Assembly (NCBI GenBank): GCA_039804105.1 | Contig: JBDRZU010000002.1 | Span: 288,001-352,000 of the forward strand | Direction: 5' to 3' | Origin: a candidate division WOR-3 bacterium | GTDB taxonomy: Bacteria; Hydrothermota; 32-111 | Length of the DNA: 64,000 bases | Part shown: one piece after another, positions 1-64,000 of the stretch | How positions within the stretch are numbered: position 1 is the first letter of the stretch | How the letters are laid out: the number at the start of each line of letters is the position of its first letter | The notes under the pieces: generated by a model | What the model was told of the DNA's origin: nothing | Database searches by the model: none | Seen by the model: only the letters and a program-made list of their open reading frames with translations | Position numbers and translations under genes: made by a program

Positions 1-430
1 CAAATCTTTTCTCCTTAAATCTTCTGAGTACAAACTCTGTATCGATCTTACTTATCTTCTTTTCAGGATGCATCAAAGCGGCGGCAACGATCAATCCTGT
101 TAAGGGATCAACAGAAAAAAGAACCTTTTCTATAAGTTTTTCTCTCTCTTTATGACCAGGATGAGCTAGTATCGAATCAAGAATGTTTTTTGTAACATCA
201 AGGTCTTTCAACTTTTCAACTGTAATAAAACCATGTTTTTGAGGATCCTTGAAGGTCTCTTTATAATCCAAATCATGTAGAAGTCCCGCGAGCGCCCATT
301 CTTCTTGATCCTCTTTAAAATGTTTTGCTAGTTCTTTCATACAAACTTCACAAGCGAGCATATGTTTTATAAGATTCTGGTTATCAACATTCTCTTTAAC
401 GAGTTTTAAAGCTTCATCTCTTGAGATCAT
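1..430 (-). CDS. HD/HDIG-domain phosphohydrolase (3' end runs off the window)
   Basis: Not in the ORF track. Manual translation from ATG at 430 (AGGAG upstream) gives MISRDEALKLVKENVDNQNLIKHMLACE...WALAGLLHDLDY, containing the H...HD motif. Confidence 0.85.
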   Translation of the reverse strand, partial: MISRDEALKLVKENVDNQNLIKHMLACEVCMKELAKHFKEDQEEWALAGLLHDLDYKETFKDPQKHGFITVEKLKDLDVTKNILDSILAHPGHKEREKLIEKVLFSVDPLTGLIVAAALMHPEKKISKIDTEFVLRRFKEKRF

Positions 431-440
431 TTACACTCCT

Positions 441-1241
441 TCATTTTTGTTCGCTTTTGTTTTTCCTTTTAACAATGTCGTTGTAAAGGTTCATATACTT
501 AAAAATGGAATCGTTCAATCCTATTTTATAATAATATTTTACGATCCTATCGTAAGCATCAAAATTCGTCGAATCTATCGATATAACCTTTTTAAGAATC
601 TCTAATCCTTTTTTTTCGTTTTTTGATTTCATATTCAACTCTGCATAATTCATCAAAAGTTGGCAATCAGATGAATCAATTGTAAGTCCATCTTCATAAT
701 ATTTTTTTGCATTTTCTATATTCCCCTGAAGAAATTCTATATTACCTAAGAATTTATACGCTTCTACATTTTTACTTTCTATCTTAAGAGATTTTAGAAG
801 AAAATCTTTCGCTTTAACGAGATCATTTTTTCTTACAAAAACCTTTCCTAAAAGAAGATATACTTTAAAATTTTCAGGTGAAAAATGTTCCGCTTTTTTT
901 AAATAGTATTCACAAGAGTCATATTCTCCTTTTTTATAAAGTGATAAAGAATAGTTATAGTACAATGTTCCAACGACCTTTTCTATACCTGTAAAATCAC
1001 CTTTTAAATCTTCATACCTTTTCGTATTTATGACCGCTCTTTTGGTATCATAAAGTTTTTCATCTAAAAGAAAAATTATATCAGCAAGTGTTTTTTTATC
1101 TGGTTTGATTTTAAAATTTTCCTCAGCAATTTTCAAAGCATTCTTATAATCACCTCTTTCCATATACGATCTATAATCTTTCCGTGAACATGACAAAAAG
1201 ATTAACAAAAACAAAAGGAAGAATTTAAAGTATCTTTTCAT
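441..1241 (-). CDS. TPR-repeat lipoprotein
   Basis: Signal peptide with lipobox-like FLSC, then TPR repeats (VYLLLGKVF, AYKFLGNIEF). Start is ATG 1241 or 1253. Confidence 0.8.
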   Translation of the reverse strand: MKRYFKFFLLFLLIFLSCSRKDYRSYMERGDYKNALKIAEENFKIKPDKKTLADIIFLLDEKLYDTKRAVINTKRYEDLKGDFTGIEKVVGTLYYNYSLSLYKKGEYDSCEYYLKKAEHFSPENFKVYLLLGKVFVRKNDLVKAKDFLLKSLKIESKNVEAYKFLGNIEFLQGNIENAKKYYEDGLTIDSSDCQLLMNYAELNMKSKNEKKGLEILKKVISIDSTNFDAYDRIVKYYYKIGLNDSIFKYMNLYNDIVKRKNKSEQK

Positions 1242-2262
1242 AACGATTCCCATTTTTTATCAACAAACTTTCAAATCGAACACCATATTTCAATGGTATA
1301 AATATCGATGAAGTCAATTTAAAAATTTCTCCATCCTTTACAGTTCTATCAGTAACGAAAGTGTTTATTTCACCAGTTCCAGCACATGAAACATAAGAAA
1401 AACCGTATTCTATTGACATCTTTTCAAGCTTATGACTTTTCAGATAATCCCTATAATTCATTTCACACTCTTTGATACTTCCTCTCTTTGCAAGACCAGC
1501 GAATAAAACATCTATTCCATCTTTTGCTATATTGAAAATTTTTTCTTTATTGCTGGATAGTTTTCCAAAAGGAAAACTTCTCGAAAAAGAAAAACCAACC
1601 CCACCTTTCATAACTCCGATATCAAGAACCACTATTCTGTTTTCTTTCAAAATATCTCCGTTTAGAGTTGGATATATCGTTTTAACATCAAATCCAACAT
1701 AAGTTGGTAAATATCTTTTGAATCCATCTTCATAGATCAAAAGATCTACAGCATTTCTGAGCTGAACATCCAAGATTCCAACCTTCAACATTTTTTCAAC
1801 TTTTTCAAAGATGACTTCCATCCTTTCTGCGATCTTTTTGATCTTTGAAATTTCATTTTTACTTTTTAAAGTTCCCAGAGTTTTTGAAGGTGAAACAAAT
1901 TTAAATGTTACAAAATCTTTAAAATATAGAGAAAAGGAAGTGTTTACAAGTCCCACTCTTGTAATACTGTTTTCTTTTAAAATGTTCAACCATTCTTTAA
2001 GAAACAATCTACCATTTTTCAGATAATTTATAGTATCACCTTTTACGACCTCTACTGAATCAAAATTTTTCACCCTTGGATATAGAAGATAATCAACAAT
2101 AAGATAAACTTTCTTTTTACCGATGAAGAGATTTGCATCGTACTCACCATAGTTGAAAGAGAGATCTTTTTCAAGAAGATCAAAAACCTGCTCAGGATCA
2201 TCGATAAAGATCATCTCTTTATCCTTTAAAAGATTCTGAATTATTTTTATTTTATTTTCCAT
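1225..2262 (-). CDS. M24 (Xaa-Pro aminopeptidase) family protein with degenerate metal ligands
   Basis: Creatinase-like N-terminus plus C-terminal pita-bread features (KSKNEISKIKK, IVVLDIG, YGVRFES). Confidence 0.75.
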   Translation of the reverse strand: MENKIKIIQNLLKDKEMIFIDDPEQVFDLLEKDLSFNYGEYDANLFIGKKKVYLIVDYLLYPRVKNFDSVEVVKGDTINYLKNGRLFLKEWLNILKENSITRVGLVNTSFSLYFKDFVTFKFVSPSKTLGTLKSKNEISKIKKIAERMEVIFEKVEKMLKVGILDVQLRNAVDLLIYEDGFKRYLPTYVGFDVKTIYPTLNGDILKENRIVVLDIGVMKGGVGFSFSRSFPFGKLSSNKEKIFNIAKDGIDVLFAGLAKRGSIKECEMNYRDYLKSHKLEKMSIEYGFSYVSCAGTGEINTFVTDRTVKDGEIFKLTSSIFIPLKYGVRFESLLIKNGNRYEKIL

Positions 2263-3295
2263 AATTTTTCAACTCTTCATAAAAAATCTTTAAAATTTCT
2301 TCGATAGGCCCCGTTTTAACTATCTTTCCTTTTTTAAAAAGAACTCCAGTTCCATGTCCACCAGTTATACCAAGATCAGCATCCTTCGCTTCTCCAGGCC
2401 CATTGACAACACATCCCATAACTGCGACCTTTATCTTGGTGTTCACATTTTCAAGTATTTTTTCAACTTCTTTTTGAACTGAAATAACATCAAAGGTTGT
2501 TCTACTACATGTTGGACATGCTATAACATCGGGTACATTTGAATTTATATGTAATGAGGATAAAATTATTTTCGCCACATCAACCTCATAGAGTGGAGAT
2601 TCTGAAAGTGATACTCTTATAGTATCACCCACTCCATTCAAAAGGAGATATGATATACCTATAGAATTTTTTATCGAACCTCTCAAAAGTCCTCCAGCTT
2701 CAGTTACCCCAAGATGTATGGGAAAATCCAATTCTTTCATTTTCATATTAGCATCTATCATTTCAAAAACATCTGATGATTTAACAGAAAGAACAAGATT
2801 ATCAAAATCGTTATCGAGAAAGAAATCAACCGATTTTTTTATAGATTCAAAAAGAGCATCGGCATTAGGATAATTATACTTTTTCAAAATTTCTTTTTCA
2901 AGTGATCCACCATTTACACCTATTCTGATAGGGATATTCCTTTCTTTTGCAACTTTAATTATTTTGAGCAAATTCCTTTTTGATATATTTCCAGGGTTTA
3001 TCCTTATTTTCGCACAACCGATTTCCATCGCTGATATTGCAAGCTTATAATCAAAATGTATATCAGCTATAATAGGGCATGGAGAATTTTTCACGATCTT
3101 TTTCAAAGTATCTTTGCACTTTATATCTGGATACGAAACACGAACGATCTGGGCACCTCTTCTATGAAGATCTTCTATTTGTCTTATGGTGGTTTCATAA
3201 TCCTCTGTTTTTGTATTCGTCATCGATTGGATAACAACAGGATTTTTACCACCTATCGGGACCTTTCCAACATATACAGTTTTTTTTGAGTTCAT
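2252..3295 (-). CDS. ispG: 4-hydroxy-3-methylbut-2-en-1-yl diphosphate synthase
   Basis: IQSMTNT, ADIHFD, RINPGN, HLGVTEAG, GDTIRVSL, CPTCSR and MGCVVNGPGEA motifs. Confidence 0.97.
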   Translation of the reverse strand: MNSKKTVYVGKVPIGGKNPVVIQSMTNTKTEDYETTIRQIEDLHRRGAQIVRVSYPDIKCKDTLKKIVKNSPCPIIADIHFDYKLAISAMEIGCAKIRINPGNISKRNLLKIIKVAKERNIPIRIGVNGGSLEKEILKKYNYPNADALFESIKKSVDFFLDNDFDNLVLSVKSSDVFEMIDANMKMKELDFPIHLGVTEAGGLLRGSIKNSIGISYLLLNGVGDTIRVSLSESPLYEVDVAKIILSSLHINSNVPDVIACPTCSRTTFDVISVQKEVEKILENVNTKIKVAVMGCVVNGPGEAKDADLGITGGHGTGVLFKKGKIVKTGPIEEILKIFYEELKNYGK

Positions 3296-4554
3296 TCTTC
3301 AACCCTTTTGATCTTCGCACCTATTTTTCTCAACTTCTTTTCTATAGATTCGTATCCTCTGTCAATATGATATATCCTCTTTATCTCACTTTCACCTTCT
3401 GCTGCAAGAGCTGCGATTACAAGTGCTGCAGATGCTCGAAGATCCGAAGCCATAACTGGTGCACCCAAAAGTTTTTTTACCCCTTTGATTATCGCCTTGT
3501 TTGAATCAATTTTTATATCAGCTCCCATCCTTAAGAGTTCTGGTACATGCATAAACCTTTTTTCAAAAATGTTTTCAGAAACTATTGATATTCCATCAAC
3601 AAGTGAAAGCAAAGAAACAAACTGTGCTTGCATGTCTGTCGGAAAGAAAGGATACGGTAAAACATCTATGTTGACAGGTTTCAAATTCTTTGTTGACTTT
3701 ATATAAATTTCGCTTTCTCCCACAGAGAGTTTGTATCCGATTTCTTTCAGTTTTCTTAAAACAGCGTCCATATGCTTCGGATTACATTTTTTCAGAACAA
3801 GTTCCCCACCTGTTATAACAGCAGAGACAAGTAGAGTTCCTGCTTCAATTCTATCAGGTATAACTGTATATTCAACAGGATTAAGTTTTTCAACACCATC
3901 GATCGTTAGAACAGGTGTATCTATACCTGTTATTCTTGCTCCCATACTATTTAAAAAATTTGCGACATCTGAAACTTCTGGTTCTAAAGCAGCACCTTTT
4001 ATTATGGTTTTTCCATCCGCTTTAACCGCAGCCATCATAACATTTATTGTGGCTCCAACAGATGTTCCCTTACTACCTTCAAGGAACATTTCCTTACCTT
4101 TTAACTTTTTACATCTTGCTTTTATATATCCCTTTTCAAGTTTTATTTTACATCCTAGTTCTTCAAAACCCTTTAAATGTAAATCTATCGGTCTTTCACC
4201 AATTGCACATCCACCAGGTAAAGATGCATCAACTTTTCCCTGCCTTCCAATCAATGCACCCATAACATAGTAAGATGCTCTCATCTTTCTCACAAAATCG
4301 TATGGAGCCATAAATCCAACCTTTGATGGAACATCTATTACAAGAGTATTTTTATCGAATTTAATCTTTGCTCCTATGTATTCCAGAACTTTGATCATAT
4401 GTTTCACATCATCAACATCGGGAACATTTCTGATCACACTTTTTCCAGTTGTGAGAAGAGTTGCAACCATTATCGGAAGAACTGAATTTTTTGATCCAGA
4501 AGTGTTCAATTCTCCTGAAAGTTTTACTCCCCCTTTGATTATAAACTTATCCAT
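3292..4554 (-). CDS. murA: UDP-N-acetylglucosamine 1-carboxyvinyltransferase
   Basis: GSKN, MRAS, LPGGCAIGERP (catalytic Cys), PDRIEAGT, DLRASAAL, HIDRGYE. Confidence 0.97.
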   Translation of the reverse strand: MDKFIIKGGVKLSGELNTSGSKNSVLPIMVATLLTTGKSVIRNVPDVDDVKHMIKVLEYIGAKIKFDKNTLVIDVPSKVGFMAPYDFVRKMRASYYVMGALIGRQGKVDASLPGGCAIGERPIDLHLKGFEELGCKIKLEKGYIKARCKKLKGKEMFLEGSKGTSVGATINVMMAAVKADGKTIIKGAALEPEVSDVANFLNSMGARITGIDTPVLTIDGVEKLNPVEYTVIPDRIEAGTLLVSAVITGGELVLKKCNPKHMDAVLRKLKEIGYKLSVGESEIYIKSTKNLKPVNIDVLPYPFFPTDMQAQFVSLLSLVDGISIVSENIFEKRFMHVPELLRMGADIKIDSNKAIIKGVKKLLGAPVMASDLRASAALVIAALAAEGESEIKRIYHIDRGYESIEKKLRKIGAKIKRVEE

Positions 4555-4555
4555 A

Positions 4556-5767
4556 TTACTCCCTTTTTATGAATGGATCAAAATTTGAATAAAACTGGAT
4601 GTAACCCTTATCATAGAAAAAATATTTGCCACCTTTTTGAATATCTCTGTAATCGGTTTCAAATCCTTTTCTGGCTATAAGATAAGAATTTTCACCCAAC
4701 CTGATCTTTAAACTCAAAATAAATCTTGTTTGAAATGAATTGTAAGAAACTGTATCACTATCAAATCTTTTTATATTTGAAATCAACTGACCACCACTGA
4801 TATCAAAAATATTTTTTGAAAAGGTATAACCAAAATATAAAAGATCCGTTTCTTTTTCAAAAACTTGTTCAAGTTCCCGATAACCTTTTTCATAAAAAAA
4901 GCTCAATCTGTTAACATTTTTTTTGTATGAAAAATAAAATGAAAGATATATTCTTGAATCGAGTTCTTCTATTGTATCTGTAAAATCAAAAAATGAACTT
5001 GATAAGTTTAACATTGTCAATCTAAATCCGGTTGACAACAGATTTTTTTCTTTTTTATCATTATAAAATATTTGAGAAAAGATATAATCATAACTTGTAT
5101 CAACTGAAAAAATGTACAAAAAGGAATCTAAAACTTCATCATAAAAATAATGTTTTTCTCGTGTAAAAAGTTTTTTTCTGTAAAATGTTAAAAATTCAAT
5201 TTTTTTCAATTCTCCTTTAGAATAAAGAGATAATATGTATGGATTGTTCTCATATATCCTTGGTCTATCTATAATATTTTCGTTCCAGTTTTTATGGGAA
5301 TAGTTGTTATCAAAATTTTCAAGTGTTAACGAAAATCTGTTTTCAGTGTTAAACCCTTTAAAATCGAAATGGAAAGTTAGATCTGAATCCTTTTTATAAA
5401 AAGTTGGGTTTGCTAAAAACCCTAAACCAAAAAAATCTCGGAACCTGTAGGTTAAACCGTATTCTAAAATTTTATTGTGGAATTCAAAATCATCGTAATA
5501 AAAGTTGAAAAGTTCAAAATTCAAAGATTTCATCAAAGGAATTTTTAAACCTAAAAAAGATTTGATCGAAAGTTGCTCAACGTTGTAACAACCACCCGAG
5601 ATCATAACAAAATTATCTTTCTTTATAAGATCGTTAAAAATGTTTATATCAAAATCTGAACAAAATTGATCAACAATATATTCAGAATCATATGACTCAG
5701 GCAGGATATAAGCGAAAACGAAAAGGGGTAAAAGAAGAAAAACTAAAAAAATTCTTTTTTTATTCAA
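4556..5767 (-). CDS. Hypothetical exported protein, probably an outer-membrane beta-strand protein
   Basis: Signal peptide (LNKKRIFLVFLLLPLFVFA) and aromatic-rich alternating strands. A TTG start at 5767 has GAGG upstream; the ORF track starts at 5791. Confidence 0.6.
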   Translation of the reverse strand: MNKKRIFLVFLLLPLFVFAYILPESYDSEYIVDQFCSDFDINIFNDLIKKDNFVMISGGCYNVEQLSIKSFLGLKIPLMKSLNFELFNFYYDDFEFHNKILEYGLTYRFRDFFGLGFLANPTFYKKDSDLTFHFDFKGFNTENRFSLTLENFDNNYSHKNWNENIIDRPRIYENNPYILSLYSKGELKKIEFLTFYRKKLFTREKHYFYDEVLDSFLYIFSVDTSYDYIFSQIFYNDKKEKNLLSTGFRLTMLNLSSSFFDFTDTIEELDSRIYLSFYFSYKKNVNRLSFFYEKGYRELEQVFEKETDLLYFGYTFSKNIFDISGGQLISNIKRFDSDTVSYNSFQTRFILSLKIRLGENSYLIARKGFETDYRDIQKGGKYFFYDKGYIQFYSNFDPFIKRE

Positions 5768-6107
5768 TTTTAAAATCCTCTGCTTTTCCATAAACGTTAT
5801 CGATTTTAAGTAAATAGATCCTTAAAGTGTCCTTTTTGTCTGGATCAACTTTTATGTCTTTTAAGATTTTTACAAGATGCTCAACCTGCTCTTTATCCTC
5901 AACTGTTGAAAAAATTATTTTTGAGTATTTATCAGAATCTTTCAAACGATATTTCAAACCGGAAAAAATTGGTATGTTTATATTCACAGCTTGATTTATT
6001 GTCTGTCCTTCAACTACAAAAGAATCGTTTATCCCGCTTTCCACAAGGGAATTTAAAACATCCTCATAAAATTCTTCTTTATATAAAAGAAGTATCATAA
6101 AGAACAT
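5760..6107 (-). CDS. P-II-like small regulatory protein
   Basis: 115 aa with a P-II/ferredoxin-like pattern (EDVLNSLVESGI...IPIFSGL...KIIFSTVE). Lies directly downstream of the antiporter. Confidence 0.55.
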   Translation of the reverse strand: MFFMILLLYKEEFYEDVLNSLVESGINDSFVVEGQTINQAVNINIPIFSGLKYRLKDSDKYSKIIFSTVEDKEQVEHLVKILKDIKVDPDKKDTLRIYLLKIDNVYGKAEDFKIE

Positions 6108-6121
6108 ATATTTTCTCCTTT

Positions 6122-7243
6122 TTATTTTCTATAAAGGTAATTCAGCCAGAAAGGTGTTATTAGAGTTGTAAACAGAATCATGATCACAAATCCATTGTAA
6201 ACCACCTGATCGACAAAACCCCTTGAAAGTGCTATGGATGCTATAACAAGTCCAACCTCACCTCTTGGGATCATTCCAACACCAACTTTCAATGATTCAT
6301 CCAGGGTTAAACCATTTAAATAACTCGCAACACCACATCCAATAACCTTTGAGAAAATTGATATGACTATCAAAATAAAAGTGAAAAACAAATTGATATC
6401 CTTAAAATTTATCGATGTTTTTAATCCAACAACAAAAAAGAAAAATGAGATAAAAAGAGTATCAACAATTATGTGGGTATTATCCAGAACCCTTTTCGAA
6501 AACCTTGTCTTGGATATTGAAACACCTGCAACATAAGCACCGGTTATTCCTGCAATTCCCATCTGCTCAGAAAAATATGAAAGAAACATCATAAGTATCA
6601 CAGAAAGACTTAAAACCATATCATGTGATTTGAAATTTGAAACGAAATGGAAAGCCCTGTTGATTATATACGTATACAATATATAAATAAAAAGTATCAA
6701 AAGTAAAATTTTTAAAATAACTAAAACAAAATTTCCAGAATGAAAAAGAAAAACAAACGAAATTGACATAAAAAGTATACCTATAACATCATCGATAACT
6801 GCTGAACCCAAAATTGTTATTCCACTTCTTGTATTAAGTTTTCCGATCTCCAAAAGGGTCATTACAGTTATCGACACAGAAGTAGCTGTAAGGGTCAAAC
6901 CAACAATATATGCTGAATTGAAACTGAATTTCATGAAAAGGAATAAAAAAGCACAGAAGAATGGAACCAGAACACCTGACAATGCTATTATGAAAGATGC
7001 TTTCCCCTGTTTTTTTATACTTTCTAAATCCGTCTCAAGTCCCGCAAGAAACATTAAGAACAGAATACTTATATCAGAGAAAAATTCTATAGTGTTATCA
7101 ACCTGTATAATTTTTAATACCGGACCACACAATATTCCAAGAACTATTATACCTACTACAGAAGGGAGTTTTAATCTAACGAAAATTTCGTTAACTATTT
7201 TTGTTGCAAGAAGGATGAATACAAAAATAAAAATTTCATTCAT
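6122..7243 (-). CDS. Cation:proton antiporter (CPA2, NapA/GerN-like)
   Basis: About 12 TM segments with LMFLAGLETD, ATSVSIT, AVIDDVIG and GMIPRGEVGL motifs. Confidence 0.92.
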   Translation of the reverse strand: MNEIFIFVFILLATKIVNEIFVRLKLPSVVGIIVLGILCGPVLKIIQVDNTIEFFSDISILFLMFLAGLETDLESIKKQGKASFIIALSGVLVPFFCAFLFLFMKFSFNSAYIVGLTLTATSVSITVMTLLEIGKLNTRSGITILGSAVIDDVIGILFMSISFVFLFHSGNFVLVILKILLLILFIYILYTYIINRAFHFVSNFKSHDMVLSLSVILMMFLSYFSEQMGIAGITGAYVAGVSISKTRFSKRVLDNTHIIVDTLFISFFFFVVGLKTSINFKDINLFFTFILIVISIFSKVIGCGVASYLNGLTLDESLKVGVGMIPRGEVGLVIASIALSRGFVDQVVYNGFVIMILFTTLITPFWLNYLYRK

Positions 7244-8180
7244 TTTCTAAAACCTTGTAATAAAATTCTCCATCAAATTTGTCGATCTTTAATTTATCTT
7301 TCAAATCCCTTTCAAGTTCCTCAATAATTATTTTTAACCTTTCAGAATCTATTCCCAAAGAGACAGATATCTGATCAAAAGTACATGGTCTTCTTTTTAA
7401 AAGTTCTTTAACTTCATCTTTACCAACATTGGTTTTATTGTTCATATCTTTTCCAGAAAAAATAAGATCCAGCTGAACAAAATCTCCCAAAAGATTTTTT
7501 ATCCTTTCTTTATCATCTTCACCTATAGGTTTCGCTTCACTGTATGCTGGAGGTCTTACAACAGTATTTATCTGAATTTTATCAACCCTCATCTTTTCGA
7601 TGACTTTTCTTAATCCGATAAGATCGTTATCTGAGTCATTTACACCTTTAACAAGCAATATTTCAAGAAAGATTTTTCCTCTGTAATCTTTAGAAAACTT
7701 TATCAAACCTTCTATAATGTTTGAAAGTTTTAATTCTTTGTTTGGTTGATTAACTTTTACAAACGATTCCTCACTAACCGAATCAAGAGATGGAATCACT
7801 ATATCAAACCCCATAGATTCTATTCTTACATCCTCTCTAAAGAACAATGATCCATTTGTTAAAAGTGTTATGGGCAGTGTAGTTATTTTTTTAACTTCAT
7901 TTAAAATTTTTCCCATTTTTATGTTGAGTGTTGGTTCTCCTGATCCTGTAAAAGTTATACAATCTATTCTTCCAGTGTAATCTTTTAAAAATTTTTCAAT
8001 TTGGGAAACGATCAACTCGTCGTTATGAAAATCTATTCTTTCAACTATATTATTTGTTGTTTTTCCTACTTCACAATAGATACAATCATAAGTACAATAT
8101 TTTTTTTCAACAAGATCTATACCTAAAGAGTAACCTAACCTTCTCGACGGAACAGGTCCAAAAATATATTTTTTATTCAT
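7236..8180 (-). CDS. Radical SAM Fe-S protein
   Basis: FGPVPSRRLGYSLG, CTYDCIYC (CxxxCxxC), SGEPTL, LTNGS. ATG 8180 is preferred because TTG 8189 overlaps the predicted -10. Confidence 0.9.
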   Translation of the reverse strand: MNKKYIFGPVPSRRLGYSLGIDLVEKKYCTYDCIYCEVGKTTNNIVERIDFHNDELIVSQIEKFLKDYTGRIDCITFTGSGEPTLNIKMGKILNEVKKITTLPITLLTNGSLFFREDVRIESMGFDIVIPSLDSVSEESFVKVNQPNKELKLSNIIEGLIKFSKDYRGKIFLEILLVKGVNDSDNDLIGLRKVIEKMRVDKIQINTVVRPPAYSEAKPIGEDDKERIKNLLGDFVQLDLIFSGKDMNNKTNVGKDEVKELLKRRPCTFDQISVSLGIDSERLKIIIEELERDLKDKLKIDKFDGEFYYKVLENE

Positions 8181-8188
8181 AGATTGCA

Positions 8189-8216
8189 ATTATAACATAA
8201 AGAAGTTAAAAGTCAA
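8189..8216 (-). promoter_or_regulatory. sigma70-type promoter, probably leaderless, for the radical SAM gene
   Basis: TTGACT-N16-TATAAT with extended -10 TG, 8 nt before the ATG, no SD. Confidence 0.6.
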
Positions 8217-8223
8217 ATTGACA

Positions 8224-8625
8224 CTACTGGATAACCAAAGATCCTGCTATATACCATCTATCCTTTCTCTTAATAAGGATGTGCTCCATATTGTTAAAAA
8301 TTTCATCTTTCCCCTCTATTTGAAAAACCATTCTTGTAAAAACATGTGCTGTCTCAGAAGATAGAGAAATGATTGAAAAACTATCTATTTTACTTTGAAC
8401 ATTTACACTGTTAAAAATAAATTCCACAGTGTTTTTTGTAGAGTTGAATTTAAAAGTATCCTCAGGATCGATGGTTTCCATATATCCACTTATATCTTTT
8501 CTGTTCATAGAATCGGTATTTTTATAAATAACATCTCTTATCAATTCTGGATCATTTTCTTTTATTTTTTCACAGGAAGAAAAAACAAACAAAACAAGCA
8601 ATACAAAAAAAATTTTTTTCATCAT
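8224..8625 (-). CDS. Lipoprotein, NTF2/SnoaL-like fold
   Basis: Lipobox FSSC, NRKDISGYMETI, C-terminal LIKRKDRWYI. Confidence 0.6.
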   Translation of the reverse strand: MMKKIFFVLLVLFVFSSCEKIKENDPELIRDVIYKNTDSMNRKDISGYMETIDPEDTFKFNSTKNTVEFIFNSVNVQSKIDSFSIISLSSETAHVFTRMVFQIEGKDEIFNNMEHILIKRKDRWYIAGSLVIQ

Positions 8626-8637
8626 CTATAACTCCTT

Positions 8638-9843
8638 TTAAAAAATTAGATTCATAAAAAATGGAATCAAAATTATAGGTAAAGTCGATGGAAGTAATAT
8701 TCTATAAATTTTAGACCAATCAGCCTTATAATATTCCCTTGTTAAAGACAAACATAGATGGACAGGTGAAAGCAAGACACCCAAAAAACCTGAAGCATAA
8801 AAAAGTGTAAGTTTTATAAAATCAACCGAACCATTCTCTTTTAAAATGACAGTTGAAACCAATGGTAGAAGTATACCAACATACGCTTGATTTACTCCTG
8901 TAAACATCCCAACAAGTATAGGCAACATAACAAGAAGTAAATAATAAGTTGCTTTGTAATTTTGAAGAATAAGAAAATTATCCTTTATTATCTGTGAGTT
9001 AGAAAAAAAATCTTTAAAAATCATAACACCAACTATCAGAAATATCATATCAAAAGAGAAGGATTTAAAAAATAGTTCAATCTTTCTTTTAATATCAGTT
9101 TTCAAAAAAAGAAGGAACAAAAAGGAAACAAAAAAAACTACCACTTCCTCTTTTACATTTGAGAACAGAATCAAAACTACTATTATAAAAACTGGAAGAA
9201 AACCTTCAACTACATTGAATAAACTCTTTGTTAAAGGTATCTTTCTTTCGACTTTAACATTCTTTAATCTTTTTATGTAAACTATACCTATAGTGAAAGC
9301 TATTATGGTTAAATAAAACTGATATTTCATGACCATTTTTATCGGTACATTCAAAATGTTTGAGGTTAAAATTAAACCTGGATACAATGGCCAGAAATAT
9401 TCCCAGATATGTCTAAACCAGTAATTTATAAAAGTTTTTTGTTCTGGTTTCAATTCTATCTTATCACCTAAATCGTTCACTATTTCTGCTGGGAAAAGTG
9501 CTCCACCTGGCATAGGCAAAAGTCCTATAAACATTGGAGGAAAAATTATAGCGTATTTTACATCTCTGAAGATTTCAAGCAAACTATCGGATAATACTTT
9601 TATACCCTTTTCTTTTATAACATTTGAAAGAAGTAAAACCGAATAGATTATTATTACAGTTTTTATCGTTGTATATGAAGTTATAGATTTGATAAAAACT
9701 TTTCCTATCTCTGCAAACCCGGAATAAAAGAAAATTCCAACAAAAATAGAGGATACAAGAAGAGATATACCAATATTGATTTTCAACCTTAAGAAAAGAA
9801 CAAAAAGTATCAGAATGAAAAAAATTTTTCCCCAGAAAAACAT
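8638..9843 (-). CDS. DUF401 family membrane protein
   Basis: Multi-TM protein with GLLPMPGGAL, NYWFRHIWEYFWPLYPG and LLSPVHLCL. Confidence 0.85.
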   Translation of the reverse strand: MFFWGKIFFILILFVLFLRLKINIGISLLVSSIFVGIFFYSGFAEIGKVFIKSITSYTTIKTVIIIYSVLLLSNVIKEKGIKVLSDSLLEIFRDVKYAIIFPPMFIGLLPMPGGALFPAEIVNDLGDKIELKPEQKTFINYWFRHIWEYFWPLYPGLILTSNILNVPIKMVMKYQFYLTIIAFTIGIVYIKRLKNVKVERKIPLTKSLFNVVEGFLPVFIIVVLILFSNVKEEVVVFFVSFLFLLFLKTDIKRKIELFFKSFSFDMIFLIVGVMIFKDFFSNSQIIKDNFLILQNYKATYYLLLVMLPILVGMFTGVNQAYVGILLPLVSTVILKENGSVDFIKLTLFYASGFLGVLLSPVHLCLSLTREYYKADWSKIYRILLPSTLPIILIPFFMNLIF

Positions 9844-10757
9844 TACTCTCCTAAATTTAAAAGTGGAACAAGATTCTTATCAAATGGAAGAATAACTATT
9901 TTAGAATTTTGCGTGTTCAAGAGTTCTTTAAGATTTTGAATGTAGTACCATTGCAAATATTGTTTATTTAAGGATTCAGAAATCTTTTTCTGTGCCTGTG
10001 CTATACCTTCAGCTTCAATAAGTTTTCTTTCTTTTTCTTTCTTCTCCTTTTCAAGTATATATATCATTTTTTGAGATTCCTGTTCTGCTGCTATCTTTTC
10101 ATCTATTGCGTTTTTAACCCTTGTCGGAAGATCTATGTTTCTTAACAAAACTTTGTCAACGACTATACCTTTTTCACCAAGGTTTGAATAAAGTTCATCA
10201 AATATCTTTTTGGATAACTCTTCCCTTTTTTCCGAGAAAATTTCTGAAACGTTGTAAAGAACCGTCGCATTCCTTATCGAAGTTCTTATCGCTGGTCTTA
10301 CGATCTTTTCAACATAGTTTGTTCCGATGTTTTGATAGACATCAACAGCCCTCAAAGGGTCGAGTTTATACCATACACTTATGTCAAGAGAAATTGTCAA
10401 TCCATCCTTTGTCAGAGATGTTATAGCATCATCACCTTTTTTTACACCTTCTTCTTTCGCAATCGACATAGTATAATCCTGCGTTCTTACATCCATCATA
10501 ACAACTTGTACCAAAGGGAAAACAAGATGCAATCCATTTTTTAGAACTTTCTTATCAAGGTTACCAAAAAGGATTTGAACTCCAACATATCCAGGTTGAA
10601 CGATTCTAATGGAACTTATAAAAATAAAAAAAGTAAGAAGAACTGTGAGAACTATAATAAAATTTTTTCTGTTTACATATTTGATTTTCAATCCAGAATT
10701 ATAAGCGATTATATAACCAATAACCAAAATCATTATAAAAACAATAATAAAGAACAT
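9843..10757 (-). CDS. SPFH/prohibitin (band 7) family protein
   Basis: Two N-terminal TMs, IVQPGYVGV, LTKDGL, VLLRNIDLP, AIDEKIAAEQE, IEAEG. Confidence 0.92.
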   Translation of the reverse strand: MFFIIVFIMILVIGYIIAYNSGLKIKYVNRKNFIIVLTVLLTFFIFISSIRIVQPGYVGVQILFGNLDKKVLKNGLHLVFPLVQVVMMDVRTQDYTMSIAKEEGVKKGDDAITSLTKDGLTISLDISVWYKLDPLRAVDVYQNIGTNYVEKIVRPAIRTSIRNATVLYNVSEIFSEKREELSKKIFDELYSNLGEKGIVVDKVLLRNIDLPTRVKNAIDEKIAAEQESQKMIYILEKEKKEKERKLIEAEGIAQAQKKISESLNKQYLQWYYIQNLKELLNTQNSKIVILPFDKNLVPLLNLGE

Positions 10758-11357
10758 TTATCCTCCTTTTTTAACTCTGTTAAAGATTTCCTGAACATCT
10801 TCAAAATTAAACCCTTTTCTATAATATTTTTGAACAAGTTTCTCATCCAATCTTTTTTCTCTCCTTATTAAATTTTCAAGAACATTTCTTTCATCATAAT
10901 CCTCAAGATATTCTTTTAAAAAAATATTATCCAAACCCTTTTTGAATTTTAAATATAATTTGGATTCTATTTCTTTTTTTGAATATTTTTGTTGAGATTT
11001 TAAATAATCAAGATAATCTTTTATAAATTTGCTATCATCGACCAGTCCATTCTCTTTTAACTCATTCAACAAACTTTCTATCGTTTCTTTGTCAACTTTT
11101 CTGAAAAAAAGTTTATCCCTTATCTGGTTTTCTGTGTAGCGTTTTTTAGAAAGTATTCTGTAAATATATCTTTTTGAGTCAAATATCTGTGTTTCTTTTT
11201 TTACAGATTCAATCCAGTTACAATTTACTTCTTTCCCAGCAAAAATATCAAATTTTAGTAAAAGTTGATCATATGTTGAAAAAGAATATCCTCCATCAAC
11301 AAAAACATTAACTTTCTCTTTATTTTTCTTTGCTCTCTCGATTTTTGTTATCTTCAA
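10758..11357 (-). CDS. recX: Regulatory protein RecX
   Basis: Overlaps the recA 3' end. MKITKIE...VNVFVDG N-terminus, [15 protein letters not shown]. Confidence 0.8.
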
Positions 11358-12345
11358 CTATCATCCCCAGTGCTTTTCTTATTTTTAATTCGATCTCATC
11401 CGCTATTTTTTTATTTTCTTTTAAAAATTGCCTTACATTCTCCTTCCCTTGACCAAGTTTTATATCACCATAGGAAAACCATGCACCTGTCTTTTCAATG
11501 ATGTTTAAACTCGTTCCAAGATCAACGATTTCACCATCTTTAGATATACCTTCTCCAAAATATATTGACACAAGAGCTTTTTTGAAAGGTGGTGCAACCT
11601 TGTTCTTAACGACTTTAACCTCTATGTTGTTTCCAACTTCATCTTCACCAACTTTTATAGAACTTATCCTTCTTACTTCTAATCTCACGGATGCATGGAA
11701 TTTGAGAGCCAAACCTCCAGGAGTTGTCATCGGATTTCCAAACATCACTCCGATTTTGTATCTGACCTGATTGATGAATATCACAGCAGTTTTGGATCTG
11801 TTGATAACGGCTGTCAACTTTCTCAACGCCTGTGACATCAACCTCGCCTGTAATCCCATATGGGAATCACCCATATCACCTTCTATCTCAGCTTTTGGAA
11901 CAAGAGCAGCGACAGAATCTATCACAACAACATCAATACTCCCACTGCTCACAAGTTTTTCTGTTATCTCAAGTGCCTGTTCTCCAGTATCAGGTTGGGA
12001 TACTAAAAGATTATCTATATCGACTCCAATCTTTGTAGCATACACAGGATCAAGTGCATGTTCAGCATCTATATATGCTGCCATTCCCCCATTCTTCTGT
12101 GCCTGTGCCACAACCTGCAATGCGAGTGTCGTTTTTCCACTTGATTCTGCTCCATATATTTCAACGATTCTTCCTCTCGGAATACCACCAACACCGAGTG
12201 CAGCATCTATAGCAATCGATCCAGTTGAAATGATATCTCCCGCCATCATCGCTTTATCACCAAGACGCATTATCGCACCTTTCCCAAAATCTTTTTCTAT
12301 CTGTTTGAGTGTCATTTCAAGTGACTTCATTTTGTTGTTATCCAT
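11320..12345 (-). CDS. recA: Recombinase RecA
   Basis: [49 protein letters not shown]. Confidence 0.99.
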
Positions 12346-12347
12346 AT

Positions 12348-12914
12348 CTATACCTCCTGATTTATTTCATGTAGTGGAATGTAGAACGGTTGATTATCAA
12401 CAAATTTTGATTCGTATAAAATAAGTGTATTGATAAAATATCTTTTTGGTTCAAAAAAAGTTTTCTTTTCATTTACAAACTTGTACAATAGATTTCCATC
12501 ATATCCTTCTTTTATCCTTGCGATTGTTATGTGCGCATTGAAGCTTTTTCTATCAAAGTCGATTCCCTTTTTTATAAGATTTTCCCTTATCGATCCAACA
12601 GTATCTTTAAGTTCATCTGAAACTTCAAGAGAGTAAAAAAATATTGCTGGATAGTTGTTTTTATTAAAGAATTTTAACCCTTCACCTTTTAACTGCATAG
12701 ATTTAAAATTAACTGAGTTCATAACTTCGATTATCTGGGGAACAATTTTTTCGTCAACCTGACCTAAAAATGCAACAGTTATATGCATATTTTCTGGCTT
12801 AACCCAGTTGACACCTTTCAGATCGAGATTATTTCTTATCTTGTGTTGAACAAGCAAAAGTTCGTTCTTCAGATCGGATGGAATTTTAAAAGCGATGAAT
12901 AATCTTTTACTCAT
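12348..12914 (-). CDS. thpR: RNA 2',3'-cyclic phosphodiesterase (2H family)
   Basis: RLFIA start and two HxT motifs ([16 protein letters not shown]). Typical cinA-thpR-recA context. Confidence 0.9.
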
Positions 12915-14091
12915 CCTTTATCCTCCTTAAAATTGAAAACATTGATAGATTAATAGATTTTTTTCTAACAACATCTCTGCTTCCTGAAAAAAGATACTTT
13001 TCAGTTTCAACTTTACCTTTATAAAAAGTTGAAATAAAAACGGTCCCAACCGGCTTTTCAACACTTCCACCTGATGGTCCAGCTATACCTGTTATTGAAA
13101 CGGAAATATCCGATTTAAAAATTTTAGCACAGTTTTTTGCCATATTAGAGGAAACCTCTTCTGAAACAGCTCCATATTGTTTTAAAAGTCTTTGATCAAC
13201 TTTCAGCAAATTCTTTTTTGACTCGTTTGAATAAACAACCACTCCTCCAAGAAAAAAACTACTCGATCCTTCAACATCGGTTAACTTTTTAGCTAAAAAA
13301 CCTCCTGTACATGATTCTGCAACAGAGAGTGATAAATTTCTTTTTTTCAATTCTTCTTTTAAATATACCACCAAACTCTTCGAGCCAGTTTCAAGAAAAT
13401 CTTTATTAAATTTTATTTTCAGAAATTTTAAAATATCCCTATCTGGAAAAAAAAGATCGATAAATCCAAAAGATGGATAAAAATGGACTTTCGATAACCG
13501 TTTTGAATCAAATTTTTCTTTTAAAACTTGGTAGATATAGCTTTCTGTTGTGTTAAAAATTTTCAGGTTGTACTCAACTGTGATTTTTTTATCTGGAATC
13601 AAGTTTTCAAGGACATTCTCTATTATCCACTCTACTTCCCTTACTACACCAGGTAATAAAAATATTTTAACTTTACCATATTTCAAGAAATGACAGAACG
13701 CTATCCCTGCTTTGTTCTCAAAAATTTTCGAACCTTCGATTATTCTTGATTGTCTGTTGATTATATCATCCGATACATTTTTCATTTTCTTTGATGCCTT
13801 CCTAAAAATTTCTTCAGAAAAAACAACTTTTCTTCTTAAAGAACTCGCAACAGCATCAAGTGTTATATCATCAGGTGTTGGACCAAGTCCGCCGGTTATT
13901 ATTATAAAGTTTGAATCTTTTAGTAAAATTTTTAAAACATGATCGATACTTCGGTAATTGTCTCCAACAATAAATTTCCCTACAATTTCATATCCTTTTC
14001 TAATGAAAAAATTTGAAATGATAGATGAGTTACTTTCAGTGATCTGGTTTTTTAAAATTTCATCTCCAACGATTATTATTGAAACTTTCAT
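12907..14091 (-). CDS. cinA: CinA family protein (molybdopterin-binding-like domain plus NMN deamidase)
   Basis: IVGDEIL, TGGLGPTPDDIT, LPGV, SVAESCTGG, ITGIAGPSGG, KPVGTV. Confidence 0.92.
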   Translation of the reverse strand: MKVSIIIVGDEILKNQITESNSSIISNFFIRKGYEIVGKFIVGDNYRSIDHVLKILLKDSNFIIITGGLGPTPDDITLDAVASSLRRKVVFSEEIFRKASKKMKNVSDDIINRQSRIIEGSKIFENKAGIAFCHFLKYGKVKIFLLPGVVREVEWIIENVLENLIPDKKITVEYNLKIFNTTESYIYQVLKEKFDSKRLSKVHFYPSFGFIDLFFPDRDILKFLKIKFNKDFLETGSKSLVVYLKEELKKRNLSLSVAESCTGGFLAKKLTDVEGSSSFFLGGVVVYSNESKKNLLKVDQRLLKQYGAVSEEVSSNMAKNCAKIFKSDISVSITGIAGPSGGSVEKPVGTVFISTFYKGKVETEKYLFSGSRDVVRKKSINLSMFSILRRIKDE

Positions 14092-14528
14092 ATAACCAGG
14101 ATAATCAATTGTGTTATAAGATTTGCAATAATACCAGCCATTATATCATCAAGTATTATTCCGGTTGGGCCTTCAATATTTTCAAATTTATCAAGAAAGA
14201 ATATTTTCGAAATATCAAGATATCTGAAGATCAGTATTGAAAAAAACATGACAAAAAAATTTTTAGGTAAAAACATCACCGATATTAACGCTCCAAGAAG
14301 TTCGTCAACTACTATTTTTCTATCATCTCCAGAAAATTTTTTTGAATTGGATATACTCACATAAGAAAGAAAAAGAATAAAAACAAAAAGATAATAGATG
14401 ATAAAAAAATTAACATTCTTGAAAAAAAACAATAACAAAAAGAAGAGAAAAGATACTATCGTTCCACCACCTTTGATATATCCAATAAAAAAAACCGTAT
14501 TAACGATTGAATATAAAATCTCTATCAT
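14088..14528 (-). CDS. pgpA: Phosphatidylglycerophosphatase A
   Basis: IVVDELLG, FRYLDISK, GIILDDIMAG in a small membrane protein. Confidence 0.88.
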   Translation of the reverse strand: MIEILYSIVNTVFFIGYIKGGGTIVSFLFFLLLFFFKNVNFFIIYYLFVFILFLSYVSISNSKKFSGDDRKIVVDELLGALISVMFLPKNFFVMFFSILIFRYLDISKIFFLDKFENIEGPTGIILDDIMAGIIANLITQLIILVI

Positions 14529-15262
14529 CTGTAAATTTCTGGAATCTTTTTAAGTTCTTTTATCTCTTCCTGTGAAAAAAGTGAGAGATAATTCAGAATT
14601 ATTATTATTCTTTTCTCCTTTTTAAAAATTCCAACACCTTCTATGTATTTCAACTTTTCCTCAGGTAAAAAAGGTGGGATTTTCTTTATATCAGATTTTT
14701 CCATTTTCACAATACCAATAAGTTTATCAACATAAAAACCTATTCTTAAATCATCAAGTTTCATTATAACTATCGATCCATTCTCATTTCTCTTATTTAG
14801 TTTTAAACCAAATTTCTCTCTGAGATCAAAAAGAGGTAGAAATCCTTCTTTGTCATTTAAAACTCCAAAGAAACTTTTACTTTTTATTCCAATATCAAGT
14901 GGATCTTTGTATTTAATTATCTGCTTTACAAGATCTGAATCTATACCATATTCTTCCTCATCCAATTTGAAAGATACATATTCTTTTTCCTCTTCGAACT
15001 CATTCTCTTTTTTTGAAATTTGCTTTTCTAAAAGAAATATGTTTTCTTCCCTTTTTTGTTCAACTGTTTCAAAATCTTGATTGTTTTCATTTATAATATC
15101 CATCTTCCTATCAGAAGAGTTTTCTTCTTTGATCTCTTTTTTCTCATACTCTTCGGTTTTCATGGTACCATTTTCATTTTGTTCTTTGAGTTTTTCCTTT
15201 TTATCTTCAGTTTTATGTTTATCACTTTTGAAAAGAGAAGAAAGGTCAACTTTCTTTTTCAT
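14525..15262 (-). CDS. cheW: CheW-like coupling protein with a long charged N-terminal extension
   Basis: YVSFKLDEEEYGI, GVLN...LPLFDLREKFGL, IGFYVDKL, YIEGV. The first ~90 aa are E/K-rich low complexity. Confidence 0.85.
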   Translation of the reverse strand: MKKKVDLSSLFKSDKHKTEDKKEKLKEQNENGTMKTEEYEKKEIKEENSSDRKMDIINENNQDFETVEQKREENIFLLEKQISKKENEFEEEKEYVSFKLDEEEYGIDSDLVKQIIKYKDPLDIGIKSKSFFGVLNDKEGFLPLFDLREKFGLKLNKRNENGSIVIMKLDDLRIGFYVDKLIGIVKMEKSDIKKIPPFLPEEKLKYIEGVGIFKKEKRIIIILNYLSLFSQEEIKELKKIPEIYR

Positions 15263-16091
15263 ATTTTTCCCCCAGAATCTCTTTTAATTTGAGTTCGGCT
15301 TTTTGAGCCCATTTACTGAATCTATTCTTTTTAATCAATTCTTTTAAAATTGTAATACCTTTTTTTTCCATTCCTGCGGAGAGATGAACAAGTCCAAGAT
15401 AATAATAAGCTTCAAGATGGTTTGGCCCAAGTTGGATAGTATCTTTGAGAAACTTTATAGAATCATCATACATCTCCCTTTCCATATAGATAAGGCCAAG
15501 ATAAAAGTTCGCATACATCAAAGCAACCCTGTCCTTCGAATTTTTTAAAACATATGTTAAATGTTCTATAGCTTCTCCGTATATGCCTTTTTTGAAACAG
15601 ACAAAACCAAGATTATTTTTGGCAATCGAATTTTCAGGATCTATCTGTAAAACTTTTTGAAAAACTATCATCGCATCATCATATCTTTCCTTATTTATAT
15701 ATGCCCATCCGAGAAGATCAAGTGTTTTAACATCTTTTGGAGCAAGAGAACTTGCCTTTTCCAAAACCTCTATTGCATCATCGTATTGTTCTTCCACGAG
15801 AAAGTTCCACCCTTTATCTATGTAGGTCGATAGATCAACTTTTGATATTCTAATGTTCTGAACAAAATTTTCAAATGAACTCTTATCCATTTTTTTTGTT
15901 TTTAACTTTTTTGCAAGTTCCTTTATTTTTATATCCGTTTGGACAAGAAAATCATTGAGTTCAAGTATTTCTTTATGAAGATTTACTATTTGATTTTTAA
16001 CACTCTTTTCATCATAAGAATTCGTATCGATCTGGGATGATAAAATGTCAATCTCTTTTTCAAGATCTCTTTTAAATTCTTTAAATTTCAT
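15246..16091 (-). CDS. Coiled-coil plus TPR protein
   Basis: N-terminal heptad-like helix, then about 5 TPRs (LLGWAYI, NNLGFVCF, FYLGLIY, AYYYLGL). Confidence 0.85.
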   Translation of the reverse strand: MKFKEFKRDLEKEIDILSSQIDTNSYDEKSVKNQIVNLHKEILELNDFLVQTDIKIKELAKKLKTKKMDKSSFENFVQNIRISKVDLSTYIDKGWNFLVEEQYDDAIEVLEKASSLAPKDVKTLDLLGWAYINKERYDDAMIVFQKVLQIDPENSIAKNNLGFVCFKKGIYGEAIEHLTYVLKNSKDRVALMYANFYLGLIYMEREMYDDSIKFLKDTIQLGPNHLEAYYYLGLVHLSAGMEKKGITILKELIKKNRFSKWAQKAELKLKEILGEKYEKES

Positions 16092-17112
16092 TTAAAAGTT
16101 CCTCTATCTTTTTTGCTATATATTTTCTATCTAAAACAAAATCTACAGCACCAGTTTCCTCAGCAGATTTTGGCATTCCATAGATAAGAGCACTCTCTTT
16201 TGATTCCACTATATTTTTTCCATTCATTTTTTTTATAATTTTAACCCCTTCACTTCCATCTTTACCCATACCTGTTAGAACAACACCGATAATTCTATTT
16301 TTAAAATATTTTACTGCAGAAATCATCATTATATCAGCAGATGGACGAACAGAATGGTATGGAGGATCATCCGTATGTATGATGTATCCGTTTTCATCAA
16401 ATACCATGTGTTTTCCACCCTGAGCTATAACACAATCACCATTTAGAAGTTTATAGTTATCATAGGATTCAAAAACATTCAGATTGGATATTGAATCAAG
16501 TCTTTCCGCAAAAGATTTTGTAAAACCAGCAGGCATATGTTGAACTATTGCAATCGCTCCATCGATATCATTCTTTATATTAGGTATTATATCCATCAGG
16601 GATTTAGGGCCTCCTGTTGAAGACGCTATAGCTACAAGTTTTGTAGCTTCAACTCTTTTTTTATTGAAAATTTTTTCATTTTTTTCAATTTCCAAAACCG
16701 ATTGATTCAAATTCATAAGATTGGCTTTTACACCTGTTTTTAATTTCACAATAATTTCATTTTTCTTTTCCTTATAATCTAAAGAGGATGGTTTTTCAAC
16801 AACATCTATTGCTCCAAGTTCAAGTGCTTTCAATGCGATTTTCGATCCAGTTTTTGTATATGAACTAACTATTAGAACCGGTAAACTTTTTATCCTCAGA
16901 ATATGTTGAAGTGCTATAAGACCATTCACTTTTGGCATCTCAATATCGAGTGTCACAATATCAGGATCAACTTCTCTTATTTTATCTATCGCTTCAAGTC
17001 CATCACTCGCTTCAGCAACCACTTCAAAATCCTCATCTGAATTTATTATATCCTTCAAAATTCTTCTAATCAAAGCGGAGTCATCAACCACAAGGACTTT
17101 AAACTTTTTCAA
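16081..17112 (-). CDS. cheB: Chemotaxis response regulator methylesterase CheB
   Basis: REC domain (VVDDS, TLDIEMP) plus esterase motifs ASSTGG, VQHMP, RPSAD, LTGMGKDG. Confidence 0.96.
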   Translation of the reverse strand: MKKFKVLVVDDSALIRRILKDIINSDEDFEVVAEASDGLEAIDKIREVDPDIVTLDIEMPKVNGLIALQHILRIKSLPVLIVSSYTKTGSKIALKALELGAIDVVEKPSSLDYKEKKNEIIVKLKTGVKANLMNLNQSVLEIEKNEKIFNKKRVEATKLVAIASSTGGPKSLMDIIPNIKNDIDGAIAIVQHMPAGFTKSFAERLDSISNLNVFESYDNYKLLNGDCVIAQGGKHMVFDENGYIIHTDDPPYHSVRPSADIMMISAVKYFKNRIIGVVLTGMGKDGSEGVKIIKKMNGKNIVESKESALIYGMPKSAEETGAVDFVLDRKYIAKKIEELLNEI

Positions 17113-17588
17113 ATGAAAATCTCCCCATTTTTAAACGAAATTACTCTTATGATACCATTTTTCACTGTAAATTCAACAGACCTACTATAATCACTACCAA
17201 CATCTTCAGCAACGATTGGAATCCTCAATTCTTTTAACATTTTTCTTGCCATTTCCACATTTCTATATCCTATAGAATCTTCTACACTCTTTATGAAAGT
17301 TGAAAACATATTTGCACCACCAACTATTTTTGATTCCATCCTGTATTTTTTTGCACCAAGTTGTTCCATCTCTAAAATAAGGTTTGAAAGCCCACTATCA
17401 CAGTATTTGTATGGGTTAAAAACAACATTTGAATAGGTTCGTGAAGGTAACATATAGTGGATCATTCCTCCTATCTTTTTTTCCCTATCAAATAAAGTTA
17501 AAGCAACACACGATCCAAGGCCTATCGTTTTTAAAACATCGTCTTCAAAACCTATATTAGCATCAGCTATCTTTATATTGATTATCAA
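17109..17588 (-). CDS. cheD: Chemoreceptor glutamine deamidase CheD
   Basis: TIGLGSCV, GGMIHYMLP, KIVGGANMF, IGYRN, AEDVG. Confidence 0.93.
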   Translation of the reverse strand: MIINIKIADANIGFEDDVLKTIGLGSCVALTLFDREKKIGGMIHYMLPSRTYSNVVFNPYKYCDSGLSNLILEMEQLGAKKYRMESKIVGGANMFSTFIKSVEDSIGYRNVEMARKMLKELRIPIVAEDVGSDYSRSVEFTVKNGIIRVISFKNGEIFI

Positions 17589-18381
17589 TTTTTTTAAAAA
17601 CCCTCTCTTTAATATTTATTGGTTTGTAAAGTATTTTTGTGTTACCTGTTAAAATTTCAACCTTCCCAAGAACAAGAAATCCATCAGGAAGTAAAAGTTC
17701 ATAGAATAAATTGAAAATTTTTTCCTGAAACTCTTTTGAAAAATATATGAGAACATTTCTACATATTATAAAATCAAATTTTCCGAGTGTAAAGAGTATA
17801 TTTTCCTCTTTTATATCAACAAGTTTAAAATAAACATTTTCTTTCAACGATTCATCTATTGAATAATAATCTCCCATCTTTTTAAAATATCTGTTAATCT
17901 CACTTTCAGTCAACTCTATAAGAGAATAATCTTTATAAAGTCCTATATTAGCTTTTTTTATAGCATCCTCATCAACATCGATTCCAACTATTTCATAGGT
18001 GAATTCATTTTTTAATTTTAACCTTTTTATTATCATATTCAAAGAATATACTTCTTCTCCAGTAGAACATCCCACACTTAAAATCCTTATTCTCTTCTTT
18101 TTTTTTATAATTTCGGGGAAAATAATCTCTTCAAGATAATCAAATGTTTCCCTATTTCTAAAAAACCTTGTAACATTTATCGTTAATGTTTCCTTTAATA
18201 TGTTCAATTCCTCTTTATCATTTTTTAAAAATTGTAGATACTCCATAAAAGATTTTTTGCCTGTTGCTCTCATTCTGACCATAAGCCTTCTTTTGAAAGG
18301 TCTCTCTTTGTAAATGTTACCATCGATGCCGATCTTTTGGCTTATATAATCAACAAGAATTTTATAATCTATTTCATCCAT
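17563..18381 (-). CDS. cheR: Protein-glutamate O-methyltransferase CheR
   Basis: TINVTRFFRN, SVGCSTGEEVYS, FDFIICRNVLIYF, LLPDGFLVLG. Confidence 0.95.
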   Translation of the reverse strand: MDEIDYKILVDYISQKIGIDGNIYKERPFKRRLMVRMRATGKKSFMEYLQFLKNDKEELNILKETLTINVTRFFRNRETFDYLEEIIFPEIIKKKKRIRILSVGCSTGEEVYSLNMIIKRLKLKNEFTYEIVGIDVDEDAIKKANIGLYKDYSLIELTESEINRYFKKMGDYYSIDESLKENVYFKLVDIKEENILFTLGKFDFIICRNVLIYFSKEFQEKIFNLFYELLLPDGFLVLGKVEILTGNTKILYKPINIKERVFKKIDNQYKDS

Positions 18382-19972
18382 TTCTAACAGTGTTAATTGT
18401 TTTTTTCAGTATTTCATTGTTGGGTTGCAGTTTTAAAGCTTCTTCCCAAAATTTTAGCGCATCCTCCTTTTTTCCTTTTCTATATTTGATATTTCCCAAT
18501 TTGTAAAAAACATCAAAATCTCCCTTATTCATATTCACGATCTGCTCAAGAACTATCTCAGCAGCCTCAAAATTTTTTTCCAAGAAGTAGAATTCAATCA
18601 ACGATTTATACGGTAAAACCTCATCACCACATACCTCTACACTCTTTTTCAAAAAATTTCCAGCACTTTCATATTTCCCAACAGCAAGATACATCTGTCC
18701 GAGATTATAATGATACTGCCATACTGAAGGGTCATTTTTGGAAAGTTCAAAAAATATTTCTGTTGCTTCGTTTATCATTCCATATTCAAAATATATCAAA
18801 CCCAAAAAATATTTTGCATATTTTAAACCTTTATCAATGTTTAAAGCCATCTTTAACTTTTCTTCTGCATCCGAAAAAAGATTTTCTTTGAAAAGGAGTA
18901 TACCATAGTTAGCAAGAATTTTGGGATTCTCGGGTTCCATCTTTACTGCTCTTTCATAAAACTCTTCAGCTCTTTCAAAAATTCCTAAACGTTCATATGT
19001 AAGAGCGATATTGTTAAATAGTGGAACACTCACAATACCCAATTTTAAAAGTTCCTCAAAATATTTTAAAGATTCATTGTAATCACGCATTCTAAAATAT
19101 ATGAGACCAAGATAAAAATATGCTTTTACATCACTCCTATCAAGTTGTATTATATGTTTAAATTCCCTTATCGCTTCTTCATACATTTCAGTCAAAAGAA
19201 AAGCAATACCAAGATTATAATGTTCCATTATCTTGTTCTGGGAATCGACGATCATCTCCGCACTCTTTTCCTCACCAGCATATATATAACCAAGTTTCAG
19301 TAAGGTATAAAGTTCCTTCCCTGTTTCATATTTTCCAACAGTTGATATTTCAAAAATCTCTTTAACGGTTTTGAATCCATCAACAAGTGAGAATACATAT
19401 CTCGTGATCTCATTATCTATCTCCTCTTCTTTTTTTATTCCCGTTTTCACAAGGACAGTTTTTTCCGAAGGCAATTCTTTTTCGATTATTGACCATTCAT
19501 CAATTTTTCTTGCCTCTTCAAGAAGAACATCATCAGCTTCTATTTCAACCGTAATCGTTTCGGTAACAGGTTCGATATTTGGCTCAAAGTTAAAAAATCC
19601 AGTTTTCCAAGTCAAAAGAGTGAAAATACTATCGGTAATCTGTTGTTTTATCCTTTTTTCAAGAACCTCTTTTGAAACAAAATTCATCTCAACGAGTATA
19701 TCACCGAGTCTTTTTTTCGATTTTATTTCCTCCTGATATTCAAGTGCTTTTTCCAATTGCTCTTTTGTGATATCGTTTGATTTTAACAGAAGATTCCCAA
19801 TCCTTTCCTCTCTGTTAACAATAGAACAATAAATTATTTTACCATCCTTGAAAAATATATCTCCAAAATTTTTCTTATCCGATACACTTAAAACTCCTGT
19901 CTTCCTCCCAAGAGAAAGTAACTGTATTATATCGGGTAAAGATGCTTCCTGTAAATTTCCCCTTATAGCCAT
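18374..19972 (-). CDS. DUF4388 (PatA-N-like) domain plus TPR protein
   Basis: AIRGNLQEASLPDIIQLL...GRKTGVL, RLGDILVEMNFVS, WKTGFFNF, LLEEARKIDEW, then about 8 TPRs. Confidence 0.88.
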   Translation of the reverse strand: MAIRGNLQEASLPDIIQLLSLGRKTGVLSVSDKKNFGDIFFKDGKIIYCSIVNREERIGNLLLKSNDITKEQLEKALEYQEEIKSKKRLGDILVEMNFVSKEVLEKRIKQQITDSIFTLLTWKTGFFNFEPNIEPVTETITVEIEADDVLLEEARKIDEWSIIEKELPSEKTVLVKTGIKKEEEIDNEITRYVFSLVDGFKTVKEIFEISTVGKYETGKELYTLLKLGYIYAGEEKSAEMIVDSQNKIMEHYNLGIAFLLTEMYEEAIREFKHIIQLDRSDVKAYFYLGLIYFRMRDYNESLKYFEELLKLGIVSVPLFNNIALTYERLGIFERAEEFYERAVKMEPENPKILANYGILLFKENLFSDAEEKLKMALNIDKGLKYAKYFLGLIYFEYGMINEATEIFFELSKNDPSVWQYHYNLGQMYLAVGKYESAGNFLKKSVEVCGDEVLPYKSLIEFYFLEKNFEAAEIVLEQIVNMNKGDFDVFYKLGNIKYRKGKKEDALKFWEEALKLQPNNEILKKTINTVRNG

Positions 19973-19974
19973 TT

Positions 19975-21633
19975 TCAAACCTCAAACTCTACATACAACC
20001 TGTCGGTATCACTTATCCATTCCTTAATCAACTTTGAAGAATCAAATTCACCTTTTCTAATATATTCTCTCTTTTTAATCGTTCCTGATGGAAACACTTT
20101 TTTTATAAGATCCTCGGTTATGCTCATCTCATACTTTTTCAACTCAAGAAAATATTTTTCAATTTCAGATAATGGAGTCGTAACATAATCTAAAAGAAAA
20201 TTAAAAAGTAAATCGTTCATTTTAATACCATATTTCAAAAGTAAATTTTTATACACATTCTTTTTTATAAAAAGTGAAGTTGGTTGAATATTGTAGGAGG
20301 TGTACTTATTGAACATATCAAGGATCTCTCTATCATCGATGCTGAATTTTCTTTGGAGAGTTATGACCTTTACAACATTATTTGAAAGAATATTCTTTAT
20401 CACAGGAACATTTTCTCTTCTTTCATAGATTTTATCAAGATCATCTATCAAAACAAGATCCACCTCGCTTATAAATTTCATAACATAAAAATTGTTTGCT
20501 GCCTGTTGTATGTTATTTCTGTTTATGAAAATGACCCTTTTATCAAGCAAACTATTAAAGAGTCCATTCAATATATGCGTTTTTCCTGTTCCAGGGCTAC
20601 CGGTTATCAAAACGATTTTATCAGTGTTAACTCCATTAATTATTTCACTGATTTTGTTTATTACAGATCTGTTCGAAGAATCTATAACAAAATTATTCAG
20701 ATTCATCAGAATACTTGTTTCTTTTTCAAAGAAGGTAAAATAGTTTATCTTTTCTTTTAAAAGATCAATTTTTTCTTTCAAGATCTCCACTCGATCTGGA
20801 TCAAAAAGCATCGATTCAATCTCTTTTGCTTCATTTTTAAACTTTTTCACATTAAGAAGTCCAAACTCCTTATGCAGATCAACAAGTTTTTTAACATTCT
20901 CAGTAAACTTTTCAAACTCTTTTCTGATATACCCAATATCTTTTGAATTGATAACATTTTTAAGATGCTCGACGTTAAAACCTTTCATCTCCCACACATA
21001 TAGTTTTTCTATAAATTCCTCTTTACTTTCCTGCTCGTCGAGTTTCTCTTCAACCCCTGCCTCTTTTTTTACCTGGCTTATGAAATCAACAAAATTTATA
21101 AAATTGTTATTTGTTTTCTTTTCCTTTATTAGATTATATACTTTAAACTGTAATAAAAATTCTCTTATCCTTTCAATATTCTTTATTTCCTCAACCTTTT
21201 TTGATGATGTAATCAAAAGAAAAGTGTTCGATTTTAAACCTAAAAAAAGTTCCTCAACAAATCTTAAAAGTTCAGGATGTTTTTCGATGTGATCAAAATT
21301 TTTTACCAGAAGAATATTCGCATAGGGAAAAATATTTTTGTATTTGATTAGTGTATCAGTTTTTTTTAGTTCAAAAATTTCTTTAAAATCAAGAACAAAA
21401 AGATATAATTCCCTGAATTTTCGTGAAAGATCGAAAAAAAGTTTATCAGCGAATTCATTCCCCGATCCATCGTTAGAATAAATTATTTCAAATCTATTTG
21501 TAAGATACCCTGTCGATAATGAATAGGAATATTCAGATTTTAAAAAGGGATCATCAGGTAAATTTTCTTTTACCGACCTGATACTAAAAACTGTAAAATT
21601 TTCCTGAAATTCCTTTATATCATTTTGGTTCAT
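19975..21633 (-). CDS. DnaA/Hda-like AAA+ protein with two tandem ATPase-like modules and no DNA-binding domain IV
   Basis: C-terminal module: NFVIDSSNR, GSPGTGKTHIL, DLVLIDDL. Degenerate N-terminal module: IIYSNDGSG, NILLVKNFD, LLITSSK. Confidence 0.8.
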   Translation of the reverse strand: MNQNDIKEFQENFTVFSIRSVKENLPDDPFLKSEYSYSLSTGYLTNRFEIIYSNDGSGNEFADKLFFDLSRKFRELYLFVLDFKEIFELKKTDTLIKYKNIFPYANILLVKNFDHIEKHPELLRFVEELFLGLKSNTFLLITSSKKVEEIKNIERIREFLLQFKVYNLIKEKKTNNNFINFVDFISQVKKEAGVEEKLDEQESKEEFIEKLYVWEMKGFNVEHLKNVINSKDIGYIRKEFEKFTENVKKLVDLHKEFGLLNVKKFKNEAKEIESMLFDPDRVEILKEKIDLLKEKINYFTFFEKETSILMNLNNFVIDSSNRSVINKISEIINGVNTDKIVLITGSPGTGKTHILNGLFNSLLDKRVIFINRNNIQQAANNFYVMKFISEVDLVLIDDLDKIYERRENVPVIKNILSNNVVKVITLQRKFSIDDREILDMFNKYTSYNIQPTSLFIKKNVYKNLLLKYGIKMNDLLFNFLLDYVTTPLSEIEKYFLELKKYEMSITEDLIKKVFPSGTIKKREYIRKGEFDSSKLIKEWISDTDRLYVEFEV

Positions 21634-22235
21634 CTTTTATTTTTTTCAAATCTAGTTGTAAGATTCTTTATAACCGAAAACATCGACTCTTTAAGTGTTT
21701 CTATAACACCTATCCCCTTCGTTGCAACCGACTCAAAACTTTTCCATTCGTTTTTAAGTTGAAGAGTTGTTTTTATGGTTTCAATATCAAGAGCTGTTGG
21801 AAGATCCCTTTTATTGTATTGGATTATGAGAGGAATATTTTCTATCGATAGATTGTTCTCTTTTAGGTTTATTATAAGATTCTCAAAAGATTCTATGTTA
21901 TCTTCCATCCTATCAGCCTGTGAATCAATAACAAAAACAACTCCATCAGCACCCTGTAAAACGAGTTTTCTTGTTGAATCGTAATAAACCTGACCTGGAA
22001 CAGTATAGAGTTGGAATTTTGCATTGAAGTTACCAATTTTGCCAACATCAAAAGGTAGAAAATCAAAAAATAGAGTTCTATCCATTTCTGTTGCAAGTGA
22101 TGTCATCTCTCCCCTTTTGTCAGCAGGAATTTTACTGAATATGTATTGAAGGTTCGTTGTCTTACCTGACCTTCCTGGACCATAATAAACTATCTTACAG
22201 ATTATCTCTTTTTTTGCATAGTTTACAAGTGACAT
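21630..22235 (-). CDS. mglA: MglA-family small GTPase
   Basis: KIVYYGPGRSGKTTNL, DRTLFFDFLP, LYTVPGQV, QYNKRDL, SVATKG. ATG 22235 follows GAGG. Confidence 0.93.
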   Translation of the reverse strand: MSLVNYAKKEIICKIVYYGPGRSGKTTNLQYIFSKIPADKRGEMTSLATEMDRTLFFDFLPFDVGKIGNFNAKFQLYTVPGQVYYDSTRKLVLQGADGVVFVIDSQADRMEDNIESFENLIINLKENNLSIENIPLIIQYNKRDLPTALDIETIKTTLQLKNEWKSFESVATKGIGVIETLKESMFSVIKNLTTRFEKNKR

Positions 22236-22242
22236 AATTACC

Positions 22243-23346
22243 TCAATCACCTTTTATTGTGTTGAAAACATCAGCATCGGTCGATTCTATTCCTCTCAAT
22301 TTTAACTTGAACTCATCAACATTTGTAACCGACTGTATTGCATCCTCATAGGAAATGATTCCACTTTTGTACAATCTCATGATCGATTGATCGAATGTAT
22401 GCATCTGATACATTGAACCTTCTTCTATCGCTGTTGGTATGAGAAGTGTTTTTATTGGATCAAGAAGGTATTCTTTTATCGTTGGCGTATTTATCATAAC
22501 TTCGGTTGCTGGAACCCTTCCCTTTCCATCTATTCTTGGAAGTAATCGTAATGAAATTACTCCAACAAGGGTTGTTGCAAGAAGAACCCTTATATGTTGC
22601 TGTTGGTGTGGTGGATAGAACGATAGTATTCTATTGATCGTTTCGGATGCATTCAGAGTATGCAGGGTCGAGAGAACAAGATGTCCTGTGTCCGCTGCTT
22701 TGATCGCGACATCCATAGTATCAACATCTCTTATCTCCCCCATGAGTATTATATCAGGATCCTGTCTTAAAACATGTTTTAAAGCACTCTCGTACGAGTT
22801 CGTGTCATTACCAACTTCTCTTTGAGAGATAACAGATTTTTTATCTCTAAAAAGATACTCTATGGGATCCTCTATCGTAATGATATTTTTCGAATGGTTT
22901 TCATTTATGTATTCTATCATCGCAGCAAGTGTTGTAGATTTTCCTGAACCTGTTGTACCGGTTGTAAGAATAAGCCCCCTCGGTTTTTCTGCCATCTCTT
23001 TTAAAACTGGTGGGAGATTCAGTTCATCTATTGATTTTGCGGATATAGGTATCGTTCTCATCGCTATTGCAACACTTCCTCTTTGCAGGTAAACATTTAC
23101 TCTGAACCTTGATAAGCCAGCTACTCCTATCGCAAAATCTATCTCTTTTTTTGCAGCAAACTCTTCCTGTTGAGTTTTCGTCATTATCTTTAATGCAATA
23201 TTCTTCAACTCATCTGGGCTCATCGGTTCTTCTTTTAAAATTTGCAATTTTCCATCTATTCTTAAAATAGGTGGAGTGCCCGCTTTTAGATGAAGATCCG
23301 ATGCTCCATCCTTTACCATTTTTTCAAGCAACGCTTTCAATTCCAT
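22243..23346 (-). CDS. pilT: Type IV pilus retraction ATPase (PilT/PilU family)
   Basis: ASDLHL, GTTGSGKSTT, TIEDPIE, RQDPD, GEIRD, TGHLVLSTLHT. Confidence 0.9.
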   Translation of the reverse strand: MELKALLEKMVKDGASDLHLKAGTPPILRIDGKLQILKEEPMSPDELKNIALKIMTKTQQEEFAAKKEIDFAIGVAGLSRFRVNVYLQRGSVAIAMRTIPISAKSIDELNLPPVLKEMAEKPRGLILTTGTTGSGKSTTLAAMIEYINENHSKNIITIEDPIEYLFRDKKSVISQREVGNDTNSYESALKHVLRQDPDIILMGEIRDVDTMDVAIKAADTGHLVLSTLHTLNASETINRILSFYPPHQQQHIRVLLATTLVGVISLRLLPRIDGKGRVPATEVMINTPTIKEYLLDPIKTLLIPTAIEEGSMYQMHTFDQSIMRLYKSGIISYEDAIQSVTNVDEFKLKLRGIESTDADVFNTIKGD

Positions 23347-23358
23347 ATTCTCTCCTTA

Positions 23359-23916
23359 TTATACTCTTTCAACATATTCACCGGTTCGTGTATCTATCCT
23401 GATTCTATCTCCAACATTCAAAAAAAGTGGAACCGTAACTTTAAGTCCAGTATCACAAACAGCCGGTTTACTACCACCCGATACAGTGTTCCCTCTTACG
23501 CCTGGTTCGGTTTCTACTATCTCTAATTCCACAAAGATTGGAACTTCAATATCAATAACTCTATCTCCAACAGAAAGTAAAGTAACATCCATATTTTCTT
23601 TTAAATAAAACCTTTTCTCCTGCAATATATCCTCTGTTAAACTTATCTGTTCATATGTCTCGTTGTTCATGAAAATGTACTCTTCTCCATCTCTGTATAA
23701 AAATTGAAATGGATTCCTTTCTAGTTTTATCTCGTTCAAACTTTTTCCAGAATCAAAAGTCATATCGATAATATTGCCATTCTCAAGGTTCCTTAACTTC
23801 GTTCTTACAAAAGCTCCACCTTTACCTGGTTTCACATGTTGAAAATCAACAACAAGGTAGATCTTTCCTTCATATTCAAAAGCAAAACCTTTTCTAATAT
23901 CTGCAGTAGTAGCCAT
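23359..23916 (-). CDS. efp: Elongation factor P
   Basis: FQHVKPGKGGAFVRTKL, TEPGVRGNT, VPLF, DTRTGEYVER. Confidence 0.98.
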   Translation of the reverse strand: MATTADIRKGFAFEYEGKIYLVVDFQHVKPGKGGAFVRTKLRNLENGNIIDMTFDSGKSLNEIKLERNPFQFLYRDGEEYIFMNNETYEQISLTEDILQEKRFYLKENMDVTLLSVGDRVIDIEVPIFVELEIVETEPGVRGNTVSGGSKPAVCDTGLKVTVPLFLNVGDRIRIDTRTGEYVERV

Positions 23917-23926
23917 TAAACCTCCA

Positions 23927-25348
23927 TCATTTTTTCTTTTGGTTTATAAATTTTATCCACTCCTGAAAATTTCCATCGAAAGAAGATTTTTCTTCTTTCT
24001 TTTCTTCCGATTTGTTTTCATTATCCCGTTTTTCTTTTGTACTCTTTATCTCGTAATCCACTTCTTTTTTCTCTTCAATTTTTTCCTCAGATTCTTTTTT
24101 ATCTGTTTCTTCCATCATTGTTTTATTTTCTGTCTGTTCAACATTTTTCGTTTCAAATGTGGCATTTTCTTCAAGGTTACCAAACTTTTTTTCAAAATCA
24201 ATTTTTTCCTTTTCAGAAATATTTTCGATAGATAAGGATCTGTTAAGCTTTTCAATAAGCTCAGCTCTATTTTCTTTTTTCTCGACCTCATCACTTTTAA
24301 ACATTTCTTCATCAACCTCATTTTTTATCATAAGTTCTCTAAGGGTTCTAATCTTTTCTGCATATCTTTCCTCATCGGGATTCTGACGAAGAAGTGTCTG
24401 ATAAATATCTATAGCTTTTTCATACTTTTTCTGTTCAATATATATATTGGCCATCTCTTCGGAAAAGTATAGAAATCTTTTTGCACCACTCAACTCATAA
24501 GGAATAATCTTTTCTTCTTTTTTCTCTTCCCTTTTTATAAAAGGATCAACATCCTTTTTAACAAATTGTTCCTCATCGATTATTCCAACACTTTTGCTTT
24601 CCCTGGTTTCATCTTTATTTGTATTATCAGTGTTATTTTTCTCCTCTTTTGTAAAAATAAAAGAAGTTTTTGAATGTTCTAAAACCATTCCATTTTCTTC
24701 TTTTGTTTCAATCTCTTTAATCTTTTCCGATTTTTTCTCATCTTTCTTTTGATCTGTTTTCTCTTCCTTTTTTTCTTCCTCATCAAAACTGATGACATTT
24801 GAGGAATGTTGAATGATAAAGTCATCAACTATTTTTTTCTCTTCAAAAGCATCTTTTTGAATAACTTCTTTCTTTTCTTCCTCTTTCTTTAAAAGTTTTT
24901 CTTTTTCTTCTTTTATTCTATTTTCCTCTTCAATCTTCCCTTTAATAAACTTCAATTCCCTTTTTGCATCTTCGTTAAGAGGATCAAGGAAAAGAATCGT
25001 ATCATAAAGTTTTAAGGCCTCCTGTAGGTTTCCTTCCCTTTTCTTTATTTCTGCAAGTTCAGAGAAGGCAACTATGTTTTGAGGATCAAGCTTGATGACC
25101 TTTTCAAAATTTTTTGAAGCGTTAACAAAATCTTTTTTTTCTTTAAGAGCTTTTCCATAGAGAACAAGAGCTGAAACATTATCAACATTGTATCTTAAAC
25201 CCTCTTTTAAAACCGCAAGAGATTCATCAACCATATTTATTTTCAAATAGATATTTGCAAGTTTAATAAAAGATTTAGATTTAGGATTCTTAGAAATATC
25301 CTCAAGTAATTCTTTTATCTCTTTTTCATACATACTGTAAGAGTTCAA
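23927..25348 (-). CDS. TPR protein with long acidic low-complexity linkers
   Basis: N-terminal TPRs, E/K-rich linker, internal TPR (SEEMANIYIEQKKYEKAIDIY), C-terminal NFQEWIKFI. Likely start is TTG 25348 after GGAGG, or ATG 25333. Confidence 0.8.
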   Translation of the reverse strand: MNSYSMYEKEIKELLEDISKNPKSKSFIKLANIYLKINMVDESLAVLKEGLRYNVDNVSALVLYGKALKEKKDFVNASKNFEKVIKLDPQNIVAFSELAEIKKREGNLQEALKLYDTILFLDPLNEDAKRELKFIKGKIEEENRIKEEKEKLLKKEEEKKEVIQKDAFEEKKIVDDFIIQHSSNVISFDEEEKKEEKTDQKKDEKKSEKIKEIETKEENGMVLEHSKTSFIFTKEEKNNTDNTNKDETRESKSVGIIDEEQFVKKDVDPFIKREEKKEEKIIPYELSGAKRFLYFSEEMANIYIEQKKYEKAIDIYQTLLRQNPDEERYAEKIRTLRELMIKNEVDEEMFKSDEVEKKENRAELIEKLNRSLSIENISEKEKIDFEKKFGNLEENATFETKNVEQTENKTMMEETDKKESEEKIEEKKEVDYEIKSTKEKRDNENKSEEKKEEKSSFDGNFQEWIKFINQKKK

Positions 25349-25379
25349 AGTTCCTCCGTTGAGATTTCTTAAAATAAAA

Positions 25380-25449
25380 ATTATAATTAAAATATATAAA
25401 AGTGTCAACAACTCTTTTATATTGATTTTTGTTTATAATTTAATATAAT
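25380..25449. promoter_or_regulatory. Divergent sigma70-type promoters
   Basis: Minus strand: TTGACA(25403-25408)-N17-TATAAT(25380-25385). Plus strand: TTGATT(25422-25427)-N16-TATAAT(25444-25449), 6 nt before ATG 25456. Confidence 0.65.
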
Positions 25450-25455
25450 TTAATA

Positions 25456-25800
25456 ATGAAAAGGATCATACTCATTGAAGACGATCTTGATATAATTGAA
25501 CTTTTACTTGATATACTTTCCGAAAAGTATCAAATCTTCTATGAAACGAATGTTGAGAATTTTTTTAACCGAACCGATATAGAGACATTTGATCTTATAA
25601 TAACCGACTATCTTTTGAACAATTATTCAGCAAAGGATATAATCCAAAAATATACTCATAAAAAAATTCTCATCATTTCAGCCCTATCCATATCATCACT
25701 TGAGATTTTAAATTTTGTTGATAATAAAAGGGTATTCTATTTACAAAAACCTTTCGTTATCGATACTCTTATTTCAACAGTTGATAGTATCATCACCTGA
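25456..25800 (+). CDS. Single-domain response regulator (REC)
   Basis: IILIEDD, LIITDY (phospho-acceptor Asp), ISA, LQKPF. Confidence 0.88.
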   Translation: MKRIILIEDDLDIIELLLDILSEKYQIFYETNVENFFNRTDIETFDLIITDYLLNNYSAKDIIQKYTHKKILIISALSISSLEILNFVDNKRVFYLQKPFVIDTLISTVDSIIT

Positions 25801-26428
25801 ATTTTTTTAAACTCTCTAAAGTTTCAAAATACTCTTCACCTTTTAACATACTTTTAAAGTGGTCAACGGATAAAAAGAAATAAATTAACGCAAAAATTAT
25901 AGCCATTCCAACATATATTGTAGAGTATTTTTGAAGATAAAGGATCAAAGGAAAGAGTGAAAAAAGTATTAAACCCAAAAGAGCAGGTCTTTTTAACACA
26001 GGTGTTAAAATCAAAAAGATGAAAAGGTATGAAATCAAAATCTCTGGAAATAAAGCAAGAAGAACACCCAACGTTGTTGCAAGCCCTTTTCCTCCTTTAA
26101 AGTTTAAAAATATGGGAAAAATGTGTCCCATAACAGATATTATTCCTGCAAATATTAACAGGAGATCTTTCTGTGAAAAATTTTCCGGAAGAATTCTTTT
26201 TACAACGATAACAGATAGAGCACCCTTTGAAATATCAAAGATTAAAGTTAAAATACCTATAAAAGCGCCTCCCTCGATTAAAACATTCGTTGCTCCAATA
26301 TTCTTTCTTTTTCCTTCTTTTCTTATATCTTTTCCCGTTTTCAGTTTATAGAATATGTATCCGGAAGGGAAAGAACCAAATAGGTAAGAAAAAAGCAAAA
26401 TTGTAACAAGGTATAGATACACATGCAT
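25793..26428 (-). CDS. plsY: Glycerol-3-phosphate acyltransferase PlsY
   Basis: SYLFGSFPSG, NIGATNV, DISKG, GHIFPIFLNFKGGKGLAT. Confidence 0.93.
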   Translation of the reverse strand: MHVYLYLVTILLFSYLFGSFPSGYIFYKLKTGKDIRKEGKRKNIGATNVLIEGGAFIGILTLIFDISKGALSVIVVKRILPENFSQKDLLLIFAGIISVMGHIFPIFLNFKGGKGLATTLGVLLALFPEILISYLFIFLILTPVLKRPALLGLILFSLFPLILYLQKYSTIYVGMAIIFALIYFFLSVDHFKSMLKGEEYFETLESLKKFR

Positions 26429-26442
26429 ACTTTCTCTGCTCT

Positions 26443-26472
26443 AAAAAAAGAGGGCTTTTAAAAGCCCTCTTT
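26443..26472 (-). terminator. Intrinsic terminator after pilQ
   Basis: Minus-strand hairpin AAAGAGGGCTT-TTAA-AAGCCCTCTTT followed by a T run. Confidence 0.8.
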
Positions 26473-26481
26473 ATTATCTTG

Positions 26482-28083
26482 TTATTTTATATCCCTTATT
26501 ATGTGTGGTGTTATGAAGATTAAAACTTCTTTGTTATTTTTGGTAGATATATCCCTTTTGAACAGATTACCTAAAATCGGTATCGCTCTTAAAATTGGTA
26601 TTCCACTTTCAGATCTCTGATCCTCTGTGAGAATGAAACCACCCATCACAACAGTTTCACCATCTGAAACCATTTGAACGGTTTTTGCCTGTGTCTTATT
26701 TATTATTGGCTGTCCACCTGCATCAGCGGTAACAGTTGAAAGTTCCGCTTCTATTTCAAGAGTTATATCCTCTGCTGAGTTTACATGTGGTATCACATTT
26801 AAAATTGTTCCCACAGTATATTTTGTATAGTTGACTGTTCCATCTGTGTTTATAGTTGTAAGGAAGAATTCTTTTCCACCAAGAATGTTTGCCTGAGTAT
26901 TGTTTGTAGTTGTTATCCTTGGATTTGACACAGTTTTTGACTTTCCAACAACCTCAAGTGCATCGAGTCGTGCACTCAATTGACCGAAATCTCTTGTTGT
27001 TCCTATTGTTACGGTTCCAGCTGTCATACTCGAAGGATCAACTCCCGGAATTCCTCCACCGATTGTGACCTGATTTATTCCAACATTGTTCAATGTCCAT
27101 GATATTCCAAGTTCTTTTGAATCGTTCAACTGGATCTCAACAACTTTTACAACGATTTCAACCTGGAGGTTTTTCTTATCAAGATCCTCTATAATACTCT
27201 GTATTCTGTTTTGAACATCCTGAATATCCTTAACGATTATTGAGTTTGTTCTTTCATCTATCGTTATTATACCTCTTTTCGACAGAACAGGTCTTAAAGA
27301 ATTCTGTAAAACTTTTGGATTAGCAAATTCGAGTTTATACACTGTTGTTATCAAAGGTAAGGCATCCTGCATAGCTGTTTGTTCTGAAGAGAACTCTTTG
27401 TATGTTCCAACCCTTATCATGTTTGGATATTCTTGATAGGTCAGCCCCGCTAACCTTGTTACCATATCGAAAATATCTTTCCATGGAACATCTTTTACAT
27501 GGATTGTTACTCTACCGGTCACAGAACTTGATATCACAAGGTTTACCCCAACATAATCAGCGATTCCTCTTAAAAGTGTCACAACATCAGCATTTTCGAC
27601 ATCAAGTGAAATCAAGAAATCTGAATTCTTTGTTGTAACACCACCGGATTGTTCTTTGGATGTTGGTTTGGCGGTTGATGCTTTCCATACGGGGATATCG
27701 GTATTTACATTCTTGTTCAGTTGAATAACGATATCGTTGCCTTTATATTCCTTTGAATACGCATACTTATCATCTGTTTCAATCATCACTCTTAAAAAGT
27801 TTGTTTCATAGTCCTTTATGATCTCAAACGAAATAATCCCTGAACCATTGTTAACCTTATAGTATCCTCCATTTAACCCATTGTCTATACCTATAAGATC
27901 GATAACTATCATGTTTGGTGAAGTTATCGAAAAATCTGTAAAATTTGCAACTTTATCAAGTGAAAATCTTATCTCCGTTTTGCCATTTACGGTGTTAACA
28001 GTTATATCGTTGAGAAGCCCAAGAGAAAAAACCGAGATTGAGAGAAGAAATACAAAGGACAAAATAAAAATTCTCTTTATCAT
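26482..28083 (-). CDS. pilQ: Type IV pilus secretin PilQ
   Basis: Signal peptide, AMIN-like domain, ISLDVENAD, DERTNSIIVKD, DGETVVMGG, IPILGNLFK, LIFITPHI. Confidence 0.93.
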   Translation of the reverse strand: MIKRIFILSFVFLLSISVFSLGLLNDITVNTVNGKTEIRFSLDKVANFTDFSITSPNMIVIDLIGIDNGLNGGYYKVNNGSGIISFEIIKDYETNFLRVMIETDDKYAYSKEYKGNDIVIQLNKNVNTDIPVWKASTAKPTSKEQSGGVTTKNSDFLISLDVENADVVTLLRGIADYVGVNLVISSSVTGRVTIHVKDVPWKDIFDMVTRLAGLTYQEYPNMIRVGTYKEFSSEQTAMQDALPLITTVYKLEFANPKVLQNSLRPVLSKRGIITIDERTNSIIVKDIQDVQNRIQSIIEDLDKKNLQVEIVVKVVEIQLNDSKELGISWTLNNVGINQVTIGGGIPGVDPSSMTAGTVTIGTTRDFGQLSARLDALEVVGKSKTVSNPRITTTNNTQANILGGKEFFLTTINTDGTVNYTKYTVGTILNVIPHVNSAEDITLEIEAELSTVTADAGGQPIINKTQAKTVQMVSDGETVVMGGFILTEDQRSESGIPILRAIPILGNLFKRDISTKNNKEVLIFITPHIIRDIK

Positions 28084-28091
28084 TTATTACC

Positions 28092-28670
28092 TCACTTTTT
28101 TTTCTTTGTATCAACAGTTTTAACCAATTTGATCACTTTATTTCTAACGACTCCATATTCATCCAACTTAAAGATTACGGAGTCCTGTTCTATTTTCAAA
28201 AGAATACCATTTTTTATCCTCTGTCCCTCATAAAATATGAACCCAAGCCCAGAAGCATCTTTCAGTAAGGCAAGTTTTCCATTCTTTCCTTTTATCATTC
28301 CAAAATACATTGCACTCTCGATATCGATCTGTACTTTTCCATCTCTCTGTTGTTCAAGTATCGAAACGAAAGGATCATTTTTTGTTTTCGTTTTGAAAGT
28401 ATATGTTTCAACAGTAAAAGGAAGTACTGATGTTGTATCGTAAGGCAAAGAATCTGAATTTTGTTCCTCAACACCCGTTGTTGTAACATTCGTATCTGAT
28501 GTTGAAGCAATATTCTCTGCTGTTTTCACATTCTTTTTAGAAGTCAAAGCGTTTGATGATTTTTCAATCGCTGAATTCACAGGATTGCCTCTTGAACAGG
28601 AGAACATGAGAAATATAACCATTACTATTGAAAAAAGAAGGGTTGATTTACTATTTTTTCTTTTTAACAT
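28092..28670 (-). CDS. pilP: PilP-like lipoprotein
   Basis: Lipobox MFSC, NDPF motif, ALLKDASG. Lies between pilO and pilQ. Confidence 0.7.
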   Translation of the reverse strand: MLKRKNSKSTLLFSIVMVIFLMFSCSRGNPVNSAIEKSSNALTSKKNVKTAENIASTSDTNVTTTGVEEQNSDSLPYDTTSVLPFTVETYTFKTKTKNDPFVSILEQQRDGKVQIDIESAMYFGMIKGKNGKLALLKDASGLGFIFYEGQRIKNGILLKIEQDSVIFKLDEYGVVRNKVIKLVKTVDTKKKK

Positions 28671-29244
28671 TTTTACCTTCCTCTGTTTTTGTTTGGGCTC
28701 CTGGACCTTTATAGTAGGTTGATAAGGTTAACACAGTTTGAATCGTATTGAGATTTTCATCAGGATTTTTTAACGGTTTAATCGAAATACTGTTAACCTT
28801 CGTTATCCTTTTTTGGTTTCCCATATCAGTTAAAAACAATCCAAGAGAAGAAAAATTTGAGTTGAGAGTTATCTCCTGATTGATACTTGCGTAGTCGTTT
28901 GTTACAGATACATTCAAAGGTTTTATGTTCATTATTTTAACATTGTTCTTATTTGCATAAACGGTTAAACTGTCAAGAGCATCTTCGAGTAATTGTGAAT
29001 CTGGGAGCATTTTGTTGGCAATTTTCAACTGATTCTCAAGTACTTTCAACCTTTTGGTGTACTCTACCAAACTTGCTGCTACCTTTCTCGCTTCATTCAC
29101 CTGAGTGTTCAGTTTATCATTTTCAGCTTTGAGTTGAGAAATCGTTTTTGAATTTTTTGAATAATCGAATTTCCAGTATAGAAAGAGGATCGCTATCAGA
29201 ACAACCACGGTTATTATAGTTTTTAATAAATTATTTTTTTCCAT
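28651..29244 (-). CDS. pilO: Type IV pilus biogenesis protein PilO
   Basis: TM, coiled coil, MLP motif, FSSLGLFLTDM...RI. Operon position. Confidence 0.85.
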   Translation of the reverse strand: MEKNNLLKTIITVVVLIAILFLYWKFDYSKNSKTISQLKAENDKLNTQVNEARKVAASLVEYTKRLKVLENQLKIANKMLPDSQLLEDALDSLTVYANKNNVKIMNIKPLNVSVTNDYASINQEITLNSNFSSLGLFLTDMGNQKRITKVNSISIKPLKNPDENLNTIQTVLTLSTYYKGPGAQTKTEEGKNVKKKK

Positions 29245-29253
29245 CTGTCACCC

Positions 29254-29832
29254 CTATTTTTTGTAGGTACAATTTATTTCAAAAGAGATTATGTCGTAGC
29301 CACCCTCTGGTTTGTTAACAATATCTTTTAATATGAAATTATCAAAATATTCTGTTTCTTTTTTCAGATTTGTTAGAAGATCGGTTATCATAAGGTTTGA
29401 AAATGTTTTTCCCTTTAAAATTAACCTTTTATCTTTTACGGTTAACTCTTCGAGCCAAACATATTCTGGGAGAAGTTGGTTTATCTTATCAAGAAGTTGG
29501 GCATAGGCAAACTTTCCGGATATAAGATTTTTTATTGTTTCCATCTTTGCATTTATTTCACTCTCTTTCTGTTTCATCTTTTCAACCTTTGCAACTTCTT
29601 CCTGTAATTTTTTAAGTTCATTCTGTTTTTCAGTTATTTTCTTTTTCAACTGATTTATCTGCCCAACCTGAGAAAAATGTATTATAAAAATAATTATGAA
29701 AAGGAGTACTGCAACACCTATTGAAACAAAGAAACCGAGATTCGTTGGGATCTTTATTCCGATTTTTGGTATCCCACCTTCACTCTTCTTTCGCTTTCTT
29801 TCCTCTTCTGGTAGTAAATTTATCTCTATCAT
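29254..29832 (-). CDS. pilN: Type IV pilus biogenesis protein PilN
   Basis: IEINLLP motif, TM, coiled coil, LPEYVWL. Confidence 0.9.
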   Translation of the reverse strand: MIEINLLPEEERKRKKSEGGIPKIGIKIPTNLGFFVSIGVAVLLFIIIFIIHFSQVGQINQLKKKITEKQNELKKLQEEVAKVEKMKQKESEINAKMETIKNLISGKFAYAQLLDKINQLLPEYVWLEELTVKDKRLILKGKTFSNLMITDLLTNLKKETEYFDNFILKDIVNKPEGGYDIISFEINCTYKK

Positions 29833-29845
29833 CTTTACCTCTCTT

Positions 29846-30874
29846 TTATGGATTTCTTAAACTCAAACCTATTGAAGGAACAAGTAATGGTGATATTTTT
29901 TCAACCTCTTCAAGAGTCAGAAGACCTTCTTTGATTTTTACTTTTCTGAACGGATCAAGTTTTTCAACATTGATTTCAAATCTGTTCTTAAAATAATCAA
30001 GAATTTCGGGCCCATTCGCTCCACCACCAGATATGAAAATTTTGTCAATCTTTTCCCTGTTTGTAAATGGGATAGCCCTTTCAATATGTGTGCATAGTTC
30101 ATCATAGAACGACTCAAGACCCTCTTTAATCTTATCTTCAGAAATCTCGTTTAAAGTTTCTCCTTTAAAAACTTTGTCGAGTTGATCCTTTGTTATTCCG
30201 GGGATCTTTTGTAATAACGACTTTATAGCAGTTGTAACATCCCTTGTAAAAAGATTGTTTGTCCCCTCAATAAAACTCAATATCGTATTTTCATAACCGA
30301 TGTGAACCAGTGTAACTATCTCATTTGGAACTGGATCATAGTTTGCTTCAAAACAATTCTGTATTGTAAACGCTGGTACATCAATAACACATGGATTCAG
30401 TTCCATGTCCTTTATGAGTGTAACGAAGGGATAGAGTATCTCCTTCTTCGCTGCCACAAGCAAAACATCGATTTTTCCCTGTTCTTCAGATGGACCTAAA
30501 ACTTTGTAATCAAGTTGAACATCCTCGATGCTGTATGGAATATTCGTTTCTGCTTCCTGTTTGACCATAATCGAAAGTTCACTATCTTTCATCTGATCCA
30601 TTTTTAATTTTTTAACTATAACGCCTCTTCCGATCAAAGCACATGAAACATCTTTCTCTTTCACATCCCTTGACACCAAAAGATTCTTAACTGTGTCAAC
30701 CAGTTGCAATCTGTCCATAATTTCACCATCAGCGATTGCTATATCCGAAAGTTCTGAGAAACCAAAGTCCTTCAACACAGGTTCACCTGAAGAAAGATCA
30801 ATGATTGAGTATTTTATAAACGAACTTCCAATGTCGAGACCAAGATAAGTTTTTTTTCTTTTTTTAAAAGCCAT
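29846..30874 (-). CDS. pilM: Type IV pilus assembly protein PilM
   Basis: GLDIGSSFIK, VLLVAAKK, ISGGGA, IGLSLR; actin-like fold. Confidence 0.93.
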   Translation of the reverse strand: MAFKKRKKTYLGLDIGSSFIKYSIIDLSSGEPVLKDFGFSELSDIAIADGEIMDRLQLVDTVKNLLVSRDVKEKDVSCALIGRGVIVKKLKMDQMKDSELSIMVKQEAETNIPYSIEDVQLDYKVLGPSEEQGKIDVLLVAAKKEILYPFVTLIKDMELNPCVIDVPAFTIQNCFEANYDPVPNEIVTLVHIGYENTILSFIEGTNNLFTRDVTTAIKSLLQKIPGITKDQLDKVFKGETLNEISEDKIKEGLESFYDELCTHIERAIPFTNREKIDKIFISGGGANGPEILDYFKNRFEINVEKLDPFRKVKIKEGLLTLEEVEKISPLLVPSIGLSLRNP

Positions 30875-30886
30875 AAAACCACCTTT

Positions 30887-31072
30887 TTATCCTTCGATAA
30901 ATTTTTTTATTTCCCTACCTTCAATATACCACTTTTTTCCTATTTTTTTTCCTTTCAGAAGTTTCATCTTTAAATGTTTTCGAACTGTCTGTTCTGTAAC
31001 ATTTAAAATTTCAGCAACCTCTGACACTGTATATAATTTGTTTTCATCTATCTGTGATGGAATGACTGCCAT
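30887..31072 (-). CDS. Small excisionase/BldC-like helix-turn-helix protein
   Basis: LYTVSEVAEILNVTEQTVRK...LKGKKIGKKWYI. GAGG upstream. First gene of the pil operon. Confidence 0.85.
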   Translation of the reverse strand: MAVIPSQIDENKLYTVSEVAEILNVTEQTVRKHLKMKLLKGKKIGKKWYIEGREIKKFIEG

Positions 31073-31102
31073 ATATCCCTCTTTTTGTATTTTTTTGTGT
31101 TT

Positions 31103-31310
31103 TTATACATACTTGTATATATTTATACACATTTTATCCACAATGTCAATAGGTTAAAATCATTTTTAAGATTTTTTTCTAACTGCATATTTGTTCATAA
31201 TTTTAATTTTTAAAATTCATTTTAAAACACCTTTTAATAAAAGATGTGTGAAAAATTCCAAAAAATTTTTTAAAAATCGAAAAAAAATTATTTTTTAAAA
31301 ATGTGGATAA
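31103..31310. promoter_or_regulatory. DnaA-box cluster in the divergent intergenic region
   Basis: TTATACACA 31123-31131, TTATCCACA 31134-31142, TGTGAAAAA 31247-31255, TGTGGATAA 31302-31310, and a one-mismatch TTATACATA 31103-31111. Confidence 0.6.
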
Positions 31311-31366
31311 CTTTTTTCTTGATAATTTTTAAATTTTATCTAAAATGTTTAAAAAGGGGTAATTTT

Positions 31367-31819
31367 ATGGAAAAAGAAAAAAAGTATAAAGAGGTAATTG
31401 AAAAAATAAAAAGTATTGATCAAAAAGACAGAAATACAATTCTGAAAAAAACAACAGAAATTCTTCAAGAGAGTTTTGAATATTTTGATTGGGTAGGGTT
31501 TTATCTCGTCAAAGATGGGAAACTCATACTTTCTGAATTTGTTGGTGAACCTACAGTGCATACAAAAATAAACTTTGGTGAAGGAATATGTGGACAGGCA
31601 GCAGAAAGAAAAAAAACTTTCATAGTAAAAGATGTTTCAAAAGAAAAGAATTATCTTTCCTGTTCTCCAAAAGTGAAATCTGAGATCGTTGTTCCAATTT
31701 TTAAAAATCAAGAAATTGTAGGAGAACTTGACATAGATTCACACACTCTAAACGCTTTTGATGAAACCGATAAAATAAATCTTGAGAAGATATGTAAATA
31801 TCTTGAAAAATTTTTTTAA
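31367..31819 (+). CDS. msrC: GAF-domain protein, free methionine-R-sulfoxide reductase-like
   Basis: DWVGFY, GEGICGQAA, YLSCS, KSEIVVP, GELDIDS. ATG 31367 follows AGGGG. Confidence 0.8.
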   Translation: MEKEKKYKEVIEKIKSIDQKDRNTILKKTTEILQESFEYFDWVGFYLVKDGKLILSEFVGEPTVHTKINFGEGICGQAAERKKTFIVKDVSKEKNYLSCSPKVKSEIVVPIFKNQEIVGELDIDSHTLNAFDETDKINLEKICKYLEKFF

Positions 31820-32397
31820 TCGATTACGGAATCAAGATAAAAGAATCTATCATCTTTTTTGAACCCAACTATACCATTTTCAAAGTTTAAGATATAGTTA
31901 GAAAGAATAGTTGTATCTTTCTGCTCTAAACTCATAAGAATGTTTATAGTAACAAAGTATGATGAATCATAAACTTTGTTTTTATATTCAAAAGATTTTA
32001 CAGAATCAACACTACAAATGTATCTATACTTAAAATTGTTATTCTCATAAGTTTTATAAATTTTCTGGTCTTTTAACAGATATGTTGGGAAAAATGAAAC
32101 ATCAAAATAGAAACCTTCGAAAAAAATTATTTTGTACTCAAAATCTCCAGAATGGTAGAAAAAATTTTCTTTCTCATCAAAATTGTATCTTTTGTACTTA
32201 AGTCCTTCGATTATCGTATCCCCTGTATATTGGATAGTTGAGATATTGTTTTGTTGATCAGAATAATATCTTATGGTATATTTTGTTTCATCTACTAAAA
32301 AACTGCCCCCTGTTTTCTGTATTATTTTATAATCAAGATTACAGTTAGAATTGAGTAAACAGAATAATAAGATCAAAATTAAAATTATCTTTTCCAT
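31816..32397 (-). CDS. Hypothetical exported protein or lipoprotein
   Basis: Hydrophobic N-terminus with Cys; GDTIIEG; beta-rich. Confidence 0.55.
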   Translation of the reverse strand: MEKIILILILLFCLLNSNCNLDYKIIQKTGGSFLVDETKYTIRYYSDQQNNISTIQYTGDTIIEGLKYKRYNFDEKENFFYHSGDFEYKIIFFEGFYFDVSFFPTYLLKDQKIYKTYENNNFKYRYICSVDSVKSFEYKNKVYDSSYFVTINILMSLEQKDTTILSNYILNFENGIVGFKKDDRFFYLDSVID

Positions 32398-32971
32398 CTA
32401 AAATTTTCTCCCTTGAATATCCAAAAGAAATTCCCCAATATGATTCAAAAAAGTTGTAAAAAAATTTCATTGAAGATGATAAGAATTCACAAAGGCCTCT
32501 TTCAACATAATCGTAATCTCTCTTCTCTATTAAAGAGAGTCCGATGTTCGTAAAATAATCCATTCTATAATTGTCCTTATCAACCAGACGAAAAGTGTAT
32601 CCTGTTCCAAGATTAAAAAAATTAACACGATAAGTTTCTTTATAGGTTTTATACGAAAAAAGTTCTCCATTTAAAGAAAAAGAAAAATTTTTAAATTGTA
32701 ATGTTTGATAATCTATTTTTATACCATTTCCATTTTTCAAGTAATAAGACCAATCACCAAAAGGAATTTTTGTTGTGAAAGAAATTTCAAGATCTTTCGA
32801 AAGAATCTGTGTGTATCCAAAAGAAAAAAATATAAAGATAAGTAAAACAATTTGGGCGAAACAGGATTCGAACCTGTGACCTCCTGCTTGTAAGGCAGGC
32901 GCTCTCACCAACTGAGCTATCCGCCCTTTAAAGAATGGTATTATATTTATTTTTCTTACCTTAGTCAACAT
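32345..32971 (-). CDS. Putative small outer-membrane beta-barrel protein; start uncertain because the frame overlaps tRNA-Val
   Basis: Signal h-region IVLLIFIFFSFG, IPFGDWSYY motif, alternating strands, terminal Phe. Confidence 0.55.
   Translation of the reverse strand: MLTKVRKINIIPFFKGRIAQLVRAPALQAGGHRFESCFAQIVLLIFIFFSFGYTQILSKDLEISFTTKIPFGDWSYYLKNGNGIKIDYQTLQFKNFSFSLNGELFSYKTYKETYRVNFFNLGTGYTFRLVDKDNYRMDYFTNIGLSLIEKRDYDYVERGLCEFLSSSMKFFYNFFESYWGISFGYSREKILDGKDNFNFDLIILFTQF
32853..32926 (-). tRNA. tRNA-Val(UAC)
   Basis: GGGCGGATAGCTCAGTTGGTGAGAGCGCCTGCCTTACAAGCAGGAGGTCACAGGTTCGAATCCTGTTTCGCCCA folds as a cloverleaf with anticodon TAC; CCA not encoded. Confidence 0.96.
32940..32968 (-). promoter_or_regulatory. 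sigma70 promoter for tRNA-Val
   Basis: TTGACT-N17-TATAAT, 13 nt upstream of the tRNA 5' end. Confidence 0.7.
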
Positions 32972-32976
32972 AAATT

Positions 32977-34293
32977 TTATCTCAGATCGGTAAAATCACC
33001 TTTACAAACCTCAACTATACCTTCTTTAATTATATTTTCTATCCTGTACGCTCCCATCGTCGGAGCCCTCATATATCCATCCCAGGCAGCTTCAGCATAC
33101 CTTCCACTTTCAAGTACATAGAAAAGCCAGTCATTAACATATTCAGGTTCATCTTGAGCAAAACCTGAACCTATATGTGTTAACCATCTCTGATTGAAAT
33201 GTTCATGTGCTCCAACTGGAGGTGCTATGATTATTGGAAGACCCAGCGCTGTATAAAAAGATAATTCTGATGGTTTTGTCCATATTATATCAACATTTCT
33301 TAATTCTCTGTTGAAAGTTTCAAAATATGACATCTTCGATCTTTCAAAAATTATTTTTACATTCTCGTTTTTGTTTAAAAAAATTTTTTCAAGTTCAGTT
33401 TCAAAATAATCTTTCACATCCTCTCTTATCCCTGCGACAAGAATCACTCTAACTTTTCCTTCTTTTATTTTATCCTTTAAAGATTTTACTATCTTTATAC
33501 CAATGTCTTTTTGAGCACCAGCACCTCCAACCATATAACATAAGGTTAAAGGTCTATCAACTTTTGAAGGTATTTGTCCAAGATATTTTTCAATAATATC
33601 TTTGTAAACACTTATAAATCTTTCTTTAGGATCAAGTATTTTTATTCTTTTTAAAAGATCCTCTTTCAATATTTCCTGATTTTCACCTATATTTTCTTTT
33701 GGTAAAGGAAAACCTGTGATAAATATATTACAACTATCTACACCATATTTTAAAAGCCTCATTGAAGCATGTCTTGTCGGAGTTAAAAATTTAATTTTAG
33801 ATTTTTTTGGATCATCAGAAACCCATACTCGATTGATATCAGTATCTGTTATGATTGAAAAGATTTTTTCAAAACCGTTGTAATCAGCAGCAAGAGAGGG
33901 GATAAAGTGTGTTGTTATTACAGGTATATCTTTTTCTTCTATATGTTCAAGCAACTCTTTACAAAGTCCCATCTTTATGAGTGTTTTTAAGAAATAAACA
34001 TTTCCGTTTGGATTTTCCAGTTTATTAAAAGGATAAAAAGGTGAAATCGATTGCAACTTATCATACATGTTGAATATCGAACTTCCAATAAAGGGAATGT
34101 TTTTAGCTCTCGAAACTGCTTCATAACCAGATTGTGATGCTCTCCATAGAAATCTTTCTTTCCAATTTGATACATAATCAGTGTTTGCAGTCAAAATCTT
34201 TTCTTCAGCAATATCCTTTAAGGGATAAGCAGCCCTCTGATGTCCGTACCCCATATCAACAGATAAAACCCACGCTCTTTTTTCCATACTCAT
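32977..34293 (-). CDS. GT-B glycosyltransferase-like protein (MGDG synthase/UgtP-like)
   Basis: VDMGYGHQRAA, VITTHF, IITD, TGFP, IIWTKPSE, GLPIII. Confidence 0.65.
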   Translation of the reverse strand: MSMEKRAWVLSVDMGYGHQRAAYPLKDIAEEKILTANTDYVSNWKERFLWRASQSGYEAVSRAKNIPFIGSSIFNMYDKLQSISPFYPFNKLENPNGNVYFLKTLIKMGLCKELLEHIEEKDIPVITTHFIPSLAADYNGFEKIFSIITDTDINRVWVSDDPKKSKIKFLTPTRHASMRLLKYGVDSCNIFITGFPLPKENIGENQEILKEDLLKRIKILDPKERFISVYKDIIEKYLGQIPSKVDRPLTLCYMVGGAGAQKDIGIKIVKSLKDKIKEGKVRVILVAGIREDVKDYFETELEKIFLNKNENVKIIFERSKMSYFETFNRELRNVDIIWTKPSELSFYTALGLPIIIAPPVGAHEHFNQRWLTHIGSGFAQDEPEYVNDWLFYVLESGRYAEAAWDGYMRAPTMGAYRIENIIKEGIVEVCKGDFTDLR

Positions 34294-34577
34294 TGCCTTT
34301 TTAAAATTTTTTCATCTTGTCCTATCATGTTCAAATTTTCTCTCACAATCTTTTCAATATAACCTTTATCATTTCTGAGAAAATATATTTTTCTTCTCAG
34401 AAGAATATTTTCAACTTCAGTTTTTTTTAACTGATATTTAAGATTTTTTTCATCGATTTTAGATTTCAAAAGATATATGATGCCCATTTTTGGTTGAAAG
34501 AACAAAAAAAGCAAAGAGATAACAAAGAGTATCAAAAGAAATTTGAAAAAACTTTTATTAGTTTTTCTGTTTAACAT
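34290..34577 (-). CDS. ftsB: Septum formation initiator (FtsB/DivIC)
   Basis: TM plus coiled coil, YIEKIVRENLNM. Canonical eno-ftsB synteny. Confidence 0.8.
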   Translation of the reverse strand: MLNRKTNKSFFKFLLILFVISLLFLFFQPKMGIIYLLKSKIDEKNLKYQLKKTEVENILLRRKIYFLRNDKGYIEKIVRENLNMIGQDEKILKRQ

Positions 34578-37276
<2,699 letters not shown>

Positions 37277-37284
<8 letters not shown>

Positions 37285-38665
37285 TCTTTTTCATCTCCTC
37301 TTCAACTATTTTTACCCATTCTAAAAGGTTATCGTCATCATTTCTTTTTCCAACAAATTGTATCCCGATTGGAAGTTTTTCATAATATCCACCGTTTATG
37401 TTTATAGCTGGAACATTTGCAAGGTTTGCAAATGCGGTTAAAGCATCGGAAAGATGCATTCTCACAGGATCATCCACCCTTTCGCCGATTTTAAAAGGTA
37501 AGGAGAGTGATGTTGGTAAAACCATCATATCATATTTTTCAAAAATTTTATCAACACTATTTGAAATGTAATCTCTGAGTTTGAAAGATAAAGAGTAATA
37601 CTTTCCATTAGCGTACATCAAAAGGTATGTTCCGGTCATTATTCTTCTCTTGACCTCTTTTCCAAAACCTTCTCCTCTCACTTTCGAATATATATCGAAA
37701 AGATCCTGCCCCGAAATTTTTTGCAAACCATACTTTATTCCATCATATCTCGCAAGGTTTGAAGATGCCTCACACATCGTTTGGATTTTGTATGCTGCCA
37801 TCGAGAGATCAATAAAATCAAGCGTTACAGGTTCAACATTAAAACCCATCCTTTCAAGTTTTAAACAAACTTTATCATACAATTCTGTAACTTTCGGATC
37901 AGTATGTGGAATATGTTCCACATAACATATTCTTTTTAAATCCCTTTTTTCATGTTTTAAATCATCAACAGTACTGTCATGTTCATCAATACCTCTTATG
38001 ACATTGAAAACTTTTTTGCAATCCGAAACATTTTTTGTTAATATTCCCACAGTATCAAGTGATGAAGAGAACGCAACAAGTCCATATCTTGAAATTTTTC
38101 CATAGGTTGGCTTAAAACCCACAACACCACAAAATGAGGCAGGTTGTCTGACAGAACCTCCCGTATCCGATCCTATAGAAAATGAAGAGTGATCTGAAGC
38201 TACAGAAGCAGCACTTCCACCACTTGATCCACCTGGTACATAATCTTTCTCACATGGATTTTTTACAACACCAAAATAGGATGTCTCATTAGAAGAACCC
38301 ATAGCAAATTCATCGAGATTGTTTTTACCGATGAGAATCGCTCCAGCTTTTTTCAACCTTTTGTACACCGTTGAATCATACGGGCTTACAAAATCTGATA
38401 AAATTTTTGAACCACAAGTCATTCTCAGACCCTTTACAGCAAAATTATCTTTGAGAGAAAATGGTATCCCATCAAGATCTGAAAGTATTTCTCCCTTTTC
38501 GTATCTTTTCTCTGAAAGGTATGCCTGTTCATATGCAATATTTTTTGACAGAGTTATGAAATCATTGAGTTCATCCTTTTCAATTTTTTCATAGATAAGA
38601 TCAACAATATTTACAGGTGATTTTTCTCTGGATTCAAAAGATTTTTTCAAAAGATCAACATTCAT
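37277..38665 (-). CDS. gatA: Asp/Glu-tRNA amidotransferase subunit A
   Basis: KDN, DEFAMGSS, PGGSSGGSAA, GSDTGGSVRQPA. Confidence 0.96.
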
Positions 38666-38955
38666 TCTTTCTCCTTAATTATTTTTGGCAGCACTATATA
38701 GTTATTCTTTAAATTTTTTGAATTCATAAGTAAATCCTCTGTCCGAAATTCCTTCTTGGGTTCATCATGGTTGAACAGGGTTAAATATTTCTTATAATAA
38801 TCTCCATCTGAAACATTTTTAAGATTAACCTCTTTTAATATCTTTTCAATATCTGCAAAAATACTATTGATCTGATCGAGAAATTTTATTTTCTCCTCTT
38901 CTTCTAGTTCTATAAACGAGTGTTTTGCGAGTTCCTCTAAAAGTTTCTTATCCAT
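38662..38955 (-). CDS. gatC: Asp/Glu-tRNA amidotransferase subunit C
   Basis: 97 aa ahead of gatA, LAKHSFIEL start, YIVLPKII end. Confidence 0.8.
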   Translation of the reverse strand: MDKKLLEELAKHSFIELEEEEKIKFLDQINSIFADIEKILKEVNLKNVSDGDYYKKYLTLFNHDEPKKEFRTEDLLMNSKNLKNNYIVLPKIIKEKE

Positions 38956-38956
38956 A

Positions 38957-41110
38957 TCACTTCCTTGTTAGATTTGCATATTCTGCAAAGATTTTTTTTA
39001 TATCACCGTTTAAAAATTGTATAATAAGTATCTCATCTTCTCCGGAACCTTTTTTCCCTTTTATGATTCCTTCTCCAAAGATCGGATGGAAAACCCTTTC
39101 ATTGATGTTAAATCTGCTTTTTTCAATTTTCATATTTCCCGCATTTTTTGAAATATATTCCTTTTCAAATCTACTACCAGAAGTTGTTCTATCATAAAAA
39201 GAAATCAAATCGTTTTGGAATCCTATCTCATTTAAAAATCTTGAAGGAAATCTTAAAGAAGATTCTCCATAATAGAATCTTTCAGCAGCATATGTAATAT
39301 AAAGATCCTTTTTTGCTCTTGTTAAAGCAACATAGAGCAATCTCCTCTCCTCTTCACAGTTGAAATCATCTTCAAAAGAATTTCTGTGTGGAAAAAGTTC
39401 CTCTTCAAGTCCCGTGATAAAAACTGTTTCAAATTCAAGGCCTTTTGCATTATGAACAGTCATAAGTAAAATTGCATCATCATCTTTATATTCGTCTATA
39501 TCTGTATAGAGTGATATCATATCAAGATAAGACGAAATAGATTTATCCTCATTTTTCAAAACAAACTCTTTTGCTGAGTTTAAAAGTTCCTGAATGTTTT
39601 CAAGCCTTGAGTATTTTTCATTTTTATCCATCTTCTCAAAAACCGTTTCAAAATCGATAGAATCAACCAAAATTTCGAGAGCATTATATACATTATCTTT
39701 ATTTTTTTCAACCGTTTCGATAAGATCCAAAAATTCTTTTATATTGGTTTTTGATTTTTTAGTTGTTGAAGTTTCTCGTTGAAATTCTTTTAAACTTTCC
39801 CACAAAGATATATTTTTTGATTTTGAAGTGTCAGTTATATGTTTTAAAGTAACATCACCAATACCCCTTTTCGGAAAGTTTATGATCCTTTTTAAAGAGA
39901 TTTCATCATTCTTATTCACTGTAAAAGAGAGGTATGAAAGAAGATCTTTTATCTCCTTTCTTTCAAAGAATCTAATATTACCTATTAGTGTGTACCTTAT
40001 ATTATTTTTTCTGAGTATCTCTTCAAATGGTCTTGATTGAGCATTGGTTCTATAGAGTATAGCAAAATCTTTAAATTTTTTATCTGTTCCATTTTTTATT
40101 TCCAAAATTTTATCAACAACAAAAATCGCTTCATCCCTTTCGTCTCGACATTTAACTATTTTAACCCTCTCTCCATCTTCAAAAGATGACCATAAAACTT
40201 TATCCTTTCTCTTCAAATTATTTTTTATAACTCTGTTTGCAACATTTAATATATTCTTTGTGGAACGATAATTCTGTTCGAGTTTTATGATTTTCGTATC
40301 TGGAAAATATTTTTCAAATTCGAGAATATTTTTTAACTCAGCTCCCCTGAATCCATAGATCGATTGGTCGTCATCACCTACAACGGTTATATGGTTATTC
40401 CCATTGAATATATTTTTCAAAATTAAAAATTGAGCATAGTTCGTATCCTGATATTCATCAACAAGTATAAATTTTATTTTTTCAGAAAATTTTCTCTTAA
40501 AATTTTCATTCTCGTTAAAAATGTTCAATGTTTCAACAAGTAGATCATCAAAATCAAAGGCATTATTTTTTCTTAATATATGCTGGTATTCTGAATATAT
40601 ATCCTTCAATTTTGCCTGTTGTTCTTCATCTGTATCAAGATCGTCCGGTAAGATCATGCGATTTTTAAAAGCTGATATTAATTTTTGAACACTTCTGGGA
40701 TCGAGATCCTCTTCTTTTTTTTCTTTGAGAATATTTTTGATAACCATTCTTGAATCATCAACATCGTATATTGTAAAATCTGGATTTTTCATTCTTTCCA
40801 TTCGAAACATTTTTATTATTCTGACACACATCGAATGGAATGTCCCGATCATCATATTTCTAACAGGATATCCCAACAGTTTTTCCACCCTTTCCTTCAT
40901 CTCGTCAGCAGCTTTATTGGTAAAGGTAACAGCAAAAATGTTTCCGGGATACGATAAATTATTTTTAATGAGATAAAAAATTTTGTAAGTTAAAACTCTG
41001 GTTTTTCCTGATCCTGCACCAGCAAGAATAAGTAAAGGAGAATCAAGGTATAAAACCGCTTCTTTTTGTTTATCGTTTAAATCCTTTAAAATGGAGTTTT
41101 CAAAATCCAT
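38957..41110 (-). CDS. pcrA: UvrD/PcrA ATP-dependent DNA helicase
   Basis: AGAGSGKT, TFTNKAA, VDEYQDTN, GDDDQSIY, EQNYRS, EERRLLYVALTRA, C-terminal Tudor-like tail. Confidence 0.95.
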   Translation of the reverse strand: MDFENSILKDLNDKQKEAVLYLDSPLLILAGAGSGKTRVLTYKIFYLIKNNLSYPGNIFAVTFTNKAADEMKERVEKLLGYPVRNMMIGTFHSMCVRIIKMFRMERMKNPDFTIYDVDDSRMVIKNILKEKKEEDLDPRSVQKLISAFKNRMILPDDLDTDEEQQAKLKDIYSEYQHILRKNNAFDFDDLLVETLNIFNENENFKRKFSEKIKFILVDEYQDTNYAQFLILKNIFNGNNHITVVGDDDQSIYGFRGAELKNILEFEKYFPDTKIIKLEQNYRSTKNILNVANRVIKNNLKRKDKVLWSSFEDGERVKIVKCRDERDEAIFVVDKILEIKNGTDKKFKDFAILYRTNAQSRPFEEILRKNNIRYTLIGNIRFFERKEIKDLLSYLSFTVNKNDEISLKRIINFPKRGIGDVTLKHITDTSKSKNISLWESLKEFQRETSTTKKSKTNIKEFLDLIETVEKNKDNVYNALEILVDSIDFETVFEKMDKNEKYSRLENIQELLNSAKEFVLKNEDKSISSYLDMISLYTDIDEYKDDDAILLMTVHNAKGLEFETVFITGLEEELFPHRNSFEDDFNCEEERRLLYVALTRAKKDLYITYAAERFYYGESSLRFPSRFLNEIGFQNDLISFYDRTTSGSRFEKEYISKNAGNMKIEKSRFNINERVFHPIFGEGIIKGKKGSGEDEILIIQFLNGDIKKIFAEYANLTRK

Positions 41111-41111
41111 A

Positions 41112-42077
41112 TCAAACCTTATAGTACTCTTTAAACCAACTATAAAATCTTTCGATTCCTTCTTCGATACCAATTTTTGGTTCGTAGTTTAAAATTCTTT
41201 TACTTTTTCCCATATCAGCATAGGTTCTTTTCATATCAAAACTTTTTCTTTTTTCTTCAACATAGTTAAATTTTGGAATCAATTTTTTTATTATCCTCAA
41301 TACCTCTTCAATTTTAACAGGCTTCGACGCTCCTATGTTTAAAATATCAAAACCTTTTAAGTTTTCAACATATTCTATACTTCTTGTGATCATCTCAACA
41401 CCATCATCGATATAAGTAAAATCTCTTTCTGTCTGTGAAAACACAACGGATTGTTTCCCTGTGAAATGGTTCAGGAAAAATTTATGTAACATGAGGTCAG
41501 GCCTCTGTGATGGTCCATAAAATGTGAACAACCTTAAAACAAGAACATCCAGACCAAAATTTTTTGAAAAGAATTTTGCGAGATTTTCTCCCTCAACTTT
41601 TGTGACTCCATAAAAAGATATGGGGGAAGGTAAAAAACTCTCTTTAAACGGTATTTTTTTGTTGTTTCCATATACTGATGAAGAAGAGATGAATATTATC
41701 TTTTTGACATTGAACTTTCTTGCACATTCAAAAATGTTAAAACTACCAATGACATTATTATCAAAATAATCTCTCATTTTAAGATTGGATTGGTGAACAC
41801 CAGGAAGAGCAGCAAAATGAATTATAAGATCAATGTTTTTTTCGCTAAAAAAAAATTCAATAATTTTTTTATCTCTGATATCTATGTTGAAAATATTCTT
41901 GTATTTTTTGTTTTTTTCAATCCTTTTAGATAAACTCAGATTGTAAAGTTTCTGTTTTATATCATAAAAATCTGAAAAATTGTCTAATATCGTAATTTCG
42001 AATCTATTGTGATCGAGTTTTTTATAGAGTGAACTCCCTATAAAACCCGCTCCACCGGTTATAAGAATATTTTTCAT
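41112..42077 (-). CDS. NAD-dependent epimerase/dehydratase (UDP-glucuronate 4-epimerase-like)
   Basis: TGGAGFIGS, SSSSVYG, YGVTK, YGPSQRPD, RDFTYIDD. Confidence 0.9.
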   Translation of the reverse strand: MKNILITGGAGFIGSSLYKKLDHNRFEITILDNFSDFYDIKQKLYNLSLSKRIEKNKKYKNIFNIDIRDKKIIEFFFSEKNIDLIIHFAALPGVHQSNLKMRDYFDNNVIGSFNIFECARKFNVKKIIFISSSSVYGNNKKIPFKESFLPSPISFYGVTKVEGENLAKFFSKNFGLDVLVLRLFTFYGPSQRPDLMLHKFFLNHFTGKQSVVFSQTERDFTYIDDGVEMITRSIEYVENLKGFDILNIGASKPVKIEEVLRIIKKLIPKFNYVEEKRKSFDMKRTYADMGKSKRILNYEPKIGIEEGIERFYSWFKEYYKV

Positions 42078-42083
42078 ATTTTT

Positions 42084-42111
42084 ATGATAACAGAATAATA
42101 ACCGTTGTCAA
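42084..42111 (-). promoter_or_regulatory. sigma70-type promoter, probably leaderless
   Basis: TTGACA-N16-TATCAT with extended TG, 6 nt before ATG 42077. Confidence 0.6.
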
Positions 42112-42123
42112 TCTTTGAAAAAT

Positions 42124-44175
42124 CTATTTTATGTACTGTAATTTGTACAGTTCATAATAATAGTTCCTCTTTGATATCAGCTCCTTATGGTTGCCTTCCT
42201 CTACTATCCTTCCTTTATTCAAAACATAAATTTTGTCTGCATCCTGAATCGTTGATAACCTGTGTGCAATAGCGATGGTTGTTCTGTTTTTCATTATCTT
42301 TGATATAGCATCCTGAATAAGATGTTCTGTTTCGGAATCTATGTTGGATGTTGCTTCATCGAGTATCAAAATTTTTGGTTCTCCAACAAGCGCTCGTGCA
42401 AAAGCAATAAGTTGTCTTTGTCCTGTTGACAGATTTGTTCCCCTTTCATTCAATACGGTATCATACTTTTTTGGAAGTTTGTCTATGAATGTATCAGCGT
42501 TAACATATTTTGAATATTTTTCCATCTTTGCAAAGGAAACATTTCTTGAAAGAAGAATGTTATATTTTATATCGCCCGAGAAAATTACAACATCCTGTAA
42601 TACTAACCCAAAAATATCTCTAAGATCTTTTAGGGATATTTCTTTTATGTTAACTCCATCTATTAAAATCTCTCCCTCGGTTGGGTCATAGAATCTCAGA
42701 AGAAGGTTTATGATTGTGGTTTTTCCTGCACCTGTCGCTCCCACAAAAGCAGCGGAACTGTTCGGTGTTATTTTGAATGAAACATTTCTTAAAACAGGTT
42801 CACCTTTCTTGTATTCAAATGAAACATTTCTAAACTCAACTTCACCTTTAAAATCCTTTAAAACCTTTGGGTTTTCTTTTTCAACTATTGATGATTTCTC
42901 ATCAAGAAGTATAAATATTTTTTCTGATGCTGCCATCGCTCCCTGATAGATATTATATTTTTCTGAAAAATCAAAGATCGGTCTAAAGAAAAGTTCAATG
43001 TATGAGAAAAATGCAAAGAGTATTCCTATCGTGTACTCGCCTCTAAAAATACCCTGACTACCAAAATATATAAGAATCGATAATGTCAAAAAGGATATCA
43101 CATCTATCAAAGGTCTAAAGATTGAGAAAATAAAAAGTTGATTCATGTTTGCGTTATAGAATTCTTTCCCAATCCTGTTAAAATCATCAAAGGACTCTTT
43201 TTCTTTATGAAACGATTGAATCAATGAAATACCACTTATCGATTCGGAAATAAAAGCGTTCAATTTGGCAACAGCAACCCTCACTCTTCTGTATGATATC
43301 CTTGCAAACTTTTGAAAGAATATCAGGATCAAAAATACGAAAGGCAAAGTCAAAAGTATTATCATGCTGAGTTTAAAAGACATTCTTAACATCATTATTA
43401 TAATTCCAATGATCGTTAAAATATCTTTTGCAGAGTAAACAAAAACATCCGTAAAAAGTTCCCTTAAAGCTGCAACATCGTTTGTGGCTCTTGTAACAAG
43501 TTTTCCTATTGGATTTTTGTTGAAAAAATCGATCGATAGATTAAGCATATGCTTTAAAATATCTTCCCTCATATCATACATTATCTTTTCGGAAACAACT
43601 GAAAGTATCAAAACTTGAATATAATTAAAAATGAAAAGCAATATCAGAACAAAAACATAGAGCAAAGCGAACTTTCTCACATTGAATATATCCTCTTTTC
43701 TTATCTGATACAATGTCTCTCGATCAAATTTTAAAATTTCATTTTCTGAAACAAAAATATTTTTTTCACCTTCAAAATATTTGATACCTTTTGCTTTAAT
43801 TTCATTTAAAAACTTTTTCTCAACTGGAAAAAATTTTGTCTCATCAAGAAGGGAATCCTTTTCAAGAATCACAATATCAGATTTTGTAAGTAACTTTGAA
43901 GGTATGATGAAAAATGAATCTACCTGTTCCACATACGATATATTTTTTTTGAATAGATGTTCAGTTTTTTCATTTAAAAAAATTTTTGAATAATTTTTTC
44001 TTATATAACCATCTATCGCTTTTCTTGAAATCTGTGGTAAAACAACCTGTAACCCACTTATGAACAAAAGTAAAATAAAAGTGAAAACTATTTGCCAAAA
44101 ATATTTTCTTGAATAATCCCAGATACCTTTCAAAATTCTTTTATCTGACAGCTTATAACTTCTTTCCTCTTCCAT
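42124..44175 (-). CDS. Heterodimeric ABC exporter subunit (permease plus NBD)
   Basis: GATGAGKT, degenerate signature LSTGQ, ILDEATS, AHRL. Large insertion between TM1 and TM2. Confidence 0.92.
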   Translation of the reverse strand: MEEERSYKLSDKRILKGIWDYSRKYFWQIVFTFILLLFISGLQVVLPQISRKAIDGYIRKNYSKIFLNEKTEHLFKKNISYVEQVDSFFIIPSKLLTKSDIVILEKDSLLDETKFFPVEKKFLNEIKAKGIKYFEGEKNIFVSENEILKFDRETLYQIRKEDIFNVRKFALLYVFVLILLFIFNYIQVLILSVVSEKIMYDMREDILKHMLNLSIDFFNKNPIGKLVTRATNDVAALRELFTDVFVYSAKDILTIIGIIIMMLRMSFKLSMIILLTLPFVFLILIFFQKFARISYRRVRVAVAKLNAFISESISGISLIQSFHKEKESFDDFNRIGKEFYNANMNQLFIFSIFRPLIDVISFLTLSILIYFGSQGIFRGEYTIGILFAFFSYIELFFRPIFDFSEKYNIYQGAMAASEKIFILLDEKSSIVEKENPKVLKDFKGEVEFRNVSFEYKKGEPVLRNVSFKITPNSSAAFVGATGAGKTTIINLLLRFYDPTEGEILIDGVNIKEISLKDLRDIFGLVLQDVVIFSGDIKYNILLSRNVSFAKMEKYSKYVNADTFIDKLPKKYDTVLNERGTNLSTGQRQLIAFARALVGEPKILILDEATSNIDSETEHLIQDAISKIMKNRTTIAIAHRLSTIQDADKIYVLNKGRIVEEGNHKELISKRNYYYELYKLQYIK

Positions 44176-44182
44176 CAATTTC

Positions 44183-45904
44183 TCACCCTTCCAGTTTTTG
44201 TATTCTATAAAACTCCCTATAGACGGGAGATTTAAGTATCAACTCATCATGTTTTCCGGAACTCTCAATTTTCCCATCTTTTAGCACGAATATCTTATCA
44301 GCATTTATAAAGGATGATATTCTGTGAGAGATCACTATCGTTGTTATGTTTTTAGAGTATATGTACAGGTTTTTCAAAATCTCCTTTTCAGTATTCGTAT
44401 CAACAGCACTCAAAGCATCATCAAGTATTAAAATCCTTGGTTTTCTTACAAGTGCTCTCGCAATACACAATCTCTGTTTTTGTCCACCTGAGAGTGTGAC
44501 TCCCTTTTCTCCTACGAGTGTATCAAGCCCATCTTTAAAATCTTTAAGATCCTTATCAAAAGCGGAGATCTTTATCACTTCGTCTATCAACCTATCATCA
44601 GCAGCCCTATTGGCAAACCTTATGTTTTCCTTTATGGTCATTGAAAAAAGAAAAGAATCCTGTGGAACATAACCGATACTATCCCTTATACTTTCTATTC
44701 TGATATCGTTCGCATCGATTCCATCAAAGAATATTTTTCCCTCTTTTTCTATAAGAATTCTTAAAATAAGTTTTATAAGAGTAGTTTTACCTGTTCCAAT
44801 TTTACCAATTATTCCAATGTACTCTCCCTTGTTTATTTGAAGTGAAATTTTATCAAGAACATAGTTGTTTTCGTCATAATAGAAAGAAACATCTTTGAAT
44901 TCAATATTACCTTCAAGAAGGATATCCTTTGCTCCCTCTCGATTTTTAATTTTTGGTTCCTCTTTTAAAAATTCATAAACCCTTTTGAACGAAGCGTTAC
45001 CTCTTTGAAAAATATTCGAAGCAAAACCAACAGCCATCATCGGCCATGTTATGATTCCAAGATAAACAAAAAACGCTATAAATTCTCCGGTTGAAATCTC
45101 TCCAAGCATCGTCTGTTGTCCACCAAAAAATAAAACTATCGCTGCTCCAAGATCTGAAAAGAAGAAAATCAAAGGGAACATTATTCCCCAAATTTTTATA
45201 AGAACGATATTCTTATCAACATAATCTTTACTTATAGTGTTAAACCTTTTAACCTCTTCTTGCTGTTGGTTGAAAGATTGTACTATTTTGATTCCTGAAA
45301 TCAGTTCCTGAACCTTATCGGTCATATTCGAAAAAGATTCTTGAACCTTTTTAAAATATTTAAAATTGAGTTTCATAGAAATTAATGTTATTAAAGATAC
45401 AAAAGGAAGGGGAAGAAGAGCAAGGAGTGTCAACTTCACATTCATCCTTAACATGAACACAAGGGTTGCAAGGAAAAGGAATATTGAATCAAAAGCCGAA
45501 ATAATACCGAACGCAGTCGACATCCTTATCGCCTGCATATCGTTTGTCATGTGCGCCATGAGATCACCGGTTTTAACTCTGTTAAAAAATGACGAGTCAA
45601 GTTTTAAAAGATGATCATACAACTTATTTTTAAAATCATATTCTATGAAATGTGACATACCAAGAATAATCATTCTCCAGGAGAATCTTAAGATTCCTAT
45701 ACTTAAAGCAAGTCCTCCTATGACAAGTGTTAAAAAAACTATTTTATCAAAATAATCTTTCCCAAAGATTATATAATCTATCGCTTTCTGTGAAACACGT
45801 GGGATTATGAGTTGAACAATATCAACAAGAATAAGCATTATAAAACCAAAGATTATCCTTAAAGGCGCTTTTCTATAATATGATAGGATGAACTTTATAA
45901 GCAT
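44183..45904 (-). CDS. Heterodimeric ABC exporter subunit (permease plus NBD)
   Basis: GKIGTGKT, LSGGQKQR, non-canonical Walker B ILDDAL, SHR. Confidence 0.92.
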   Translation of the reverse strand: MLIKFILSYYRKAPLRIIFGFIMLILVDIVQLIIPRVSQKAIDYIIFGKDYFDKIVFLTLVIGGLALSIGILRFSWRMIILGMSHFIEYDFKNKLYDHLLKLDSSFFNRVKTGDLMAHMTNDMQAIRMSTAFGIISAFDSIFLFLATLVFMLRMNVKLTLLALLPLPFVSLITLISMKLNFKYFKKVQESFSNMTDKVQELISGIKIVQSFNQQQEEVKRFNTISKDYVDKNIVLIKIWGIMFPLIFFFSDLGAAIVLFFGGQQTMLGEISTGEFIAFFVYLGIITWPMMAVGFASNIFQRGNASFKRVYEFLKEEPKIKNREGAKDILLEGNIEFKDVSFYYDENNYVLDKISLQINKGEYIGIIGKIGTGKTTLIKLILRILIEKEGKIFFDGIDANDIRIESIRDSIGYVPQDSFLFSMTIKENIRFANRAADDRLIDEVIKISAFDKDLKDFKDGLDTLVGEKGVTLSGGQKQRLCIARALVRKPRILILDDALSAVDTNTEKEILKNLYIYSKNITTIVISHRISSFINADKIFVLKDGKIESSGKHDELILKSPVYREFYRIQKLEG

Positions 45905-45946
45905 AGAAAGATATATTAATCCAAAAAATCAGTTAGTCAACATCAA

Positions 45947-46957
45947 CTATTCATTGTTCAATAAATTTTTGATTTTCAAAAACGAAAACAAACCAAGAAA
46001 GGCAGGGATATATGTTGAAATCAATCTGAATATAAAAATATACAGGAGTATATTCTCTTTTCCAACAATCTGAGAGAAGAAAAGAGCCATTCCACCTTCC
46101 GCAACACCACTTGAACCTGGTGTTGGAACAAAGGCAGAAAGATATGTTAATAAAAATTGTAGAGAAAATGCTTTAAAAAAATCCACTTTAACATTGAAAA
46201 GTTTGATAACAAAAAACGATAATGCAAAGTAAGAGTAGAGCGATATAAAAGTTGAAAGTAAGGAAAGAAAATTTTCTTTTATACCTTTCGTAAAAATTGT
46301 TTTTACCCCTTCTGTAAAGTTTGAAAAAAATTCTATCACTTTTAATAAAATTTTTTTTATAAGATTCTGTTTGATCGTTTTCTCAACAAAAATTTTTAAT
46401 TTTTCATTAAAGAAAATTATCATAAAAAGTATAAAAAACATCAAAGAGTAGATTCCAATAAAATATCTTATAAGATTTTTAAAATATTCTGTAGAAAAGA
46501 CACTCTGAAGATAAAATAAAATAAAAGGTATTGTCAATATCATAACAATTAACGATTGAAAACCTCTCATAACTACAACTGATGTTGCATTACCTAAGTT
46601 TATTCCCTTTTTTGAAAGAAGAAAAAGTTGAAACGGCATTCCACCCGATTGAAATGGAGTTATGAGTGCAAGTAGCACACCTCCAAGAGTGAAAATGTAA
46701 CCATCAGAAAAAGTGAAATTTTTGTTAAAAATTTTTCCTAAAAAATAGATTCTTAATATGTTGAAAAAGTTTGAAGAAATAAAAAAGAGAACTATTAAAA
46801 CAATATTATGAATATCAAAATTAACTCTTAAATTTTTTGGAAAATCTTTCACATAAAGAAAAAAGATCAAAATATAGGAAGATAGAGTGAAAATAAAAAA
46901 AAGAAGTAGTCCCGTTTTTATTCTATTTTTCAAAATTTTCCTCTTTTGGGGACTCAT
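45947..46957 (-). CDS. Lysylphosphatidylglycerol synthase TM-domain (flippase-like) protein
   Basis: Multi-TM protein with ITPFQSGGMP and PTPGSSGVAE. Confidence 0.85.
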   Translation of the reverse strand: MSPQKRKILKNRIKTGLLLFFIFTLSSYILIFFLYVKDFPKNLRVNFDIHNIVLIVLFFISSNFFNILRIYFLGKIFNKNFTFSDGYIFTLGGVLLALITPFQSGGMPFQLFLLSKKGINLGNATSVVVMRGFQSLIVMILTIPFILFYLQSVFSTEYFKNLIRYFIGIYSLMFFILFMIIFFNEKLKIFVEKTIKQNLIKKILLKVIEFFSNFTEGVKTIFTKGIKENFLSLLSTFISLYSYFALSFFVIKLFNVKVDFFKAFSLQFLLTYLSAFVPTPGSSGVAEGGMALFFSQIVGKENILLYIFIFRLISTYIPAFLGLFSFLKIKNLLNNE

Positions 46958-47987
46958 CGATAATCTGTTCTATACTCTTTCCCGTTTTTTGAACAATTCT
47001 CAAAGTTAAAATTCCACCGAGAAAAGCTCCTATTGTAAAGGTGAAAAATCTCCAGATTATAGCATAAATTCCAAGGATATCTTTCGGACATACATCTTTA
47101 AAAAGTATAGCAAAAACTGTTTCTGCGATTCCACTCGCACCGGGAGTTGGCATAAAGTAAACCAAAAAATTATGAAGAAATTGAAGATTTGCAACAGCTA
47201 AGGGGTGTTCGATCTTTACACCAAGACCCAGAAGTATCAGAATCGCAATCGAAAAGAAAACGATATAAGAAAAAAAAGTTAAAAAGAGTAAAACGAAAAG
47301 GAGTGTTTTCCTTTTATTGAAATAATGTTTTAAACCATCTTTGAAATAATCTATCTCTCTTTCAATAAAATTTGAAAATCTTTTTATCGGACTTCTTTCA
47401 CTTCTCTTTCTGTTAAACAATCCATTATCCAATTTTTCAAGAAACTTTAAAAACTTTTCAGGTAAAAAATAGATCAAAATAGAAACTAACAACATCAAAG
47501 GATAAAGTATCATAATGTATTTTATTATCCATTCTACAATACTATTTTTTAAAAGATAAGAGTATGTGAGAAAAATGAACGGAAGAGCAAAGATGTGAAA
47601 AATTATCGCAAGAACTCCTCTCATAAACAAAATAAGTGTTCCTTCTCCATAAGGTATTCCATTCTTTTTAAGGTAGTAAACCTGAACTGGAAACCCTCCA
47701 GTTTGAAAAGGTGTAACAGCAGCAAGAAAAATTCCTGATACAACAACCTCTATACCCGTAAAAACTGAGATGTTATACCCAAGACCTTTTGCTAAATATT
47801 TTACTCTTACCCCATCAAGATAGTAGTATAAAATCAGAACAAGTAAAGTAAAAAGAAAATAATGAGGTCTTATACTTTTCAAATATTTCCAGGTTTCATC
47901 CGATATTGTTAGAATCAGAATAAGTGTACTTATGACTATTGTTATAAAAAGGAATACTTTGATGCCTTTTCTTATGTTTATGTTCAT
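46923..47987 (-). CDS. Lysylphosphatidylglycerol synthase TM-domain (flippase-like) protein
   Basis: Multi-TM protein with VTPFQTGGFP, PTPGASGIAE and IWRFFT. Confidence 0.87.
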   Translation of the reverse strand: MNINIRKGIKVFLFITIVISTLILILTISDETWKYLKSIRPHYFLFTLLVLILYYYLDGVRVKYLAKGLGYNISVFTGIEVVVSGIFLAAVTPFQTGGFPVQVYYLKKNGIPYGEGTLILFMRGVLAIIFHIFALPFIFLTYSYLLKNSIVEWIIKYIMILYPLMLLVSILIYFLPEKFLKFLEKLDNGLFNRKRSERSPIKRFSNFIEREIDYFKDGLKHYFNKRKTLLFVLLFLTFFSYIVFFSIAILILLGLGVKIEHPLAVANLQFLHNFLVYFMPTPGASGIAETVFAILFKDVCPKDILGIYAIIWRFFTFTIGAFLGGILTLRIVQKTGKSIEQIIDESPKEENFEK

Positions 47988-50539
47988 TTCAGACCTTTCA
48001 GGATTTCCCCTACCCTTTCGAGTTTCAATCTGAATTCTTCTATTTTTCGTGTTGTTTCTTCTATTACTTCATTATCAGCTTTATTCAGAAAATTTTCATT
48101 CTTTAAAAGTTTTTCGTTTTTTTCGATCTCTTTTTCAAGTTCTTGTTTCTCTTTTTCAAGTTTATTAATAAATGACCCAATATCTGATATATCTTTCGAT
48201 TCTATATAAACTATTCCCTCTTCAAAAGGTTTTGCAACAACATTTTTTGGTATATTATCCTTAAATTCGATACTCTCGATTTTTGTAAGTTTTTTTATCA
48301 GTTCAACATTTTCCTTTAAAAAATTGAAATCTTTTCCATCATACCTAATAAAGATATTCTTCACTCCAGTTTCCTGAACAAGGTTTCTGATTGAAACTAT
48401 CAAAGATTTCAACATTTCGACAAGTTTAAAACTCGTTTCATCAAAAAATTCAAAACATTCATACTCTTCCTGATGTATCATTTTTTTCGAACCTAAAAGC
48501 GAATTTATCTCTTCAGAGATGTATGGCATATAGGGATTGAGATTTCTTATAAATCTTTTTAAAACGAATAGAGCGTTTCTATTTCCTTTCATTTTTATTT
48601 TCATAATTTCAAGGTACCAATCACAGAATTCTTTCCAGAAAAAGTTATATAATGACTCAGCACCATCCGACAATCTATAATTTTCAACTGAATTTTGAAA
48701 ATCATTTTCAAATTTTGAAAGTAAATGTAAAATCCATCTATCAAATTCATCTTTTGTTTCTTTTTCTACTATTATTTCATTCTCATTTTGACCTAAAATC
48801 AACCTTGTCGCATTCCAGATTTTGTTGGCAAAATTTCTTCCAAGTTCAAAAGATTTTTCAGATATCTTAGGATCCGTTCCCTGTCCAGACATAAAAACGA
48901 GAGTGAATCTTAATGAGTCAGCACCAAACTTATTTATAATAATCAAAGGATCTATTCCATTTCCCAGAGATTTTGACATTTTTATTCCACGACTATCTCG
49001 AATCGTTCCGTGAATATAAATATCTTCAAAAGGCAATTTTCCCGTAAACTCAAGTCCGGCCATTATCATCCTTGCGATCCAGAAAAATAAAATTTCCGAA
49101 GCCGAAACTATAACCTTTGTTGGATAAAAATATTTAAAATCCTCTTTACCATCGATCCAACCGAGTGTTGCAAAAGGCCAGAGCCAAGATGAAAACCATG
49201 TATCAAGCACATTTTCATCCTGATGAACATTTCCTCCACAATCAGGACACCTATCGATTTTATCAACAGAAACAATCTCTTTTTTACATTCTTCACAGTA
49301 ATAAACAGGTATTCTGTGCCCCCACCATAACTGTCTTGAGATACACCATGGTTTTATGTTTGAGAGCCAGTGATTGTAAACGCCTTGCCATCTTTGAGGA
49401 AAAAATTTTAACTCTTTTTCAAGAGAAGCTTTTAGTGCTGGTTTTGCGAGTTCATCCATTCTAACAAACCATTGTTCTGAAAGATATGGCTCAACAACAG
49501 TTTTACACCTATAGCATTCTCCAACAGAGTGTTCATAGTCCTCTACCTTTTCCAATAGATTTAAACTTTCAAGTTCTTTTATTATTTCATCACGAGCTTT
49601 GTATCTTTCAAGACCTCTATATTTGCCCCCATTTTCATTAACAAAACCTTTGGTATCGAGAACAACTATTTTTTCAAGAGAATGTTTTTCTCCCATTATA
49701 AAATCGTTTGGATCGTGTGCAGGTGTAACTTTTACAAAACCGGTTCCAAAATTAACATCTACAAATTCATCACCGATGATTTTAACCTCTCTGTTTATTA
49801 GAGGAACTATAACAGTTTCACCTATAAGTTTACTCTTTGCTTCATCTGAAGGGTTAACTGCAACAGCAGTATCACCAAGCATCGTTTCAGGTCGTGTTGT
49901 AGCTACAACGATATATCCATCTTTATTTTTGAACGGATATCTTATATAATAAAGTTTTGCGTTTTTGGAAGTATAATCCACCTCTTCGTCAGATAAAGCT
50001 GTATGACATCTCGGACACCAATTAACAATATAATTTCCTTTATAAATATATCCTTTTTCATAAAGTCTTTTAAACACAAAAGAAACTGTTCTTGACATAT
50101 CCTCATCAAGAGTGAACTTTGTCCTATCCCAATCACATGTTGCACCAAGAGCTTTCAATTGATTCAAAATAATATTTTTATGTTCCTCTGCCCATTTCCA
50201 AACCTCTTTCTCAAAATTATCTCGCCCAAGATCCTCTTTCTTTTTCCCTTCTTTTTTCAATTTTCTCTCAACAACAACCTGAGTTGCTATTCCAGCATGA
50301 TCCGTTCCAGGAACCCACAATGAATTGTAACCTTTATTTCTGTGGTACCTGATAAGTATATCCTGGATGGTGTTGTTGAAAGCATGTCCAAGATGTAGAA
50401 CATCTGTAACATTTGGAGGTGGAATAACTATGGTGTAAGGTTTCTTTTTATAATCAATATTCGCTTTAAAAGGCTTTTTTTCCTCGTAAATTGAATTCCA
50501 TTTTCTTTCACACTCTTTAAAATCATATATCTTTTCCAT
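47984..50539 (-). CDS. valS: Valine--tRNA ligase
   Basis: PPPNVTDVLHLGH, GTDHAGIATQ, ATTRPETMLGD, WCISRQLWWGH, KMSKS, C-terminal coiled coil. Confidence 0.98.
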   Translation of the reverse strand: MEKIYDFKECERKWNSIYEEKKPFKANIDYKKKPYTIVIPPPNVTDVLHLGHAFNNTIQDILIRYHRNKGYNSLWVPGTDHAGIATQVVVERKLKKEGKKKEDLGRDNFEKEVWKWAEEHKNIILNQLKALGATCDWDRTKFTLDEDMSRTVSFVFKRLYEKGYIYKGNYIVNWCPRCHTALSDEEVDYTSKNAKLYYIRYPFKNKDGYIVVATTRPETMLGDTAVAVNPSDEAKSKLIGETVIVPLINREVKIIGDEFVDVNFGTGFVKVTPAHDPNDFIMGEKHSLEKIVVLDTKGFVNENGGKYRGLERYKARDEIIKELESLNLLEKVEDYEHSVGECYRCKTVVEPYLSEQWFVRMDELAKPALKASLEKELKFFPQRWQGVYNHWLSNIKPWCISRQLWWGHRIPVYYCEECKKEIVSVDKIDRCPDCGGNVHQDENVLDTWFSSWLWPFATLGWIDGKEDFKYFYPTKVIVSASEILFFWIARMIMAGLEFTGKLPFEDIYIHGTIRDSRGIKMSKSLGNGIDPLIIINKFGADSLRFTLVFMSGQGTDPKISEKSFELGRNFANKIWNATRLILGQNENEIIVEKETKDEFDRWILHLLSKFENDFQNSVENYRLSDGAESLYNFFWKEFCDWYLEIMKIKMKGNRNALFVLKRFIRNLNPYMPYISEEINSLLGSKKMIHQEEYECFEFFDETSFKLVEMLKSLIVSIRNLVQETGVKNIFIRYDGKDFNFLKENVELIKKLTKIESIEFKDNIPKNVVAKPFEEGIVYIESKDISDIGSFINKLEKEKQELEKEIEKNEKLLKNENFLNKADNEVIEETTRKIEEFRLKLERVGEILKGLK

Positions 50540-50654
50540 AAAAACTCCAAAAATATTTTTATTATAATAAAATCTTAAAAAAAGTAAATAAAAATATTGA
50601 TATTGACTAATCGAAAAATTTTTTATAAAATTTTATCAGGGAAAGGAGAATCAT

Positions 50655-52619
50655 ATGAAAAAAATTAACATAGTTTGTTTGATTTTGATAGTTGTGATAT
50701 TATTTTTCCCTTACCATTTGTCATCTCAAAATTTTAAAAACATAAAACTTTATCTCTGGGATAACGATTATGGTGCAACATTTGAAAATCCTGATCGAGC
50801 AGGGCAATATATAGGTTATGAATACAATGTTGCAAAAGCTCTAAACTTTTTAGGGTACACAACCAACGTAAACCTTTTTATATGTGAAACACTTCCCACA
50901 AGATTCGAACAGTTAAGAAATTATCAGGCACTTTTCATAGTAACAGGTCATTATCCAATACTTTCAAGGGATCAGATGTTTACATCACAAGAAGTTGGAC
51001 TTATGGCTGCATATCTTGATAGTGGTGGTTGCATCTATTTTGAGGGAAACAATTTTATGGAATATCTTCAACATTATTTTAGATCTTTTGTTTATGCATA
51101 TTTTAACGATACGACAATAACATCAATACCCTCACGTGGAATCGATACTTTAAGGACAGACCCAGCCTATAATTTTACAAGAGATTTTACATTCACTTAT
51201 CCTGCTTACTCAGTTTCCGATTCAGGAGTTGATTTCCTTTTCACAAATAATACTGGCCTAACCGAACCAAATTATTATAAAGTTCTGTACTTCAATTCTT
51301 CGAACAAACTTTATAGATCAACAGCTACAGCTTATACACCACCCGAATCAAAAAGATACTACAGGGGAAGAATATTCTTACAAACAGTGGATCTTGGAGC
51401 ATTCTCATACTTTTCAACAAGAACATCGAGAAACCTTCCAGATTCAACAAAAAATCAAATTGTCAGAGCAGCCTATTTAAAAGATGTTTTAAGATTTTTC
51501 GGGTTTGCGAAAACGTTACTTGTTGTTGATGACAAAACTGATACGATAGCAACACCAGTTCAGAGAGCACTTAGTCGAATGGTCGATTTTGATACCATAT
51601 TCGTTTCAACAAATGGCCCTTCATATAGAACACTTCTAAAATATAATTCCGTCTTCTGGTATACAGATACTGTTGATTATCCCATAACAACAACTGACAC
51701 TGTAAATATCTCAACTTTTCTTGATTTCGGTGGAAACCTTTTCATGTCCTCTCTAAACCTTGCAGAACAATATGGTATAGGGAATCTTTTTTTAAAAAAA
51801 TATTTTGGAATCGATCTATATAGTGACTCACAACCATATTACACTTTCTATGGCTCTCTGAATTCATTTTGGGGAACAAATCCTGTTCTTGATACTTTTA
51901 ACATTATCAGGCCATCAACAGGTTATGAACCAGATGTTGTATCGATCGTTGATTCTTTTACAGATACTGCGTTTTATATTAGAACTTTAAGGATTGCGGG
52001 AACACATTTAGATAACAATCTCTTTAGGACAACATTTTTAACTTTTCCATTTCAAAGAGCCCAAACCCAGATAAAAGCCGGTTACCCAACAGATTCAATA
52101 ATAAAGATTGCACTTGTAAACGGTTTCAAATATGATTTATCGATAACTCCGATAACTTCAAGAATATCAGAGTATTTTTTTACATCCTCTTTTGATAAAG
52201 AACAAAATAAAATTTTGTTAACAATCATTTCAAATGCATATTTCGAAGGTTCTCTTACTATTTTAAAAAATTCAGTTGAGATTCAATATGAAAAAATCTC
52301 TGGAACATCTTTTAAATTCTATTTAAAAGACGAACCCGGTGAATATCTTATCATTTTAAAAGATCTTAAAGGAGAAACAGTTTATAAAAAGAGTTTTATC
52401 GTTGAAAATCAAATTTCAAATTTTGATTATTCTCTTAATGGACTTTTAAAAATAAACAGTTTACAAAAAACCGTTATCGAAGTTTTTGACATTTCAGGGA
52501 AAAAACTCAAAAGTTTTAAATTGAGTGAAGGAGAAAATCTTGTTGATTTTTCAGATTTTCACTCCGGATATTATTTTATTAAATATGATGATAAAATTCA
52601 CAAGATTTTAAAATTATAA
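50655..52619 (+). CDS. Secreted protein with a T9SS type A-like C-terminal sorting domain
   Basis: Signal peptide; CTD motif EVFDISGKKL...HSGYYFIK...KILKL; two internal repeats with (Y/F)LDxGG. Confidence 0.75.
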   Translation: MKKINIVCLILIVVILFFPYHLSSQNFKNIKLYLWDNDYGATFENPDRAGQYIGYEYNVAKALNFLGYTTNVNLFICETLPTRFEQLRNYQALFIVTGHYPILSRDQMFTSQEVGLMAAYLDSGGCIYFEGNNFMEYLQHYFRSFVYAYFNDTTITSIPSRGIDTLRTDPAYNFTRDFTFTYPAYSVSDSGVDFLFTNNTGLTEPNYYKVLYFNSSNKLYRSTATAYTPPESKRYYRGRIFLQTVDLGAFSYFSTRTSRNLPDSTKNQIVRAAYLKDVLRFFGFAKTLLVVDDKTDTIATPVQRALSRMVDFDTIFVSTNGPSYRTLLKYNSVFWYTDTVDYPITTTDTVNISTFLDFGGNLFMSSLNLAEQYGIGNLFLKKYFGIDLYSDSQPYYTFYGSLNSFWGTNPVLDTFNIIRPSTGYEPDVVSIVDSFTDTAFYIRTLRIAGTHLDNNLFRTTFLTFPFQRAQTQIKAGYPTDSIIKIALVNGFKYDLSITPITSRISEYFFTSSFDKEQNKILLTIISNAYFEGSLTILKNSVEIQYEKISGTSFKFYLKDEPGEYLIILKDLKGETVYKKSFIVENQISNFDYSLNGLLKINSLQKTVIEVFDISGKKLKSFKLSEGENLVDFSDFHSGYYFIKYDDKIHKILKL

Positions 52620-52620
52620 A

Positions 52621-52657
52621 TGTAAATTTTTATTTACAATGTAACAAATTTATTACA
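52621..52657. promoter_or_regulatory. Twin 18-bp palindromes TGTAA-N8-TTACA (putative operator)
   Basis: TGTAAATTTTTATTTACA (52621-52638) and TGTAACAAATTTATTACA (52640-52657). Confidence 0.55.
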
Positions 52658-52748
52658 CCCTTTCACTCCGTTTTCTTGTTATCCAGCAAATAATTAACAA
52701 CTTAAATTTAGCACAGAAATTGCTCATATATTTTTCAAAGGAGGTTTT

Positions 52749-53783
52749 ATGATTTTTAACGATGAAATCTCAAATTTTATAGAAAAAAATATAGAGCAAT
52801 TATCTGAGCAAATATTAGACAACCATCTTCAAATTGAAAATGTGAAAAATTTTGATGATTATAAAAAAATTAAATCACTTGAAGATATAAAATATCATCT
52901 GTATTTTTTATCAAACTCAATAAAACTGGAAAGTAAAAAAAATTTTATTTCATATATTCTCTGGTGTGATAAACTTTTCACTTCAATAAACTTATCAAGG
53001 AAGGATCTACTTGTAAATTTAAAAGCGATAAAAAATACTTTTAAATCATTTTTGAACGAAGAAAGTTTTAAAATTGTTAGTGAGTATATAGACGATGCTT
53101 TATTCTTTTTAAACGAAAGAACAATTTTTTCAAAAATCAATGAAAACGAAGAATCTGAAAAATATTTATCATTGATCCTTGAAGGTAAAAAGAAAGATGC
53201 TGAAAAATATATAGAAGAGAAAATAAAAAATGGGTATTCTTTAGAGGACATTTATATAAATATACTCCAAAATGCACAACATAAGATCGGTTATCTTTGG
53301 CAAACAAACAAAATCAGTGTAGCACAAGAACATCTCGCAACATCTATAACAGAATTCATAATGTCAAACCTTTACGAATATATTTTTAAATCAAAAAAAC
53401 ATGGTCTTAAATTACTTTCATCATGTGTTTCCAATGAACTACATCAAATAGGTTTGAGAATGATCACAGATATACTTGAATACAAAGGCTGGGATACCAC
53501 CTATTTGGGAGCAAACACTCCAGACAAAAGCATAATCGATATCTTGATAAAGAGAGATATAGATCTTCTGGCAATCTCTGTAACAATGTTTTTCAACATA
53601 AAAAGTGCAGAAAAACTTATCGAAAAGATTAAGAACGAAAAACAACTTTCAAAATTAAAAATAATTGTGGGAGGTTATCCTTTCAACAACGACCAAACTC
53701 TATACAAAAAAATAGGAGCAGATTTTTGTGCTAAAGATTGCAAAGATTGTTTAAATATAGTAAGGGAAAATTTTTATGTTTAA
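52749..53783 (+). CDS. Cobalamin-binding sensor with an N-terminal globin/phycobiliprotein-like domain
   Basis: IGYLWQTNKISVAQEH (W-x9-EH), NELHQIG (ExHxxG), YLGANTP, SVT, IIVGG. Confidence 0.85.
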   Translation: MIFNDEISNFIEKNIEQLSEQILDNHLQIENVKNFDDYKKIKSLEDIKYHLYFLSNSIKLESKKNFISYILWCDKLFTSINLSRKDLLVNLKAIKNTFKSFLNEESFKIVSEYIDDALFFLNERTIFSKINENEESEKYLSLILEGKKKDAEKYIEEKIKNGYSLEDIYINILQNAQHKIGYLWQTNKISVAQEHLATSITEFIMSNLYEYIFKSKKHGLKLLSSCVSNELHQIGLRMITDILEYKGWDTTYLGANTPDKSIIDILIKRDIDLLAISVTMFFNIKSAEKLIEKIKNEKQLSKLKIIVGGYPFNNDQTLYKKIGADFCAKDCKDCLNIVRENFYV

Positions 53784-55362
53784 ACAACCTTTTAACAGAG
53801 AAGGATACTTTTTCATCAAAAGGATTAACAAAAACTATTACTATATTCTTGATGAACCAAATATAGAGATTGGACCTTTTGATATATACGATCTGATATT
53901 GAAAGATGAAGGAGTAAGGTTTAACGATTTCATAAAAAATATAGAAAAAAATGGTTTTTCTGCAGATCTTGAAATCAACTGTATGCTTGACGGCTTTAAA
54001 ACATTGAAGTTTTCGGGAATTAAGAATAAAGATGAAATAATAATTTTGGTTTATTCCAGTTTCGAATCTTTTTGTTCTGGAATAAAAACAATACAAAAAT
54101 TTTTAAAAGATTTTGAAAAACAAAAGAGTTTTTTACAAAATATAGAAAATAGTGTCAAAAAAGAGAATCAAGTTTCAAAAAACCTGTTAGATGAAATAAA
54201 AGATCTAAACAATCAACTTCTCGATTCAAAAAGAGATTTAATCAAAACGAAAATTAAACTTGAAACCATAAACGAACAAAAAAATATTATTCTGGGAACT
54301 GTTGCACATGATTTAAGAAATCCACTTAACTGCATAATCAACTTTTCTAAATTTCTACTCGAAAATTTCAACGGTCCAAATGAACAAAAAGAGATGATAA
54401 ATGAAATTCATACAGCAAGTTCTTTCATGGCATCCCTTGTGAATGGACTTTTAGATTTTTCTTCAATAGAATCTGGTAAGGTTGATTTAAAACTTGAAAA
54501 AAAGGATTTATTTGAAATTGTTTCACATTCCATAAAAATTTTAAAAAATATCGCTGATAAAAAAGAAATAAAAATAAGTATAAATAGAACAGAAGAAAAT
54601 TTTTATAGTTCAGTAGATCTTTACAAAATGATTTCGGTAATCGAAAACCTTTTATCAAACGCTATAAAGTACACACCAAAAGGTGGACAAATTTTTATAT
54701 CCTTGTATTCTAAAGATTTTTACAATTTTATAGAAATTAAAGATACAGGTATAGGAATGGATAAAGATGATCTTGAAAAGATTTTTGATAAGTATCAAAC
54801 AGCAAAATCAAAACCAACTGATGGTGAAAAATCAACCGGTCTTGGTTTGTATATAGTCAAAAAAATAATCACATCACATAACGGAGACATTCAAATAGAG
54901 AGTCAAAAAAACAAAGGAACACTTGTCAGAATTGGTCTAAAAAAATTGGTAGATGATGAACCTAAAATAAAATACAGGATACCAGACGAAAACATAAAAA
55001 TTCTCATCGCTGATGATATTGAAACCAATTGTAAAATTTTAAAAAAACTTCTTGAAAAATATAATTTTATTGTTGATTTTTCTCTAAATGGAGCAGACAC
55101 TATTCAAAAGATTAAAGAAAACAAATATTCGATTCTTTTTCTTGATATAGAACTCAATGATATCAGTGGGTTGGAGATTGCTAAAAAATACAAATGTGAA
55201 TCTAATCTATATATAATCGGTATAAGTGGTTCAACGAATATAAAATCTGAATATTTTGACGATTACCTTGAAAAACCTTTTGATGAAATTAAACTCGAAG
55301 AAGTTATTCAAAAATTTTTAAAGCATATTCAGAGTGTTAATTCAAAAATATTCATAGGATAG
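53776..55362 (+). CDS. Cytoplasmic hybrid histidine kinase/response regulator
   Basis: H-box AHDLRNPL, NLLSNAIKY, DTGIG, GLGL, then REC (ADD, FLDIEL, KPF). No TM segment. Confidence 0.93.
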   Translation: MFKQPFNREGYFFIKRINKNYYYILDEPNIEIGPFDIYDLILKDEGVRFNDFIKNIEKNGFSADLEINCMLDGFKTLKFSGIKNKDEIIILVYSSFESFCSGIKTIQKFLKDFEKQKSFLQNIENSVKKENQVSKNLLDEIKDLNNQLLDSKRDLIKTKIKLETINEQKNIILGTVAHDLRNPLNCIINFSKFLLENFNGPNEQKEMINEIHTASSFMASLVNGLLDFSSIESGKVDLKLEKKDLFEIVSHSIKILKNIADKKEIKISINRTEENFYSSVDLYKMISVIENLLSNAIKYTPKGGQIFISLYSKDFYNFIEIKDTGIGMDKDDLEKIFDKYQTAKSKPTDGEKSTGLGLYIVKKIITSHNGDIQIESQKNKGTLVRIGLKKLVDDEPKIKYRIPDENIKILIADDIETNCKILKKLLEKYNFIVDFSLNGADTIQKIKENKYSILFLDIELNDISGLEIAKKYKCESNLYIIGISGSTNIKSEYFDDYLEKPFDEIKLEEVIQKFLKHIQSVNSKIFIG

Positions 55363-55371
55363 TCTTAAAGA

Positions 55372-56172
55372 TCATTTCCTTGTTATAAAAACTACAAGAG
55401 GACTAAAAAATTTTGAATCGAAATTCAAAGAATATGGTTTTAATCTGTAAAAAATATATAGAATTTTTTGAATTTTCATCAGAAGATCAAAAATTTTTCT
55501 TTTCTTTTTTGAGGGATTGAACTGGTAAAGATCGAAAATACCTGCGTAACCTAAAAAGCAAATTTTTAGATGATTTTTTTTAGCAAAATTTTTAAAAAAA
55601 GATAGTTTCATTGTTTCAAGATTGTGACCTTCAAGCGATTTTTCATTGAAAAAACTTGCCACCATTTTATTGAAACCTGTTTTGTTTGGAACTGTAACAA
55701 CAAGGTATCCATCCTTATTTAAAATCTTCAGATGTCTTTTTAACACTTGTTCAGGATCATCAAAATGTTCTATAAAACCTCTTGAAACAACAAGATCAAA
55801 AAAGTTTTCATATCTATCAATCATCTGAGAGAAAAAATCAGCGAAAATAACATTTCTTTCATCGTAACCTTTCATTTGAAATACCTTCTTGTTCATCTCA
55901 TATCCTGTTGAAGAAATTTCTATTCCGAAAGGGATAGATTTTAACTCTTTTGCAAGTTCACATATAAAATATCCTGGTGCTGAACCTATTTCAACAATCT
56001 TTTTAATTTGTTCACCTTTTAAATTTTCATAGATAATTTTTAAAACTATCTCGTTAATATAGGGAGAAAGCAATCTTGAAAATTTGGAAAACTTTGAAAT
56101 ATAAATCTGATCATCGATTTTATCTTTGTTATACTTTTCATCCCAAAATTGTTTTGATAAGAGATTTTTCAT
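55372..56172 (-). CDS. Class I SAM-dependent methyltransferase
   Basis: VEIGSAPG, GIEIS, FDLVVSRGFIEHF, DGYLVVTVPN. Confidence 0.88.
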   Translation of the reverse strand: MKNLLSKQFWDEKYNKDKIDDQIYISKFSKFSRLLSPYINEIVLKIIYENLKGEQIKKIVEIGSAPGYFICELAKELKSIPFGIEISSTGYEMNKKVFQMKGYDERNVIFADFFSQMIDRYENFFDLVVSRGFIEHFDDPEQVLKRHLKILNKDGYLVVTVPNKTGFNKMVASFFNEKSLEGHNLETMKLSFFKNFAKKNHLKICFLGYAGIFDLYQFNPSKKKRKIFDLLMKIQKILYIFYRLKPYSLNFDSKFFSPLVVFITRK

Positions 56173-56182
56173 ATCTTTGATT

Positions 56183-57301
56183 CTAATTTAAATACTTATG
56201 AAAACATCTTCTCCTTTTATGTTGTCTATGTTCAAAATATTTCCAAAAAGATTGGATCTTGAAATTGTTTTCAAGTTCTCCACTCGTTTCCGCAGAAATT
56301 ATTTTGTTTTTTATACATGATTTTGCTATTTCCGTTATCAAAAGAGCGTTAACTCCGAAATCCTGATATTCTTTCTTTACAGCCACCAGATAAAGATCTA
56401 TTTTCTTTGGAAACTTGAGAGCCCATAAAAGATGAATGAAACCAAATGGGAAAATTTTCCCGTTAGATCTTTGCAGCGCTTTTGAGAGAGATGGCATCGC
56501 TATTCCAAATCCTATAGGATTTTTATCTTTATCAACAACTATTTTCACATAATCTGAATTTATGAATCCAAAATATTGATTGGTATACATTTCCATCTGT
56601 TCTCTATCAAGGGGAACAAAACCGTATAAACTGGAATACGATTCATTCAATATTTCAAAAATATTTAATGCATACTTTTTAAGTTCTTTTGTATTTTTCG
56701 TTTCTAGAACAGTTATTCCTAACTTTTCTTTTACTATATCGTTAACCCTTAAAATTTTTTCGGGAATCTTTTTGGGAACCATAACCTCAAACTCAACCCA
56801 ATCTATATCCTTTTCGTAACCAAGTTTTTCCATATGTTGTTGATAATATTCATAATTGTAAATCATCGGCAGAGTTCCAAGTTCACCAAAACCTTCTATC
56901 AACATTCCTTCAGGATCAAGATCGGTAAATCCCATCGGTCCATGACTTTCAAAGATACCATTACTTCTCAACCAATCCTCATATGTTGAAAAAAGTAAAG
57001 AAGAAACATCAAAATCATCGACAAAATCAACCCACCCGAACCTTCCAATATTTTTTTTCCATATTTCTATTTCTTTTTTATTGATTATTCCAACTATTCT
57101 ACCCAAAATTTTTTTTCTATCTTCGACCATCCATATTTTAACATCAGAATATTTGAATGCTGGATTTTTTTCTTTTGTCAAAGTGTTCAGCACATCATCC
57201 CTCAAAGGTGGGACAAAAAATTTACAATCTTTATATAAAGAATATTGAAAATCTATGAACCTTTTTAAATCCTTTTTATTTTCAACTTCTAAGATTCTCA
57301 C
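56183..57301 (-). CDS. GNAT-like (YghO-type) protein
   Basis: FVPPL, GRIVG, RFGWVDF, GPMGFTD, YNYEYY, ELENN. Confidence 0.75.
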   Translation of the reverse strand: MRILEVENKKDLKRFIDFQYSLYKDCKFFVPPLRDDVLNTLTKEKNPAFKYSDVKIWMVEDRKKILGRIVGIINKKEIEIWKKNIGRFGWVDFVDDFDVSSLLFSTYEDWLRSNGIFESHGPMGFTDLDPEGMLIEGFGELGTLPMIYNYEYYQQHMEKLGYEKDIDWVEFEVMVPKKIPEKILRVNDIVKEKLGITVLETKNTKELKKYALNIFEILNESYSSLYGFVPLDREQMEMYTNQYFGFINSDYVKIVVDKDKNPIGFGIAMPSLSKALQRSNGKIFPFGFIHLLWALKFPKKIDLYLVAVKKEYQDFGVNALLITEIAKSCIKNKIISAETSGELENNFKIQSFWKYFEHRQHKRRRCFHKYLN

Positions 57302-58212
57302 TTTATCTCCAACATCCTTTCTATAGCTTTATACGCTTTAACTCTTATACCTTCTTCAACAGAGATACTTTCCCCTCCCTTTCCTTTCAAAGACAAAAGA
57401 ATATCTTTTACTGTAGTTTTTTTCATATTTTTACATAGTGCCTTAGGTTTTTCTCTTAAAGGATAGAAAATTTTATCTGAATAGATTTTTTTCAACCTGT
57501 ATATCAACCCCTCTTCAGTTCCAACAACAAAAACTTTTTTCTTACTATCTTTTGGATAATTTATCATTCCACCAGTTGAAAGAATAACGTCACTCAAAAG
57601 TTGAACCTCTTCTGGAGCTTCAGGGTGTATCATGATTACAGCATCTGGATATTTTTCTCTCGCTCTTTTAATATCAAAAATATTGAATTGATTATGAACA
57701 TAACAAAAACCTTGATAGATTATAATCTTTTTATCCGTGTTTCTTTTTACATAGGATGCAAGGTTTTTATCAGGTAAAAAAATTATTTCTTTTGCATCCA
57801 AAGAGTTTACAACTTTTATTGCATTTGCTGAAGTACAGCAGATATCTGATATTGATTTTACAAGTGCAGTTGTGTTAACATAGGAGACAGTTTTTGCGAA
57901 AGGGTTTTCTTTCTGAATTTTTTTAACTTCTTCAATATCAACCATATCAGCCATCTCACAACCTGCAGATGGAACCGGAAGTATTATGTTTTTTTCCGGT
58001 GAAAGAATTTTTGCTGTTTCAGCCATAAATCTTACACCTGCAAAGATCACATTTTTACTCTCTACATTTTTAATTATTCTACTGAGTTCAAGGGAATCCC
58101 CTACAAAATCTGCAATATCCTGAACATCACCGATCTGATAGTTGTGTGCTATTATGGTAAAATTTTTCTCTTTCTTTAACTTTATAATCTCTTCTTTTAT
58201 ATCATTTTTCAC
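57298..58212 (-). CDS. nadA: Quinolinate synthase
   Basis: AHNYQ, GDSLEL, FMAETAKIL, AGCEMA, YVNT, CTSANA, CYVH, HPE, CKNMK. Confidence 0.95.
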   Translation of the reverse strand: MKNDIKEEIIKLKKEKNFTIIAHNYQIGDVQDIADFVGDSLELSRIIKNVESKNVIFAGVRFMAETAKILSPEKNIILPVPSAGCEMADMVDIEEVKKIQKENPFAKTVSYVNTTALVKSISDICCTSANAIKVVNSLDAKEIIFLPDKNLASYVKRNTDKKIIIYQGFCYVHNQFNIFDIKRAREKYPDAVIMIHPEAPEEVQLLSDVILSTGGMINYPKDSKKKVFVVGTEEGLIYRLKKIYSDKIFYPLREKPKALCKNMKKTTVKDILLSLKGKGGESISVEEGIRVKAYKAIERMLEIK

Positions 58213-58771
58213 CGTAGATCTCCATCAAAATTTTTCCCGCTTTCAAATAAACAAACCTTTTGTCAGCCAATTTTATAATTATACTGTTTTTTTCATCTTT
58301 CCAGAATATTGTATCATTAAACACTGTTTTGTTCAATTCAAAATCTCCATGTATCATAGAACAGTTGTAAACATCTTTTTCATAATATTTAAAAAAGAAT
58401 GGAAGTAAAAGCCAATCGTTTGGTTCATACTTTAATTTATCATAAACTTTTTTCTTCTCTCCAGTGAGGAATGTTTCAATAGAATTTTCTAAAAATCTTA
58501 TAGTTCCATCACTTTTTACTCCAGCCCTGTTATATTTTGAAGCTATTTCAATTGATTTCTTTTCCTTGATGTTTATCTTACCTAAATTTTCAATCCTTAT
58601 TAAACCAAAAGCGATGTTCGTTTTTATACTTACATACAGAGTATCACCCAATACATAATCGTCTATAACACTTGTTCCAGAAAATGAATCCATTCTTACT
58701 CGATAAGTTAACTGTTCAGAATGAATGGGGATATATAACAATAGAAAAATGATGAATAGAGTTCTAATCAA
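58202..58771 (-). CDS. Hypothetical exported protein
   Basis: Signal peptide from TTG 58771 (LIRTLFIIFLLLYIPIHS), overlapping the tyrS stop; beta-rich. Confidence 0.55.
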   Translation of the reverse strand: MIRTLFIIFLLLYIPIHSEQLTYRVRMDSFSGTSVIDDYVLGDTLYVSIKTNIAFGLIRIENLGKINIKEKKSIEIASKYNRAGVKSDGTIRFLENSIETFLTGEKKKVYDKLKYEPNDWLLLPFFFKYYEKDVYNCSMIHGDFELNKTVFNDTIFWKDEKNSIIIKLADKRFVYLKAGKILMEIYGEK

Positions 58772-59969
58772 TTTTTGCAAATTTTTTCTTCCCAACCTGA
58801 ATGATATCACCTTTTTGTGGAGTATAGATGTAGTTGAAATCATCTATTATTTTATTGTTGATTTTCAAACCTTTTCCTTTTATGATTCTGCTCGCTTCTG
58901 AAGTTGAATCTGTAAGGTTATATTTCTTCAAAAAATTTGTAATTTTAATCTCCTTATCATCTTCTGAAACTTTTATCAAAGGCATTTGATCTGGAATACC
59001 TTTTTCTCGAAAAACTCTATTGAATTCCTCTTCACACCTATCACTTTCATCTTTTGAGTAATACATCTCAACAATTTTTTTAGCGAGAATAACTTTATAA
59101 TCTCTTGGGTTTTTTCCTTCTTTCATTTCATTTTCGTACTGTTTTATTTTCTCTTCTGGAATATCTGTCGTAAGCAACATATATTTTGTTATTAGGTTAT
59201 CAGGTATTGACATCAATTTTCCAAATATTTGAGTTGGAGTTTCAGTTATTCCAACATAGTTATCGTACGATTTTGACATTTTTCTTATGCCATCAATACC
59301 TTCAAGAAGTGGTAAAGTCATTATCACCTGACCGGGTAATCCATACTCTTCCTGGATTTCCCTTCCCAGAAGTAGATTAAATTTCTGATCAGTTCCACCA
59401 AGTTCAATATCCGCCCTGACAGCAACAGAATCGTATGCCTGAAACAAAGGATACAAAAACTCATGAAGGGAAATTGGAATTCCATTTTTATACCTTTGAT
59501 CAAAATAATCCCGTTCAAGCATTCTTGCTACAGTCATCTTTGATGATAATTTAATTATCTCCTGTGGTGAAAGTTTATCAGACCATTCTCCGTTCAACCT
59601 TATTTCAGTTTTTTCTGGATCAAGTATTTTGAAAACCTGCTCTTTATAATTTTTGAGATTTTCTTTGATCTCTTCATCTGAAAGTTGAGGTCTTGTTTTA
59701 TTTTTACCTGTTGGATCTCCTATTTTACCAGTGAAATCTCCGAAAATTAAAACTGCTGTATGACCGAATTCCTGAAATTTTTTTAATTTTCTAAGCGGTA
59801 TTGTAAAACCAAGATGTATATAAGGTCCCGAAGCATCTATCCCAAGTTTTACTCTTAAAGGCCTGTTTTCCTTTTGGGAAATGATAAGTTTTTTTTCAAG
59901 TTCACCTTCAGGGAGTATATCGACACAACCTCTTGAAAGTTCAGATAAAATTTCTTTTAAATTTTCCAT
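58764..59969 (-). CDS. tyrS: Tyrosine--tRNA ligase
   Basis: IHLG, GDPTGK, YPLFQAYD, GGTDQKFN, KMSKS, C-terminal S4 domain. Confidence 0.97.
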   Translation of the reverse strand: MENLKEILSELSRGCVDILPEGELEKKLIISQKENRPLRVKLGIDASGPYIHLGFTIPLRKLKKFQEFGHTAVLIFGDFTGKIGDPTGKNKTRPQLSDEEIKENLKNYKEQVFKILDPEKTEIRLNGEWSDKLSPQEIIKLSSKMTVARMLERDYFDQRYKNGIPISLHEFLYPLFQAYDSVAVRADIELGGTDQKFNLLLGREIQEEYGLPGQVIMTLPLLEGIDGIRKMSKSYDNYVGITETPTQIFGKLMSIPDNLITKYMLLTTDIPEEKIKQYENEMKEGKNPRDYKVILAKKIVEMYYSKDESDRCEEEFNRVFREKGIPDQMPLIKVSEDDKEIKITNFLKKYNLTDSTSEASRIIKGKGLKINNKIIDDFNYIYTPQKGDIIQVGKKKFAKID

Positions 59970-59980
59970 AATTTAAAAAA

Positions 59981-60053
59981 TGACGGCACAGGGACTCGAA
60001 CCCCGGACACGAGGATTATGATTCCTCTGCTCTACCCACTGAGCTATGCCGCC
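59981..60053 (-). tRNA. tRNA-Met(CAU), probably elongator
   Basis: GGCGGCATAGCTCAGTGGGTAGAGCAGAGGAATCATAATCCTCGTGTCCGGGGTTCGAGTCCCTGTGCCGTCA. Paired 1-72 and no three consecutive G-C pairs in the anticodon stem, so not the initiator; CCA not encoded. Confidence 0.92.
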
Positions 60054-60060
60054 ATAGTTT

Positions 60061-61836
60061 TTATCTATAATCTGTCACTCTATATTTTTTTCTCAACTGG
60101 TTCATCCAATCGTTTATAACAGATTGTTGTTTTGCCTGATGTAATGCTTGAAAATATTTTGTATAATATTCCTGTATTTTTTCCTTATTTGGTTCTTCAA
60201 TCTTCAAAACCTTGAAAATATATCCATTATTTTCCCCAGTCAGATAATAAACTTTTTGAACCTCTGATGCAAAAGCTGCACCAAAAAATTGATACTGGTT
60301 ATCAACATCAGGTAACTTTTCAGAGATCGTTTGTTCTTTTGTTTTATGATAAATAAGTTTATTCTTTTTTGCAAAATTTTCAAGTGATAAGTTCTCACTT
60401 TTGATCTGATCAACATACTGGGACAATTTTAACGCAGACATAATTTTTCTTTTTTTCCCAATCATATAATTTTTTACCTGTTCTTTAACATCCTCAAAGT
60501 TTACATCTTTTGAAAGATTTTTGTTGTCTATCCTTGCTATGATAAATCTATCGGGAAGATCAATCACCTTAACATCTTGTTCCTTTGAACTTTTTACAAA
60601 ATTTATTATCCTTTGAGGGTTTTCAAAATCTGACAGATAACCATCTTCAGGATTAAAAGGCTTTGTTGTGTATACTTGTAAAGATTCTTTTTCTGCAATC
60701 TTTTCCAAACCTTCATCTTTTACTTTGTTCAAGAGGTTATCACATCTCTGTTTTATTGAAGAAACGGTTTCATAAGATGGTAGAGTTCTAACAAGAATAT
60801 GACTTGCTTTAATTGAATCTTTTTTAACATCATCAACTTTAATCAGATGCCAGCCATACACAGTTTTAACAGGTTTTGAAATCTCTCCAACCTTTAAATT
60901 GAAAGCTGCATCTTCAAACTCTTTAACCATCTGTCCTTTCTTAAAATATCCAAGTGATCCTCCGTTTGCTGCTGAACCATAATCATCAGAATAGAGTTGT
61001 GCTGCTTTTTCAAATGTTAGGTTCCCATTTAAAATATCGTTTCTAAGTCCTTCGATATTCTCTTTCGCATTTAAAACATCTTCACTAGAAGGAGTTTTTG
61101 GTATTTCAATATATGAAATAACAACCTGTTGATCTTTTTGGAAAATATATTTTTTTCTTTCAAAATATTCTTTTGCTTCTTCATCTGAAACTGTTGGTGG
61201 AACATCTATAACCGTTGGAACAACTACATATTCGACCTGTATTTTTGTTTCGTTCAATTTTATCAATCTTCCGATTTCATCATTCTGTATCTTTATTCCA
61301 GAAACGAGATCAGATTGTATCTTAACCTTTGGAAGATTCTCCACTATTTGTTTGTAATATGAAATTTTAAACTCAGCATTGTTAGGATCATCTATGATCT
61401 GCCGATAGAGTTGATAATCAAATTTTCCATCTTTATAAAACCTTTCATCGTTTCTGATTTCCTGAGGTGGGACATTGTAAAGTATATCCAAAATTTCTTG
61501 CTGATCAAAAGTATAGTTATATTTTTTTATTACATCATCAAAAATTATTCTTGTTACCAATTGGTTGAACGCCTGATCGAGAAGTTGATTTTCTGTTTGT
61601 TGATCCAAACTCGTTCTGTTGGTGTTTGCAAGATAATTTTTTCTTAACTTTAGAAATTCATCGTTTAACTGATTATAAGTTATTTTTGTTTTATTAACTT
61701 TTGCTATAAAGTTACCCCTTTCAGGATTGTTTGATGACGCAAGGTTCATCCCCCAATCAAGAAAGATAAACAAAACAAAGGAAAGTATAACTATAACAAA
61801 CACTATGGTCATATTTTTTCTCAATTTAGACATCAT
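60061..61836 (-). CDS. PpiD/SurA-like parvulin peptidyl-prolyl isomerase
   Basis: N-terminal TM, AKVN, FEKAAQLYSDD, GGSLGYF, MVKEFEDAAF, YGWHLIKV, ASHIL. Confidence 0.88.
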   Translation of the reverse strand: MMSKLRKNMTIVFVIVILSFVLFIFLDWGMNLASSNNPERGNFIAKVNKTKITYNQLNDEFLKLRKNYLANTNRTSLDQQTENQLLDQAFNQLVTRIIFDDVIKKYNYTFDQQEILDILYNVPPQEIRNDERFYKDGKFDYQLYRQIIDDPNNAEFKISYYKQIVENLPKVKIQSDLVSGIKIQNDEIGRLIKLNETKIQVEYVVVPTVIDVPPTVSDEEAKEYFERKKYIFQKDQQVVISYIEIPKTPSSEDVLNAKENIEGLRNDILNGNLTFEKAAQLYSDDYGSAANGGSLGYFKKGQMVKEFEDAAFNLKVGEISKPVKTVYGWHLIKVDDVKKDSIKASHILVRTLPSYETVSSIKQRCDNLLNKVKDEGLEKIAEKESLQVYTTKPFNPEDGYLSDFENPQRIINFVKSSKEQDVKVIDLPDRFIIARIDNKNLSKDVNFEDVKEQVKNYMIGKKRKIMSALKLSQYVDQIKSENLSLENFAKKNKLIYHKTKEQTISEKLPDVDNQYQFFGAAFASEVQKVYYLTGENNGYIFKVLKIEEPNKEKIQEYYTKYFQALHQAKQQSVINDWMNQLRKKYRVTDYR

Positions 61837-61888
61837 AAAAAATCTCCTTTTTAGAAGGTAAATATATCATATATAAAAAATTTTTCAA

Positions 61889-64000
61889 CTATGTTTCTTT
61901 TAACTCTTCCAATCTTAAGAAGTTTAAATAGTTTTTAAATTTTTCATACAATTTTTCATATATATCGAACGCTTTGACTCTAAAATCTTTTTTACCAGTT
62001 TTTTTGAACAAAGCATAATATATTTCCCCTTTTATATTTTCCTCATCATATTGCAAAAGTAATTTATTACATTCGCTAATGAATTCGTTTTCATCTTTAC
62101 AAACATAAATAAGTTTTAAAAGGGTACTTTTTACAAAGTTTTCCGAATACTCTTTTCTATCTTGAAAGAATTCAATTCCTTCATTTATAAGTTTTATACC
62201 ATCTTCTATCATATTTTTTTTAATAAGAATTTCTGCTTTTAAAAGCAGGGCGATGTAATAATATTGAGTTAATTTTATTTCGTTCAAAATTTCAATAGAT
62301 TTTTCTATATGCTTTAAAGATTCATCAAGAAGATTCTGCAATAGATAACTATGAGAAAGATAAAAATGGTTCAAAGCAATTCCTTTTTTTTCATTAATCT
62401 CTTCAGATATTTTCAAACTCTCTTTAAGATAAGATTGAGCAACATCAAAATCTCCAAGTAAAGCATACAATTGACCAAGGTTCGATAAAACTGTCCTTTT
62501 CCCGAGTCGATCATTTAACTGTTCAGCTAATTGCAAGGATTCTTTATAGAACTCACTTTCAGAAGAATAATCACCTTTAATATTCGCGATTCCTCCGAGA
62601 TTGTTCAAAACAATTCTTATACTCTTTCGGTCGTTCAACTCTCTTGAAATTTTAAGCTGTTTCATAAAAAAATCTTCTGCTTTTTGATATTCTTTCATAG
62701 AATAGTATAAAGCTCCAAGATTACCATAAAGATAAGAAAGAGAAGATTTTGAATTTACATTTTTTAATATTTTTTCTGATTTAAGATATTTTGATAATGC
62801 GTTATCAAATTCACCTTTCATCCAGTAAATCAAACCAAGATTTCCATAGACAGAACTTAAAGTCAGAAGAATGTTATTATCTTGAGCAATTCCTATAACT
62901 TGTTCATAATTTTTTATTGCTTCATCATAATCTCCCATATCTTTTGCAATATTTCCTTTTGTTAAAAATATATTAGCATAAGTTTCAGGATCATCTTCTT
63001 GTTCAACGAATTCTTTTGTTTTTTCACAATACTCGATTGCTTTTTTAAATTCGTTTTTTCTCCAAAATATTTGTGCTTTTATACTTAAAATATCAGCAAG
63101 TTCTTTTTTATTGTTTAACCTGGCAAAAACTTCATAGGATTTATCAAGATACACTTGACACTCATCATAGAATCCCATCTGAAAAAGAAGATCACCATAA
63201 TCTTTTAGAATTTCAGATTTTAATTTATCATCACCATATTCTGCTATTTCGTTTAGTAGTTGTTCGTAATCATTTTTTACCTCTTGCCACATTCCGAGTA
63301 TAAATTTAATTCTATAAAGTTTTGATCTGATGAATATTCTATCGGATGATTCGTAAGCATAATTTAAAGATTTTTCATAAAATTTTAAACTATCAAATAA
63401 TCGAAATTTTTTGTGGGCATAATCTCCCGATTTTATGTAAAACTCTTTTGCCTTTTCATAATTCTCACCTCTTTCATAATGAAACGCTATATCACTCAAC
63501 CTTTCTTCATCCTCATAAAAAAGTTTCTCCATAATCTCTGCAACCATACTGTGATACTCTTTAAGTTTTTTCTTGAGAATCATATTATAAACTGTATCCC
63601 TTATAAGAGAATGTTTGAATATCAATTTTAGTTCATTAAGTTTTAAAAGAATATTTTCTCTTTCAATCTCTTTTACTCTTTCGTCAAAATTTTTCAACCT
63701 TGAAACTCTTTTTAAAATTTCTCTTTCGATTTCATAACCTATTACCGATGATTTCTCTATTAAACTTTTTAATTCTTCATTCAACCTATCGATCCTCGCT
63801 ATGATTATTGAACTTATAGTTGATGGAATATTTTTTACCTCTCCTGATAAGACATTTTTTCCATTCTCATTTTTTATATAGTCGTTTTCAAAAAGATAAA
63901 TGGAGAACTGCTCGACAAAAAATGGATTTCCCTCTGTCCTTTCAAAAATAAATTTAATTGTTTCTTCTGATGGTGAAAATATCAATTGATTCTCAATATA
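61889..64000 (-). CDS. STAND-type ATPase-TPR protein (adenylate-cyclase-associated type); 5' end outside the window
   Basis: RTEGNPFFVEQ, IPSTISSIIIARIDRL, FKHSLIRDTVY, then many TPRs. Frame is open to 64000. Confidence 0.82.
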   Translation of the reverse strand, partial: YIENQLIFSPSEETIKFIFERTEGNPFFVEQFSIYLFENDYIKNENGKNVLSGEVKNIPSTISSIIIARIDRLNEELKSLIEKSSVIGYEIEREILKRVSRLKNFDERVKEIERENILLKLNELKLIFKHSLIRDTVYNMILKKKLKEYHSMVAEIMEKLFYEDEERLSDIAFHYERGENYEKAKEFYIKSGDYAHKKFRLFDSLKFYEKSLNYAYESSDRIFIRSKLYRIKFILGMWQEVKNDYEQLLNEIAEYGDDKLKSEILKDYGDLLFQMGFYDECQVYLDKSYEVFARLNNKKELADILSIKAQIFWRKNEFKKAIEYCEKTKEFVEQEDDPETYANIFLTKGNIAKDMGDYDEAIKNYEQVIGIAQDNNILLTLSSVYGNLGLIYWMKGEFDNALSKYLKSEKILKNVNSKSSLSYLYGNLGALYYSMKEYQKAEDFFMKQLKISRELNDRKSIRIVLNNLGGIANIKGDYSSESEFYKESLQLAEQLNDRLGKRTVLSNLGQLYALLGDFDVAQSYLKESLKISEEINEKKGIALNHFYLSHSYLLQNLLDESLKHIEKSIEILNEIKLTQYYYIALLLKAEILIKKNMIEDGIKLINEGIEFFQDRKEYSENFVKSTLLKLIYVCKDENEFISECNKLLLQYDEENIKGEIYYALFKKTGKKDFRVKAFDIYEKLYEKFKNYLNFLRLEELKET

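Follow-up and report, generated by a model that had tools for sequence, protein, structure and literature searches.

The window analysed here is a stretch of 64,000 nucleotides from one contig (C2) of a candidate division WOR-3 genome; a second contig of the same genome, C1, carries the CheA, MCP and CheC matches discussed below. The organism is uncultured. Nine minus-strand open reading frames lie tightly packed within the window, beginning with a PilT-type pilus ATPase of 367 aa (22243..23346; Pfam T2SSE, 1.9e-50) and an MglA-type small GTPase (21630..22250; called at 206 aa; Arf, 3.5e-12, and Ras). There follow a 552-aa tandem AAA+ protein derived from DnaA (19975..21633), recognized by profile, predicted model, Foldseek and hhalign, and a 534-aa scaffold (18374..19978) made up of a PATAN domain (DUF4388, 7.9e-38), a winged helix and TPR repeats. 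Next come the chemosensory genes: the methyltransferase CheR (17563..18381; 272 aa; CheR 3e-49, CheR_N 1e-11), the receptor deamidase CheD (17109..17588; 159 aa; 1.5e-29) and CheB, a receiver joined to a methylesterase (16081..17112; 343 aa; Response_reg 4.8e-24, CheB_methylest 8.3e-54). A 281-aa protein with a coiled-coil-like N-terminus and matches to Pfam TPR families (TPR281; 15246..16091) precedes a 245-aa CheW (14525..15262; 5.5e-22, profile positions 1-137 of 138).

Adjacent genes overlap by 4 nt (mglA/AAA, AAA/PATAN-TPR and cheD/cheB), 8 nt (pilT/mglA and PATAN-TPR/cheR), 11 nt (cheB/TPR), 17 nt (TPR/cheW) or 26 nt (cheR/cheD). The ORF list thus bears out the preliminary description, in which nine genes abut or overlap; Pfam confirms the genes, though the AAA protein weakly, and the catalytic motifs ascribed to CheR, CheD and CheB are legible in the translations. 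The abutting array extends beyond these nine, with TPR494 and EF-P upstream at intervals of 10 and 12 nt, and with PgpA, CinA, LigT and RecA downstream, where PgpA and cheW overlap by 4 nt. TPR494, a 494-aa TPR protein (23927..25411, minus strand; Pfam TPR) at the head of the co-directional array, is an uncertain member of the system, and its position upstream of efp-pilT is kept in loci L015-L019 only. A promoter-like site at its 5' end (25408-25380) matches the sigma-70 consensus perfectly (12/12), in an AT-rich region where sigma-70-like sites are common (92 found versus 72.7 expected).

Some 3 kb upstream of the window pilT are genes for pilus alignment and outer-membrane parts, namely pilM, pilN, pilO, a 192-aa ORF and the pilQ secretin (26482..30874, minus strand; Pfam PilM_2 9.2e-47, PilN 1.5e-13, PilO 7e-18, Secretin 9.9e-42 with AMIN). 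This adjacency is local, being kept in 2 of the 15 related loci examined. The window PilT is itself a second paralogue, 45% identical (tblastn) to the PilT of the main pilus locus on C1, which reads pilB-pilB-pilT-pilC-pilS-pilR-pilins-pilD. The genome holds a full pilus gene set, and type IV pili are the sole motility apparatus found in it.

The ATPase, the GTPase and the scaffold

Taken alone, the 552-aa P-loop protein gives only weak AAA/STAND matches in Pfam (aa 321-408) and falls short of PF00308 at E<=0.01. A profile of 14 homologues matches domain III of T. maritima DnaA (2z4r, E 3e-7), PF00308 scores among homologues reach 408 bits, and hhalign gives 99.6% to a 697-aa homologue bearing two PF00308 stretches. 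By these comparisons the label "DnaA-like", already used in the preliminary description, is justified at the level of the family. The first module (aa 1-170) is decayed and is followed by a helical linker (aa ~181-306) with a family signature around WEMKGFNV, a DnaA-type AAA+ module that is intact (aa ~311-507; both Walker motifs, A and B, present), and a conserved acidic-aromatic tail. The predicted model has a mean pLDDT of 72.9 (about 90 in the N-domain), and Foldseek matches it to the tandem AAA+ proteins p97/NSF and to DnaA (3r8f). The gene is single-copy in the genome by tblastn, and the true DnaA is encoded at C1:1196668-1197108. The second module resembles DnaA/Hda in aligning with DnaA domain III, whereas the tandem architecture, the family-specific linker domain, the first module decayed in this lineage and the absence of the DNA-binding domain (domain IV) set the protein apart, as does its context of chemosensory and polarity genes rather than replication.

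The MglA-type GTPase, whose true start is likely five codons further in, is a paralogue (61% identity) of a canonical MglA that adjoins mglB on C1. Across the 14 aligned MglA sequences (alignment A2) there is no variation in the P-loop, the DRTLFFDF block with its intrinsic Arg, TVPGQ or NKRD.

Within the PATAN domain of the scaffold, the "helical insertion" at aa 57-116 is a tandem module of the MshEN_N/GSPII c-di-GMP-binding type. A tblastn search with PATAN-TPR matched a PilB at its N-terminus (E 1.25e-9, 30.7% identity), and the predicted model (pLDDT 88.9) superimposes on MshE-c-di-GMP (5htl; 58 aa, rmsd 1.4 A, 34% identity, Z 7.1), the insertion also matching PilF GSPII-B (8pdk). As in those proteins, two tandem 24-residue motifs form a four-helix module; unlike in them, the module sits within a PATAN domain instead of at a pilus-ATPase N-terminus, and its spacer in the window protein is 7 residues, not 5. 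At position 10 of both motifs, the otherwise conserved Gly is replaced by Asn in this genus (motif scan, alignment A3).

Adaptation enzymes and the signalling locus

The window contains no match to MCP, CheA or CheC, as the preliminary description had stated; this is true of the window and false of the genome, where four MCP genes, one CheA and one CheC all match on C1. Searching the genome for MCP, CheA and flagellar genes recovered the first two but neither FlhA nor flagellin, in a 1.8-Mb assembly scored 85% complete, from which absences are therefore not proof. The signalling locus (G000:C1:759124-772306) starts with a soluble 1112-aa MCP that has a C-terminal solute-binding domain, followed by CheW, CheY, CheA and CheC, and continues with a large TPR protein (902 aa), one PATAN and three MglB-like Roadblock proteins, and then a further TPR protein. 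CheA is single-copy, with Hpt, P2, dimerisation, HATPase and CheW domains. The CheW adjoining it makes the window CheW, which has an N-terminal extension rich in Lys and Glu (about 90 aa), the second of the genome.

In tblastn searches CheR and CheD find only themselves, and CheB is the sole methylesterase, its paralogues matching the receiver part only; CheC, the usual partner of CheD, is encoded at the other locus. Because CheR, CheD and CheB are single-copy, the two loci appear to be halves of one pathway, and because CheB keeps its receiver domain, which needs a kinase, it would be under the control of the one CheA. The three transmembrane MCPs carry 6-7 heptad-spaced Glu/Gln methylation-type motifs each, including Gln pairs, the soluble MCP carries one, and TPR281, PATAN-TPR, the tailed CheW, the AAA protein and MglA carry none.

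These results bear directly on the preliminary description, which had proposed a module lacking receptors and CheA, in which non-MCP scaffolds are methylated. The module lacks neither, since canonical MCPs and a single CheA, with CheW, CheY and CheC, are encoded elsewhere in the genome, and methylation of the scaffolds is unsupported. With MCPs and CheA encoded elsewhere, no motifs in the scaffolds and an MCP within the arrays of relatives, the proposal reflects the edge of the window, not biology.

Conservation in related genomes

Gene order is kept across the candidate phylum (WOR-3/TA06, as related records are titled), and this order is far beyond chance, being kept where the proteins of relatives are merely 30-40% identical. 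The preliminary description had named canonical MCPs with a cognate CheA elsewhere, together with a lack of such conservation, as what would refute its reading; the MCPs and CheA are there, but the conservation proved strong. Most genes in the relatives were labelled by blastp against the proteins of the window's own genome, with Pfam confirmation for L043 and parts of L026, L046, L048 and L053, and related genomes are not independent samples.

The che genes adjoin the AAA homologue in 13 of 17 loci from named MAGs, and one more is cut by a contig end. PATAN-TPR and cheR directly follow the AAA gene in 10/10 AAA regions from 10 families, and the AAA gene always lies between an MglA or MglB-like gene and the PATAN-TPR gene. 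A TPR281 homologue comes after cheB in seven of these regions (not in f12, f20 or f29; blastp labels) and in most che-bearing loci from named MAGs. In the other half, all 11 CheA regions have CheA-CheC-large TPR, with PATAN next in nine and Roadblock matches in nine. Other families have CheW and a HAMP-MCP inside the window-type array, the HAMP-MCP coming after CheW in relatives of f11 and f21. In one relative (G012) both halves are fused in a single 13-gene array, CheY-CheA-CheC-TPR-PATAN-Roadblock-Roadblock-156-aa ORF and then DnaA-like-PATAN-TPR-CheR-CheD-CheB, confirmed by Pfam except for the 156-aa ORF, which is MglB-like by blastp only.

In a sample of 150 genomes of the phylum, the AAA family (E<=1e-15) occurs in 65, the CheA dimerisation domain in 68 and both in 62; FlhA exceeds the cut-off in 6 of the 150 and in none of the 65. 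Linkage of pilT is looser by blastp labels. It adjoins mglA or lies 1-3 genes off in regions from f1, f2, f4, f6, f11 and f21 (in f4 it adjoins the AAA gene), with the housekeeping genes AccC and ThiE between them where checked, and the label is absent in five of the 11 families looked at (f12, f14, f20, f24 and f29).

Known systems, the proposed pathway and its alternatives

In Bacillus subtilis and Thermotoga maritima, adaptation by CheC, CheD, CheR and CheB serves flagella. The same four enzyme families are present here, with a receiver-bearing CheB, whereas flagellar genes were not found in this genome and CheC and CheD are at different loci. A further likeness is with Frz of Myxococcus xanthus. 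In the published accounts, a cytoplasmic MCP adapted by CheR and CheB acts through the MglA GTPase, Roadblock-type regulators and a TPR effector on pilus polarity (PMC3441718, PMC7519303, PMC7668184, PMC4546325), MglA and the TPR protein SgmX stimulating pili (PMC7519303, PMC7668184). The chemosensory pathway here is likewise paired with MglA, Roadblock and TPR proteins, as in Frz-MglA/MglB/RomR-SgmX. The Myxococcus frz genes and mglBA are not neighbors (PMC4316618), while here the chemosensory and Mgl parts are co-encoded, CheA is without a receiver domain, CheC and CheD are present, and the connectors are PATAN-TPR, PATAN and the DnaA-derived ATPase. FrzF-type CheR-TPR fusions also tie TPR repeats to CheR in non-flagellar chemosensory pathways (PMC3447774, PMC2535941); here the repeats are on separate, unfused proteins encoded before cheR and after cheB. 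In cyanobacterial Tax/Pix systems with PatA-type (PATAN-REC) proteins, the chemosensory output is a PATAN domain, which according to a preprint binds PilB1 and PilC in Synechocystis (10.1101/2021.06.11.447907). The PATAN proteins here differ in having no receiver domain and, in one case, in being fused to TPR repeats, and the system here has an MglA/MglB module and an AAA+ protein in addition.

We consider it likely that the nine genes form the adaptation-and-GTPase half of one chemosensory pathway steering type IV pili in a bacterium without a flagellum. Both halves exist, co-occur, keep their order across the phylum and are fused in one relative. A literature search found no description of a link from chemotaxis through Mgl, PATAN and a DnaA-type ATPase to a pilus motor; the hard-wired link of chemotaxis genes, Mgl, PATAN and ATPase is real. 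Type IV pili, with MglA leading to them, are the most likely output, because AAA-bearing genomes have CheA (62/65) but never FlhA (0/65). The earlier interpretation is in this way partly supported, its linkage of che enzymes to MglA, TPR/PATAN scaffolds, a DnaA-type ATPase and a pilus motor in a polarity/pilus switch having held.

The steps can be sketched from the known behavior of the protein families. CheA would be driven by the three transmembrane MCPs and perhaps also by the soluble MCP, while CheR, CheB~P and CheD with CheC would adapt the receptors at ordinary Glu/Gln sites. By analogy with Frz, CheY~P would act on the Roadblock, PATAN and TPR proteins, changing the nucleotide state or pole of MglA. 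MglA-GTP would then work with the PATAN-TPR scaffold, whose TPR part may be SgmX-like and whose PATAN part may contact PilB or PilC as in cyanobacteria; together with the co-encoded PilT paralogue they would decide the site of pilus extension or retraction. The scaffold may also sense c-di-GMP through its MshEN-type insertion. For the DnaA-derived protein, the likeliest role is in ATP-dependent assembly or switching of the MglA-PATAN-TPR complex, the least supported step.

Among the alternatives, the one that keeps some weight, unlikely as it is, has the chemosensory pathway serving, through MglA, polarity, division, development or another envelope motor (for example of the ExbB/ExbD type) and not mainly pilus movement. 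The patchy pilT linkage fits it, as do the five PATAN genes and further Roadblock modules of the genome, and Myxococcus MglA also controls a gliding motor. Against this, no motility apparatus other than type IV pili was found, a PilT paralogue (PilB in G012) stands at the array edge, and the documented partners of PATAN in the preprint are PilB and PilC. It is more doubtful still that a cheR-cheD-cheB-cheW adaptation operon in a compact genome lies by chance beside housekeeping genes and an MglA/PATAN module. The junctions with efp, pgpA, cinA, ligT and recA are equally tight, and other families have AccC and ThiE as insertions; yet the core (MglA or Roadblock)-AAA-PATAN-TPR-cheR is constant in 10/10 families while housekeeping neighbors vary, the CheA locus independently bears its own TPR-PATAN-Roadblock block in 9/11 regions, the two loci are fused in G012, and throughout the phylum the occurrence of the AAA family follows that of CheA. 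Least credible, and very improbable, is a switch independent of receptors, with TPR, PATAN or CheW-tail scaffolds as the proteins that CheR, CheD and CheB methylate or deamidate: nearly all relatives do have TPR and PATAN genes on the flanks of cheR and cheB, the window is without an MCP and the soluble MCP beside CheA has a single motif, but the scaffolds have none, CheB retains a receiver requiring a kinase, 62 of the 65 genomes that encode the cluster ATPase also have CheA, this genome combines one CheA with three canonical MCPs whose motifs are clustered, and other families carry an MCP within the array itself.

The nine-gene array and the probable other half of its pathway

Nine minus-strand ORFs occupy 14525-23346 of the window, each overlapping its neighbour by 4-26 nt. 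Pfam assigns their products as a PilT-type T2SSE ATPase of 367 aa (T2SSE is its sole domain, its length is that of PilT, and it is without an MshEN N-domain), a small GTPase (MglA), a 552-aa P-loop protein with weak AAA/STAND matches only, a DUF4388 (PATAN) and TPR protein (PATAN-TPR), CheR with its N-domain and without TPR, CheD, CheB with receiver and methylesterase domains, a TPR protein encoded after cheB (TPR281), and a CheW whose N-terminus is extended by about 90 aa. The ORF list and these identities confirm the nine abutting or overlapping genes of the preliminary description, and the motifs it quoted for three enzymes are all readable in the translations: the Gly-rich SAM motif of CheR, the Ser/His/Asp blocks of CheB, and the Cys and His of CheD, which we take to be the catalytic residues. 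The tight packing extends beyond the nine genes, upstream into efp and a 494-aa TPR gene and downstream into pgpA, cinA, ligT, and recA, and a promoter and terminator scan of this AT-rich DNA gave no usable operon boundaries. Farther upstream in the window lie pilM, pilN, pilO, a 192-aa ORF, and a gene for the PilQ secretin (26482-30874). For the stretch 14525-23346, five DNA datasets are listed, all hot-spring metagenomes, from two studies and with the source sample probably among them; no RNA dataset is listed.

Two other features of the window are of note. A divergent 114-aa ORF at 25456-25800 (+) faces the head of the array and has a weak receiver match (E 2.2e-5, under the Pfam cut-off); a perfect sigma-70 consensus adjoins this ORF on the opposite strand (25408-25380). 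At 52749-55362 (+), a gene for a B12-binding-domain protein is followed by one for a hybrid histidine kinase (HisKA, HATPase, receiver), and the two could form a cobalamin- or light-linked sensor pair.

From the 64 kb alone, the array had been taken for a receptor-less, CheA-less module in which CheR, CheD, and CheB act on non-MCP scaffolds. The rest of the genome, a 1.81-Mb assembly of two contigs with a completeness score of 85% in which the window is C2:288001-352000, does not support that reading. A whole-genome HMM search for MCPsignal and CheA found four MCP genes and a full CheA on the other contig, C1; the MCP signalling domain (PF00015) exceeds the cut-off at 5 places in these four genes, and three of the four MCPs have two TM-like segments or membrane-type N-termini. 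The CheA gene (C1:766301-768181) encodes 626 aa with Hpt, P2, dimerisation, HATPase, and CheW domains and, by Pfam, without a receiver domain. It belongs to a single co-directional array, seen by Pfam within C1:756000-775999, that also specifies an 1112-aa MCP (two MCPsignal stretches, then SBP_bac_5 at the C-terminus), CheW, CheY, CheC, a 902-aa TPR protein (TPR902), a 371-aa PATAN protein (PATAN371), three Roadblock/LC7 proteins, and a 358-aa TPR protein. CheR, CheD, the CheB esterase domain, and the 552-aa protein each occur once in the genome (tblastn); there is one CheC gene and one match to the CheA dimerisation domain (PF02895), and the CheW domain is found in three genes, those for the window CheW, a 132-aa CheW, and CheA. 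Since each is single-copy and encoded apart, CheD and its usual partner CheC fall on different loci, and CheA and the receiver-bearing CheB are likewise divided between the two. A chemotaxis module that looks "receptor-less" in a single window can arise from the window edge.

The proposed non-MCP substrates fared no better. In the consensus for MCP methylation sites, a Glu/Gln pair is flanked on each side by two residues and then a small one. Scanning with this consensus gave 6-7 methylation-type motifs in each of the three membrane MCPs, at heptad spacing and on both arms, and one in the soluble 1112-aa MCP. The same motif is absent from the suggested scaffolds TPR281, PATAN-TPR, and window CheW, as it is from MglA, the 552-aa protein, PATAN371, the Roadblock proteins, and CheA; PilT and TPR902 have one each.

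The soluble MCP (C1:768968-772306, equivalent to L009:12969-16307 of the fetched locus, minus strand) is unusual in its own right. Its 1112 aa include no TM-like segment, its two MCPsignal stretches lie in tandem, the first with a canonical hairpin tip and the second degenerate-looking, and the SBP_bac_5 solute-binding domain at its C-terminus is cytoplasmic. Homologues of 1047-1132 aa stand ahead of cheW-cheY-cheA in 7/10 stand-alone CheA regions by blastp labels; at locus L038, blastp labelled no CheW or CheY.

Conservation and fusion among relatives

Homologues of the 552-aa protein are few, only 27 in a collection of 5.8 billion proteins. Those with names are WOR-3, TA06, or Stahlbacteria MAG proteins, annotated as "DnaA/Hda family" or "AAA family ATPase". 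An alignment of the family (A1) retrieved 17 MAG loci, whose ORFs were labelled by blastp against the proteins of the window's own genome. Five of them keep the complete order TPR494-efp-pilT-mglA-AAA-PATAN-TPR-cheR-cheD-cheB-TPR-cheW-pgpA, with cinA next where the contig continues, and two have the same order but contig ends cut in. Six more distant loci, in which AAA identity is 33-40% and confined to the middle part, retain mglA-AAA-PATAN-TPR-cheR-cheD to their contig limits, with cheB in four and the TPR gene in three; two of these six include an MCP within the array, which in L027 comes after a CheW. One locus stops after pilT-mglA-AAA, and the remaining three are without che neighbours. 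Among these, L030 shows none on its 5.4-kb contig, and L031 is a false relative: its "homologue" joins a DnaA-like N-terminus to an ABC ATPase, adjoins lptC and lptA, and lies outside the 552-aa protein family.

A further 20 regions came from 11 genomes of 11 families in the same phylum. All ten AAA regions contain (MglA or a 135-aa Roadblock protein)-AAA-PATAN-TPR-cheR, and all 11 CheA regions contain CheA-CheC-large TPR, followed by a PATAN match in nine and by Roadblock matches in nine. In one relative, G012, the two halves form a single array, CheY-CheA-CheC-TPR-PATAN-(TPR+Roadblock)-Roadblock-156-aa ORF-DnaA-like-PATAN-TPR-CheR-CheD-CheB, beside which lies a divergent PilB gene. Pfam confirmed every member of this fused array except the 156-aa ORF, which is MglB-like by blastp only. 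The window-type array of relatives in families f21 and f11 goes on with an AAA_22 ATPase, CheW, and a HAMP-MCP. This AAA_22 P-loop ATPase, of 266-277 aa, is encoded between the TPR gene and cheW (L046:12945-13778 and L048:15478-16278) and is absent from the window's lineage.

Co-occurrence was followed in one even draw of 150 genomes of the phylum, with an AAA-family threshold of E<=1e-15 chosen to keep out true DnaA, whose matches fall at about 1e-4 to 1e-9. The AAA family was found in 65 genomes and the CheA dimerisation domain in 68; 62 have both, three have the AAA family alone, and six have CheA alone. These are given as counts and not as statistics because related genomes are not independent.

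The neighbourhood of mglA, the DnaA-like gene, PATAN-TPR, and che that had been noticed in the window is thus conserved, in most of the 17 MAG loci and, with either mglA or a Roadblock gene ahead of the AAA gene and with cheR after PATAN-TPR, in all ten AAA regions. The suggested coupling of chemosensory enzymes to MglA, PATAN-TPR, and the AAA+ protein also holds, with a gene order kept across the phylum and fused with the CheA locus in G012. A chemosensory pathway and an MglA/MglB-PATAN-TPR-AAA+ module are thus truly coupled, and the coupling is conserved. Farther afield, the Gemmatimonadetes genome G150 has cheR-cheD-cheB together, a PATAN-like 758-aa gene upstream of them, and mglA 15 kb off. 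Its double-DnaA gene is on a separate contig, behind a large TPR gene, so contiguity of the array is unsupported there.

The GTPase, the scaffold, and the DnaA-derived ATPase

The MglA P-loop, the intrinsic Arg finger, and a Thr for Asp in TxxGQ are invariant in 14 of 14 aligned sequences (A2); the Thr-for-Asp substitution is named as an MglA feature in PMC3000849. The window protein is 61% identical to its paralogue, a canonical MglA whose gene is paired with mglB on C1 (C1:630406-631493) and is convergent with an MCP gene. By Pfam, the window array lacks a Roadblock gene. Relatives from f14 and f12 have an MglB-like gene immediately ahead of the AAA gene. The MCP gene beside mglB-mglA encodes a 568-aa transmembrane protein (the two span C1:628698-631493, or L034:4699-7494) and ends 2 nt away, so a receptor also adjoins the second Mgl module. 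The genome has five PATAN (PF14332) matches, at C2:307490, C1:762481, C2:403475, C1:687836, and C1:736070, and five Roadblock matches, numbers that in so small a genome point to polarity-type modules multiplied beyond the two che-linked loci.

In PATAN-TPR (18374..19978), the PATAN match has an E-value of 7.9e-38, the C-terminal part is TPR, and Pfam reports no Response_reg. Residues 40-164 align with the N-terminus of the third PilB of this genome (30.7% identity, E 1.25e-9). That PilB carries two exact copies of the 24-residue MshEN c-di-GMP motif, at aa 4-27 and 33-56 with a 5-residue spacer; motif and spacer are as defined in PMC5013675. In PATAN-TPR a loosened pattern accepts one copy, at aa 90-113, and narrowly misses another, at aa 59-82; both have Asn at the Gly position of the motif, a Gly that many relatives retain. 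The loose pattern is passed by 16 of 24 PATAN-TPR-type relatives (some loci being the same genome twice) and by none of eight PATAN371-type ORFs. The Pfam MshEN model does not match the PATAN insertion; it spans another subdomain, and its silence is discounted because its match in the PilB paralogue, aa 65-143, falls outside the stretch that holds the motifs, aa 4-56. A structural model of aa 1-240 (pLDDT 88.9, pTM 0.81) superposes on c-di-GMP-bound MshE (5htl_B) over 58 residues with an rmsd of 1.4 A, 34% identity, and Z 7.1, and on Thermus PilF GSPII-B (8pdk_A) over 59 residues with an rmsd of 2.1 A and Z 6.5. The insertion is accordingly modelled with the four-helix fold of the MshEN_N binding module; Foldseek E-values were weak (0.19-1.2), owing to the shortness of the region. 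Residues 164-240 appear in the model as a generic winged helix. There are five GGDEF genes in the genome.

The 552-aa protein (19975..21633) is related to DnaA. Its profile matches domain III of T. maritima DnaA (2z4r) at E 3e-7 over query positions 311-507. Homologues match PF00308; the window protein by itself falls short of it at E<=0.01 and has no Pfam match to DnaA domain IV at the same threshold. It shares domain III with DnaA and Hda; its architecture is a tandem AAA+ with a linker, unlike the short single-module Hda. An AlphaFold model (mean pLDDT 72.9) comprises an alpha/beta N-domain (aa 1-170, pLDDT about 90), in which by eye no intact Walker A is apparent, a helical linker, and an AAA+ module. 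The best Foldseek matches are to the tandem AAA+ proteins p97, Cdc48, and NSF (E about 1e-7, TM only about 0.18) and to DnaA (3r8f). A 697-aa homologue from a Gemmatimonadetes MAG matches PF00308 at 408 bits in two stretches and aligns with A1 over the linker and second module with 99.6% probability; the nearest Atlas clusters are DnaA/Hda proteins of 590-660 aa, mostly from Gemmatimonadota. Some families have short forms of 380-390 aa, one AAA+ module and then the linker.

The 126-aa linker, searched against 1.84 billion representatives, gave 157 matches at E<=0.001 and 76 at E<=1e-10. Thirty-one of the 76 are single matches of 33-83% identity, with a double PF00308 in the two that were checked, and these are the true members of the family. 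The others match 2-15 times per protein at 22-31% identity in long proteins, with 7-15 matches and E down to 1e-62 in a set of 900-3100 aa (P0028 and P0029 among them); one such protein has DUF835 and one no Pfam match. They may be Lys/Glu-rich helical repeats, the reading we favour, or may share ancestry with the linker. Most homologues end in a conserved hydrophobic-acidic-aromatic/aliphatic tail of 6-8 residues (window 19975-20000; L015-L053), identity being low elsewhere. This tail resembles C-terminal peptides that tether CheR or that TPR domains bind, a possible docking role that we offer only as an idea. Prediction of a complex between the AAA protein (A1) and MglA (A2) scored 0.00 in two runs without controls and is uninformative either way.

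A proposed polarity switch and its pilus output

Starting from the observed gene content, conservation, co-occurrence, and fusion, knowledge of the protein families suggests how the pathway might run. MCPs would control CheA, with CheR, CheB~P, and CheD/CheC adapting the receptors. CheY~P would switch MglA in a Frz-like manner by way of the Roadblock, PATAN, and TPR proteins. Pilus polarity would be set by MglA-GTP together with PATAN-TPR and the PilT paralogue, and c-di-GMP may enter by putative binding to the PATAN insertion. The polarity step is drawn from two precedents, the binding of PATAN to PilB1 and PilC in Synechocystis (10.1101/2021.06.11.447907) and the joint work of the TPR protein SgmX and MglA in Myxococcus (PMC7519303, PMC7668184), and the Myxococcus Frz system acts on MglA/MglB (PMC3441718, PMC4546325).

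A more ambitious and rather doubtful proposal is that the DnaA-derived tandem AAA+ protein, whose gene invariably lies between that for MglA or an MglB-like protein and that for PATAN-TPR, is an ATP-driven core part of the switch, assembling MglA/MglB-like proteins and the PATAN-TPR with its c-di-GMP module, perhaps by docking of its tail into TPR. GTP state, ATP, c-di-GMP, and receptor methylation would then be integrated in one complex that chooses the pole at which pili fire, an arrangement common to at least WOR-3/TA06 and Gemmatimonadota. A new non-replication role for a DnaA-type ATPase is suggested.

Polarity control by a chemosensory pathway is known from Frz of Myxococcus, which the present array resembles. 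FrzE is a CheA-receiver fusion and FrzF a CheR-TPR fusion, whereas the CheA and CheR described here carry neither addition. PatA-type regulators have PATAN fused to a receiver; here it is fused to TPR instead. Flagellar chemotaxis differs in having export and filament genes, absent here as searched with FlhA and flagellin. How chemosensory systems and MglA communicate in Myxococcus, whose two gene sets are unlinked, is still being worked out, with connectors found one at a time, and the WOR-3 arrays supply candidates for the missing links: a CheY~P reader, a pilus-motor recruiter, and an entry for c-di-GMP through PATAN. One or two operons list the receptor, kinase, CheY, CheC/CheD/CheR/CheB, three Roadblock proteins, MglA, two PATAN scaffolds, TPR proteins, PilT, and the DnaA-derived ATPase, and a whole uncultured phylum encodes these parts together.

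Wuichet and Sogaard-Andersen (PMC4316618) report PATAN genes in the vicinity of some MglA genes, and an mglA set apart from the genes for its signalling partners in both Myxococcus and Bdellovibrio. Motility, pili, flagella, chemotaxis, and MglA all go unmentioned in the main text of a 2025 survey of 181 WOR-3 genomes. The literature searched, which takes in few subscription journals, yielded no account of a che-mglA-PATAN-DnaA-type array, of the ATPase family in a che/Mgl context, or of an MshEN module inside PATAN. Frz-like polarity control is of a known kind; the co-encoded che-Mgl-PATAN-AAA+ array is apparently undescribed.

Type IV pili are the sole motility apparatus detected in the genome, which at 85% completeness has no FlhA or flagellin match; in the 150-genome sample FlhA exceeds the cut-off in six genomes and in none of the 65 with the AAA family. 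The main pilus locus encodes two PilB, PilT, PilC, PilS, PilR, two pilins, and PilD, with a third PilB on C2 and pilMNOPQ within the window. The link of the array to pilus genes is weaker than that between che and Mgl. Only 2 of 15 related loci retain the pilMNOPQ neighbourhood. By blastp labels, pilT is 0-3 genes from mglA (or the AAA gene) in regions of six families, the intervening genes being AccC and ThiE where checked, and no pilT is labelled in the regions of the other five. The PilB paralogues have MshEN by Pfam. The third PilB (C2:162772-164457, or L033:4773-6458) stands alone on C2; of the main-locus PilBs, one has a single loose copy of the c-di-GMP motif and the other none with the patterns used.
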